The notes under the pieces were generated by a model. The model ran no database searches. It was not told the DNA's origin and saw nothing but the letters and a program-made list of their open reading frames with translations. From Chlorokybus atmophyticus (taxonomy: Eukaryota; Plantae; Mesostigma and Chlorokybus algae): 64,000 nt of DNA. The position numbers and the translations under genes were made by a program. Shown here in pieces: positions 1-64,000 of the stretch. The DNA is taken from NCBI GenBank assembly GCA_009103225.1, contig RHPI01001428.1, forward strand, positions 484,054-548,053. The letters run 5' to 3'. Position 1 is the first letter of the stretch. Each line of letters opens with the position of its first letter.

Positions 1-2792
1 AGTAATATGATCACATGTGCTTAGCTGGCTGGTGTGTGTACCTGTATCAAGTGCTGAAGTGGCTTCATCAAGCAGGAGGATGCGTGGATCCTTCAAAACG
101 GCGCGAGCGATAGCAATCCTGCAAGCAGAGATTGTTCGGCAACGGTTGTACGTGTACAAATAAACATAGAGCTAACCATCAACCATCTGCCTACCTTTGC
201 TTCTGTCCTCCTGACAGCTGCACGCCACGCTCACCGACCTGGGTCTCATACCTATCACATGAAGTACTCATTGTCAGTACCTGTTGAGTTGTGTTCGTTG
301 CAGGCTCTTAAGAGCAAACCCACTCACCCGTCTGGCAATGAGGAGATAAAGTTATGCGCATTTGCTGACTTGCAAGCTGAGATGATCTCGTCCATAGTGG
401 CTGCAGGCTTGCCAAACTCAATGTTTTTGCGGATCGTGGTTGCAAACAGCGCTGGTTCTTGACTGACCAGACCAATGTGCTCCCGGAGCCACTTTAACTG
501 CAACCTCTTCAGCTCCACTCCATCCAACATAACTGAGCCCTCGAGCGGGTCATAGAAGCGCTCCACCAAGCTTACTACCGTGCTCTGCATGAGGGTCACT
601 CACTCACTCACTAACTCAACCACTACAAGCAGAGCGACAACTGTGTCATAACAAGCAGGGGGTAGCTCACCTTGCCACTGCCGCTCTCCCCGACCAGAGC
701 CACAGTTTCACCCGGCTTGACCACCAGATTGAAGTTGTTGAAGATGACCTGTTCGGGTCGCGAAGGGTACGCAAACCTGATGTTCGTCAGGGTGACTTCG
801 CCGCGAACCGCTGCCGGTGTTTCCCCGCTAAGGTCGGACACATCGATGACGGCGTGTCGCTCAATAGTCTGGAACACATTGTATGCGGCAGCTTGGGCTG
901 CAGCAAACTTTCCAAGATGAGGGGTGCCTTGCCCAATGCCAAACCCAGCGATCAGGACCGCAAAGAAGGTGGCGAGGATGTCTCCACCGGTTTGGCCATC
1001 ATCAATGATCAACTTGGAGCCATACCACAGAGCCAGCGCACAAGTACCATAGAACGTGAAGTAAGTGAACGCCAAGCCGAAACCGGACTGCCAAGCATTC
1101 CGTTTGCCAGACTGCAAAGACTTTGCAAGAGCGTCGGAGTATGACTGCCATGCTTTCTGTTCACCGCCAAAGGCCTTGACTGTGCGAATACAGCTGATGC
1201 TCTGCTCCGCAACACCTCCTGCCTCCGCATATGCTTCCTGTGGGCAGCAAGTAAGTTGTGTTGCAGTTTTGTGACAACCTTACTCACTGTACACGCATAC
1301 CTGTCCTTTCTTGGCACTTGATGTTAGAGCCACAGCCATGATCGATCCAGCAAATGCTATGAGAGGAGTAATCGCAATCATGACAAATGTCAACTTCCAG
1401 GCGTATATCTGCAGACATTGACAAACCATGGGTCAAGAGGCTCTTACTGAGGCAGTGGCACACTGTTATCTAGTACTTACAAAACCGACGGAGTAGCCGG
1501 TTACAAAAGTTGTAAGATGATGCAGGAAGTTTCCAACCTGTGAGCCAACAACTGTGAGCAAGAGGCCATGCATGTTGTGCCGACAGAAACAAGAGTGCAC
1601 ACTGCTGCATGCTTACTTTTTCTCCTAGGCCATCTTGAATCGTGATGGTGTCACCAGTTATGTGGCTCACGAGGGAACCGGTGTTCACCTCTGTATCAAA
1701 GTACCCAACATCTTGACGAAGCACAGCCTGCGAAGGTTGACGATTATAATTGAGTGGAAAACGCAAGGCACACTCTGTCCCTTGGCACATGATGCAATTG
1801 CAAACTCTGCCTGCCAAAGAGAATCAATAAATGCAATACCTGTAAATACTTTTGTCGAATTCTTGCTGATTGACGCTCGCCAGTCAACATCCAGAAGCCA
1901 ACTTCAAGGTACGACACAATCCACGTGACAATCGCCAATAGGAATAGAATGAGGGCATACTGAAGGAGGCAACCATTTGTCAGTTTATATTATCAATCTC
2001 ACTTGAAAATTGCAATGCATGCATGGGTGTTGCCTGTCCACATGCGCTGCACCCGAAGTCCTCTACACAACACACACGCACAATCACTAAACCCGCCCAC
2101 CCACGTCGCCACGCGCTCACCCATACGCGCATATGCTCACACACCCATGCGCGCATGCGTGCCGCAGACCTTGTTGACATCATGAACGAGGTTCCCCAAA
2201 GTGTCCTGGCCTTCCGGAGAGGAGCACGCAACTCCGTCTTTTAGGGCGTTACTGCCAAAGCTGTCGGAGAGTCTACCAAAGAGAATTGCAAATGAGGGCA
2301 TGGTTGCTCCAGCGAGAATGGCACCGATGGACCCCAGGAGCATCAGCAGCTTGTCTGTGTTGTCGGCATATCTAAACAGCTGGAAGAACGGCACAGCCTT
2401 GGACTTTTCCTGCAAGGCGGCATTTGCATTACATGCGCTGAGCAGTGCAAAATACACTGCAGCACACGGCAGAGCACCGCACACCACAACGAAATGCAAT
2501 GCACAGACACAATGCCAGCTGTTCACAATACCGTGGCCTTACGAACCTTCTTAGGCTTGTTGAACAAGGAGTCGTAGAATCCTAGCAGGCCCTTGCGCTT
2601 GACAGGCACGTCATTGTTGGAGTCAGCATGGCCATTGGCAACCACGGGGGCGTCGGCGATAACAGTCGCAGCCAGCTTGCCGCCGGTGGGGGCGGGCTGA
2701 TGGGCGGCAACATCCTCGACCACCTCCTTAGCTACACCATTCAAGTGCACGTGCCCATTCTCGCCCGCCCCCGCGGGCGGCTGGGCATTCAT
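1..2792 (-). CDS. ABCB: ABCB/MDR (P-glycoprotein) full-size ABC transporter, multi-exon, 5' part only (continues past the left edge of the window)
   Basis: ATG at 2792. Exon translations include [56 protein letters not shown], Walker A GESGSGK, ERFYDP, Q-loop [15 protein letters not shown] and [11 protein letters not shown], separated by GT-AG introns. Confidence 0.95.
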
Positions 2793-3526
2793 GCCGCCCC
2801 TAGCAGGCGGGGGGCGTCACCCCGGTGCCGCCGTGCCTCAACCAGCAGCGCAGCACACACAGAGTCAGCCCAGAGTCTGCCCAAGCAAGGCGTCAACAAT
2901 TGAGAAAAAACGAATGCCTAGCGCGACAATGCCGCCGACCCCACCAACACCGTCCACCCCTTCGCCGCCGACGTCGGCCGCGGCGCTGCCTTAGAGACAG
3001 TGGTGTGTCTCAGTGTCCGAACAAACCGTGGTGTGGAAGGTTAGAGGCGCGAAACCTCAGCACAGTGTCCAGTCGTTCCAAATGCAAGGTCTAGTGCTGC
3101 CAGTTGTGTACACTGCCCAGATTTTCCTTACAGGGAGCCAGTACGCATTGTTTCTGTAATGTGCGGCAAATGTATGTTTGCATTCTGCACACGTTTAATG
3201 TGCTGTACCCGTACAGGCAATGCACGGGTACAGCACATTGAACCTGACGCCTTGGTACGCGCAAAACGGATGCAACGGTTGACTTTCATCATGACGCCGT
3301 GCGAACGGTTCTCGTCTGAAATAAACCCGTGGTCGTCGTTGAGCTACAAGGTGAGACAACTCAGGCATCAAAACTTACGAGTCATATTCCACAAATCATA
3401 CCGTGTTTGTGCGACATACAACCCCTCACAAGCCCCCCCCCCCCCCAAAAGTAACAATGAGGGGTGTTGTGTTAGGGCTGCATTTTGTTTAGAAAAAGGG
3501 GGTAACAAACCCCCGCCCCCCCCCCC

Positions 3527-3536
3527 NNNNNNNNNN
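3527..3536. other. Assembly gap (N) flanked by poly-C
   Basis: N run between C homopolymers. Confidence 0.99.
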
Positions 3537-4443
3537 CCCCCCCCCCCCCCCCCCCTCCCGCCAAAAAAAGCAAAATCAACGGAGGGTGTTGTGATAGTGG
3601 TGGTGGGGGCATTTGCAGAGATACAGCAATCTACAAGTTATGACTCATGATCCATGGGCCATTTCATGATGACAATAACTTACACCACTCAACATGATAA
3701 GTACATATGGTCGTCTCTCTGTCACTTGACTACGGCTGCGCAAAGTTGTTTTATTTATAAATCAAGTCTCATCATTGGTATAAGGGGTTGTGTGCACAAT
3801 CACTTTAGGTCATGACTTGTGCATGCTTTATTAAAAAGCCTTCATGTCAATGAAGCAACGTGTGCACTTTGCCTACATGTAGGCAAAGTAGTAGAGATTG
3901 TGCATTTGCGTGCTTATTGATTGGCTCACGTATGTGCTAAAATACACTTAACATAAATAAAGGTGTATATATTGTACAAAAGCCAAGCTGATACTGAGTT
4001 TATGCATATACATAATTCAAGATGCATCACGCGAACATTCTCATAAATTAAAGCATTCTTGGTTTTGTAAGTTGCTAAAATTACCGTTTTACGGCATGCT
4101 GCCATGATGTATTATACCATAAATACAACAATTAACGTTAATTGTTACCGTCATACAATATGAATGACAGACGCCACGCAATGGCACTACATGGCTTTTA
4201 TTATTGTTTAAATAACATGTTGCATGTTTCAAAGCATGCATCATAATCTGTGCATATTACGCATCTTGTAAGAACATCACAGTGTGTCCAATCATTCATA
4301 AAAGCAACGCCATAATTCATGGTTGCACACTTTACACCCCTCCATACCACTCCTCTTATTAAACAATAACATTCACCGCACATTGTGCATGCCACACTCA
4401 TGTGATTATAAGAACGATAAGTACCATGCGTGAGGATTAACAC

Positions 4444-4522
4444 TGTCACAGCCCACTCGACCACAAAAGACTTGGTGCTTTTATGGTCGATTTGTGGTAA
4501 CTTAATGTACCTTCCCGTTACA
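4444..4522 (-). repeat. TRIM 3' LTR (79 bp)
   Basis: Matches 21947-22025 with 5 transition differences; PPT is adjacent. Confidence 0.9.
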
Positions 4523-7500
4523 TTCCCCCCACTTAAGAACGCTGACGTCCTCGGCAGCTGGCGCCCATCAGCTGGGGAATCTTCCCAGGGGTCTGATTTA
4601 GGTCGGTCACCGGCCCCACCACCCAAGGACCGGCTAATTTAGGCCCATACCGGTCAACGCGCGCATACCGCACCTCTGCCGGCCCCACAGGTCGCATCAC
4701 GACAGGCAGGTCGCGTCCTGCCGCGCCGACTGAACTGGTCAGTCCAACGCGACTGCCATTACAGCCGGAAAGCCCAGCGGCCTGTTTTGGTGAGCATTGG
4801 ATGTGGCCGTGCGATCTATATGTGCTGTGTGTGGCCTCGATCTCGTGTGACGAGTTGCGAGCCGCGTGATATGCCGCTGACCAACAAGTGACTGGTGTTG
4901 TATAGATTTGGGTCAGTTTTTGTGACTCGTTTTTGGTATCGTGTTCGTCAGCTGGTCCAGCCGCCATTCACAGTGATGCGCTTCCGGGGCGCTGTGACTC
5001 GTGAAACTTTGGCGCCCTGGCCGGCGGCGGGATGGGCGACGCTGACGCTGAGGGTGGCGGCGGTGTGCTTGAGCCTGCAAATGCGGTGGGAGGGGGGTGT
5101 AGTCAGGTTTAGATGTCGCAGGTCCCGGCAGTTGATGAGCTTGAGCAGGTGGCGACGGCGCCGCCTGTGCATCAGAAGAAGACCAAGCGGAAGTCTCATG
5201 CCAGCGCCACGAAGCAGCTGCTGAGCGCAGCCCAGAAACGCACGGCCCACGCCACTGCCCAGAAGCTGTCTCTGGCAAGGTGCAAGGAGCGTCAGGATGC
5301 AATGTGGGGTACGGTGCGTAGAGACTGCAAGCTCAGTAGCTTGCAGTCTGTGTATACTGTGCAGTTGTATGCGTTGACGCATGGCCTGATGTGGCGCCTC
5401 AATCCTGACGATGACTCGCTAACCAAGGTTGAGGTAAGTGCTGTTCCTGACCTACAAATGTGCTCATGCTGGGTGCGCACCCCTAGCGAATTTATTCACG
5501 TATTTGTAACTGTGCGCAGGGCGAGTTTGTGGAGCGTGCACCTGCAGCCGTTGTAGCTACTGCAACTTCTGCACCAGAGCGCCTGAGTGCTCCAGAGTCA
5601 TCGCTGCCCGTGCCAGCAACCACCCCTTCCCCCAATTCGGTTCAGCCCAGCATGCAGGAGGGGGGTATGTGCTCTGATTCTTTCCCCACGCAGCAGATCT
5701 CTGAGTCCCCCCCTGTTCTACCCCTGCAAGCGCCAGTGCAGCCCCATGTCATGTACATCCAGACGCCTGATGTGAGTAGCTTCTGACTGCTGAACATGTA
5801 CTATGTTGGGGTCAACTATGCGACACAATGCATCTGCTGGCAGGGGGAGTATGTAGCTGTGCAGCCTGTGGCGAGGCCTGTGTGTTCGCAGCAGGGCAAC
5901 CGTCCAGGCACCAGTGCACCAAGCATGAATGGAGTGTCCAGAGGGTTAGGCCAGCCGGGTAGTAGATCAGTACCGGGATTGGTTGGTGGTAGCAGCCAAG
6001 GGTCTCAGTACTCAACAGGCACCACAGGTGTGCCTATGTATAATCGTCGCTTCCCATCCAGCTATTCATGAACACTTGATGTAACATATACTTGTCGTCG
6101 CGTATGTACAGCAGAAGAAGCCTTGATTGTAATGTTTGTTGGTTTGTGCAGGCATTTCAGTGGGAATGCGCACGCGTGTGAGAACATGCAGGTCTTGCAT
6201 GCGCACTCGGAACGAGCTACGTGCATGCCTTGATAGGAATATAGAGTTGGAATCGCAACTAGCAGAATTGCAATTGTACATATCTCAAATAGAATCAGTG
6301 GAATATTTGCAAGCTGAGCGACCCACGCATGTGAGTGGGTCAGGGGTGTCAGAGACGCGAGACTCCACACCTCTTCACAATGATGATGAATACGCTTGCG
6401 AAGACCATTCCAGGATTGGTGGATTGATGGATCACAACAATGTGCAGAGGCAATTTGAAGAGGCTGCATGCGAGGTGGGATTGCATGTACTTTCTTAGGG
6501 TATATGCTCAGTGGCTGCTTGCAATGTATGGATAGAACAATGGCTGTTATGTACTGTCTTAACTATGAGTCTAACATTTAGTGAAACAGCATAACACGGT
6601 TGAGCATTTCGAGGAAGAAGCGGACAAGCTTCGCACGGAGATTCATGCCTTGACTGTCGTGTGTTCGGTGCGCTGCCTTGGCTGCGTAGAACACCAGTGC
6701 TGTTTAAAACCCCAGCGCCTGTAATAAGCGAAGGTGTTGACTGAAAGTGGAGTGCCAGGAACTAGAAGACTTGATAGAGGCCCATCAAATGCAGGCCTCG
6801 CAGCATACAATTGTTGTAACCAATCTACGGGAACAGGTAAGGAGACTGGGTGAGGACTGTGATCTGGGCAAGCACCAACACGCAGAGAACGAAGCACATT
6901 GGCATACCCAGTGTGACTTGCTGCTGACAGACAAACAGGCAAGCCATTGTGCAGCATGCATCTTGTAGGTCACTCGCTGACCCATGTTGCCTACTGCCGC
7001 AGAGTTTGAGTGCTAGAGTTGTGGTATTGGAGTCACAACTAGCAGCAGCAGAGTGCTTGCAGCAAAATTCTGCAGCTGGCCGGTCACAAGCTGAGGCAGA
7101 CATAGAGGTCTTGAAACGAAGGATCCATGCTTTGGAAGCTGCTGCAGGACAAGCACCATATACTCCATCCAGATCTGAGCAGACAAATAATTCTCGTGAG
7201 GGGGGGCACGAGTCGCAATACATGCCGCGAACACCAGAGTTGCTTGCAAAATGGAGAGCGCGGGCTTCTGCTATAATTGGCAACTCACCTCTGGACTTGG
7301 CTGCCAAGCATGTCGCAGACGAGTTGACTCCTGCAGATGCATGTGTACTGCTGGGTGAGGTTGCAGCAGTCTTTAGTGTCGAGAGGAGACACCTGATGAA
7401 CCTGTGTAAGAGTGTATTTGGTGATCTGTTGCGAGTGCACACTTCAAGTAGGCGATTGGGCTCTCTGCTGCTAGTTGTGTGGTCAGACCCTATCAGTTGC

Positions 7501-8345
7501 CTGATGCAGCGAGTACAGACAACCAAGGACTCTGTCACGCGCAATTGAGCCCATGGGGCCAGCGTGGACGCACCTGTTCATGAGCTCAGCAATCAAGTGC
7601 TGGACCACATTGCCAAGCTCATGACAATGGAGACTAGGCAGCGGGCCAAGTTGAATGCAGTCGGTGTTGTGGACTTGAGGACGCTTAAGATCTATGAAGA
7701 CTTGAAGCCCTTGAGTGCTGATGTAGAGCAACTGTTTGCTGCCTTATGTGGCCTCCGGAGCCTGCTGAAAAGGCCATCAACCTCGTCAAATCCCGCACAA
7801 AGGGTGCACTCTTTGCGCGTGCAGTCAGCGTACCTGTTTGCTTCTGCTCTCTACATGCGCAACAACAAAGCGCACTCCAAACTGCATGTCTCGCTGGCCG
7901 ATGCGACTGATGGCCTCAGCCATTCGTCACTGTTAATGAAGTTGCTCAACCACCTGAGCATTTGTGTCAGCAAGCCCACCCTGAATCGGTTAGCGCCAAC
8001 ACAGTCATTGCATGCAGTACCTTCTGCTTTCACTTCATGAGCTTTGCATCACGCAGGCACATATCTTCTAGGGCCAACATAGTGCTGAGCAACCCAGCTC
8101 CTGTGGATATTCACAGTGGGGACTTTGTGCTGGCCTCAATTGACAATTGGGACTGCAAAAGCTCACATTCCCTCAGGTTCAATGGCCGTCTCGACCAAGA
8201 CCTGCATTGCACCACCACACAAGTGGTCATTCCACAACCCTTATGCGATGTGCAGCTGCCAGCATTCCCGTCACAAGTGCAGGTGGGTGCAGTATGCAAT
8301 GATACCTATGTGTGTACATACACTCTTGTTGTTGACATGCTGTGC

Positions 8346-11300
8346 TGTAACGGTGTGCTACCTCCATAGAGGTTCCCCGCCCTTATTTAGGATTAAATAA
8401 GGGTCCCAACGGGATTATACAGTCTATTAAGCCATATTAGGGCCGTTAACCTAGTGTTAAGGCCCTAATGTAGTGTTACTTAATTGTAACACTGATATCG
8501 ACATGAGACATGAGTCTCATGTCGATATCAGCCGTATGGCGGCGCTGCTAACGCAGCGGCCGCCATAGCCAGGGGATCTTCTGCTCCGGCGGATTCCCCT
8601 GGCGGCGGCGGCGGTGGCGTCGTGGCTGGTGGTGGTGTTGGGGTAGGGGATTAAAGGGAGGAGGGGGCACACCCCCTCTAGTCTCTTTACATTGGTATCG
8701 GAGCTTGGATACTGGTGCACGGTTGTGCACAGTGAAAAAGGGTCGTAAGCGTGTAACGTTGTCTGTAAAAGGGTCGCATAGCTTGGAACACAAGCAAACA
8801 GACCCTGCGCTTCTCAGTGCACTTCAGGTGAAGCGTGCGTTGCGTAAAAACACACCGGCTTTCCTTGTGCACTTAACGTCATCTGATGACTTTGTGCCAG
8901 GCAGTACGGCAGGTGTTGCAGACATCATTGAAAAGTATCAGGACATATTCTCAGATGAGTTGCCAGGCTTACCCCCTGATCGAGGTGTCGGACACACCAT
9001 ACCACTGATTCCTGATAGTGAGCCTCCATTTCGGCCAATATATAGGCTGAGCCCCAATGAGAGGGGGGAAATGGAAACTCAAATCAAAGAGTTATTGGAA
9101 AAGGGATTGATTAAACCGAGTTCTTCACCCTTTGGCGCACCCATCTTGTTTGTGATAAAAAAGAATGGGAAATTGCGCATGTGTGTAGATTATCGTGCTC
9201 TAAACAAGATTACGGTAAAGAATCGATACCCGTTACCTCGGATTGATGATGTGTTTGATAAACTGTCGGGTAATGCGTACTTCAGTACGCTAGACTTGAC
9301 AAGCGGTTACCATCAAATCCGTATTCACCCTTCTGATGTTTACAAGACAGCATTCAGAACACCTTCAGGTCATTATCAATACAAAGTGTTACCTTTTGGA
9401 TTGACAAATGCACCTGCGGTGTTTCAGAAGGAAATGAATAAGATCTTTGATAACATGCTTGGCAAGCATGTTATGGTTTACTTGGATGACATCATTGTCT
9501 TCAGTAAAACAAAAGAGGAGCACAGAAAGCATCTGGAAGCGGTGTTTGCTTTACTGCGAACACATCGCTTGTTTGCCAACTTGCCAAAGTGTGACTTTGG
9601 CAAGACAGAGTTGCCATTCTTGGGGCATATTGTGAGTGGTGCGGGTGTCAAACCTGACCCTCGCAAAGTGCAAGTGGTAAAGGATTGGCCTCAACCAAAG
9701 AATATCCATCAGTTGCGATCATTCTTGGGGTTGGCAAACTATTTTCGCAAGTTTATGATGGGGTACTCTACGGCTGTGATGCCCTTAACAAAACTATTGC
9801 GAAAAGATGCCCCATTCTCTTGGACAGCAGCACAGGAAGCTGCTATGCAACAAGTGAAGCTGGCTTTAACCTCAGCACCAGTGTTGGCACTGCCAAATTG
9901 GGATAAGCGCTTCACTGTGGTGAGCGATGCCTCCACCCTAGGGTGTGGTGCAGTATTGCTACAGGATAGCAGGCCATGTGCTTATGAGAGTAGAAAATTC
10001 ATCCCAGCAGAGGTGAATTACACTACTACTGAGCAAGAGTTGCTGGGTATAGTGCATGCTCTTGAAACTTGGCGATGCTACTTGGAAGGAGTTCAGTTCA
10101 CAGTAGTGACTGATCACAACCCATTGGTGTACTTCTCAACACAGCTAAACTTGTCGCGTAGGCAAGCTCGCTGGAATGAGTTTCTGTCGCGGTTTACTTT
10201 TGAATGGGTATACCGGCCGGGCAAAACCAATGTGGCAGATCCTTTGAGTCGCTGTCCGTCATTGTTGGCAGTTATGCGTGCGCACTTGCTTGCGACGCAA
10301 GGTACATTGCCTCCTAATGATGAGTTTGTACAAGCTGTTTTACAGGGGTATATTTTGGACCCATGGTTCTCGATGCAAGGGAATGTGCAACAGCTTAACA
10401 AACGAGACAACTTGTATTATATGGGCGCCTGCTTGGTGATACCTAACCATGCTGGGTTGCGCATGAAATGCATAGCTGAAGTACACGATCCACCGTACGC
10501 TGGGCACTTTGGGGGTCGCAAGACTACTAAGGCAGCGCAACAGTTGTACTGGTGGCCATCGTTGCCTGTTGACGTAAAGCAATATGTTGACACGTGTGAC
10601 AAATGTCAGCGTGACAAACCGTTACGTCAGAAACCCGCTGGGTTGCTGCGACCTTTGCCTGTTCCTGATGGCAAGTGGGAAAGTGTGAGTATGGACCTGA
10701 TTGTTGAGCTCCCTGAGACAGCATTTGGGCACACAGCGGTTGCAGTTTTTGTGGACCGTTTAACAAAAATGGTTCACATCGTCCCTTGCCGCACGGAAAT
10801 AGGCTCCCGTGAGTTAGCGATGGTTTTTGTCGCCTCTGTGTTTAAGTTGCATGGTTTGCCTCGCAACTTTGTGTCTGATCGCGATCCGCGATTTGTGTCT
10901 CAGTTCTGGAAGTCGCTATGCAGCTTCTTACATATTCAGCAGAACATGAGCACAGCTTATCATCCACAAACGGATGGTCAGACAGAGCGCGCCAATCAAG
11001 TGATTGAGGAAACCATTCGGCATTATGTGAGTCCAAACCAGTCTGACTGGGATATCTATCTCCCAATGGCTGAGTTTGCGATTAACAATGCTTGGCAAGA
11101 GAGTGTGCAGGAAACTCCGTTTTTCTTGAACTACGGAGTGCATCCACTAAGTCCTGCGAACATCAAGTTGCCCGCTACCGACATAACTCGCGTACCTGCA
11201 GCACGCGAGATGGCTTCGGCCATGCAGGATAGGCTAGCGCTGGCAAAGGACTGTCTGCGCGCAGCGCAAGACAGACAAAAAGCCCATGCTGATGCGCATC

Positions 11301-12223
11301 GTAGAGAGGCCAGCTACGATGTGGGCTGTTCGGTGCTTTTAAGTACCAAAAACATATCCATTAAGGGAGTGGGTACCCGCAAGTTTTTCCCTCGCTGGAT
11401 AGGCCCTTTCAAGGTAATTGATCGGGTCGGCACTCACGCGTATCGTTTGGAATTGCCAAAGTCAATACGCATTCACAATGTGTTTCACGTGAGTGTAATG
11501 AAACCGTATCGTTCTGACGGTCGGGTTCAACCTCCTCCACCCCCCGTTGCAGTGGATGGCGACGATACTTTCGAGTATGAGGTGGAAGCAGTCCTAAGTC
11601 ATCGTAAGCCTCGGCGCGGACGCGCGCCGTCTTACTTGGTGAAATGGAAAGGGTATGGTGTTGAACACAATACATGGGAGCCCGAAAGGAATCTTACCAA
11701 CTGCCAAAAGATTCTTCGGGGGTACTGGAGTACGGTGTCCACACGCGAACGGTAAAAGGGTGCTGGCAGACATCTTTACCGTTTCGGCCCTGGTTCTCTC
11801 ACTGCTTTCGTTTCTTTACTCGTGGTGGGGCTTTGCTAACCCTTCAATGAGGACATTGAAACCTAAGTGGGGGGGAATGTAACGGTGTGCTACCTCCATA
11901 GAGGTTCCCCGCCCTTATTTAGGATTAAATAAGGGTCCCAACGGGATTATACAGTCTATTAAGCCATATTAGGGCCGTTAACCTAGTGTTAAGGCCCTAA
12001 TGTAGTGTTACTTAATTGTAACACTGATATCGACATGAGACATGAGTCTCATGTCGATATCAGCCGTATGGCGGCGCTGCTAACGCAGCGGCCGCCATAG
12101 CCAGGGGATCTTCTGCTCCGGCGGATTCCCCTGGCGGCGGCGGCGGTCGCGTCGTGGCTGGTGGTGGTGGTGGGGTAGGGGATTAAAGGGAGGAGGGGGC
12201 ACACCCCCTTTAGTCTCTTTACA
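8346..12223 (+). mobile_element. Ty3/gypsy chromovirus lacking gag and most of the protease
   Basis: 346-bp LTRs at 8346-8691 and 11878-12223 (3 mismatches by eye), TSD TGTGC, PBS TGGTATCGGAGC directly after the 5' LTR, PPT AAGTGGGGGGGAA before the 3' LTR. Confidence 0.97.
8705..11755 (+). CDS. Gypsy pol: protease C-terminal remnant, RT, RNase H, integrase, chromodomain (1016 aa open frame)
   Basis: RT LRMCVDYRALN and YLDD; RNase H VVSDAS and TDHNPL; integrase zinc finger H..H..C..C, SMDL and GQTER; chromodomain YEVEAVL..YLVKWKGY..NTWEPE. Confidence 0.95.
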   Translation: MDTGARLCTVKKGRKRVTLSVKGSHSLEHKQTDPALLSALQVKRALRKNTPAFLVHLTSSDDFVPGSTAGVADIIEKYQDIFSDELPGLPPDRGVGHTIPLIPDSEPPFRPIYRLSPNERGEMETQIKELLEKGLIKPSSSPFGAPILFVIKKNGKLRMCVDYRALNKITVKNRYPLPRIDDVFDKLSGNAYFSTLDLTSGYHQIRIHPSDVYKTAFRTPSGHYQYKVLPFGLTNAPAVFQKEMNKIFDNMLGKHVMVYLDDIIVFSKTKEEHRKHLEAVFALLRTHRLFANLPKCDFGKTELPFLGHIVSGAGVKPDPRKVQVVKDWPQPKNIHQLRSFLGLANYFRKFMMGYSTAVMPLTKLLRKDAPFSWTAAQEAAMQQVKLALTSAPVLALPNWDKRFTVVSDASTLGCGAVLLQDSRPCAYESRKFIPAEVNYTTTEQELLGIVHALETWRCYLEGVQFTVVTDHNPLVYFSTQLNLSRRQARWNEFLSRFTFEWVYRPGKTNVADPLSRCPSLLAVMRAHLLATQGTLPPNDEFVQAVLQGYILDPWFSMQGNVQQLNKRDNLYYMGACLVIPNHAGLRMKCIAEVHDPPYAGHFGGRKTTKAAQQLYWWPSLPVDVKQYVDTCDKCQRDKPLRQKPAGLLRPLPVPDGKWESVSMDLIVELPETAFGHTAVAVFVDRLTKMVHIVPCRTEIGSRELAMVFVASVFKLHGLPRNFVSDRDPRFVSQFWKSLCSFLHIQQNMSTAYHPQTDGQTERANQVIEETIRHYVSPNQSDWDIYLPMAEFAINNAWQESVQETPFFLNYGVHPLSPANIKLPATDITRVPAAREMASAMQDRLALAKDCLRAAQDRQKAHADAHRREASYDVGCSVLLSTKNISIKGVGTRKFFPRWIGPFKVIDRVGTHAYRLELPKSIRIHNVFHVSVMKPYRSDGRVQPPPPPVAVDGDDTFEYEVEAVLSHRKPRRGRAPSYLVKWKGYGVEHNTWEPERNLTNCQKILRGYWSTVSTRER

Positions 12224-15200
12224 TGTGCTATGCAGCCTGTTCGTTGGAGAACACTCACCGAAGGCAACTTAGCAGCACCTGCAGTGCAGGCGCCTCCTCC
12301 TCCTCTAACTGGTTCTGCACCGAGACATCGCCCATCTCCACAATTTGTGACTGATAAGACAGAGGCGGAGGGGGCAGCGTGGGATGCCTTCATGAGTCAG
12401 TTACACTCTACATTGTTGTCGCGCCTGCACTTTAAGGAAGACCATCAATGCAACTTGAAAACAAGCATGGTGCGAGACCAGGCACAACAACCCATCCAAA
12501 GCAGAGTTGTTTACTTGCCCTTGCTGCCATACAACCCTGATAGGCCTGACAACTTGCGCCTTGCACTAATGGAGCTAAAATCTAAGCTGCAGCTGGATGG
12601 TGTGGACACTAACCTGCTGGTGGGAGGTGATCAGAAAACTTGGTCGCTGATGCAGCAGCTGAAGCAGCAGGACCCTGTGTACTGGCAATGGCTCTTGCCC
12701 TTCCCAGGAGATTGGCATGCATCATACAACACCACACCAGTGGTGTACAAGGTGGCGTACGACTGTGGCCTTGAACCGATGGCACTGGCTGCTGGGTTCT
12801 CACTTGCTTCTGCCCGCAACCAGCTGGTGGAAGGTCACAACTGGAAGCGTGCACACACATTCCTTCTGGAGGGACTGGAGTCGATTAGCAGATGGCAAAT
12901 TGAGTGTTTTGCCAACAGCCCACAGGCGACGGGGCTGGAATTGCCTTCCGATTGGCCTGGCACCTTCGGCAGCGTTGACCCTGTTCTAGCGGTGCAGCAT
13001 TGGGATGCATTTCAGGATTATGGCCAGGAGCGTTCACACAAAGACATGACATGGGCTTTCTGGTGGCCATTCACACAAAGAGACGCAGCAGCATACTTCG
13101 CACTGTTCACGTCCATACGTACCGGCAACTGGACTCTGAGAATGGCTGCGTACAAAACACTGGCACCCTTGTACTTTGCTTGGGATCGTCCACATTATCA
13201 GAGACTGGTAGTTGGACACCTAGCCGATACCTTGGGCTGGCCTGCAGACGTACTAGCTGCTCTGCAAAATGGAGCATTCACAATATCAATTAAGGGCAGA
13301 ACAGGCAGCAATGTGGCGATTGACGAAGCTCATGAGACCTTGATCAATCGCGATCTTAAGACTTCATTAGCTCGCCCTACTCCGGACATGATGAGGGCAA
13401 AGACAGTATACTTACGTACCGCGCAGAGAGTCTGCAGGTCTTACGTGAAGAGCTGGCACCCGCCGAGCTGAAGAGGCGGAGACCTGGGCATGTTGCACGT
13501 GCAGACGACGCACACAGAACACAGAAGACAGTGGATGCCATGACTGCAGTGCTCCAGACTGCAGGCGCATTTGTCAATGAGAGCCCCACCTCACTTCAAC
13601 ATCTGATTAGTCATGAGACAGCATCCGACAATGTCACCTCTGACTTGTCACGCCACTACGATATTGGCAGGGACTCCATGAAACTATTCTGCAATCAGAG
13701 GTTCGGGGTTAGTGTTCCTGCTGCACGTGTTGGTCGCAGGCATAACCTCAAGACGATGGCAAAGCCAAAGCCCGTCAACCGCACTGCAAGATCACTCAAC
13801 AAAGTTGTCAAAGCCACGGTGAGACCATTCTGCATGCCATTCGTCCAGCCTATCGTACTGAACCATGCATGTACACTGCTCAGACTTTGGTGCTCAAGCA
13901 ACTTGCTATGCAAGACACGTCAGCAGATACCTTGCGTGCAAGATACTTGGAGGTGCCGCAGGCTTTGTTTGAACTGGAAGGACAAATGCGCAAGGGCAAC
14001 AAGTCTTCGTTCCTCAATAAGGTCGCGGACTCAGTGCCAGATTGCCAATCAAGAACATTCCCACATGACACACAATGCGTGATCAGCGAAGGAATGTTCT
14101 TGATCAACATGCAACCCGGTCCTGGCTGTATGACCATAGGAGACTATATCTCTCACCTGTTCCGGGCTGCTGTTATGCCAAGACTCTTTGGCCATGCACT
14201 CCAGTCACTGCACATTGTCTTCGACGATCCATCGCATGCTACAGGCGTCAAGACCTCATTGCAAAAGACAAGGGATGGCAGCGATGCAGTCGCGCCAACC
14301 CAGACAGAGCCATTACATATGCACACCAATACCTCGTGCCTGGCGCAGCCTGCTATCTGACAGGCTACGCAAGCGGCAGCTCTGCGATCTCATCACACAA
14401 CATCTTCCCGAAATTGCAGCACCTTACCTGCGCAATGGCCAGAGTCTTATTGTCGCCGGCGGAAGCGATCGTCCAGACTTGCAGGACATGGCTCGGGTGG
14501 CGCAAATGACGCCCTATGGCCCTGAGTACTCCATTAGCACTACATACACTTGCAATCATGCTGAGGCCGACAGCCGCGTATGGGTGCACGCCCATCGATC
14601 ACCAGAATCAGTTGTCCTCATTTACAGTCCGGACACAGACACAACAATGATTGGGTTAGCCATGCTGGAACAGTGGCATGGAACTCATGCAGCATGCAAG
14701 ACGGTATACATTCAGCTTGCAACTTCAGCTACTACATCTGTACGCCCTGCATTTATCAAACTCGACACCCTGCTCTCAGCCACAACCAACATGGCTCAAC
14801 TGCGGTTCATACCTGAGCCCAGACGTGCTGAATTTCTGTTAAAGTTTTACGCGGGGACTGGGTGCGATTACACCTCTTTCATAGCATCCATGAGCAAGGT
14901 CTTCCTTTGGGAGGAGGTCCTTCTGCACAACACAGAGTTCATAACTGCATGTGCGGATCCTGACTCTAGTTCCGACACAGCAATGCTACTACGATTGCTC
15001 GGTTGTGCTTACTTCATGAAGCACAAAAGATGCTTCAAAGCCAGCAACGCTAATGCTCTGTTTGTGGAGGTGAATGGCCTCACCTGCGATCGAGAGTCCC
15101 ATGTCGCAATTGGAAACTGGTTGGTCGCCATCCATGATGGCAGCTGGCATACGATTTGGAAAGAGACAGACAGAATGCCCACAGTGGACGCTCTCCACCT

Positions 15201-16441
15201 GCATTGCAAACGCAGTCAATGGGTAGTAGCCATGTGGATGCAAGCATGCTCCAGTGAACTCCGCATGCCAGACCTGAGCGAGTATGGTTACAGCATTGAC
15301 AGGGGTGTGTACACCGCTGACATGGACTCGGAGCAGAACATGGCAGAGGCCAGGAAGCGACGCAGCTTGCTGCTGCATGGATGCGGGTGCAAGAAGAATG
15401 GTTGCGGCACGAACCAATGCAAGTGCAAACGAGGTGGACATTTTTGCTCTACCAGCTGCCGTTGCATCAGCTGCAGGAATAGAGTCGACAGCAGCTCGCA
15501 GCATGAACCCTTTCAGACGCAGCGACAACAAACCCCCACAGGTTTGAACTGCCATGCAACAAAGCTTGGTAGCAACACAGAGACATATGCATGGCCATTC
15601 TCGCTATGCATCTGTTGCAGGCACTCCCATGTCCATACAGAAGGATGCAAGCGATTGCAACTCGATGGTGTCCAGCTCTTCAGAAAGTGCATGCACAGAG
15701 GACGAGGATCGGGACATGCAATTCACTCCGCAGCAAACCATGCACACTCAATTAGATAGCAACAGCGATTCTGATGATAGCGATAGCTTAGACAGCACCA
15801 CAAGTAGTCTATCGGCATCATCTTCATGAACTATACCCATACACAGGCGCAATACAGACGAGAGACTGCACAACCCCATGACCATATGCATTCTCACACT
15901 GTGCATGCCAGTCAAATGCACGCTCGCAGTTCACAACAACACAGGGCTCCACCAAGAGCGGTGCAAAACCTAGAAAATGTCATCTGACAGAGCGCCACAT
16001 GCCACCTGATCCCAGCTGGCAGCCAATGCAGGATCAGCTTCAGCACCCACATACAACTTGAGCTGCCAGCACCGCACCAGGCCGGTCTCCAATAGCAGGC
16101 GCAGAACCGGGGCACCAGCGCCACCCACGTCCACACACACCAGCTGCGGCAGCATAGAACCCACCTCGTCAGGTCGGGGAGCAGCGCCAGGCCGCCTTCT
16201 CCACTCACGGTCGTCGTGGATGCTCACATGAACCTCTAGGCCGCAGGAGAGTCAGGAGGCGATTGCCCTAATTAAATTGGGCTGATACCCGTAGGTGCAA
16301 ACCTCCCATCCCTCAAGAACATTCTTCTCATAACGGCCATCCCCTAGAGACGCAGAGCCGTTCCAACGCCCCCGCCGCCCTCGCCCAGCAGACCACAACA
16401 CCTCAACGACGTCGCTAACCCTCATGCTGGGAGACAAAGTA

Positions 16442-19400
16442 TGTTGAGAGTATTCCTACATACGATCAGCATCGACCCTCCACACAGGAGTAGAAGGTCG
16501 TAAGGACGAGCACTAGGTCCGGACTTAGCAAGATGGCATCGTCGGACCAGACTCCGGACTCCAGACAGGAGCCTTACTAACTGCTTCGTATCTCCGCGTA
16601 TACTTCCTCATATTAAGCGTGTAAGAGCTTGTTGGAAAGCTCTGGTTGTGAGAAAGACAACGCGGCTTAGAGCGCGTCAAAAGGCTGAGTATAGCTTACG
16701 CAGTGCTTGCAAATGTAGACGTGTGTGTAACTGGCTGGTATAAGAACCAGCGGACAACTTGTAATAGATGAATGTGATGTGACTTGTGTATGCTCTGGTG
16801 GCGGTAGCTCTGTCTCTGTGTGTCCATGCTTGCCTCAACTACATGTGCATGCTAGTCCTTCAACAGGTTATGGGCCCACACTACGCTTGAGGAGGAGTGT
16901 GAGACTAGCTTGTATGCATAGTAGTTCTACACTATAGTAGCTTGTTGGTAGCAGAGCCTTGGGTGTCAACTGCAAGAAAGGCAGGCTCGACAGAAATGGA
17001 GGCGACCTACGACAAGGGGCAGATTGCAAAGCTGGACACCGACAACTACAACACATGGTGCGTGGAGATGAAGGCCTTGCTCATCCACAAGAAGGTGTGG
17101 AAGTACGTTGATCCGAAGGCACCACCACCAACACCAGGAGCGAACACTGTGTGGTCAGAGCATTCAGCAGAAGCACACTCTTTGCTTGTGTTGAACAGCA
17201 AACCGCATCACTTTCCCATGCTCACTGCATGTGAAGATGGTAGACAAGCTTGGGAAAAGCTATCAGCCGTTTTCAGAGCCAAGAACAATGCCAGAAAGTT
17301 GCATCTACGCAAGCAGCTCAGCGCACTCAGGAAGGAGGCAGCAGAACCCATCACAAAGTATGTTGCGCGCGCGAGAGAGCTGTGGGCGGACCTCATCAAC
17401 GTCGGCCACAACATGGGGGAGACGGAGGTAGTGCTGGCCATTGTTGCAGGGCTACCAGCAGAGTACGAGGTCGTCGCAACCCTGCTGGAGACGTCATCAT
17501 CGGAGTTGACGTTGGACGATGTGCTACCGAAGCTGCTCACCGTGGAGCAGAGGGTTGTGAAGAAGGACGAGCAAGCGGATGCCGTCGCCTTCTACACCGG
17601 CAAGCACGCAAAGAAGAGCAACCATGAAGAGAAGTACAAGGGCAACAAGCCAGGCAATCCTCGTCACAAAGACCTCACATGCCACTGGTGTGGTTGGAAG
17701 GGGCACATTGTGAAGGACTGTAGGAAGAAACAACAGGGGCAACCTAGAGCAAGCACCAGCAACAGCGGCAACGAGCACCAACACAAGGAGAAACATGTCG
17801 CCTTCACTGCATCCAGTTCGAGGGCGGGCACAGCTTTCTGGGTGGTGGACTCTGGCTGCGATCGTCATCTCACACCAAACAAGGAGGTGATGGAGGGCTA
17901 CAGGAAGCTGACGTCCACAATCAAGGTGGCGGGCTTCGGTGGCGAAGTACTGGTGGCTGAGGGAGTTGGCAACGTACGACTCCAGTGCAAGGTTGGTAAC
18001 ACACTACGCGAGGTGTTGTTACGCAACGTCCTGCATGTTCCTAAGGCTATTGCGAGTCTATTCTCTGTGAGGGTTGCGGAGCGCTTAGGCGCGGAGATCC
18101 TATTTCGGAAGGGTGGCTGCTCAGTCATCCTTGATGGGGTCGTGCACATGGTTGGAATCGCTGATCCGGGAGGGCTCTACCACGTGGAGCAGCACCCTAA
18201 GGACATTGACATTCAAGCCATGGTGGTGAAGGACAAGGAGTCGCCAACATTGTGGCATCGAAGGTTCGGGCATCTCAGCTACGTCAACCTCACTCGCCTT
18301 GTCGCTGAGAAGATGGTCAAGGGCATCCATCTCAGCACAGAAGAACTCAAGAATGCATCAGGTGCACTTTGTGAACCATGCCTGGTTGCAAAGCAGCATG
18401 CTATGCCATTCCCATCATCCTCTTCTAGCAGTCAGCATCCTTGCGAGCTTGTGCACATGGATGTCTGTGGCCCTATGCGCATTGTGGCGAAGGGAGGGGC
18501 CAGGTACTTTGCTACATTCCTCGACGACTACAGCAAGCTGTCCATCATCTTTCCATTGACGCTCAAGTCAGAAGTTGCTGGAGCTGTGCGCACAGTTGTG
18601 GCCTTGTTGGAGACCCAGTCTGGCAACAAGATGAAGGCAATGAGGAGTGACCGAGGAGGGGAGTACATCAATAAGGAGTTGAAGGAGTTCTTCGCCAGCA
18701 AGGGCATACGCCACGAGACAACGGCACCTTACACCCCGCAGCAGAATGGAGCAGCTGAACGCCTCAACAGGACACTCTTGGAGCGTGTTCGAGCCATGCT
18801 CAACGACACAAAGATGGAAGACAGTCTGTGGAAGGAGGCGGTACTCACTGCCAACTACATCCGCAACAGGTCTCCGGTGAGCTCAGAGCAGAAGACTCCG
18901 TGGGAGCACTTCTATGGAGCCACACCAGATGTGAGTGGTATGCGTGTGTTTGGATGCACGGCATATGCACTAGTGCCTAAACAGCTCAGGCACAAGCTGG
19001 AGCCGGTCAGCAAGAAGGGCATCTTCGTTGGCTATGAACCGGGTTCCAAGGCTTACAGGATCTTGCTCAAGGACACTCAGAAGATCATTGTGAGCAGAGA
19101 GGTGGTTTTCCACAAGGAATTATCACAACCAGAAGCGGGCTTCTTTCCTGAAGATGAAGCACAGCCGGAGCATCCTGAAACAGTGGAGGCTACAGGCAAG
19201 GCCATCATCGACAATAAGGGTGAGCAGGACTCTACTGTAGCAGACAAGCAGTCGCACCTGCAGCAGGAGCACGCAGCTCGGAGATACCCAGTGAGGGAGA
19301 GAAAGGCACCTGACTTCCTACACAAGGCACACATCGCCAGTGTGCACAATGAGGATCCAAGCACCTACGAGGAGGCATTGTTAGCACCAGATGAGGAGCA

Positions 19401-21351
19401 ATGGCAGCGTTCTATGGACGAGGAGATTGCGTCACTCCATGCCAACAACACTTGGTCACTGGAGCAGTTACCGCAAGGAGTGAAGACCATTCCAGTGAAA
19501 TGGGTCTTCAAGGTGAAGCGTGATGGTCAGGGCAACATTGAGCGCTACAAGGCAAGACTGGTGGCAAAGGGCTTCTTGCAGCAGGAAGGTGTGGACTTCA
19601 ACGAAGTGTTTGCACCTGCAAGTAAGCATACCACCTTCCGTGCACTGCTAGCTGTGGTTGCCGCTGAGGACCTCAAGCTGCATCACCTCGACGTGAAGAC
19701 TGCCTTCCTCTACGGAGAGCTGGAGGAGGAGATCTTCATCGAGCAACCACCTGGATATGAAGAAGGGGAGAGAGGCACAGCGTGCAAGCTGATCAAGGCA
19801 CTGTACGGGCTGCGACAGGCACCGCGTATGTGGCACATCAAGCTCACCAAGGAGCTTGAGGCACTTGGCTACACCGCATCCTCTGCAGACCCTGGGCTCT
19901 TCATCCATGCAGACAACAAGGTCTGGCTGCTCGTGTATGTTGATGATATCATCATCACCGCCAGGCAGGTGCACCACCTGCAGGAGACGAAACTTGCTCT
20001 ACAGCAAGCATTCTCAGTTCGTGATCTTGGAGAGGCCAAGTGGTTCCTTGGCATGGTGATTGAGCGCGACAGGGCGGCTCGCACAATCAAGATCAGTCAG
20101 GAGCAGATGGTGAGAAGACTCGTCACCAAGTTTGGGCTCACTGAAGCGAAGACCAAGACCGCACCGTTGGCACTTGGCACTGCCCTCATCAAGGCACAGG
20201 ATGAGGAGGTACTCGACAAGGCTCAGTATCCATATGGTGAGCTGGTAGGCAGCATGCTCTATCTGGCAGTGTGCACACGTCCCGATGTTGCACATGCTGT
20301 GGGAGTACTTGCTCGCTACATGTCTGCACCGAGCATGGAGCACTGGAGAGCAGCAAAGGGAGTACTACGCTATGTTGCTGGGAGCGCAACAGTTGGCATC
20401 AAGTTTGGGAGCGGTAGCACGGAGTTGGAGGGCTACTGCGACTCGGACTTTGCTGGTGACCTCAACAGCAAGAGGTCCACTACAGGCTACGTCTTCAAGC
20501 TGAACGGAGGTGTGGTGAGCTGGAACAGCAGGCTGCAGCCAACAACAGCAGCATCTACATCAGAGGCTGAGTACATGGCAGCGGCAGCAGCAGTGAAGGA
20601 GGCACTCTGGCTTCGCAAGCTCATGGCAGACTTGGAGCACCCCATGGCGTGCATCGTCATCAACTGTGACAACCAAGGAGCCATCAAGTTGTTGAAGCAC
20701 CCTATCGCCTCGGCAAGGACGAAGCACATTGATGTCATGCATCACTTTGTGCGTGACAGAGTCACAAGGAAGGAGGTGGAGTTCCAGTACTGCAACACCG
20801 AGGGCATGCTGGCGGACTTCATGACAAAGCCATTGTCACCACTCAAGTTCAAGACTTGTTGTGCAGGACTTGGCATCTGTGTTTGACTACAGAGCAAGTG
20901 TTGGAGGTCAAGCTGCTCGCGTGGGAGTGTTGAGAGTATTCCTACATACGATCAGCATCGACCCTCCACACAGGAGTAGAAGGTCGTAAGGACGAGCACT
21001 AGGTCCGGACTTAGCAAGATGGCATCGTCGGACCAGACTCCGGACTCCAGACAGGAGCCTTACTAACTGCTTCGTATCTCCGCGTATACTTCCTCATATT
21101 AAGCGTGTAAGAGCTTGTTGGAAAGCTCTGGTTGTGAGAAAGACAACGCGGCTTAGAGCGCGTCAAAAGGCTGAGTATAGCTTACGCAGTGCTTGCAAAT
21201 GTAGACGTGTGTGTAACTGGCTGGTATAAGAACCAGCGGACAACTTGTAATAGATGAATGTGATGTGACTTGTGTATGCTCTGGTGGCGGTAGCTCTGTC
21301 TCTGTGTGTCCATGCTTGCCTCAACTACATGTGCATGCTAGTCCTTCAACA
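16442..21351 (+). mobile_element. Intact Ty1/copia retrotransposon with a half-tRNA-iMet-type PBS (Osser-like)
   Basis: 424-bp LTRs at 16442-16865 and 20928-21351 with no differences found by eye, TSD AAGTA, PBS GGTTATGGGCCCA at 16866. Confidence 0.98.
16996..20886 (+). CDS. Copia gag-pol polyprotein (gag, CCHC knuckle, protease, integrase, RT, RNase H)
   Basis: CHWCGWKGHIVKDC, WVVDSGC, LWHRRFGH, HMDVCGP..SDRGGEY..NGAAER, YVDD, YCDSDFAG; uninterrupted ORF. Confidence 0.97.
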   Translation: MEATYDKGQIAKLDTDNYNTWCVEMKALLIHKKVWKYVDPKAPPPTPGANTVWSEHSAEAHSLLVLNSKPHHFPMLTACEDGRQAWEKLSAVFRAKNNARKLHLRKQLSALRKEAAEPITKYVARARELWADLINVGHNMGETEVVLAIVAGLPAEYEVVATLLETSSSELTLDDVLPKLLTVEQRVVKKDEQADAVAFYTGKHAKKSNHEEKYKGNKPGNPRHKDLTCHWCGWKGHIVKDCRKKQQGQPRASTSNSGNEHQHKEKHVAFTASSSRAGTAFWVVDSGCDRHLTPNKEVMEGYRKLTSTIKVAGFGGEVLVAEGVGNVRLQCKVGNTLREVLLRNVLHVPKAIASLFSVRVAERLGAEILFRKGGCSVILDGVVHMVGIADPGGLYHVEQHPKDIDIQAMVVKDKESPTLWHRRFGHLSYVNLTRLVAEKMVKGIHLSTEELKNASGALCEPCLVAKQHAMPFPSSSSSSQHPCELVHMDVCGPMRIVAKGGARYFATFLDDYSKLSIIFPLTLKSEVAGAVRTVVALLETQSGNKMKAMRSDRGGEYINKELKEFFASKGIRHETTAPYTPQQNGAAERLNRTLLERVRAMLNDTKMEDSLWKEAVLTANYIRNRSPVSSEQKTPWEHFYGATPDVSGMRVFGCTAYALVPKQLRHKLEPVSKKGIFVGYEPGSKAYRILLKDTQKIIVSREVVFHKELSQPEAGFFPEDEAQPEHPETVEATGKAIIDNKGEQDSTVADKQSHLQQEHAARRYPVRERKAPDFLHKAHIASVHNEDPSTYEEALLAPDEEQWQRSMDEEIASLHANNTWSLEQLPQGVKTIPVKWVFKVKRDGQGNIERYKARLVAKGFLQQEGVDFNEVFAPASKHTTFRALLAVVAAEDLKLHHLDVKTAFLYGELEEEIFIEQPPGYEEGERGTACKLIKALYGLRQAPRMWHIKLTKELEALGYTASSADPGLFIHADNKVWLLVYVDDIIITARQVHHLQETKLALQQAFSVRDLGEAKWFLGMVIERDRAARTIKISQEQMVRRLVTKFGLTEAKTKTAPLALGTALIKAQDEEVLDKAQYPYGELVGSMLYLAVCTRPDVAHAVGVLARYMSAPSMEHWRAAKGVLRYVAGSATVGIKFGSGSTELEGYCDSDFAGDLNSKRSTTGYVFKLNGGVVSWNSRLQPTTAASTSEAEYMAAAAAVKEALWLRKLMADLEHPMACIVINCDNQGAIKLLKHPIASARTKHIDVMHHFVRDRVTRKEVEFQYCNTEGMLADFMTKPLSPLKFKTCCAGLGICV

Positions 21352-21946
21352 AAGTAGCCATAAATTGCTCCCCCTCTCCCGCCGCCACGGTCTCGGCGCC
21401 AAGGCTGTCAGGCACAGCATGGACAGGCCCACCCGCCATGCCGCCCCGCCCCCCACCCGCCCCTCGCACACCGCCGCCGCCTGCAACGCTAACCTTACTA
21501 CACTAGCCAAACTCACCAGCATCACACTTCACATCAAACCCATCACACGATTTTCTCACACATCATGCGCCGGTCAGCATAATGTCAACCATACGTCAGC
21601 TGCCTGACACAATATTGACACAACCACACATTGCCACCAATCATACTCGCGAACAGGCAGCAGAGCGCGTGACATTCATTGCGATCACACATTATCACCA
21701 CAGAGAAGGGTCCTCTCGCGACTCACTAGATACTGCCACGACAGCACAAAGCTCATCAACGGCCCACTTATCGCGTCCAATGTTTGCTCGGGGCAGGCCG
21801 CTGGGCTTTCCGGCTGATTAGGCAAGTCGCGACCTATCGATGATGGCACTTATGAAGTGACCAATTACGATGTTATTGGATCGAGAAACAACGACCGCGG
21901 AATTCGTGTGCAAGGCAGGAACCCGGGTCTCAAGCTCCGATACCAA

Positions 21947-22025
21947 TGTCACAGCCCACTCGACCACAAAAGACTTGGTGCCTTTATGATTAATTTGTGG
22001 TAATTTAATGTACCTTCCCGTTACA
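21947..22025 (-). repeat. TRIM 5' LTR (79 bp)
   Basis: Matches 4444-4522; PBS is adjacent and the TSD follows. Confidence 0.9.
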
Positions 22026-23603
22026 AACACGTTTGGCGATAGCAGCGCACAGCGCGCCACAATTTTTCAAGGGAACGCGGTTGAGGCTATGTCCTACCGT
22101 AGGTGGGTGTCCACTATATAGAATGCCAGCAAAAACACAGTCGAAATTACAACCGTAGGCATCACTACCGTAACATGAAGTGCACATGCGATCAAGAGCA
22201 TCTTGCTATGGTGATCGTTGCATCAATTTGAAACCCAAGCCATGTTCGCGCCACAAAAGCACGCTCCATTGGTTGGGTTGCAGATAATCTGCAACCCAGG
22301 TCAAACATGCACAAATAGCATATGAGCATATACATAGCAACGACATGTAGCCACGCATATTACTAATATGCGTGCGGCACGGATTTTGAGGTCACGGCGT
22401 AATGCTACATGCATGTGGACAATGTCAGTATTTGTTGCGTCCAGCACCGCGTGGGTGCTTCGATAGCCGACACTATCATGCCACATCAAAAAGCCATGCC
22501 ATGGCTTTTAAATGTGAGCTCCACATTCACAAACATGTACATTCTCGCTTTCTCTGCGTGTATATGCATTTGTGCACGTGGGCATGTGTGTCAGATATGC
22601 ATGCATGCGTGTGCGTAGGCGCCCATGTGCGCTCGTCTGTGTGCGCATGTTTACATTACATGGCCTGCATTTTAATTTATTTCGAACAGAAGTAAGGGGT
22701 TGGCGGTGTTGCGGGCGGGCTGCAAATGTTTAGTCATTTACTGAGGCCTTGTTAAAAGTTATTGTAATATCATGCGCCTTGTCGTGCATGCATCAAGATT
22801 TACATTTGTAATTTAAGTGTCAAGTTTTAATGCAACTTCACATAATCCGAAAATATGCATGAATGGTGATGCACACGCCATAACGTGCGTAAGCGTAACG
22901 TATTTACCGATCAGCCCGAGGCAGCAGTGCTGTAACAGCACCACCGTCGCCGGTGATGCCCCTTCAATCCTCTACCCCAACACCCACACCGCCTATGACA
23001 AGCCTTTCAACGGCGTGGCCGCCACTGAGCAGAGAACTGAAAGTCCCCAAATCAGATTGATGTGACTTTTTATATCAAGAGTATATCAACTATATACCTC
23101 TCGATAATTAACTCACAACTAGACATCGACCCTACAGATAGGGTAGTTAGGAAATCTAGCGTGAGCCAATCACAGCTCAGATAAGGTACCTATCGATAAG
23201 GTATCTATCCAAAGATACCTATCGTAAGGTACCTAACGAGATAGTGATCACATTATATCAAATGTGACATTAAACAGGCTTGAATAAGCGGTTCTACACC
23301 CATTGGGACTTATTTAAGCTATGATAAAGCATCATAGCCTTCAATAAGCGAGGAACCGTAGAAAAGAGGTATAAATAAGCATATTTAAATACTTACTCAT
23401 ACAAAATGTGTTATTTATGTAGCAATAATACCCCTATTATTATTGCTCCCGTTACATTCCCCCCCACTTAGGTTTTCAACGTCCTCGTTGAACTCAAGTT
23501 GATCAGGCTTGATTTCGAGTAATTGTAACCAGTGAGATAGCAGGAAATGACAGGGTGGTAATGAAACGGCATTGCCAGTCTGTCATAAAACCAAGCCCAC
23601 GGT

Positions 23604-26600
23604 TTATGGAACAGGACATGAATCCCAATAAGCTCGAAGCAACTCGCGGCAGTGCGTAAGATGCCTGTCCGGCTCCCAACGATTATGTTCCGGGCCATAC
23701 CCTTTCCATTTCACCAAATAGCGAGTTGCGCGTCCTCGACCATTTAGCTTATGGTTCAATATAGCTTCCACCTCGTATTCGAGCTCGCTGTCCACCTCAA
23801 CTGGCGGTGGTGGAGGCTGTGTTCTACCGTCTGAGCGATAAGGTTTCAACAAGTTTACATGGAACACGTTGTGTATACGCACACTTTGGGGCAATTGCAG
23901 TCGATAAGCGTGCGTACCAACTCTATCAGTGATACAAAATGGACCCAACCATCGGGGCAGCAACTTGCGAGCACCCGTAACTTTGATGGTTATGTTCTTT
24001 GCGTTAAGCAAAACTTTATCGCCGACATCGAAACTGGCCATTTTTTGATGTGTATCAGCATAAGCTTTTTGCCTGTCTTGTGCTTCTGACAGACACAGCT
24101 TGGCTCGAGCCAAATTTTCTTGCATATCAGTGGCAAATTCCTTTGCCGCTGGTAATGTCAGGGCATTGCGAGGTACACGCAATGGCGCTGGTGTGTTCGG
24201 GCGAATCCCATAGTTCAAAGAAAAATGGGGTTTCCTTTACACTTTCCTGCCACGCGTTGTTCACAGCGAACTCTGCCATTGGCAAGTACCTGTCCTAATC
24301 AGCATGATTAGGAGCCACATAGTGGCGAAGCATTTCTTCTAGTATCTGATTTGCTCGCTCAGTTTGACCGTCCGTTTGCGGGTGGAAAGCAGTCGACATG
24401 CTTTGTTTTACCCCCAACAATTCACAGACTTCTCGCCAAAACTTGAAGACAAACCGAGGATCACGATCTGTGACAAGTTCACGCGGTACACCGTGAACGC
24501 GAAAGGCCGTGGACACAAATAAGTGTGCCAAGTCCCGTGCACTTACAGTTGTGCAACACGGGGCAAAATGCACCAATTTAGTCAAACGGTCGACAAAAAC
24601 CACAATAGCAGTGTATTTAGCTGCTGTTTCAGGTAGGTCAGTAATCAAATCCATACTGACACTATTCCACTTTTGTTCTGGAATTGCCAATGGTTTAAGC
24701 AATCCCGCTTGTTTTTGTCGTAGTGGCTTATTACGTAGACACACGTCACATGTGCGAACATATTGATCCACGTCAGCTGACATTGACGACCACCAGTATA
24801 ACTGTTGCGCAGATTTGAGTGTTTTGTGTTTTCCCAAATGCCCAGCATACGGCGGGTCATGCACTGAATGTAAGCATTGCTTACGCAAGTCGCCCGAGTT
24901 GGGAATTGCCAACTGCTCCCCTTTATACCACAGATTGCTAACAGCAGTAAGCTGTTGCAAGTTGGTTTGACTGCTAAACCAATCATCTGAGTTATAACCT
25001 GTGGACACTTCTTTTAAGAAAGGATCTTCAGGCTGTTGTACATTACGCGTACTTCGAGAGCGCGTAAGTGCAAAAAGAGCAGGGCTGCGACTTAGTGGAT
25101 CCGCCACATTGGTGCGACCCGGACAGTATTGCCAAGTGAAAGTGAAACGAGAAATGAATTCATTCCACCTAGCTTGCCGCCTCGACAGATTTTGTTGCGT
25201 ATGAAAGAATGTGAGCGGGTTGTGATCAGTAATCACTGAAAACTCCACCCCTTCCAAGTAGCAACGCCATGTGCGCAGCGCGTGCACCACCCCAAGCAAT
25301 TCTCGCTCAGTGGTTGTGTAATTACGTTCAGCAGGAATAACCTTTTTGCTTTCATATGCACATGGTCTGTCATCCTGTAGAAGGACTGCCCCACACCCAA
25401 TGGTGGAAGCATCACTGATCACCACAAAAGGCTTGGTGTGGTCGGGGAAGGCTAACACAGGGGCTTGTGTTAATGCATCTTTAATGCGTGTAAAAGCAAC
25501 CTCGTGTGCCTCCGTCCACACAAATTTAACATCTTTTCTTAGTAAAGATGTTAAAGAATTTGCCATGCCAGAATATGCTCACATGAACTTGCGGAAATAA
25601 TTGGCTAGCTTCAAGAAAGCACGTAACTGATGTACATCCTTGGGTGGTGGCCAATCCTTTACCGCACACACCTTTTGAGGATCTGGTTTCAATCCTTCTT
25701 TGCCAGTCACATGCCCTAAAAAGGGTAGTTCATCCTTTGCAAAGTTGCATGTGGACAGGTTGGCATAGAATTTGTGTTCGCGTAACTTAGCTAGAACCAA
25801 TTCCACATGCCTGTGGTGGTCCTCCCGGGTTTTGCTGGACACAATAATGTCGTCGAGATATACCAATACAAACTTGTACAACTCATCAGCAAACACCACG
25901 TTCATTGCTATCTGAAATGTAGCCGGTGCATTTGTTAACCCAAATGGTAACACTTTATACTTAAAGTGTCCTAGTGGGGTGCGAAATGCAGTTTTTTGTA
26001 TATCCGACGGGTGAATTTTGATTTGATGATACCCATTGGTCAAATCCAGCGTGCTGAACACTGTCGCACCTGACAGCTTATCAAACAAGTCATAAATCCG
26101 AGGCAAAGGGTATCGGTTTTTCACAGTCACCTTGTTCAACGCACGGTAATTAATACACATGCGTAGCTTGCCATTCTTTTTGGGCACAAACAAAATTGGT
26201 GCATCAAAAGGAGATATGCTCTTTGTTATTAAACCTTTGTCCAATAACTCTTTGAGCTGTTTTTCCATCTCCGCATGTTCCAAGGGACTTAGCCTGTATA
26301 TAAGCCGCCAAGGTGGCTTTGCCCCCTCCTCTAACGGAATGGTATGATGTATGTTTCGATCGGGAGGCAACTCTGGGAGTTCATCCTGAAATACATCTGC
26401 GTATTGTTCCGTAAGTGACTGCACCACAGGGTCACTGATAGCCTGTTCAGCAGGTGTTTCCACCTGTCTTAAGTGCAGTAAGTATACTTCCTCACGTTTA
26501 CGCATGCAACGTTTCAATTGCATAGCAGAGAGGAGCGGAACATTATTGTGAGGTACACGTGCGAGTACAGATGCTGTTAAAGTCATCCTACGTTTCCCTT

Positions 26601-27336
26601 TACAAAGGGTGCACGTATTGGCTTTAGAGTTTAATTGTAAACCTGCTTCAGTGTGCCATTGTTCCCCTAAAACAACATCCACCCCGGGGATACCAATAAC
26701 CACCACGATGAAGGCTGGTCGGGTTTTATGGCCATTAATAACAAAACACCCTTTTACCTCTCCCATTGCATTGAGAGTGGAAGCAGCAGCACGTACATAT
26801 GACGTGACTGGTGCGAAAGGAATGTGTTTACGTTTCACCCAAGCATGTTCAACAAAGTTATGGTTTGCACCAGTATCAATCAATGCTGTACATGGTGTAC
26901 CCATAAGTTGACTCTCAAATTTCCATTTGAGTGGCACTGAGTGACCATCAAATGTAGCTAATGTCGGAGTGCCGTGATTGGTAGCAGACTTGATAAAGAT
27001 CACTTGCAACGGTGAAGCTCCTGTATCTTTGCGTGAGAGTTGCATGATTACTTCTCCCCCTTTCAACAATCGCGACCACAAGCCATGATATCGAGGGATA
27101 ACTACACATGCAGTGACAGCATGTTGTAATTGCAACTCGTGTAAGTGCTTAACAGCAGTTACTAATTTCGAGAATGGAACATTGATTAAAACACAACCGT
27201 TTGCATTTGTCAACACAGGTGGTGTGCTCAAATCAGTCCAAACATCTGATACATCACAAAGAGAGGAAACTTTACCAAGAAGTACAGAGTTTTTAAAGTC
27301 GTTCTGCTCGACTAAGCTACCAACCACGGACAATTC
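23604..27336 (-). pseudogene. Gypsy pol (PR-RT-RH-IN-chromodomain) with two in-frame nonsense codons
   Basis: ALIDTGA protease, YLDD, VISDAS, GQTERAN and chromodomain YEVEAILNH..YLVKWKGY. Stops are TGA at ~25579 (likely from CGA) and TAG at ~24295 (likely from TGG; paralog reads SDWD). Confidence 0.92.
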
Positions 27337-28410
27337 CTATTTCTTGTCTCTCTGCTGCTTGGCCTTCTGTGCATTCTGTTTTGCATAGCACTTAGCCTCC
27401 CCATGACCTGTCTTCTTGCAGAAACTGCAAGTGATGATGGATTTGGCCGCGTTGTAGGGGCTAGCAGGATGAGATGTTTTCGTCTTTTTCACAAAAGGTT
27501 TGTTGTCAGTGGCCGGGCGCTTTGCAGCTGAAACCGGGGCTGCCTCTTTTGCCGTGGTTTGCATGTTTGCGTGAGAGCGCTTTACACTGTCCACAGCAGC
27601 AACCATCTGCATCAGCATTGGTAAATCCGTCGAGGCCCACTCTTGCAAACTCGCGGGGTTGACGGCCACATGCTGCACGAGTTCTGTGTCCAAGCCACGC
27701 CTAAACATATCCAGCTGATCAGCATCACTGATAGGTAGTTTGCCAGCATTGATCTTGCTGACAAACGATTGAAAATCCTGGATATACTGCTGAACCGGAC
27801 GCCCGTTCTGACGCAGGTTGTGCAGCTGGTTGCGAGCAACCTGGGCAGGATCTGCGCCACCATAGCGCTGCTCCATGAAAGAGCACAACTGATTTACTTC
27901 CCGCCCGAGATTTGTATCCCGTTGCTTACGGCGGTACCACTCTGCTAGAGCATCGTTTGGGATCAGCAACTCAGCTACACGCAATTTCCCCTCCTCAGGA
28001 ATGTGAAGGGAGTTGACATAGTGTCGCAGCTTCACAAGCCAATCGAAGATGGCCGCTTGCTTGTTGGGAATAAACTCGGCAGGACGAGCAAGAGCTTGAA
28101 CAGGTGGACCACCATCAGCACGTTGAAGACGCTCGATCATGTTCAGAACACGTTTGCCTTCACCCATTTGCCCCTCCCAATCTCGCCCCATAAAGGTGGT
28201 GAGCTTTGAAACTTTTTCTGCCAAAAGGAAGAGAAAGTTCACGAGTGAGACAATTGCCTCACGAGGGTCCTGATCATAGGTGCTGAGGAAATGCTCCATT
28301 AAGTCCTGCTGTGTTATGCGAATAGAAAACTCAGGGAATATAGAAGGTGATACTATCATCCACTGAAGCTTCCGCAGCTTTGGCAGCTTGAGACTCATCA
28401 GGTGCATCAT
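27337..28410 (-). CDS. Gypsy gag with CCHC zinc knuckle; N-terminus probably frameshifted
   Basis: LHNLRQ..VQQYIQDF, FRRGL, CSFCKKTGHGEAKC; position between the PBS and pol. Confidence 0.8.
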   Translation of the reverse strand: MMHLMSLKLPKLRKLQWMIVSPSIFPEFSIRITQQDLMEHFLSTYDQDPREAIVSLVNFLFLLAEKVSKLTTFMGRDWEGQMGEGKRVLNMIERLQRADGGPPVQALARPAEFIPNKQAAIFDWLVKLRHYVNSLHIPEEGKLRVAELLIPNDALAEWYRRKQRDTNLGREVNQLCSFMEQRYGGADPAQVARNQLHNLRQNGRPVQQYIQDFQSFVSKINAGKLPISDADQLDMFRRGLDTELVQHVAVNPASLQEWASTDLPMLMQMVAAVDSVKRSHANMQTTAKEAAPVSAAKRPATDNKPFVKKTKTSHPASPYNAAKSIITCSFCKKTGHGEAKCYAKQNAQKAKQQRDKK

Positions 28411-28729
28411 CCGGATTCAGAATATCTTCCATGGATGGAAATTCCTCCTCACGGGAAGGTTGCTCTTTTTTCGAGCTCTCCCCTTTTGAGGTGGGCACCG
28501 AGTTTTCTTCCATTTGTCTGCAAAACAGTCAGAATGGGATGGTGAGAACCTCACCAATGGACCAAGTTCAACGAGAGGATAAAAATGACCCCAAGTTGTA
28601 AAAGTCCCAAACAGAGTCCAAACCAATCCCGAAATAGGAAAGGTTGGATCTGAAGTGTCATCAAACAGAACAAGTCTGAGTGGGACCAGAATGTCCTAAC
28701 CCTGTGTTGTCCTCAACTAAGTCCCAATC

Positions 28730-29170
28730 TCCAGGTCGAAGCCAGAGGGGGAGGGTTTCAGACTAACAGGGTTTGGGAGCAGAATGTCTTAGAACCTCCC
28801 CACAACTGTTCTAACCAAGTCCCGATCTCCAGGCCGAAGCCAGAGGGGGAGGGTTTGGGAACAGTTTGGTTTGAAACTTACGGACCCGGGTCAAACGACC
28901 CGGCAAAGCCGCTGGCAGGTCACAGGTACGTCACAGGCATGCAATAGGCAAGCCACAGGCATGCAATAGGCAAGCTGTACGGTGACTAACTGTGACATGC
29001 ACTGGCAAGCACAATGACAAGCAATCACTGCATGCAATGACAGGTAATCACTGCAAGCAATGATAGTGCACTAAGTGTTACAAACAGTGATGGCACACTA
29101 GCAAGCCGCAATCACCGCATGCAATGACAGGCAATCACTGCAAGTAATGATAGTGCACTGGCAAGTCATT
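28730..29170. repeat. Clusters of short tandem/direct repeats in the gypsy 5' untranslated region
   Basis: CC(A/G)ATCTCCAGG(T/C)CGAAGCCAGAGGGGGAGGGTTT x2, CACAGGCATGCAATAGGCAAGC x2, and a ~50-bp GCAATCAC..GATAGTGCACT unit x2. Confidence 0.8.
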
Positions 29171-30463
29171 GTGTGATGTGCATGAAAGTACACACGTGCA
29201 CCTGGCAAGCACCTGGCAAGCAGGCAAGTCACCGACGTGTGTGATGGTACCTCACACGTAGAGAGGCCGCCTTTTTAATAAGTGGCTTCAACGTGGAGGT
29301 AGCGCAGGGAAGCGAACTTGAAGCCTGGGCTGCGTGGACGAATAGGAGGCCGCCGCCGACGCCTTCTGGATGGCCGAAAGCAGGTCGCCGCCCCCTATAA
29401 GTACCCACGTCACCCCCCAGCTCCTGGATACCAATGTAACAGCACCACCGTCGCCGGTGATGCCCCTTCAATCCTCTACCCCAACACCCACACCGCTTAT
29501 GACAAGCCTTTCAACGGCGTGGCCGCCACTGAGCAGAGAACTGAAAGTCCCCACATCAGATTGATGTGACCTTTTATATCAAGAGTATATCAACTATATA
29601 CCTCTCGATATTAACTCACAACTAGACATCGACCCTACAGATAGGGTAGTTAGAAAATCTAGCGTGAGCCAATCACAGCTCAGATAAGGTACCTATCGAT
29701 AAGGTATCTATCCAAAGATACCTATCGTAAGGTACCTAACGAGATAGTGATCACATTGTATCAATGTGACACTAAATAGGCTTGAATAAGCGGTTCTACA
29801 CCCATTGGGACTTATTTAAGCTATGATAAAGCATCATAGCCTTTAATAAGCGAGGAACCGTAGAAAAGAGGTATAAATAAGCATGTTTAAATACTTATTC
29901 ATACAAAATGTGTTATTTAGGTAGCAATAATACCCCTATTATTATTGCTCCCGTTACAAGTGCGGGGGGTGGAGGCGACGAAGCGTCGCAAGTATGGTGA
30001 CCACGCGCCGGGAGACACCATCATGCCCATGCACAACCTCTACCTGCCCACCCCTCTCCCTCATTGCACGTAGCTACAGCACGTAGGTAGGCATTGCCCT
30101 TGCCTTTATGGATAGTTGATAATTGATGTACTGTGTGCTCTATCTCGATGACTATTATACTGGCTACCGTGCTTGCTCCCCATGATCAACACCGGTTGTT
30201 GGCATCTGCCATACACATCATGCTGATATAATGTCACAACACAATTCAACAACCATGAATTTGCAAAACTGCGCGCTATATATATGGCTATATACAGTGC
30301 GTGCAGAGTTGCAATGATGGCACATACATCCGTATCTTTTACGCCTTGCTTGGTGTAACGCTTAGGGGCCCAGTACACTCTTGTATTCCTTCCTTGCTGC
30401 CTTGCTTACTACTCACACTAATTTGAACTGTCTGCCGTGGACACTGTTCAGTCTGCTGAGAGG

Positions 30464-30485
30464 NNNNNNNNNNNNNNNNNNNNNN
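30464..30485. other. Assembly gap (N) next to a G-run
   Basis: N run. Confidence 0.99.
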
Positions 30486-30663
30486 GGGGGGAGGGGGGGT
30501 AACTCTATAGAGTTGATATGTTATACGGCTTGTTGCATGTTATGAGACGTTACGTGGCAGCCCTGTTGCGCTAATTAGCCAACAACCTTGTGCTTAGAGG
30601 CGCATCACGTGGAACATTTGCTTCTACCATCACATAGTTAGTAATTCTCTTCACCCATGTAAG

Positions 30664-33600
30664 CTAGCTAACCGAATGCATCCGTCCATGAACACCAAGC
30701 GACTTAGCTCGAGGGCGATGCGCGACCAGCATCTTCTCTACGATTGCAGGGTCCAGCGGCGTGGGCTTGATGCAGCGCTCGCCCGCCGCATGGCACAACT
30801 CCTCCAGCATGTTGTCCACAACAGTTTCATCATCCACAAACCGCCGCAGGGGCTCCCTCAACACATGCGTATTAAGCTCAATCTGATGACACCTGCATGC
30901 ACCAAAGGAATGTTTGCATGAGGGCTATGCATATGTATGCTTCCTCAATGCACATATGTGTCTCGTGCCCATTGTTAAGTCATCTCCAACCACTCACCCG
31001 CCGGTGCTGAGGGTTTCAAGGCGAACGCATTCAATGTAGCTCTTGAGGGCAACCCGGATGAGACCGCTAAGGACAGAGACCTGCGTGAACTCCAGCTTGC
31101 TCTGGAACACGACGGCTTTCTGCGTGAAGAGCCTCGCAACATCGCGCTCGAGCCCCGATGCCGCTCCCGCACTGCTGTTACCCAAGTTGCTCATGCGCCC
31201 GAAACTGCTGCCGCGTGCATGCCTTGGACCTGAAAGAGCAGGCAAACAAGTTGGCATCACCGTTTACCAAAAATCTAACAACTCACAAGATGCGTTGACC
31301 AAATTGTTGTGAAAGCGCGTTGGCTTGCAAAGACTTAGAGTGGCGTGCGTGGGTGACAACGCACATCATACACATGTACTAACATAAAGCCTGACCTGGT
31401 GGCAAGCCTCCGGCAATCGCGCCAGCTGATCCAGACCGCGCGAGTGACGGCCGCTGGCCCTCATCCAGCAGCTGCAAGGCTTCGGCCTCAGCTGTGTGGA
31501 GCAGGTTCAGCAGCTGGTCCACCACAGGAGATGCTTCCTGAGGTTCTTGAGCCTGCCGGGTCTCGCATATCAGATGAGAACTTACTCAAGGGTGGCAACT
31601 ACAACCCTTACCCACGATTTTCTACCACCAACCTACCTGCAACCAATCGACTCCAGTGATCGACTTTTGCACGAGCATATCCAGCTTGCGGCCCTGTTGA
31701 ATACAACTATGTGAGCAAACTACCAACACTTGGTGGACAACTTGTGCTTGTGGTGTGCACAAACAAAGTAAAGTTTACAAACCTGTGCAGCAACGTAGTG
31801 TGACAGCAGCTTTTCGCCAGCTGTGCGCAATGCGCGCATCATCTCGCCTGCGACAAAGGGCGGAGCGTGCCCAGCGCCTCGTTGGCCACCACCTGCATGG
31901 TTTTGGCATCGGCGTTTTTTCAATACGCAAAGGGTGTTGCAGCGCCATTGATCTTTAGTGTACTACTGGCATTGCATGCACAATCATACTGGGAAGGGTA
32001 TGCCCGCAAATAACCTACAGCGACACCGATGATGCACGCATGCACGCATGCAACCAAACTGCTGTCTCACCAGAGAAAGCGTGGGCCAGTGACTCCATCA
32101 CGTGCGGCACGCTCGACAATTCTAGATACAGACAGACACGCGCCAGAAGAAGAATCAACCCGGCTGGCAGCGGTGGCATCGACTGCGAGCCAGCAGCAGA
32201 AGCGGCATCCGCCTGCTTGCTGCCAGGCGCCTGTGCGGACGTGAACGGCGTTGATGACGTGAACGGGGAGTTGGGAGAGTTTGGCGTCGACTGAGGTACT
32301 GTGGCAGGCAACAGCTGGCATGTGTCGCTGAAGGTGGCAATAAGTGAGGTGAACAGCTGTTGGAAATGAGCCTGCATAAGGTCACGCACTGAGTCAGTTA
32401 CAGTGAAACCCCATCAATCACGATTGCTTTCTGACAGATAGTTGAAGTATGTGACACTCACATGCACAAGATCAATGTAGGTGTCCCTCTCGTTGCCAAG
32501 ACACTTGGTTTTCTCGCTCAAAAGAATCGCCAGCTCCTTTACTACCTCATCAATGCCCTGGCATACCAACCAGGGGTAAGTATATTAGACACTGCGGTTT
32601 ACCTTGCACCCATCAACAATCACAGACAACAAGAAGTAGTAATGTTTCCCGAGCAGATATCAGCAAGCCTATACGTGAGCATGAGTACAATGCACACTTC
32701 AGACACAATGCGACACAGTAAAATAGACTTCAAGACAACACAATGATGTACCTTGACAAACAAGACGCAGAGGTTTTCATACAACCCACGCAGCTGCCCC
32801 CTCAGCAGCCTGCCAGTGCTGCTGTTGGGATCAATGGGCGGCGTGCCGCTGCCTGGGGAGGGTGGAGGCGTGCCGGATGAGGCTGATGATGGACGGGGTG
32901 GTGCAGGGCCGGGATCGGACATGGCAGCTTGTCGGGACGTGGGCGCATCGGATGGGAGCGTTGTTCGGGCGCTCTGCAGTTCGTGAGTAGTGCGTTGGGG
33001 TCCTCAGCTAGAGCATATGGTAAGCTTGTACTTATTGTTTACGGAGCAATCAGGAAAGCTTACTGTCATGAAGTTGCGAACCTGTATAGCACTGGCAACC
33101 CGAGTTTCGATTTGTGCAAAATGTGCGCGGATGTGGTAGCGGACAACATGGTCGAGCAGCTCAGCCGCCCTGTCCGTAAGGGCTGCAGCATACCGAGACC
33201 ACAACTCAACTCCAAACAACAAATGTTCATTCCCAACAGCTTGTTGCAAACACCACACACAAGCTGCACGGCACTTACCGGCCTTTGGAACCACGCCGTG
33301 CACGCGGTTGGCGGTGGCCCACGCGCCCTCCAGACCGATGGCGAGCTCGTGGGCGGAGTAGAGGCGGCCCGGGGCGGTCAGCACACCACGGAGAAGCGCA
33401 AAGTAGAAGTGTGCGAACAACTCGCGCGTGTGCTCCGTAAGACGCTTCGGCGCGTTCGGAAACAGGTCTGCGTAGGCCGTCGCCATCGTCATGTACTCCG
33501 AAAGAAAGCCCTGCAACACAATGATCATCAGCCGACAGTCAATACCGCTAGCTACTCAGTACACGCACTTCAGGCCTCCATGTTAACCTCAGATCCTCAA

Positions 33601-35719
33601 AATATTATTACCATATGCTAATGCGGGCTGAACGAGGACTGATCAACTGTATGAAAGCATGGTTGAGCGTGTGGCAAACAAGTGGCTGGGCAGATAGCTG
33701 CCGACCACCATGATTTAGAAGTAGTACTAGGAAGGTCATGGACGATGAGCAATGCGACTCACCTGGTTGACATCAGTCACAAACTGGCCAACAGAGACAT
33801 TGCTGTCATTTCCAGGCAAAACCGTGCCATAACTGTCCTCGTGCCTGCAAGCGACATAGTTTCAGTGCCAAGGCTGTGTACACAAGGAAAGCCACCACAA
33901 AACCACAAGCAATGCATACCCGCGTGCGTCTTTGATGCCCGCAGCTAGCTCCCGCGTGAGCGACCCGCTCTCCGCGGTGAGCAGTCCTGCCGCTTGAGCG
34001 CGCTGGGCCGCGGCACCCAGCCGTCGTGTGAGGCTTTTGCAGCGCGAAACCAGGAACTCTCCCTGCGAAACCACCTTGTGTTTGCATATGAAGCTTTCCT
34101 TGCACTTTGTTGGAAGCATTGCAGAATGAACGGACAGGCGAAAACCTCAACATTCTAATGTCCTTGCGACAGGCGCTCACCTGCATAGCCTCCATTGGCT
34201 CCCGTAAGTCCTTCAGCAGAGAGACAAAGCTTGCAGCTTCCTGCATATACGTACACACAAACAATGTGGACATGACGATTCTGTTGGGAACTTCAGACTA
34301 CAGGAGCTGGAAGTGTGCCGGAAACATGTGCTGCGCATGCTTTCTGTTACACAGCGAGAGGTCATCCGGGTATCACAGAACGCGGTAATGGAGCTCAAAG
34401 TAATGTGACATATTGTCATGGGTTGTGGGCTAACCAACAAGTATGCCCTGTCTGAATGTACGTTACAGCTGACAGGCACCTGTGCTGAAGTGGACGGCGA
34501 TGTCATCAGTTCCTTCAATCTGGCACGCACACCAGAAATGGCATCTTCAGCGTCTGACTGCGGAAAGGCAAAAGGGAGAGACAAGTAGCAATCAGCAGCA
34601 GGCAAATGGAGGCATGGGCATGCCGCAACCCACACGTGCGACCATGCTATTGCAGACCTTTGCGGATGCGAATGAAGAGGTGCCATACTTCTTGAACAGC
34701 GGCTGCGCACCAAGATACAGCCTGATTGCAACGTCGAACTGCTGGCGCTGAGCAGCTGCTGTGATGCGCTGGGGCAGGTCAAACACAACCTGCGCCACGT
34801 GCACACAACAAGATAAAGCCTGCGTGCTCCATACTCAGCATTGTTGTAAAGGGGACAATTATGAACGGCGACCTGTAGCTTGTTGAGTAGCCCTCTGATG
34901 GAGTTCAGCTCTTCGATCTTGTTGCGACGGTCGAACAGCGTCGTGTTCACCACTTGGGACTTCTGACTTATGCCGGCCATCGTTGTCAGCAGCTCTTCCA
35001 TACGGGCTTCCATGCCAGACACATTGTCCTATACAAAGGCTGCCATTGTGAGCCCTGAAACAGTGAGCACTCCTGTATGTTGGGTGCACCAGTGCATGCA
35101 CACCTTCATGCGGCGGATGGTGTCTGTGGCGCTGATGAACTTGTTGTAATTCTCATACACAAGCATTTGCATGTCACCATCAAGCGTTTTCACTTCCTGT
35201 CAAAAACGCAAAAAGGTATGTGGAAGTAAACTAAAGGAGTCATACGCAAGCAGATGAATGGTGCCTCCTGTTGCAAAAAGTATTACTGCTACCTTGAAGC
35301 CTTGTTGGTCCATACCTGTGACATCTCAACATGTTTACTGAGCAACCCATCCAGCTTGGTGTCTTTAACCAGCTTTGCCATGTACCGCTCAACATCAAAC
35401 TCCGCGCTATCAATACCTCCAGCCCTACCATTGACAATGTACACAAAAGCAAACAGATTGCCAACACCCATTGCACAAACTCACGCGCGATCATGCGCAT
35501 GCATGTGCATGCACGGACCCAAGCGCGCAAGCTCGTGGGAGCGTGGTATACGATGGACAACACATGCATGTGTGCAATGCATTACCGTGAGCTGAACATG
35601 GGGCTCTCCTGCGCCTGCACAGGCTCTGCCTGGCCCTTGCCGGACGCCGCCGCGCCGCCGTCATCTGTGCCATAGTAGCTGCTCAACAACGAGCGCACAC
35701 GCTCCGCCTTCTCGTCCAT
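30664..35719 (-). CDS. VPS51: GARP/EARP tethering complex subunit VPS51 (Fat-free/Ang2), multi-exon
   Basis: [17 protein letters not shown]; [25 protein letters not shown]; [26 protein letters not shown]; [18 protein letters not shown]; C-terminal [10 protein letters not shown] and [14 protein letters not shown]. Confidence 0.9.
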
Positions 35720-36722
35720 GCTGCCAACAGGACAGCAGCAAGCTTTTAACGTACATCCGTGCGGTGTATGAAAATGTAAAAACATCCTTTCAACTTAGTA
35801 GAACAACCCCCCTGTGCAGCGTGAGACGCTTGAAGAGTACACTGTGCAGCTGTGCGCACATCACGCTGGAACAGTGGCCTGTGAGCACACGCCAAGGGGC
35901 ATGACAGCCTTCTTTGTTTTCCCCAATAATGCTGATAAACTTACTAAAGATTGGATGCGAACGCACACACGCGTGTGCACTACCGAGGGTGGGTGCAAGA
36001 CAAACGAGCTGCTTCACGGACCAAACCTCAAGGCAAATTTCAAATGATAATCTACGGAATTGCATATCCGTAAGCACATACCACACGAAAGCAATCAAGA
36101 GTGACTACTTTGCAACTGCACGGTGGGTGGCAAGTCTGCTTCAGACGAAGCATACAAGCAGGAGGGGCTCAATGTACTCGAGATCAGCCTACATTTGCCT
36201 GCTGTTGGTATGCGTTATTTGTGTGTGCAAAGAAAGGTTTGATGCCATACCAACCTCAGCAGTTACGACTAGTGTTGCTGAAGACGATCAGCTAAAAGAC
36301 ACAATTTGTTGCAATCGTTTGGAACAGTGTTCATGCTTCAGCGCGTCTAGTAGTAATGCCTGCAAGTCCACGCAATGTTGCAGACACAAAATGATCAAGC
36401 AACCACCTGATCTGCTGCTCACACACCTGCCCATTTAAGGACAACCAGTGCCAACAACCGTCAACCCGTTGCCATCAAGGCTACTTCTTCACTACTCCAT
36501 CCAATCTGCGGGCAAGCTCGCTTGATCCCCTCTCCTTGATGCCATGCCTGTTGCCCACCACCGCCTCCCCCGCTGTAGCCTCCGCCGGCGCAACAGCGTA
36601 CACCAACTGCCAGATGGCAGCTGCTGGTGAGCACTGATTAGGGCTGCCGTCGTGGCGCGGCGGCGGGAAGGAGTTGGCTGGGCGGCGCTGTCGCTGGCAG
36701 CATTGTTGGTGCCGGCCTCGTC

Positions 36723-39700
36723 ATGGCCTACAACGGGCGGTGGCTTCCGTCGTACGTGCTTGAAGAACAGCAGGTGAGCTTTCTGTGTCTTTGTTGTTGG
36801 ATGGTCAGCGTGTTGGGCTGCTAATTTGCACACACATTCTGCTTCGCGTTTGCGTTTTGGTTTTGCGACGACTTACCTTCGTTTGAAAACAGTCGGTTTT
36901 GTAGAATGCGTACCAAGCCATGTACAAGCTCTGGCTTGACAGACACAAGCCCCATGCAGATTGCTCAGCCAAGCTGTGCAATGTGCTCAAGCTCAGTGCT
37001 GCTTCTGTAGGCTGTCAATCTGTGAGCAGTCATGCCGCACTGGAGGTTATAGCTGTTGGGATTTTGTCCATCACACCTGTCCTTGAATTGGACGCAGTGG
37101 GTTACTATGCGAGTAGCTGCAGTGTACAAGCACTTTGAGTGTCAGTGCGTTAGGATTGTTTGTTACAAAACACACATTGTACAAGCGCTTCTGTCAGGCA
37201 GAGAAAAACTTGGAAACTATTGCAGAATGGCTGGTTGCATGCGAGCATGCAACCAGCAGTTGAGCTCTTACGCTAAGACAGACACTTGATCCCCATGTAT
37301 ACAATCATAGGCTTTGACCTAGCAGTCATCCTGTACACACTATGCTTGTGCAAGCATATCAAGTTTGTTGGTGCGGGTTATTACAGGAACGCCAGACGCG
37401 CAGGACCGAGCGGCGGCAACTTATAGCATACGACCTCGATGGCGGTCTGGCCGCAGACGCTCCATCAATGCTCAAAACCGACAGAAGAAATCTTGAAGAA
37501 GAGGTGCGACAACAGCGCAGGTATGTTACTTAGCGTAACCAATGCATAAGCATTGATGCGTATGTGAGCACAACATGCAAGATGCCCTCTCTAACATGCT
37601 GTGTGCAGGGTGCAGAAGTTTGGCGCCTTCGCACAACCAGGCAGAAAGGTAAACTGGAGCAAAGTGACGCAGTACAGTGTCTAGTCGGTGATGATCAGTG
37701 ACCTGATGTTGGCATGCGGATTAGTACAGTTCGGTTATTGTGTCACAAGTCACAAACAAGAAGGGGTTGGTTGCCCCAGTGGGCTTTGCGGCCAGAACTG
37801 GCGCTGTGTTACTGGAGAGAAGCGGATACCCACTCTCGCCTCTTTGGAGTGCAGGTTGTGGCTTTGCACACAACACAGGACAAAACACTGCTACATGTCG
37901 CATTGCCACTTCTCACGACACTGCTAGTCGACCACACAAAGCACATGTACATATGTACACGCAATATCAATTGATCCTCAACCTGCTGATAGTATTCTGT
38001 GTTGTAATGCAATGCCTGCGCTGTACTTCAGATATCTGCCTGCCACATGGTAGCAGCAGCAGTGTAAAGTTTTCTTTGTGTGTCGTGGCGGCCTTGTCAT
38101 GTATGATGTCCCTCAACACCTTAGCACATGGGGCGCGCTTGCGTGGGAAGGTGTTCTTGGGACGCTGTCTAACAAGTAATTGGTGCCTGTCTGTCCAAGT
38201 ACAGGACGAGTCTGGCGAACAGCAAGTCACCAGCATGGATTTGGACGAGAAGCGTAGGCTTCGCGCGGAAAGGTTTGGCATTGATATCAGGCAGGCAGAG
38301 CAGCCGGCAGCAAAGCCAATGGATACAAAGCAGTCAGCTGCGAGTGTCCCCGCAGTCGATACAGTCGGTAAGTTGCAGGTGTTGGTGCTTCAATGCGAGT
38401 GGGTGTGCGCGCGGGCATGCCACTGCACAACTGCATAAATATGTGCACGCGTTTGTATGCGCATGTGCATGCGCGAGGTAGGGGTGAGGGGGTGCGTGCG
38501 CACGCAGGACATGGTTGCTAATGCAAGTCACGTAGTCAACAACGCTGATCACATAGTTGTTGTGCAGAGCTACCAGACACGCGTCGAGACGCTAGCTCCG
38601 CGGAGCAACCACTGCCGGATTCTGTCCATGTGTCGGGCATGAGCTCGCTGAACACCAACGACCTGTATCAGTACTTCATGTACTACGCGCCCACTGCAGT
38701 GGAATGGGTCAATGAGGCGTCATGTAAGTGCGTGGATGACCATATCTATGCTTTCTGGTTGGATTTCACTCAAATCTCTCCTCATATGCTTGCTCTTGTA
38801 CAGGCAACGTGCGGTTTGAGGATGCCGAGACAGCCGGGAGGGTCATGAAAGGCCTGGGCAAGCCGTTCCCAAGCTCAACAGCAGGTTGCTGTCTCGGTGA
38901 CACAAATGTTGGGCTGGTAGCAATCATACTTTCACGCTTACAAGTGCCAGCCCTATGCTTTAAAACACAAACAAGCCATCTTACCTTAGCTTCTGTCACA
39001 GGCGAGGGCAAGAGGTACCCGTGGTACCAGGGCCCGAGTTTTGCAAAGGCAGGCATGACGATTCCGTTGGCCTTCCGTCAAGCGACATTGAGAGACGTGG
39101 CTGAAGGCGGGCGCTACGGGCCTCGCTCCATGTGGCCGGATGCCACCATGCGGCCAGAGGAGGGAGTGGAAGTAGCCGCGATGGAGGATGCGCCCAGGCC
39201 AGAAGGGGATGCGCGGGAGCTGCTGCTACAACGCAAAGGTGTACTCCTGCTGTGTGTCTGTGGTCATCAATGCGCGTTTTGACGACTTGTTTATGATGTG
39301 TCATCTGTCTTCAAGTTGAGTGTCACCAGATCATCATGCATCCTGCATGATGATAGCACAGGTTTGCAAAGACTGTCTGGAGTCTTTGTTTGGCCTACGA
39401 CTGCAGCCAAAACTTGTCACCGCTGCTGGTTATGCTCAACTATGCATCTTGAGACAAGACTGTTGCATTGCAGCTGGCGCTGCGGCTGAGTTGGGTAAGC
39501 GAGAGCGAGACCAAGAAGAGGAAGAAATTGCGGAGGAGGAACGAGTGGACTCAGAAGTTAAAGTCAGCACCCTCCCATTGCACGACTTGCGGCGAGGCAT
39601 TCAAAAGCGGAAGAAGCGGCGTGAAACTGTCATTGAAGCGGCGCTCGCGGGTGGAAAAGCGCATGGCGTGTCATTGAGGAATGGGGATTTGCGCTTCAGG

Positions 39701-39844
39701 CTGACCTCAGCCTTTGGATCCAATTTTGAGGATGAGGACGAGGAAGAGGACAATGCTGATGCGGAGCAAGAAGGTGGTACTGAGACCGCGTCTGATGATG
39801 AAGTTGATGAGTTGGAGGTTGAAGAAGGAGAGTTTGAAGGTTGA
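36723..39844 (+). CDS. NCBP3: Nuclear cap-binding protein subunit 3-like (DUF2414 RRM-like), multi-exon, head-to-head with VPS51
   Basis: EKRRLRAERFG; SVHVSGMSSLNTNDLYQYFMYYAPTAVEWVNEASC/NVRFEDAETA; LAFRQAT; acidic tail. The first exon (MAYNGRWLPSYVLEEQQ) is inferred. Confidence 0.75.
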
Positions 39845-40299
39845 CAGGTCACATTGAGTTGCATTATGTTGATGGCAATAATGCAAGAGCACCTACGGCC
39901 TCAGGAGTTGCTGGCGTGGTGAATTAGAGTTTGTGTGCTCGTATTTATGTAAACACCTAGCAGCAGCAAAGCAACTGTGCAGCAACAAACACGACGAAGT
40001 AACCCTTAACAAATTCTCGCGGCAGCAGGCTACAAACGTGGAAGGGCCGGGGATAATGCGGCCACATAACCCTATTGCACAGTAGTCTCGTAGGGGACCG
40101 AGTTGTAGTGGTTGTTATGATGCTCACATCTTCCTGCATACCATTCAGTTTCGCCAGTGCAAAGGTTTGTGCAGTAACAGCATTGGTAGTGGGCAGCATG
40201 CTCCACCTTCTAGATCTGTATGACACAGGATGTAGCTTCATTCCCTCATAACATTTTCAGCTTGCCACCAAGTGGTGTATACAAGAGATAGTATATATA

Positions 40300-40800
40300 G
40301 GGAGGAGGGGCGCGTGCAGGGGAGTTGGCGAAGTGTGGGAAGTACGGTGACCACACGGCGGGAGACAAGTTCATTCCTTTGGCAGCGGAGACGTTCGGCA
40401 CCCTGGGAGCTTCTTTCTATGAGCTGATTACTGACTGCGCGCGCCGTGTAGTTCAGCGTCGGGGGTTGCATACGACACGTATGCCCGGGTTCGTGTCCAT
40501 GTATAGGCAGCGGATTGCTTGAGCACTACAGCGAGCGCAGGGATTGGCTCTGTTGGAGAGAGCGAGACGGCAGTGTGTGCAGCTCTGAGTTGGCCGCCAG
40601 CGCGACCTGCTCCTATGCCGACCCTGTCGATGTGGCAGTGCTCTTGGCGTGAGGCCTATGCGACTGATGCGCAATAGCGTTCATAGTTGTATTGTCGTGT
40701 ATCTTGTCTTCGCGTTGTGATTGTTCTGGATTTGCGTTGCTGTGTTAGCGTTACGGCTATGACACTGGGACCTTGTGACCGTTTGACGTCATAAATATAT
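40300..40800 (+). mobile_element. 5'-truncated RLE-type (CRE-like) non-LTR retrotransposon 3' end
   Basis: ELAKCGKYGDHTAGDKFIPLAAETFGTLG...YRQRIA*ALQRAQ is typical of the C-terminal RLE region. It is followed by a ~200-bp 3' region ending in a TA/GA microsatellite. Confidence 0.65.
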
Positions 40801-42346
40801 ATATAGAGAGAGAGAGGATAGTTTGCTGGATTAGTAGCATGCCTGGTGTCAGACACATGCAGTCTCATGCCAACACTTCACACCACTTACTCACTGCCGG
40901 GATGTTCCTATCTCTACCCAACACGCTACCCCGTTGCCTACCCTGTTAGTCACACCAGCATGCCATGCGCTCTGCAGGTGGTAATCTTGCTGTCATCTTT
41001 CCACTTCCCCTGCTTGTTGCTGCCTGAGAGTCTAGTTTAGTTGTTGTTGTTGAGATAGTTGTGTGGGCTGTCAGCTCTGTCTTGGCCCCCGCCTAAATCT
41101 AAGTCTTGTTTGCTTGCTGTGCGGCCTGCTTTGTGTGTGTGCTAGCACAATGCATTCTCTGAGCATGCTTCGCGCAGCTCTGATGTAAGTTATGCATTAC
41201 CTTGCTGCTGTTGCTGTTGCTGCCTACTGTGACGCCAAGCCTCCGCCCTGACCCAGCCTCCTGTGCCCACAAGTCTGCTAGCCCCTTGCCCATACTCCTG
41301 CTATTGCCTATCTACCTCCTTTCCGTCGTCTCACCACCTTGCACGCACACAGTTAGAGCACACAGTTGGGCCCCTTGCCCTGTCATAATAGAAGCGCCTC
41401 TGCCCGTCTATGCCTTGTGTGTACGGGGTGCTAGGACATACATGCGCAGAATGGGCATGCGAACTCTGTTGCTGCATGATCAGTATGCATGCACGCAGTC
41501 ATCAACACATACCCAACATTCTATTACAACCGCCAGGCTATATGCCTATGCTAACTCCACTACCCCTAGCCCCCAAAACAACCCGCAGTTGCTGTCATAC
41601 CTGCCACACCGCCAGCAGCGTTAGGCTTGCACATGACCACCATGAGGACTAGGACGACCAGCAGACTCCCCCCGCCGCCGCTCCCAAACCCTCGACCGCC
41701 ATGGTGGCTGCCGCCACTGCTGCCGCACAGGGTTTCGTCAGGTGTCGGACAGCACGCCATGCACGCACATCATGCATATGCTGCAGCACTCCCTCAGCCG
41801 CATTGGTCATGTGTGACTTGTGTTGAGTTTGCATGTGCCTTTTGCGTATGTTTGCTGCGATTGGAAGTACTTCGAAATACTATGCAAGTCGTCAGTAAAT
41901 GACCTGCCACAGCCGTTGTGTATATGGTAGATAGGTGTGAGATGTCTGGCTATGGACTTTGTCAACCCATAGTAGCCAAGTCATCTCCGCGGTGAGGTTT
42001 GAGCGCTGTTTGATATTGAGCGTGCATTGAATTAAGCACATGTGCCACTCATGCAGCTTGTGTGAACGGGCTCCAGCCAGGCATGTGTGCAGGTGTGTGA
42101 GTAGCCTGTGGTTGCCTTAAATGCTGCATTCATGACACTGCAAGAAACGACAGTCACTGGGCTGTGCACCCCTCAAAATTGAGTCCTAGCAAACAATTGT
42201 CAATTGGGTACAACGGCATGCCAAAGAATTGCAAGCGCGCTGTTGCGCTTGTCATGAGCTATGATACAGCAACGGTCTACTAACCTAACCTCGCAGCGCC
42301 CTAGCATTGCAACGAAATCAACTGCACAGAGAAGATGAATGATCAG

Positions 42347-45300
42347 CTAGAACAGCGCCAACTCTCCGGGACTGAAGCTGTTCACCATTGGGTCCATCCT
42401 TGAAGACCGTGCTCCAGGATGCGTGTTGGGGTGTGGTGTTGCATACTGTTGAGTTGCGCCGGTCAACAATTGCTCATTGTGTGCAACGCCGCTGCCCTCT
42501 CCTGCATCACCATCTGATGCCTGCTGCTGTTGCTGCTCCAGTTTCTTAAACCCTGCAGTGCCGCACGCAAGTGTGTTGTTTTGTGTGCATGTCACTCACA
42601 GAGACATGCCCTTCTGCCTTCCTCTTTAAACAAACAAGGCTGAAGGCAACCAGCCGGAACACGACCCTTGGTGTACAGGGCTCAGTGCAAACAGTGACAT
42701 GCAAAGGCGGACAGTGGAAGGTAAGCAGCGCACCTTCCAAAACACGATCAACGGCTTCAATGGGGATGTGAATGCCGACTATTCTTCTATTGTCGCTGGT
42801 TGTTTCTAACCGGATCACCCGAAGCTTGCGCTGGCTTTTCTGGTCCTACACCACCATTTCTCACTGTTGGAAACAACCTCACCCGATGCAACAGCACCGC
42901 AAGCGGATGTTTACCTGTGCCATAAGCACGTCTTCCAACACGGACCACATGGGCAAGATAAGCCCGCACAGTATGTGCGTTTGCAACACACGCTTGCCAG
43001 CCTGGCATGTGGGCCCCTTCTTGCACTTGGCTCCATGCAGACACTGCACTCCAAAACAACAAGTTTGGGCTGGGCAACACAAAAAATGATAACATATTGA
43101 TGCCAGCGCAGTGCATACCATGTCCTTGAAGGTATTATACGACTCTTTCCACATCCGCTCTGCTTCCTCCCCAGATGCCACTTTGCTGTACTTTTCCTGT
43201 AACTCCGCAAAAGGCATTGGCCTGAACAGCAGATTGCCGGCAGAGCGTCAAAACCATGAACCATTGTTAAGTATGTCACTACACGTATAGTAACCATGCG
43301 CGACAAGTCCCTGCATATGACTTTGCATCACAAGTCCCTGATTAACAGAGTATCCACCAAAGTGCACTACACCTTCCAGCAGCTCCCGTATTGGGTCGGA
43401 AGACGCGCACCAAGCGAGGCCCGCTGTCGGAGCCACTTTCAACCTCACTCACAAACACTACATTTGTGCGACCGAACAACGGGGTCTGGGACTTCCAGAA
43501 GCCGCTTGCACCCTGTGTGTTGCGTTTGATTTAGGCCTTGACTGGTACAAATGACATAACAACATGTGTGCACCCAGTCAGTATGCACTGGGTAACCAAA
43601 CACAAAGGGAGCATGAGATGAAGTGGGTGCCATGTGCATCAACTTCACATGCAGTACCTTCTCCTTGCATCCCTCATATGAGACGGAAGCCTCTTCCCAG
43701 CTGTACCCTCGGTCAACGTTCAGCTTGTAGTGTGTAGTGTTTGCAGTAGTCATATCATCTTGGTGTACAACCTGCACAGTGGGCAACATCAACAGCATGT
43801 TAAGATGGCCGCCACCCACACCGACATCCTTCAAGATTAATCTTCATGTTGTCACAACACGCGTCACAGAGCGTACAGCAATGTACCGTTGGCTCGCCAG
43901 CTAACTCCACACTCGCTGCGCGCACATCAACAATGCCAGCATCGAAGCGGCCCTCTTTCCGGGCCGCATCAATAATCAACTTGAATGTTTGTTCAAAGTA
44001 CGAGAATAACATGTTCTGGGTTTCAGGTGGCAGGCCCAACAGCCTGTTGAGAAATCGCGGAACATCTGTCAAATCGTTGTCCGATATCTTTCCGCTAGGT
44101 CTAATGATAGGAAGATCTTCCTGCAGCCACCATGACCCGATCAGCAAAGGGCAGGCAATTGCAAATGCTTGCATGCAGCGACAGTGTATGCAACCAGGAA
44201 TGTGCACTGCCATCTGCATGGTCCTTGCATAATGATCGGTGTATGGCAACAAATGTCACCCACCTTGCTGAACTTCAGGTCAGAGTAACGCTGTAGCAAA
44301 CTATCAATATCCGTAGCCCCCTGAATAATGCCCGCAGCCATAAGGCCACAGCGACAGTGTGATAGAAACTGGTCTTCACGCACGCCATCTGGCACCTTTA
44401 CAACAGAAGTTTGCTGCATAGAAGCGAATTCTGTAAGCAATGATTGAAAAGCGAACGTGATGCAGAACTAAACAACTCAACAAAACCTGAACGGAAGTAC
44501 AAACCTTCTCCATGATGACCTTGTACATGGTGGACAGAGCACGCTTGCCCCAGAAGCTGTCATAGTTGTCTCCAATGGTAATCTGTGGGCCAGCTCTGAA
44601 AACAAATGCAGACTTATAAGCACCACAGTGTGATGAGCTCAGGCGTCCTTGGCACCTGAGCTCATCACGCTGTGGTCCTCATATGTTTGCACCAACGCCT
44701 ATAAATAGATACTACCCTGTCTGTCAGATTAGGTTGCGCATAGTACTAGTAACTGGTACTCCGGAACAGAAAGCCCGGTGTTTTGTGTTACAGGCAACCA
44801 CTATGAAGTACTTGCAACTATTGGAAGTTTAAAGTTTGGCTCAACAAGTTTTTGTACAATGATTAGTAGGTCTAGATAGAGAATGCATAGCATCTGCTGT
44901 AGCGCAATTCAATGTGGTCAAGTTCTGCGTATAGTCTGGCGAAGTGAAGTCTAGTCACATGCAGTCGAGAGCAACCTGATCGGGTTTGAAGTGATGGCTA
45001 TTATGCAGTGCAGTTGAGTAAACTAAGTGTGCTGCAGAGTAGGGTGATGTATGACGCTTATGCCAGTCACCTACCTTCTATCGCCTTGTGTCAAAGCACC
45101 GAGCGTCTCCAAACGGCGTGCAACAACTGTGGCAAACCGTTTCTCACCACCGAGGTTGGTGAACAGCAAGCGGTACTGTGGTGCACTCGCCTGTACGTGA
45201 GTCCAGGTCACTAATATGAACCAACCAAAGCAACCATCAAGCAACATGCTGGCACACCCAAAGCTTGCTGTACCTGGTTTGACCTATGTGACCGACCAAA

Positions 45301-48300
45301 CTGCTGTATTGCGCGATCAGCACTCCAAGGTAGCTCAAGCGTGATGTGCACCCGCCGGCGCGTATTCGCAACTCTTCTATCAGCCTGAGGAGTTGTGGTC
45401 CATAATGTTTTGCAATGTCGCGACACACACAGGTTTGAAGCAAGCAGGAACACGTGATACCTGTAAGGATATACCAGCAGATGCAGCTTCTGAAATCACA
45501 GCGACCAGCTTTTTGCCATCCATGAAAAGCTGCTTTTCGTGCATGTTCTGTAACTCTTGAGCTACACCGTCTGTCTTCCTGAGGCGATACGAAACACCTC
45601 CTTTGGGACCTGCATGCACACATACAGCAGCATGATCACCAATGACTATCTGATACAGCTTGCCTGACGACTGTGCCAAATTAACTAATACTGGTTGTTT
45701 AGCAGCACAACAGGTAGAAAACCTTACCAGCGGATCCGTCCTGTGGGTTGCGCACCAGCAGACCTTTGCGTCCTGTCATTTCAGCAACCGCATCGGGGCC
45801 ACCAAGCTGTCAAAAACATGCAACCTTGTGAGCGTCGACAACGGCAAGCTCGGGTGTGAGGTTGACTGTTCAGGCATGCTTGGTGTACACACATGTAACC
45901 AACCTGATCAATGATCAGGTCCAATGGGTTGTGCGGAAGCTGCAGGGTCCGTGCTACTCTGAGGAGCTCTGCTTTGCGAGCTTGCGCTGCCTCATGTCGT
46001 TGCTGCAATGCCAGGTTGTACTCCTCTTTTGCACGTGCAGCATAAGCATCCTGTCATTGCAACCACCAGTTACCGCAAGTCACCAATCTGCTGGTGTCCT
46101 ACAGTGCAACATCAGACAAGGTTGTGCCCAATCACACTCAGCACACAGCGGCACCATGGCACTCTGTGTAGTAGTTGTAGCCTGTACTTAGCGCATTTCC
46201 TTAGTGCCATTCATTTGAGCTGCCTTCAAGCACAGCCGCCATGTTCATACCTGCACTTGGCAATCTGGACACAGCCATTTGGGTTGCCTGGTCTCCATAG
46301 GAGGCACGAGGCAGGCCATGTGAATGGCAACTTGGCATTTGGTGCACTGAATTAGGCGATCGTCCCGCTGCAGCCAGGCCATAACAATCAGTCCAAGTAG
46401 CTCCGCCAATGATGTATGAACAAGCCTCAATCAAACTCTAGATGGCTCACCTCAGCTCCAGCGCCGCATGCTATACAGGTCTTGTCCAGTGCAATCACTT
46501 CTTCATCAGACCCCGACTCTGTGTCTTTGTCGCTTCCTTCATCACTAGGCAAGGCTTCCAAACCCTCCTCGTCACCTGACTCTGCGTACTTAGCGCGCCC
46601 ACGCAGTGCGCGACCGCGCGATGACCTTGTAGCAGTACGGCTGGTAGCCTCAGCGCGCCTCTTCTGCCGTTCCTGCTTTTCCGCCTTCTCACGGGCAGCT
46701 GTTGCGCAACCACATTTGAACGCTCAGTCACACAGGAATTGTGGCTGAGCAAGCGTCCAGATGACCTCAAAGGATAACGACAACAATTGGGNNNNNNNNN
46801 NNNNNNNNNNNNNNNNNNNNNNNNNNNNNNNNNNNNNNNNNNNNNNNNNNNNNNNNNNNNNNNNNNNNNNNNNNNNNNNNNNNNNNNNNNNNNNNNNNNN
46901 NNNNNNNNNNNNNNNNNNNNNNNNNNNNNNNNNNNNNNNNNNNNNNNNNNNNNNNNNNNNNNGGGGGGTAAACCGGTAGCTATGCCTGACTCACCAACAA
47001 TAGCGGGAGGTTCCGGAGGGAAGGGGTAGTAGTCTTCAATAAACTTGGTGACCAACTCGCGAGGTCCAGAAACAAAGTCCTCCAACTCAGTTCCGTTCTG
47101 CTTCACAACATCCTCCGTTCGCGCTTCTCCAGTGCTTTGCAACCCAATGACTACGCACTTGTTGTCTTTCAATGCCTGCTGCGCCAACTCCACGACTGCT
47201 GGCACTTTTGCAGCAATGCATAGATGACGGAAAAACCTCTGCAACCCACAACACGATGGGGTGAAGACATAAGATGCCAAAGGCCAAAGCGCTGCTGTAG
47301 TCATCAGCCGCCAGCTACAATCAGCCCGCAAGCAACTGACTGGCTTCACAGCACTTGTCAGTGTTACCTGATGTGTGGCCCAGAAGTAACGCCACAAGTG
47401 GTTCTTCTTGGGGCCTCCATCACCAATGGATTCCAGAGCAGCATGAAGCTCCGTACGAAGCTCGGCCCAGAATAGAGCTGACTCGCGATATTGCGCCTGC
47501 AAGCGTGGGTGTTCAAACATGTACCTTGGTGGCAGTAGACCGCAATCTACAGCCGAGTACAACTTACTGTCACTTCTGCGGAAAGGTTGGCATTGACAAC
47601 CTCAAACTCGGCACCTGCAAATGATAGAGTGCGGCAGACATACATTCCCCTGCACAACAAGCCATCATCAGTGTCTGCAAGTAAGGTAGGCGATGTAGTA
47701 TACAATGGCGGTAACAAAAGAACCGCATGCGCAGTACTCTTCGCAAATCAAGAATCAAGCGCACCCTGACGTTGATGACTACCTCTACAACTGCCATACC
47801 TAGCTTTCATGTCCATGGCAATCAGCTCCAGGGCACCAACGCCACCCTTGTCAACAGCTGACAGGAACTCGCTGAACATCTTGAAGGCTGTACCTGGCCC
47901 CCAAAGGCCGAGCCGTGACATGTACCCCAGGTTGCGCGGCTCGGATGCACCGGTAGCTGAGCAGTAGACCACACGAGCCATTGGCAGTTTGTTCTGCAAC
48001 AGGGCCGACAACATCAATGTGTGAATGAGTTTGCTGCTCTGATTGCACAACAATTTAGACAATATCGCAAGGACTAAAACCAAAAATCACATGGAACAGG
48101 ATGTAAATAAATGACATCGCTTTCTGACCGGTAATAATCAGCAATGAACAAGGAAAGTCAAACCTGCAACTCCAGGACTGCTTCCCCTGTCCTGGTTGGT
48201 TGCGCACCAGAGTCTGGCACCAAGTTCTTGGCCTTGTGACACTGCACAGCACGCATGAGCTTGGTCAGGCATGTTCAGGCACTGCATGAACATCCTGCGC

Positions 48301-50769
48301 TAACTCGCAAAGGACTGTGACTGGGTGCTAAACAGCACAAGCACTTGCACAGCATACAAACAGCAGCAAGATCAACGAACCTCATCAAAGACAATGAGGC
48401 CATCGAAATCCTTTCCACACCACTGGATGAGCTGGCTCAAACGCGACCGTCCATTTTCTGATGAAGCAATGAGACTGCTGTATGTTGAGAACACCACGCC
48501 ATCATGGATGCCAACTTCCTTGGAGTCCAACTTTTTGTATGGAGCCTTGTTCAACGCATGTACTGCAAACGGTCACAAGGTCAGCATGTGCATTTACAAA
48601 GCTGGCAACCACAATTTGCAGGCCCATACCTGGTATCTCAGCTGCATTGAGGTCTTCAAGATCTCTCGAAGCATCATATTTGAGGTCCGAGCCTACTGAC
48701 AGCCATATCCCTCGCCTTCGCCCCATCTTCCAGTTCTCCTTTACTAGACCAGCAACAGTACGGCCTTTACCAACACCAGCACCGTCACCAAGGAAAAAGC
48801 CGCCGCGCTGATTGCTGGGCAAAACTTGCTCGTGACGCTGCACCAAGGCAAGGATTGAATTAGTCTTGCCATGACCAGCACTGGTTGGGGCTGTAGCCCT
48901 CCCTGATATAGCTTCCTATGTACACCATGCATGTACAGCAGACCTGGCAAGCATACACGACAGCTTCTAACTGCAGTGCAGAAAGAGCTCCAGTCTCTGC
49001 AATCTCATCCGATATGACAGGGCGGTATGTAACGTCGGGGGGCTCCACAGCAGAAAGAGATGAGGTCTCAACAACAGGATCTGGGTGAGGTTTGCCGATC
49101 GTCCATTTTGCTGGCTTGTACTCCATGAATGTTTCACCGATGGCGTCCTCGGCATCATCTTCCTCATCTTGAGGCTCATCTTCTTGTGCCTACAATATAA
49201 TTTGTGTACATCATCAGCTCAGCCAACACATGCGTGCATGAACAAAGGACATTTACCCTAAGCCGTTTGTATAGCTCCAACTGCTCCTGGTCCAAAATGC
49301 CCGGATAACTGCGTTTTAAACTCTCAAATTGGGCAAGCTGACTGTAGTCTGGTACTCCGCCGTAGCCTTGGCCGAGACCATTTGTCCTGAGACCCGCACC
49401 GGACAGCATACTTAGCCGCTCTCGGATAGCCTGCTCTCGTGCTGCATTTCTTGCCAGCTCTACCCACTGTGTCTCTGACAACGCCTGCACTCACACCAAC
49501 GCACATTGCCTGCTTGGTCAGCTGCCCACAACACGCGATGCGGCCACAGTGAACAGTTTGCTAAGCACCTGCGGTGTGTTGCATTTTGGGCAGCAGAAAC
49601 GTGAAAGCCCTTGCGTCACATTTAGGATCTGCCTGCAGTTTGTGTTGGCGCATGGGACCTGCACAATATATCAGCAGCGCAAGTCCGACAAATTGATAAC
49701 TGAACATAAACCCGCAGACTGGCAGGTACCTGAAACTTTGGCATGGCACGCTGCTGGTGCACAGGCACACCCTGCACCATGTGACATTTTGGACATGCAA
49801 ACTTGTGAGCACCATCTGGCACGTTCAGCAGCTGCCCACAGCCGGCGCAGTGCACCTGGTGAAGCACACAACGTATTTGCACAAGCCTTGATCAGGCAGC
49901 TACGGTTGTAAAGTTGAACTGTCTCAAATGGAATTGTTCCCCTGCTGGTTATCAATCGCAACTCCAGTGAGCTGCTTTGGAAGCGTCATGCCTGCCACTG
50001 TCCCAAGCACGCATCCATCTCACCGGTTCTTAAATCTGAAGTTACTTGCTGCAGTGACCACAGCACAAACTGACGGCTACTAACCAGCAGTCTATGAGTA
50101 AACTTCCCAAGTGGTAAGCCCATTCGGTATGCTAGATGCGAACTGAAGTAAGCATGTACAGAACTGGATGGCATGCAACACTGGCGTGCAAACAGCTGCG
50201 TTGAAACCCATAAGGTTGCTGCACAGTACACCGACTACTGGCATCATCTCTGTATGCAAGTAGCGCACTATGGACCGAGCACCAAAGTGCACGTGCACAA
50301 CAGACGCAGAAACGCAACGGTGCACACGTACACAGGCATGCTTTGGTTGCCTGTGTACCAGTGCTGACAACCAGCACTCTGGAGGCAACGCAAAGTGCTT
50401 GGAAAGCAGAGTGTTGACAACCCAACGTGTGTGTGTCAAATACAGACCAGAGCTGCGTTGAGTGTGCCTCATGTTGTATAGATTCACACTGCCTGTGCCG
50501 CAGGTGGGGGAACCCGTGTGTTGTAGCCAACTGCCATTGTAACATTGAACCAATTGCTTCCAATTTGCATTAAAGCTTTGCTCGCTTCAAACCCAACTAG
50601 TGCACTGCGACAAGCCTGAATGATAGTCACACAGACGCTCTGAAACTGGTAGCAACCAGAACAGTGCCAGAGTCTTGGGTAAGCCTATGCTTGATAAAAA
50701 GCACACAGCAAAAACCAACTGGACAACAGCCACCTTGTACAAGGCACTGCTTCCAATCACCTGCAGCAT
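42347..50769 (-). CDS. FGT1: Strawberry notch / FORGETTER1 (helicase-like domains + PHD finger), multi-exon
   Basis: N-terminal zinc ribbons [21 protein letters not shown]; [20 protein letters not shown]; [13 protein letters not shown]; [14 protein letters not shown]; LIVFDE; [24 protein letters not shown]; [25 protein letters not shown]; [12 protein letters not shown]; [23 protein letters not shown]. Confidence 0.95.
46792..46962. other. Assembly gap (N) inside FGT1
   Basis: N run flanked by G-runs. Confidence 0.99.
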
Positions 50770-51351
50770 GGTCGTTCAAGTTGACTGCACAGCTGCCCAG
50801 GTAGTGCGTCCAACCTGACCTCCAGCTTCAAAACCATGCCATACGCGGTAGCGCGCCTTTTCCAGTGACACTCAAGGGACGAATCCCAGCACCTCTTGGG
50901 CCCGCAGCGGTCACCACCTCCCGCACCGACACCGCTGGCCCTGCCGCCGCCCCGGTTAGGGTTAGCTACTGGCGCCGTACCCCTTCCCCCCTGGATCTCC
51001 CTCCTGGCACCAGCAACAGAATATTTGGTATCCTACCCTTGATGTGCCGTGCACAAGCCCTGCAGCCCCGGACACCAGTGCCAAGCGTCGAAAGTATCAA
51101 GACAACGACTATCTCTGCCAGAACTCGACGCCTCGGAGTGCAAAACAAGTAACCGCGCAGAAATTCAAAAGCTTGGCGGGAGTTCGGACTAGCTTGCGCC
51201 AGTTTTCCCGGCGCCAGTAAAAGAGCCGCTGCGCTGCTCACAGTCGCAACTGGCAGTGCCACTGTGCAGGGCCAACAATCAGCAGGTAACCTAATGCCTA
51301 CTGGCATTAGATCTCTCCGCTCTGTCGCTACACGTGGCTCGAATTAGGTAA

Positions 51352-51460
51352 GTCGGGACACAAAACGGGGAAACCCGGGTCGGGACGCGAAAAACGAGAG
51401 GAAAAGGTTGCGTCGGGACGCAAAACACGGCAAGAAAGTGCCGCGTCGGGACATAAAAAC
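51352..51460. repeat. Four spaced GTCGGGAC..AAAA motifs
   Basis: GTCGGGAC at 51352, 51379, 51412 and 51445, each followed by an A-run. Confidence 0.8.
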
Positions 51461-51935
51461 AACGGACGACCCGATATAGTGGTATCAAGTATGGAACAGT
51501 CACGAAGCTAATGGGGAAATGCTTATGCCGGCTGTCTGAGATTGTAGCTGACCGACGGTCACGATCGACGCTAGCAACGTCGACATACTCGTTGTAGCGG
51601 GTGAATGTTGTTGATCTGCACCGATGATCCCGGTGGCGTCGACGTGTTCAGTCTGCGCTGTGAATGTGCGTCCTAACGGGGTTTATCAGCTGTTAGGACG
51701 CGGAGGTTGTTGTGTGCATCACGTCGAGATGGCGTATGTTGACCGTTGTCAACAGCCGTTTCCGCTCGTGTGCTGAGGGTGGGATGACGTCGATGAGACA
51801 GAGGCACGCAGCTAAACCCGTCGTCAGTGCGCGATATCGACGTTGTGCAACGGTGTGCGCTTTTGAAAATTTGGTAGGGGAGGGCGGTGAGTGTGCAAAC
51901 AGCATAGGTGTCTGGTGTTGTGGGCGGTGGCGACA

Positions 51936-54900
51936 ATGGCGGAGGAGATTGATGTAGCAACGCTCGTTGAGCAGCAGCGGCAGAAGCTTGCTGAGTTAGA
52001 GGCTGCTCGCAAGGAGCGATGTGCAAGCCAGAAAGATTATGCCAGGCGGCGCTGCAAGGAGGACAAGTATGTCGTCAACCAGCTCAGGGAGGAGTTGGGT
52101 TTGAAGAAGTCCAGGATGAATGCCACAGGGGTCTTTATGTATGCCTTAACGTCTGGCAATACGTGGAGCTGGGTCGGCGACCACCTAGTTATGAATCGGA
52201 TGGCAGGAGTGAGTGTATACATGCTGCCGGTGGCGCAGTGTTGAGCATAAGTGTTTGGACTGATATACAGGAGATTCTGTGTCTAAGTGCATCCTTGTTT
52301 TGTGCTGCAGGATGTGCCACGTCTGCTTGCAAGTTCAACACCACTCCGCTGTGAGGAGGTGCTCATAGTTGGTTAGTTGTGTGCATCGTTGGCGCTGCAA
52401 TTGCATTGGTGGCTGACTAGTTGTGTATGCAGAACGATGATGATGTGGATATTGATCCATCTGAGTCTGAGGACGAAGACCAAGAGAACATCCCACCAGC
52501 GTCTCAGCTAAATAAACGACAGAAGTCTTACCATGCGTCCGGACAGCAGCAAGTCCCATCTTTAGCTGCCCTGCAGCAACAACCATACAATTCCCGCATC
52601 AATCGTGACGGCAATCGCGTCCTGCTTGGTCCTAACATAGCCAGACTCAATGGCAATGCAAGGTCTATTCCGAGGACGCCCAAAACTCCGGGGGCCCAGG
52701 CGCAAGGTGGGCGCATGCCGTAGTAGGTTCAGACAGACAGCTTGACAGGAACATCTTCAACTGCATGTTGATGTTGAGCTACTGGATGTTAGCAGATTGG
52801 TATAGCACGAGTGTCAATTTGGTGTACCCTTTGCCTAGTGATGGACATTGATGTGAATTGTGCTGTTGGTGCAGAGTTTGCACCTGCTGTGAGTGTGGAC
52901 TCAACGCCTGTGCATGCTGCGATTCCTACGTGTAGACAGACCCGAATATTCAGCCAAGTTGAGGTATCACACTCTGTGCACCGCTTGTGTTTACGTTAAC
53001 AGCTGCTGTAGTCAATAGACGTGTGGTCTAAAAATGAAGGGACTGCCTGTCTAGAGTTGCATAGATCCACTAAGTGCCGCTTGGTGTGGGCAATGTAATA
53101 TGTTTAGGGGGGTTGTGTGCAATCACAACGCTCGTCATGCATGCATACCAGCTTAGCTGTCTCATAGTCTGGCAGATGGTGAACTCATTGCTGTACATAT
53201 TGGGTAGGAGTGTCAGTGTGGGTTATATACTACTACTGGCGATGAGATTGCGCTGTTGTTGTCTATATTGGTCTCATCACTGTGGTGCTTGGCTAGTTTC
53301 TTCGGCAAGAAGTTCTACGCCTGACGACCGAGCTGGACACCGCTCGTGTGGAGCGCGACGGGATGTGCGCTGAGGCGGAGGTACTGAGACAGGCTGTGCG
53401 CGACAGAGAGGTGCCTGTGCAAACATCTGCGAGCACGGCGCTCGAACGGGCTCAGCGGGAGGCTTGTCGTTGGCATTCAAAATGGCAGGTGCGTATGACA
53501 ACCTGGTATAATGTTGATGGAATGCCCTGGTGCATTCTGCGTTGTTGAGACAACAACCACCCTAGGACCCTGCCAATCTGCTGTCATCTTTACCTGTCAG
53601 TGCGGTGATCTGAGATCAGTTTGGTCCTGCAGGAAGCTGATGAGCGGTTGGCAGCGCAGCAAACACGGCATGACGCGCAACGTGAGGAGGATGCGTGCCA
53701 ATTAGAGGAGGCGCATGAGGAGGCGGATCACCTATTACAGCATGTTCAGGTTAGTGTATGTATGGGGTGATCAACCATGCTCGTAGAGCATGAATGGGCA
53801 TGGGCTAAATTTGGGGTTGACATGTTGTATAGTTGCTGGAGACCAGTGTGCAGGAGGAGGTAGATCAGTACAAAAGCGAGAAACAGCAGCGTCTGTCGGC
53901 AGAGCAAGACAGGGACGGTTACCGCATGCGACTGGTGGAGCTTGAGGAGGTAATCACTGGGCTGCGCGATACAATGCGAAGCCGGAGGGTGGCGCAACCC
54001 TCTGCGCATGATGCACAGGTGGCGGAGGAGGTCCGATTATTATATGTGGACGAGGTGACGGCTGCAGCGCAAGAGGAAGTAGCTGATCCTCTTGCTCGTG
54101 CGGTGAAAGATGTAGCGGCGCAACTGCTGCAACGGGATGCCGTGGTGCTCCTCACCGCTGTAGCTGCAAAATACAATGTCAAACAAGCCCGGGTGTTGTT
54201 GAGAGCAGTGCAATCCAGAATTCCGGGTGCAACCATGCACGTGACTGGTGCGAAACAGCAAGGGACGCTGCTCATTGCAGCTTGGGCTGACCCCTTGGCC
54301 TGTCTGCTACGGCATGCCATAAGGGTGACTGATGTGCCAACTACCACGCAGTCCAAAGGGAGTGGTCCCGCCTCACCAGACGGAGATGAAGTGCCGGCAG
54401 CAGTGTTGCGTACCTTGAATAGGCTCATGGATGTGGAACGCAAACGGCTGGTGGAGCGCAACAGAATGGACCACGACTTGCGCTTCGTCGATTGGCTTGT
54501 GGAATGGGAGACATCCGGGGCGACATTACGCAAGGTCTTTGGTGCCTTGACAGGCTACAACGTGATGGAGCGAGTGAAGACACCCGGGGAGCGGCATGCG
54601 CACTCTCTGGCAGTCCTGCGAAACAAAACTCTGTTTCTCACGCACTCTGCTGTGTATGCAAGGAGCCGGTGGGCCTCCTCTCCTGTTCATATGGCAGTCA
54701 GTGATGCTGTGGATGCTGCAACCAACGGGAACAAGCTCATCAAGACACTTAATCGTATTGGAGTCGCAACCAGCAGGAGCCACTTGGACCGTCACGTACA
54801 TCGCCGGGCATTGCACAACCTCAAATCGCCTGCTCGACTGCAGCCGCAGCCAGGGATGCATGTACTCGCATCCATTGACAACATGGATGTCCGTGCGGGA

Positions 54901-57503
54901 CATCAGGCAAAGTACAAAGGAAGAACTACTGGTGATATACATGCTACATCAACTCAGCTCACCTCTACCAGCGGCCGACAATGCACTGGGCCTCTCGAAT
55001 TGGAGGTGAGCTCCAATGTCATCTGCCTAGGACGTGTGCATGCGCGCAGCCATCATCATTGTTGGTTTCACTTACATGTTGTCGCCTGGCATGGACAGCG
55101 TACGCGCAATCGCACATTGATGGAGGCCATGATATCTGCGCCATTGTCAGAGGCTATGCCGCCCCCACCACCACGCCCTCGTCAGACCGCCACAGTTCGC
55201 AGCGAACCTATCCTGAATTTGATGCCAGCTGAGACTGCCGCCCTCAACTCGTTCAAGGTCTCTATGCACAACACTGTGGTGTTTCGAATGCGTCAGGAGC
55301 AGCAGGCGTCACTGCCTACACTCAAGGACGACTGGGCGCGCTATCTGCACAGTGCACAAAGCGAGGAGCCAACTGTGCCCAATGACATTGAGTACCTTCC
55401 GGTGCTGCCCTTTTGCCCTGACAAGATCGATAACCTGAAGATAGCCTTGCTCCAGCTGCGTTGCAAGGTGCACTTGAGTGACACGCAAAGCAAGATCTGC
55501 GTCACGGGAGACCAAAAGACATTTGCACTAATGGTAGCGCTGAAGAAGGCGGAGCCAGGATATTGGGACTGGTTGGTTCCTATTCCTGGAGACTTTCATG
55601 TGCTCATGAATATGCAGCCCGTGTTGATGAAGATGGCATGGGATGCCGGTCTCGATGCTTTATCACTGGAGGGCGGCTTCTCCAACTCGACAGCGCGTAA
55701 CCACCTGGTTGAAGGTTTGCATTGGAAGCGCATCCACAACTTCTTGTGCAAAGGTTGGGAGGCTGTGTACCGGCGCATGCAAGACCTGTGGTGGGAGCAA
55801 GAGAGCGCAGTCAACAAACAGATATGCGAACAAGACTGGGCGCAGCATGGTGTATTGGCCACCAAGCCACGCCGATTGATTGAAATATTTTGTGAAGACA
55901 AGGCAAACTATGATGCTACATGGCAGTTCTGGTGGAGCTTCGTCGATAGAGACATGCTGCATTACCTCGGCCTGTTCTGTGCTGTGCGAAAAAAAATCTG
56001 GCACCTGAGGCTGGCGAGCTGGAAAGGTCTTAGCCCACTGCCGTTTGCCTGGGACCGATTCAACTACCAGAAAGTGATGACACTGCACTTAGCGGAACTC
56101 CAGACCATGCCTGCCTCACTCCTGGAAATGCTGGCTGCCGGAGGCTTTGCAGTGAGCTTGACAGGCACGCCAGGACGGTTGGTGGCTCTGGACGAGGCAC
56201 ACGAGTGTCTTGTTAACCGAGACATGAAGATGACATTATACAAGCCCACTACTGAGATGCTTAGGCAAAAGTCCCAGTACCTCGGGGAGCGCAGCCAATC
56301 CCAGAAGCAACTGAGTCGGCAGTTACTTCTGGAGACAGAGCCAACCAACCATGACATGGATACTGATGCTGATGATGACAGCCATAGGGTGCTGCGCACT
56401 CTGGCTGCAGATGCCTCGCATTGCGGGAGCGACATCGGGTACATGGTTGATCTACTGAGTACTAGTAAAGCTTTAGCTAGGCCGCCCTGCCAGGACTTGA
56501 CCTGATCGGTCTGGCGGTAACGGAGAGGTGGGATATGGCGTTGAAGGAGGTCACAGTGCAGGTGGCGCAGCACTCACGGGCAGGATCACGCCCTCCATTC
56601 ATCAACCTCACACGCCTCCAGGAGCATGTCGCAAGAATGCACCAGCTGCACAGCATTACTGTCGGACGGCGTAGTTGGTTGCTGCTGCTAGTGTATGCTG
56701 CCACCGGCAGCGACTACACGTCATTCATTGGCGGCATCTCAAAGCAGTTCATCTGGAGAACAGTCATGGCTCAGCATGCAGACTTCATCACTGGAGGCGT
56801 CAATGAACAAGAGCACGAGATGTGCTTTGCAGTGCTACGCTTGCTGGGCTGTTCCTACTTTGAAAAGTACCGTTCGTCCTTCGACTCTGGGACTCCTGCC
56901 TCACTGTACTTCGAACTGCACGGCGCACACGCTACTACCAGTGACAAGGTGTTTTTAGGGGACTGGCTTGAAGCTATTCACAAGACTATATGGAAAAAAA
57001 CCGCCACTCCACGTGACACTATTCCTACAGTCGATGCCCTATGGCTGCATGCCTTACGCTCGGTATATGCAGTCCAAATGTGGATGCAGAGTTGTGAACA
57101 AGACATGCATCTACCGGAGTTGACGGAGTATGGTTTTAAGCTGGATGATGGCGTGTGGTGTGCAGTGCAGGATCTTTCAGAAAACATGGCAGCAGCCATT
57201 ACTCGTCGACAAGTGCTCATGCATGGGTGCGTATGCAAGGTTGGACGTTGCAACAGCAAGAGATGCAAGTGCCGAAAGGCTGGCAAGTCATGCACGGACA
57301 GCTGCTCATGCATTGGGTGCAAAAACCACCTCAACGGCTGCTCGGCGAATGAGACTGTGGAACCTGCGGCATGCACCGTTGAGGAACCACAAAACCAACA
57401 AGCAATAGCAGAACCTAGCAGGCACGAAGATTGGACGTTGGAGGACAGCAATGATGACAGCGACGTGGAGGACTTGACCAACATGGACATGTACGACATC
57501 TAG
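51936..57503 (+). pseudogene. AcademX transposase / XPG / CXC gene with an internal deletion of the PIN core
   Basis: ASIDNMD, GDQKT, PIPGDFH, ALDEAHE, TGSDYTSF, PTVDALWLH and CXC CVCKVGRCNSKRCKCRKAGKSCTDSCSCIGC. The segment seen in element 1 between ~13570 and ~14690 has no counterpart; the reading frame breaks at 56505/56535. Confidence 0.8.
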
Positions 57504-57790
57504 TCTATGCACACCATGACCGACCCTGTGTTGTGACATTCCGTCGCTGCACCTGCCCAAACCCTCCACGCCGCCGCGGCCGCCGCCACCGCCGCCGCCG
57601 CCGCCAAGCAATCCAGCATAGCGTGTCGCGGATGAGTCGACACCTTTAGGGGTCGCTACCAGCGTATTATTATTCACACACATTATTAGGGTTTGGTGCT
57701 GACTTTTAGGGTTAGTGTCAACTTGTGCTGTTGGTTGCACTGAGTTGATTCCATATCAGGTTGATTGCTTCACGCGTGCAAGCAGCGTCC

Positions 57791-59634
57791 ATGCCTGAGC
57801 TGTCCCGAGGCAGGACATGCCTGGTGTGCGAGGTTTGCCATGCGTATGTTGTCAACAATGGGCAGAGGGCGCGCCTCGAGCGTCATCAAGCCCAGTGCAG
57901 TCAGTATCACACACGGTTTGGTTTTACTGCCCCTTGCTGGCATCACATGTGTGGCGGTGATCACATTATTCATTGCCGAGGCAAGCTAAAGTGCACTCTG
58001 CCGGAATTCTTCCATAGTCAATGCACGTGCAGTCTGTGCGAGAGTGCTCCGTTCGAGTGGCATGGGCAACCTATGCGATACATGCCATACGCACGGCCTG
58101 GCTCCATTGCAGATGGCCAGATCGTGAATCTTGCCAAGGTTAGTGATTATCACCAATGGCACAATGCATGTTGTCAAGCCCTCTATTCAGCATAGGTTGC
58201 ACGCATCCTAATAAACACACGTGCGCATAGAGCTGTCGCGCCAGATGTGGTCGAGGACAGGTGGACTTGAATAACACGCGGCGGATCGATAGTGAGGACG
58301 GCGTATGCAACGACCAAGTGAGCTCTGTTCAGTCGTTTAGGCTCTGTGCTGTTATCTATACAAACAAGTCGCTCAGCCTGAGCATCACTTGCAGTTAAAC
58401 CTCCAATTACGCGTGCGTGTGTTCGCGCGTTGCGGGACCTACTGTATGCTCATCCTTGTTAGTATGTTAGGTAGCAGTTGACAAAGAAGAGGTCCTTCAT
58501 TCAACACGGCAGCGATGCGTGCATGGTGGGCATTCGCTGGTGGGATTGAGGACCATGGTATATTGGCCGGCGGACAGCGCTTGGTATGAGGGCGCCATAT
58601 ACGCACACAACAGTCAAGTCGGTGCGTGATTGCTTGCAAATGGCCCTGACTTCAAGTGACATTGATTGCGCCATCTGTGTACAGGAAGGCACAGTGTTCG
58701 ATTTGTTGACGGTGACGTGCAGCACCTCCACATCGACAAGCACAACATTGTGGTCGTGCTCACTCACGATGGCAGTGACAAGTGCATGGTCGTGGGCGGA
58801 CGCAGAGTGTCCACCAACAGAAAAGTTTCGCCGCCGCTGCCAAGTATCCCGTTGTGGAGGACGTCTACCCCACAGCTCATCACCCACACCGCTACCCGGC
58901 GTAGCGGTGAACCTCACCGCCCTAAGCTCCTTGACCTTTGTTGCGGTGGGGGTGGAGCCAGCATGGGACTCTATCGCGCCGGCTTCGATGTCACGGGTGT
59001 GGATATCCAGGAGCAGCCGGAGTACCCATTTCCATTCATCCAAGGTGACGCCATGACAGTGGACCTGCTCCCTTACGACATCATATGGGCCAGCCCGCCC
59101 TGCCAGGCATTTGCGCGTTGCATACCAACCGCACAACGTCGACAGCACGGTGGCTCGTGGCACCACAGCACACTGCTGCATGACTTGCGCTTGCGTCTGC
59201 ACGACAGCGGCCTTCCTTTCGTACTAGAGAACATTCCGGATGCTTCCAAGTACATGAAGCCGAACATGGTCCTCTGCGGGACCATGTTTGAATTAGCAAC
59301 TTTCCGGCACCGAGTCTTTTAAACCTCCCCCGTTGTTGACGTTGAACTGGTTTGTGACCACACAGACAAGAGACTAGGACTATTGTCAGGGCACCAATCT
59401 GCCAAGGCCCTTACTGACGTGCATGCCGTGCCCAAGCAGATGTACCCCATTTACGGACATGCCTCCTCGCGCGGAACCACACTCGGGTGGAGCCAGGCAC
59501 TTGGCATTGATTGGATTACATCCGAGTCCACGTTGGTAGAGTGCATCCCCCCTGCATACTCCGAGTATATTGGTCGCCAAATGTTAACAGCAATGGGGTA
59601 CTCAGTACTTAGTACACCTCTGTCATGGCCTTGA
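57791..59634 (+). pseudogene. Cys/His-rich + Tudor + prokaryote/phage-type C5 DNA cytosine methyltransferase; 3 predicted exons, one in-frame stop
   Basis: Predicted exons 57791-58138, 58471-58621 and 58685-59634 splice in frame. Tudor VYWPADSAWYEGAI..GRHSVRFVDGD. MTase motifs I LDLCCGGGG, II GVDI, IV WASPPCQ, VI LENI, VIII RHRVF, X ECIPPAYSEYIG. TAA at 59320-59322 sits where GAA (F-E-T-S) is expected. Confidence 0.85.
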
Positions 59635-60142
59635 CGCTTTGAGCCACTTACACAATTGCAGCCCGATGTTATATGCATACCAGTCCTGTTGACATACTGT
59701 CACACTGACACACACCACCTTAACGCTCTGCACACCATATTATGTGTGTGGCCTAACCCAATCGAACCCACTGTCAGCCACAACGTTTTTTTTTTCTTGA
59801 CAATGAACCCCTAACATGCTGGCACGCTTAGCAAACACACCACACTACCAGCGAATAGTAGTGAAAATCCTACACAGCAGCAGCAAGCGCAGTAATCAGG
59901 GTACATGCACTACAGTAGGCTGCTCAGGCAACGTTTGTACAAGGGAAAGTGTATGCGGGTAACATTGATCGCAGCGTGCAACCATCCAGGTCGTCACATT
60001 GTTGACGCTCTGTCTCGCGCATTCGCAGCATTAGTACAACCTGCACACACAATGTCATTATCTCTCAACACTGAGAGATAGACAGCAGGCGCAGCTCATT
60101 AGCATGACAACAGCCACACATTCTCACACACCACATGCAGCT

Positions 60143-60947
60143 CTACACGCTCCACTGCAGCTTGCAATTGGCGCAGCAATGCCACTCTGAAACTGACATG
60201 AGACACAATGGACACCTACAGCATCTCCCGACATCACATTGCGCCAGACACTGCGCCACACACAAATCACACCACACACAGCCCACGACAACATGCAGCA
60301 CAGCAACCAGGTTCGCACAGTACCTACCAGTGTTTGTTGGCATGACGGGATGCCATCCACCTCCCTGGACTGCAGGAGGTGGATGTGGCAAGCCGGGATT
60401 GTCGTCGTCACCACGGTCCCCGCCTTGCAGAGGATGCAGACTCCACTGCCCAACCTCAAATGGCAACCACTCAGTGTCATGCCACTGCTCTACCCAATGT
60501 CGTCTTCGTCCAGGGTCCATATCACATTCAGTGCCAATCACCCACCGCGCTAGCGCAACACCTCCCACCACATGCTCTACCACCAGCAGATCACTACCCA
60601 GCCGCTGAGGGAAGCCGGGCACACGGCGCAGACGATGCAAGCTAAATCTAAAACCAAAACCACCCGGCAAGGCGACATGCAACTCTCTGACACCATTAGC
60701 ATCACCAGCAGGCATACCCATTATATGCACCGGCGATCCGATGGATACCTGTCAAGCGCAGAACAATAATGGCGACAGTATTGTTGGCAATTACCACCTA
60801 ATGCACAGGAGAACCGGCTGGCTAAAACAGCACCTGGTCATATGCAGTCTGGTAGAAGGTCTGGCTGCGCAAAATAGACGGGAGAGAGCCGCCCAGAGCA
60901 AACGTTACCGCCGGTGCATGCACACCAGCCTCGCCTTGATCCGCCAT
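60143..60947 (-). CDS. Convergent second gene of AcademX-2, unknown function
   Basis: ATG at 60947; 114-bp exon (MADQGEAGVHAPA...AYDQ); 85-bp GT-AG intron (60833-60749); in-frame exon from 60748 continuing into the 195-aa ORF. The 3' end is uncertain. Confidence 0.55.
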
Positions 60948-61286
60948 CAAGCTCCGCACAGACGTCGCCCGCAAGCTGCCCCTCACACGACAATCTGACC
61001 GACACTGGCCACCACCCGAAGCACAGACTGCCTAGCGACGGCGACACAACCCTAACAATCCGTAGAACTCGCGCTGGCGGGAAACGGCAGCACACCGTTG
61101 CAGAGAGAACAGAGATCGCCGTTGAACAACAAACAACTTACATATCACCAACGCGCATAACAGTTTGTTTACCACAGCACACCGCCGACTGGCAGCGCAC
61201 CGCCCATGTCGAAACAACGCGGTCGACAATGATCCGTCAGCGCCGACGCTACACACCTCACCGTCGGTTGCAGCTGGTTCGCCAAC

Positions 61287-64000
61287 CATATCAACCGCGA
61301 TCAACAAGTGTCACACAACGCATAACAACGGTGCATGAACGCCAACACACGCTGCACACACACTCAACAACGTGCCCAGGCCGGCACAAGCTATACCAGC
61401 AGTTAGACGTGTTAGCTTCGTGACTGGGAAGGTGGGGAACGATCGGCGATCCGAGGTAATCCCAATTTTCCATCGCCGCGTCCCTGCTCAGCCATTACGC
61501 GCCGACGATGTTCATCACCGTCGACTGGTTGTGTCGGCGTCGGCGTGGCCGCTCACCTGAGCCAACCATACTGAACGACGCTCAACGGTCAACTACATTG
61601 AAGTCAACTATACTATATATACTCAAGACAATTGGGCTGGCGTTATGTGACATTGATAGTGTGCTGTTCACACTTCCTATACTTTGCATGTTGGTATGGT
61701 GTAGCACACAATGATTGATAAGTGTGTCAATATCATTACAAAGTTTTAAATACTTGCACGGCATCACTCTCACATGCATATACATATACATTTATATGAA
61801 CAAAACTTGACAGTTGCAAGCACGCAGATATTTACAACTTCAAGTCACATAAATGGACAAAATGTATTGCAGTCTATACGTGTATGTGACATTGATAGTG
61901 TGCTTGTTTACGCTTCCTATACTTTGCATGTTGGTATAGTGTAGCACATAATGATTGATAAGTGTGTCAATATCATTATAAAGTTCTAAATACTTGCACG
62001 GCATCACTCTCACATGCATGTACATATACATTTATATGAACAAAACTTGACAGTTGCAAGCACGCAGATATTTACAACTTCAAGTCACATAAATGGAAGA
62101 AATGTATTGCAGTCTATACGTGTATAAACGAAGCTTAATCACTTCTACTAATACATTCAAGTCATTACATAGGATTGAAGGTCACTCACTCCGCGTGTCA
62201 ACTACTGCACGCACGTGCGTGTGTATGTACATGCACACATCCGTTGCACGTAGTTGTATTTGGGTAGGTATAGTTGTGTTATTGTAAGCGGCTGTAAGCT
62301 TTACACCCCAGCTAGATGAATTGTTCATACCTGTGTGTTCGTTATGCTTGTTGTGAGTGTTTCTTACCTACATTGTGCATGATCCTTTATGTATACTGAC
62401 GGGTTGTGCCGCACGCTTGAACGCACGCTTAGAGCGCACCCACACTGACACCATCACACACACATATAAGACAAAAACTAACACGCACATCAATGTGAGT
62501 GCTTCATGGTGTGAGTTGACTTGTTCCGCGTGTCACACTCTCGTGCATGCCGCAATCCTTGCATTCTATATATCACACATGCAGCACAAACACACGCACA
62601 CATGCACAAAACCCACCAAGTCAACATCCTTTACACAACCAGATCTAAGGGGCTGGCTAGGGAGACATGGTGGGTTTTGTGCATGTGTGCGTGTGTTTGT
62701 GCTGCATGTGTGATATATAGAATGCAAGGATTGCGGCATGCACGAGAGTGTGACACGCGGAACAAGTCAACTCACACCATGAAGCACTCACATTGATGTG
62801 CGTGTTAGTTTTTGTCTTATATGTGTGTGTGATGGTGTCAGTGTGGGTGCGCTCTAAGCGTGCGTTCAAGCGTGCGGCACAACCCGTCAGTATACATAAA
62901 GGATCATGCACAATGTAGGTAAGAAACACTCACAACAAGCATAACGAACACACAGGTATGAACAATTCATCTAGCTGGGGTGTAAAGCTTACAGCCGCTT
63001 ACAATAACACAACTATACCTACCCAAATACAACTACGTGCAACGGATGTGTGCATGTACATACACACGCACGTGCGTGCAGTAGTTGACACGCGGAGTGA
63101 GTGACCTTCAATCCTATGTAATGACTTGAATGTATTAGTAGAAGTGATTAAGCTTCGTTTATACACGTATAGACTGCAATACATTTCTTCCATTTATGTG
63201 ACTTGAAGTTGTAAATATCTGCGTGCTTGCAACTGTCAAGTTTTGTTCATATAAATGTATATGTACATGCATGTGAGAGTGATGCCGTGCAAGTATTTAG
63301 AACTTTATAATGATATTGACACACTTATCAATCATTATGTGCTACACTATACCAACATGCAAAGTATAGGAAGCGTAAACAAGCACACTATCAATGTCAC
63401 ATACACGTATAGACTGCAATACATTTTGTCCATTTATGTGACTTGAAGTTGTAAATATCTGTGTGCTTGCAACTGTCAAGTTTTGTTCATATAAATGTAT
63501 ATGTATATGCATGTGAGAGTGATGCCGTGCAAGTATTTAAAACTTTGTAATGATATTGACACACTTATCAATCATTGTGTGCTACACCATACCAACATGC
63601 AAAGTATAGGAAGTGTGAACAAGCACACTATCAATGTCACATAACGCCAGCCCAATTGTCTTGAATATATATAGTATAGTTGACTTCAATGTAGTTGACC
63701 GTTGAGCGTCGTTCAGTATGGTTGGCTCAGGTGAGCGGCCACGCCGACGCCGACACAACCAGTCGACGGTGATGAACATCGTCGGCGCGTAATGGCTGAG
63801 CAGGGACGCGGCGATGGAAAATTGGGATTACCTCGGATCGCCGATCGTTCCCCACCTTCCCAGTCACGAAGCTAACACGTCTAACTGCTGGTATAGCTTG
63901 TGCCGGCCTGGGCACGTTGTTGAGTGTGTGTGCAGCGTGTGTTGGCGTTCATGCACCGTTGTTATGCGTTGTGTGACACTTGTTGATCGCGGTTGATATG
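61287..64000. repeat. Large fold-back inverted repeat: arms 61287-62618 and 62668-64000 (right arm reaches the window edge), 49-bp spacer
   Basis: The last 40 bp of the window are the reverse complement of 61287-61326. Mirrored ORFs appear in the ORF track (e.g. 61291- vs 63814+, 62093+ vs 62999-). Confidence 0.97.
61645..62124. repeat. Tandem dimer of a ~240-bp AT-rich unit (mirrored at ~63162-63642)
   Basis: ATGTGACATTGATAGTGTGC.. recurs at 61645 and 61884; AATGTATTGCAGTCTATACGTGTA at 61861 and 62101. Confidence 0.92.

Follow-up and report, generated by a model that had tools for sequence, protein, structure and literature searches.

A disabled, nearly intact Tudor-cytosine methyltransferase gene carried by a cut-and-paste transposon in Chlorokybus atmophyticus

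The analysed stretch of Chlorokybus atmophyticus DNA, which is referred to as the window throughout (64,000 nucleotides), contains an element of 9,930 bp at positions 51497-61426 that encloses a transposase and, at 57791-59634 on the forward strand, a gene of three exons, the product of which comprises a Cys/His-rich region followed by a Tudor domain and a C5 DNA methyltransferase of compact form. As outlined in Table 1, both the transposase and the methylase gene lie between inverted ends flanked by a GGAA duplication, corroborating the first-pass annotation of this DNA, which had described the gene as transposon-borne and had placed a Tudor domain and a Cys/His-rich region upstream of the methylase, where both were found.

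Table 1 Features of the transposon and of the Tudor-methylase gene (positions refer to the window).
Feature	Position	Strand	Remarks
Left target-site duplication, GGAA	51493-51496		Read directly; same four bases past the right end
Left terminal inverted repeat, CAGTCACGAAGCTAA	51497-51511	+	Exact 15-mer
Main transposase ORF, 890 aa, DUF6589	53833-56505	+	Pfam PF20231, E 1.1e-6, above cut-off
Second ORF of the transposase gene, 322 aa, CXC (tesmin/TSO1-type) Cys-rich	56535-57503	+	Pfam PF03638, E 4e-5
Exon 1	57791-58138	+	ATG start, 116 codons, Cys/His-rich, donor AAG/GTTAGT
Intron 1	58139-58470	+	332 nt, GT..AG, acceptor TGTTAG/G; predicted from consensus splice sites and the shared phase 0
Exon 2	58471-58621	+	First half of the Tudor domain, from 58528, VYWPADSAWYEG
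Intron 2	58622-58684	+	63 nt, GT..AG, phase 1
Exon 3	58685-59634	+	Rest of the Tudor domain (to about 58760), linker, methylase 58921-59598, TGA stop
Motif I	58930-58956	+	LDLCCGGGG
Motif IV	59089-59106	+	ASPPCQ
Catalytic Cys codon (PPC)	59101-59103	+	Invariant in 233 relatives
Motif VI	59227-59235	+	ENI
Motif VIII	59305-59319	+	RHRVF
In-frame TAA	59320-59322	+	Only disabling lesion; column is Glu in 98% of 233 relatives
C-terminal motif	59545-59574	+	IPPAYSEYIG
Remainder up to the right end	59635-61411		No recognisable gene; C/A-rich, skewed
Right terminal inverted repeat	61412-61426	-	Reverse complement of the left one
Right target-site duplication, GGAA	61427-61430		Identical to the left one

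The terminal 15-mer occurs only at the left end, at the right end and in a palindromic copy of the right end, and inward of these perfect 15-bp ends the subterminal similarity continues. We estimate that chance would yield about 0.1 inverted 15-mer pairs per 15 kb, a value which has to be multiplied by 1/256 for the duplication. The copy of the right end results from a perfect 2.7-kb palindrome in which the window ends and which takes in the right end of the element; consequently, the assembly may not be fully reliable here. The neighbours of the 890-aa ORF in the Atlas are eukaryotic DUF6589 clusters. Since the frame of the 322-aa ORF differs from that of the 890-aa ORF, the two are either connected through an intron or split by a frameshift. 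A further gene at 59.7-61.4 kb, downstream of the methylase, was considered and found to be unsupported, as the sequence is skewed and of low complexity and its ORFs gave no significant Pfam match.

A second element is present in the window, with transposase paralogues at 7285-13414 (40% identical) and 14692-15516 (41%), ends of the CAG... type, 23-bp inverted ends and a 4-bp ATTA duplication, and it contains no methylase. Since this related element does without it, the methylase can be regarded as accessory cargo, a status that is observed in a single bounded copy in the window. With respect to the transposon class, the termini start with 5'-CAG, the target duplication comprises 4 bp and the transposase combines DUF6589 with a CXC region. 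AcademX elements exhibit terminal inverted repeats with a target-site duplication of 3-4 bp (PMC10045372), and both elements of the window fit this description, one with 15-bp ends and GGAA, its sister with 23-bp ends and ATTA. An XPG nuclease gave no match in any ORF of either element at E values up to 5, in a search in which divergence and the filters of HMMER may have concealed one. The 4-bp duplication thus makes the label Academ, which had been given in the first-pass annotation, plausible, and the failure to detect an XPG nuclease leaves it unproven; with membership extending to DUF6589 only, the element is best termed Academ-like.

The two introns had been described as in-frame introns joining the exons. 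Intron 2 contains an in-frame TGA, and its removal leads to an ungapped alignment with the Tudor structure 7DE9 over the junction of exons 2 and 3. The length of intron 1 is not divisible by three, and it is in frame solely in the sense that the phase of both adjoining exons is 0. Exon 2 lacks a start codon, which makes an upstream exon necessary, and together with the splice signals and the phase this suggests that exon 1 belongs to the gene; the splicing of intron 1 and the expression of the gene are likewise predictions. The GC content of exon 1 by codon position (0.58/0.49/0.59) is coding-like in comparison with that of the transposase (0.61/0.43/0.60). No Pfam, NCBIfam or Atlas family was found for exon 1 (the best Atlas score of 0.84 represents noise), no homologue was found among 5.8 billion proteins (64-203 aa range), and its AlphaFold model was unusable (pLDDT 38, fold not confident). 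Furthermore, read-derived contigs from the DNA run X1, which is thin, are identical to the window and cover pieces of introns and exons; one of them lies within intron 1 at 58284-58435, and the X1 coverage ends 9 nt before the TAA. A search for RNA runs containing this DNA found none.

The Tudor domain matches chain 7DE9_A of the PDB with an E value of 7e-8 over the first 49 residues of the spliced domain, and the alignment crosses the splice junction with no gap. This structure is the Tudor domain of Arabidopsis RDM15/PDS5C bound to H3K4me1 (PMC8184781). By alignment with the residues of the cage reported there, Trp616, Tyr623, Asp643 and Asp645 are identical and Tyr641 is replaced conservatively by Phe, so that four of the five methyl-lysine contacts are kept. 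Glu647 of RDM15, which contacts H3R2, is Gln in the window protein, and the mark that is read may therefore differ. Five Tudor-type Pfam models match at E 0.003-0.14, all of them under the curated cut-offs. The 7DE9 match agrees with the earlier comparison to plant MSH6 and PDS5 Tudors and supports a domain of the plant PDS5C/MSH6 type, that is, of the putative H3K4me1-reader kind. In Arabidopsis PDS5C/RDM15 and MSH6, whose Tudors are the best solved match, the partner is involved in cohesin regulation or mismatch repair, whereas the partner domain of the window Tudor is a methylase.

Within the methylase the motifs that define the C5 methyltransferases (PF00145), i.e. the catalytic Cys of motif IV together with motifs I, VI and VIII, are all present, and Ser, Pro and Cys of motif IV are invariant among 233 relatives. 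A possible weakness is motif I, in which the Phe of FxGxG is replaced by Cys (DLCCGGGG). The domain was assigned to phrog_363 (E 2.8e-22), and homology searches returned 667 word-indexed homologues and 3,730 HMMER matches, the best relatives having E values of 1e-50 to 1e-38. The nearest sequences are viral and bacterial. Over the catalytic half the best homologues reach 50-56% identity, and they carry PF00145, as do most close homologues according to their precomputed matches; for the window protein itself, which was scanned in pieces, the piece upstream of the stop scored 19.2 bits against a gathering threshold of 22. Residues 10-233 of 245 are collinear with members of 210-230 aa at 42-45% identity in an alignment which crosses the TAA, and the identity to phage, prophage and actinobacterial enzymes of about 215 aa ranges from 42 to 56%.

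The AlphaFold model of 58897-59319 (pLDDT 90.4) was compared with the PDB, where the top fold matches are DNMT1, DNMT3A/B and the methylase of prophage Cp-933R (TM 0.56-0.66), DNMT2 being also among the matches, and where generic methyltransferases score lower than the C5 enzymes (TM 0.43-0.49). The likeness to host DNMTs exists at the fold level only (15-19% identity). A sequence search of the PDB up to E 1 returned no DNMT1, DNMT3, MET1 or CMT chain, and by sequence the methylase piece gave generic SAM-binding matches only in both PDB and NCBIfam. Judged from its sequence affinity, which was not found for any of the host DNMT families (DNMT1, DNMT3, DRM, CMT and DNMT5), the methylase is not a member of them. 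The phrog_363 match and the absence of host DNMT chains from the PDB search are in line with the compact phage/actinobacterial kind, as opposed to DNMT1/3/CMT, that had been read from the motifs.

The TAA, likewise recognised in the first-pass annotation as a single stop at an expected Glu codon, falls directly after motif VIII, and the frame runs on unchanged to the conserved C-terminal motifs. In 48 of the 52 columns with at least 85% conservation the window protein carries the conserved residue, including the PPC cysteine, the ENV-type glutamate and RxR; besides the TAA the differences are F to C in motif I, I to L and V to I. Since the median family member already has 2 mismatches, this copy is barely decayed. 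It is nevertheless a pseudogene by one nonsense codon, from which the full protein cannot be made. The use of TAA as a sense codon of an alternative code was rejected, as long ORFs of the window (890, 1016 and 1314 codons) are free of TAA and TAG, and so was its removal by splicing, which would also remove the conserved Phe-Glu of motif VIII.

Of the relatives of the methylase, more than 285 lie on phage-sized viral contigs and a further 504 are bacterial, with many in Streptomyces genomes; one relative (P0071) has a prophage context. The small enzymes of PHROG 363, found on tailed-phage contigs and in Streptomyces and other bacteria, share the same domain with end-to-end collinearity, every catalytic motif and the C-terminal IPPAY motif. 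They are single-domain and intronless, whereas the window gene is a predicted spliced nuclear gene in which the methylase is fused to Tudor and Cys/His-rich regions, situated in a eukaryotic transposon. In the tree the window protein groups with P0126, P0127, P0128, P0131 and P0190 (support 100/98), and this nearest clade lies on giant-virus-like (Nucleocytoviricota-like) contigs; those of P0127 and P0131 encode a fused topoisomerase IIA, an mRNA-capping triphosphatase, a ribonucleotide reductase small subunit, protein kinases and a TnpB-like ORF. The clade and the window protein have in common an insertion following motif IV and an extended C-terminal tail. The identity to the giant-virus methylases is 45-52%, that to the C-5 cytosine-specific DNA methylase of Pithovirus LCPAC201 (A0A481Z4Z4) being 45%. 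In P0126 and P0128 a methyl-CpG-binding domain is inserted between motifs VIII and IX and a Tudor domain is lacking, whereas in the window protein the variable region is short and a Tudor domain forms part of the N-terminal portion. With the nearest relatives on giant-virus-like contigs and in Pithovirus, a giant virus appears likelier as the immediate source than a bacterium or phage. Of the horizontally acquired methylase of bacterial/phage type proposed earlier, the kind of family can be retained.

No Tudor-methylase fusion outside the window genome was seen among the matches listed in the exhaustive HMMER search, in which the sole listed protein with a match upstream of the methylase was an unrelated zinc-ribbon protein (P0068), and a metagenome scan for such fusions gave none among the matches listed. 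When the transposase and the first two exons were compared by tblastn with all 249 fetched loci, no match was obtained either. Across the window the CpG observed/expected ratio is 0.71 with an excess of TpG/CpA, which suggests that the host DNA is CpG-methylated.

The interpretation that we consider rather probable is that the window contains a disabled, nearly intact cargo gene of a 9.9-kb cut-and-paste transposon, whose intact copies are Tudor-guided writers of 5-methylcytosine (5mC). In these copies the Tudor domain would bind nucleosomes in which a lysine is methylated to a low degree, probably as H3K4me1, and anchor the enzyme there; the methylase would then put 5mC on nearby DNA, and the mobile element would in this way come with a chromatin-guided writer of DNA methylation of its own. 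The architecture of the gene, its place in the methylase family, the ends of the transposon and the nonsense codon are observations. We infer that the substrate is DNA rather than RNA, which histone mark is read and that the element benefits; the writing of 5mC, its targeting by a histone mark, self-marking and counter-silencing are to be taken in the same sense. A more far-reaching version can be offered tentatively, according to which intact copies are active de novo methyltransferases that an H3K4me1-type Tudor directs to transcribed chromatin, with an origin in giant viruses and passage between Academ-like, Plavaka and CACTA superfamilies.

We regard it as unlikely that the gene is a passive passenger, i.e. 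a Tudor-methylase gene trapped by Pack-type capture or as a nested remnant of an endogenised giant virus, useless to the element and decaying in all copies. The pseudogene state of the window copy would fit this explanation, as would the paralogous element that does without the gene and the silent "orphan" virus-derived DNMTs known in eukaryotes (PMC12344493). However, a single lesion in an otherwise well-preserved set of conserved columns (48 of 52) argues for recent constraint, and the introns, the host-like composition and the eukaryotic reader are hard to explain without a period of nuclear function.

Less credence still is given to a role in self-protection or self-regulation, in which the enzyme would methylate the element's own DNA or excised and replicating copies, thereby blocking a host nuclease or tuning transposase binding. 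The Tudor domain would then serve only for nuclear or chromatin retention, and the analogues would be orphan phage methylases and virus-borne restriction-modification cassettes; this improbable scheme draws on the overwhelmingly phage- and prophage-borne nature of the methylase family and on Mariner-1_OLpv, a giant-virus element in which a C5 methylase is accompanied by an EcoRII-like nuclease (PMC3627910). Against it, the element contains no recognisable gene for a nuclease partner, and a reader with a conserved methyl-lysine cage points to chromatin targeting.

That the enzyme methylates RNA in the manner of DNMT2, or has lost its activity and acts as a DNA- or chromatin-binding module, is very improbable. 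DNMT2 does occur among the fold matches, Cys stands in motif I where Phe is usual, and the substrate of orphan DNMTs is not predictable from sequence (PMC12344493); on the other hand, the closest relatives are DNA methylases of phages and giant viruses, the methyl-CpG-binding domain inside the giant-virus relatives ties the clade to methylated DNA, and all catalytic motifs are kept. Finally, an artefact, either a bacterial or phage contaminant misjoined to eukaryotic DNA or chance ORFs, is scarcely credible in spite of the 2.7-kb terminal palindrome and the thin X1 coverage, since the reading frame of the methylase is preceded, across a GT..AG intron, by that of a eukaryotic Tudor domain, the GC content by codon position equals that of the neighbouring transposase, the X1 contigs are identical to the window over intron and exon pieces and the E values are far beyond chance.

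Returning to the chromatin-guided writer, parallels are known from several mobile elements. Retrotransposons with a DNMT, namely SymbioLINE-Dnmt, SymbioDIRS-Dnmt3 and the Copia/Gypsy-Dnmt3 elements of Klebsormidium (de Mendoza et al. 2018, PMC5890265), are mobile elements with their own cytosine methyltransferase as in the present case, and some of these enzymes methylate CG de novo (PMC5890265). They mostly carry a eukaryotic DNMT3, whereas here a cut-and-paste transposon carries a viral/phage-type enzyme fused to a histone reader. The first-pass annotation had mentioned such capture in retrotransposons, for which it is documented (PMC5890265); the published record extends further, as both a methylase (PMC3627910) and TET/JBP genes (PMC12730594) have been published in DNA transposons. 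Mariner-1_OLpv and Mariner-2_PGv are methyltransferase-encoding DNA transposons located in the genomes of giant viruses (Bao and Jurka 2013, PMC3627910); they share with the window element a C5 methylase as an extra gene and the link to giant viruses, and they differ in residing in viral genomes and in combining the methylase with a restriction-type nuclease, with no introns and no reader domain. Furthermore, TET/JBP dioxygenase genes occur in 11 fungal DNA-transposon lineages, which belong to unrelated superfamilies and include Plavaka and EnSpm (Kojima 2025, PMC12730594). These are cargo of the 5mC pathway in DNA transposons too, but they encode an eraser, whereas a putative writer in a green-lineage genome is found here. 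In view of these three parallels the proposal is a plausible, testable extension and not a wholly new principle, and since the window copy is a pseudogene, its value lies in the clean boundaries given by the inverted ends and the duplication around transposase and cargo.

DNA methylation is normally a weapon of the host against transposons. If the proposed reading is true, transposons write chromatin-guided 5mC themselves and might thereby mark, hide or tame themselves or act on host genes. One gene would then unite an enzyme of phage type, passage through a giant virus and a reader domain of plant type in a very small (about 480 aa) natural reader-writer fusion that is directly testable. In the more far-reaching version, part of the methylome of this alga would be written by mobile elements, as the writer counterpart of the fungal TET/JBP erasers.

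The Tudor-methylase gene is carried by a cleanly bounded 9,930-bp element, whose ends enclose a transposase and the methylase cargo. Both terminal 15-mers (CAGTCACGAAGCTAA) abut GGAA, and inward of them the similarity goes on in weaker form. As outlined in the table, the ends enclose two ORFs, one of 890 codons with DUF6589 (scoring above the Pfam cut-off) and one of 322 codons with a CXC domain, together with the Tudor-methylase gene and a 1.8-kb stretch in which no gene is recognisable. A second DUF6589 and CXC element, about 40% identical in protein, shows 23-bp inverted ends (CAGCCGGAAAGCCCAGCGGCCTG), which begin with CAG as do those of the methylase element, and a 4-bp ATTA duplication; it lacks the methylase and contains two nested LTR retrotransposons. 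The first-pass annotation had assigned the methylase element to Academ. The 4-bp target duplication agrees with AcademX as stated in PMC10045372, but an XPG nuclease was sought in the element and not detected, so that the superfamily name is provisional.

The right end of the methylase element is taken in by a perfect palindrome, which extends to the window edge and includes a second copy of that end as well as a 240-bp tandem repeat. Its arms are 100% complementary. The palindrome is either an inverted element copy running past the window or a fold-back assembly artefact.

Features of the window and of fetched loci
Feature	Location	Strand	Remarks
Methylase element	51497-61426		15-mer ends at 51497-51511 and, inverted, 61412-61426
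GCC/CGC triplet run	57569-57605 (within 57540-57610)		spacer between transposase stop (57503) and gene start
Exon 1	57791-58138	+	ATG start; 116 Cys/His-rich residues; good donor AAG/GTTAGT at end
Exon 2	58471-58621	+	acceptor TGTTAG/G upstream; phase 0; own start codon absent
Intron 2	58622-58684	+	63 nt; GT..AG; phase 1; in-frame TGA inside
Exon 3	58685-59634	+	ends in TGA stop
Nonsense codon	59320-59322	+	TAA
Second element	4762-21816
Ty3/gypsy chromovirus ORF	8705-11755		nested in second element
Ty1/copia ORF	16942-20886		nested in second element
Palindrome	61287-64000		centre near 62643; arms 61287-61665/63622-64000 and 61665-62622/62664-63621
Second copy of element end	63861-63875		inside palindrome
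Tandem repeat	61644-62125		inside palindrome
PF01429-bearing relative P0126	L004 2028-3050
PF01429-bearing relative P0128	L005 447-1616
Relative P0127 and PF01429 ORF	L166 9239-10534		P0127 and next ORF
TNB-domain ORF	L166 18137-19969		610 aa

Three open segments on the plus strand (57791-59634) combine into one gene. GC content at the three codon positions of the exons (about 0.58-0.64, 0.44-0.49 and 0.56-0.71) agrees with that of the transposase ORF (0.61, 0.43 and 0.60), a pattern which the introns do not follow. Support for splicing that is independent of the signals was obtained for intron 2 only, via an ungapped Tudor match over the junction; the splice of intron 1 we infer from the splice signals, from phase and because exon 2 needs a start codon supplied upstream. 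The TAA is the only reading-frame defect, and the copy is a nearly pristine pseudogene with a single nonsense codon.

The segment 5' of this stop matched the phage family PHROG 363 'DNA methyltransferase' (E 2.8e-22) and fell below threshold for Pfam PF00145 (19.2 versus 22 bits). A word-indexed search retrieved 667 relatives and an exhaustive HMMER search 3,730, the best of which share 50-56% identity in the catalytic half; most of these have 200-230 aa, and the annotation DNA (cytosine-5)-methyltransferase is frequent. Read through the stop with X, residues 10-233 of 245 align to these small enzymes (42-45% identity). Out of 52 columns conserved to at least 85% in 233 family members, 48 are retained, among them the invariant Ser-Pro-Pro-Cys, Glu-Asn and Arg-His-Arg. 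Departures occur at four columns, namely Phe to Cys in motif I, Ile to Leu, Val to Ile and the stop, which replaces a 98%-conserved Glu (the median family member has two mismatches). The N-terminal 141 residues were modelled confidently by AlphaFold (pLDDT 90.4), with DNMT1, DNMT3A/B and the prophage Cp-933R methylase as closest PDB folds; a sequence search of the PDB found no host-type DNMT. The predicted gene anatomy, the compact bacterial/phage-type methylase and the one TAA at a Glu codon proposed from sequence inspection were all recovered.

Relatives abound on viral contigs of 40-70 kb and in the genomes of bacteria, among which Streptomyces and further Actinomycetota, as well as Acidobacteriota and Chloroflexota, stand out; one relative that was checked belongs to a prophage-like block on a bacterial contig of 325 kb. 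Two metagenomic relatives, P0124 (453 aa) and P0125 (447 aa), carry two tandem copies of the small methylase domain per chain. A maximum-likelihood tree built from 69 sequences groups the window methylase with the relatives P0126, P0127, P0128, P0131 and P0190 (100% bootstrap, not fully settled; 98% SH-aLRT), nested inside phage and bacterial enzymes. Members of this clade have in common an insert following motif IV and a longer tail at the C terminus. The P0127 and P0131 contigs are densely packed and intronless. Besides a TnpB-like ORF they encode protein kinases, a U-box protein, the small subunit of ribonucleotide reductase, a triphosphatase of mRNA capping and a fused topoisomerase of type IIA. 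Such a set is typical of giant viruses, and we class the contigs as giant-virus-like from gene content, having seen no capsid gene on them. Among predicted viral structures the top match was the Pithovirus LCPAC201 C5 methylase (45% identity, TM 0.82). P0126 and P0128, whose contigs lack a diagnostic gene unlike those of P0127, carry an inserted methyl-CpG-binding domain (PF01429) that separates motif VIII from motif IX; P0127 has the domain in a separate downstream ORF, and the window methylase is without the insert. This pairing in the nearest clade looks like a viral 5mC reader-writer. The P0127 locus also holds an ORF whose TNB domain, of the Cas12f/TnpB type, scored slightly below the Pfam cut-off (E 3e-5); it is a possible Fanzor/TnpB element in the neighbourhood of the viral methylase.

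The 62-residue segment spliced over intron 2 matched 7DE9 chain A without gaps over 49 residues (E 7e-8), the Arabidopsis RDM15/PDS5C Tudor in complex with H3K4me1 (PMC8184781), confirming the plant-like Tudor suspected before; five Pfam Tudor-type models matched, all under their cut-offs. Compared with the residues described in PMC8184781, Trp616 and Tyr623 are unchanged, and Phe takes the place of Tyr641. Asp643 and Asp645, the pair selecting monomethyl-lysine, are likewise identical, and the H3R2-contact residue Glu647 is Gln.

Retrotransposons with DNMT genes are published for Symbiodinium and Klebsormidium, as the first-pass annotation had stated (PMC5890265, which also cites marine giant-virus DNA transposons bearing a methylase). 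In Mariner-1_OLpv (Bao and Jurka) a C5 methylase accompanies the transposase and an EcoRII-like nuclease (PMC3627910), and TET/JBP dioxygenases are cargo of fungal DNA transposons in 11 lineages (PMC12730594). Eukaryotic virus-derived 'orphan' DNMTs are described as enzymes that generally lack companion domains (PMC12344493). Full-text word searches of the literature turned up no nuclear DNA transposon reported to carry a viral-type methylase fused to a Tudor.

Judged from domain identity, the likeliest mechanism of intact copies is a reader-writer: the Tudor would dock on a methylated lysine, with H3K4me1 as the most probable mark, and the methylase would write 5mC nearby. Alternatively, the gene could be a passive passenger, the methylase could serve for self-protection, as do orphan methylases of phages, or its substrate could be RNA. 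The original interpretation, in which a captured methylase would let a DNA transposon write 5mC at chosen chromatin, is supported in part: it agrees with the domain identities and the bounded element, its Academ label is provisional, and the writing of 5mC is putative. Across the window, CpG observed/expected is 0.71 (lowest in the copia element, 0.54), TpG and CpA reach 1.46-1.48 and GpC 1.26, the apparent deamination signature of methylated CpG in a transposon-rich stretch. This CpG depletion and the TpG/CpA excess of 1.47 suggest that the host DNA is CpG-methylated, whichever enzyme is responsible.
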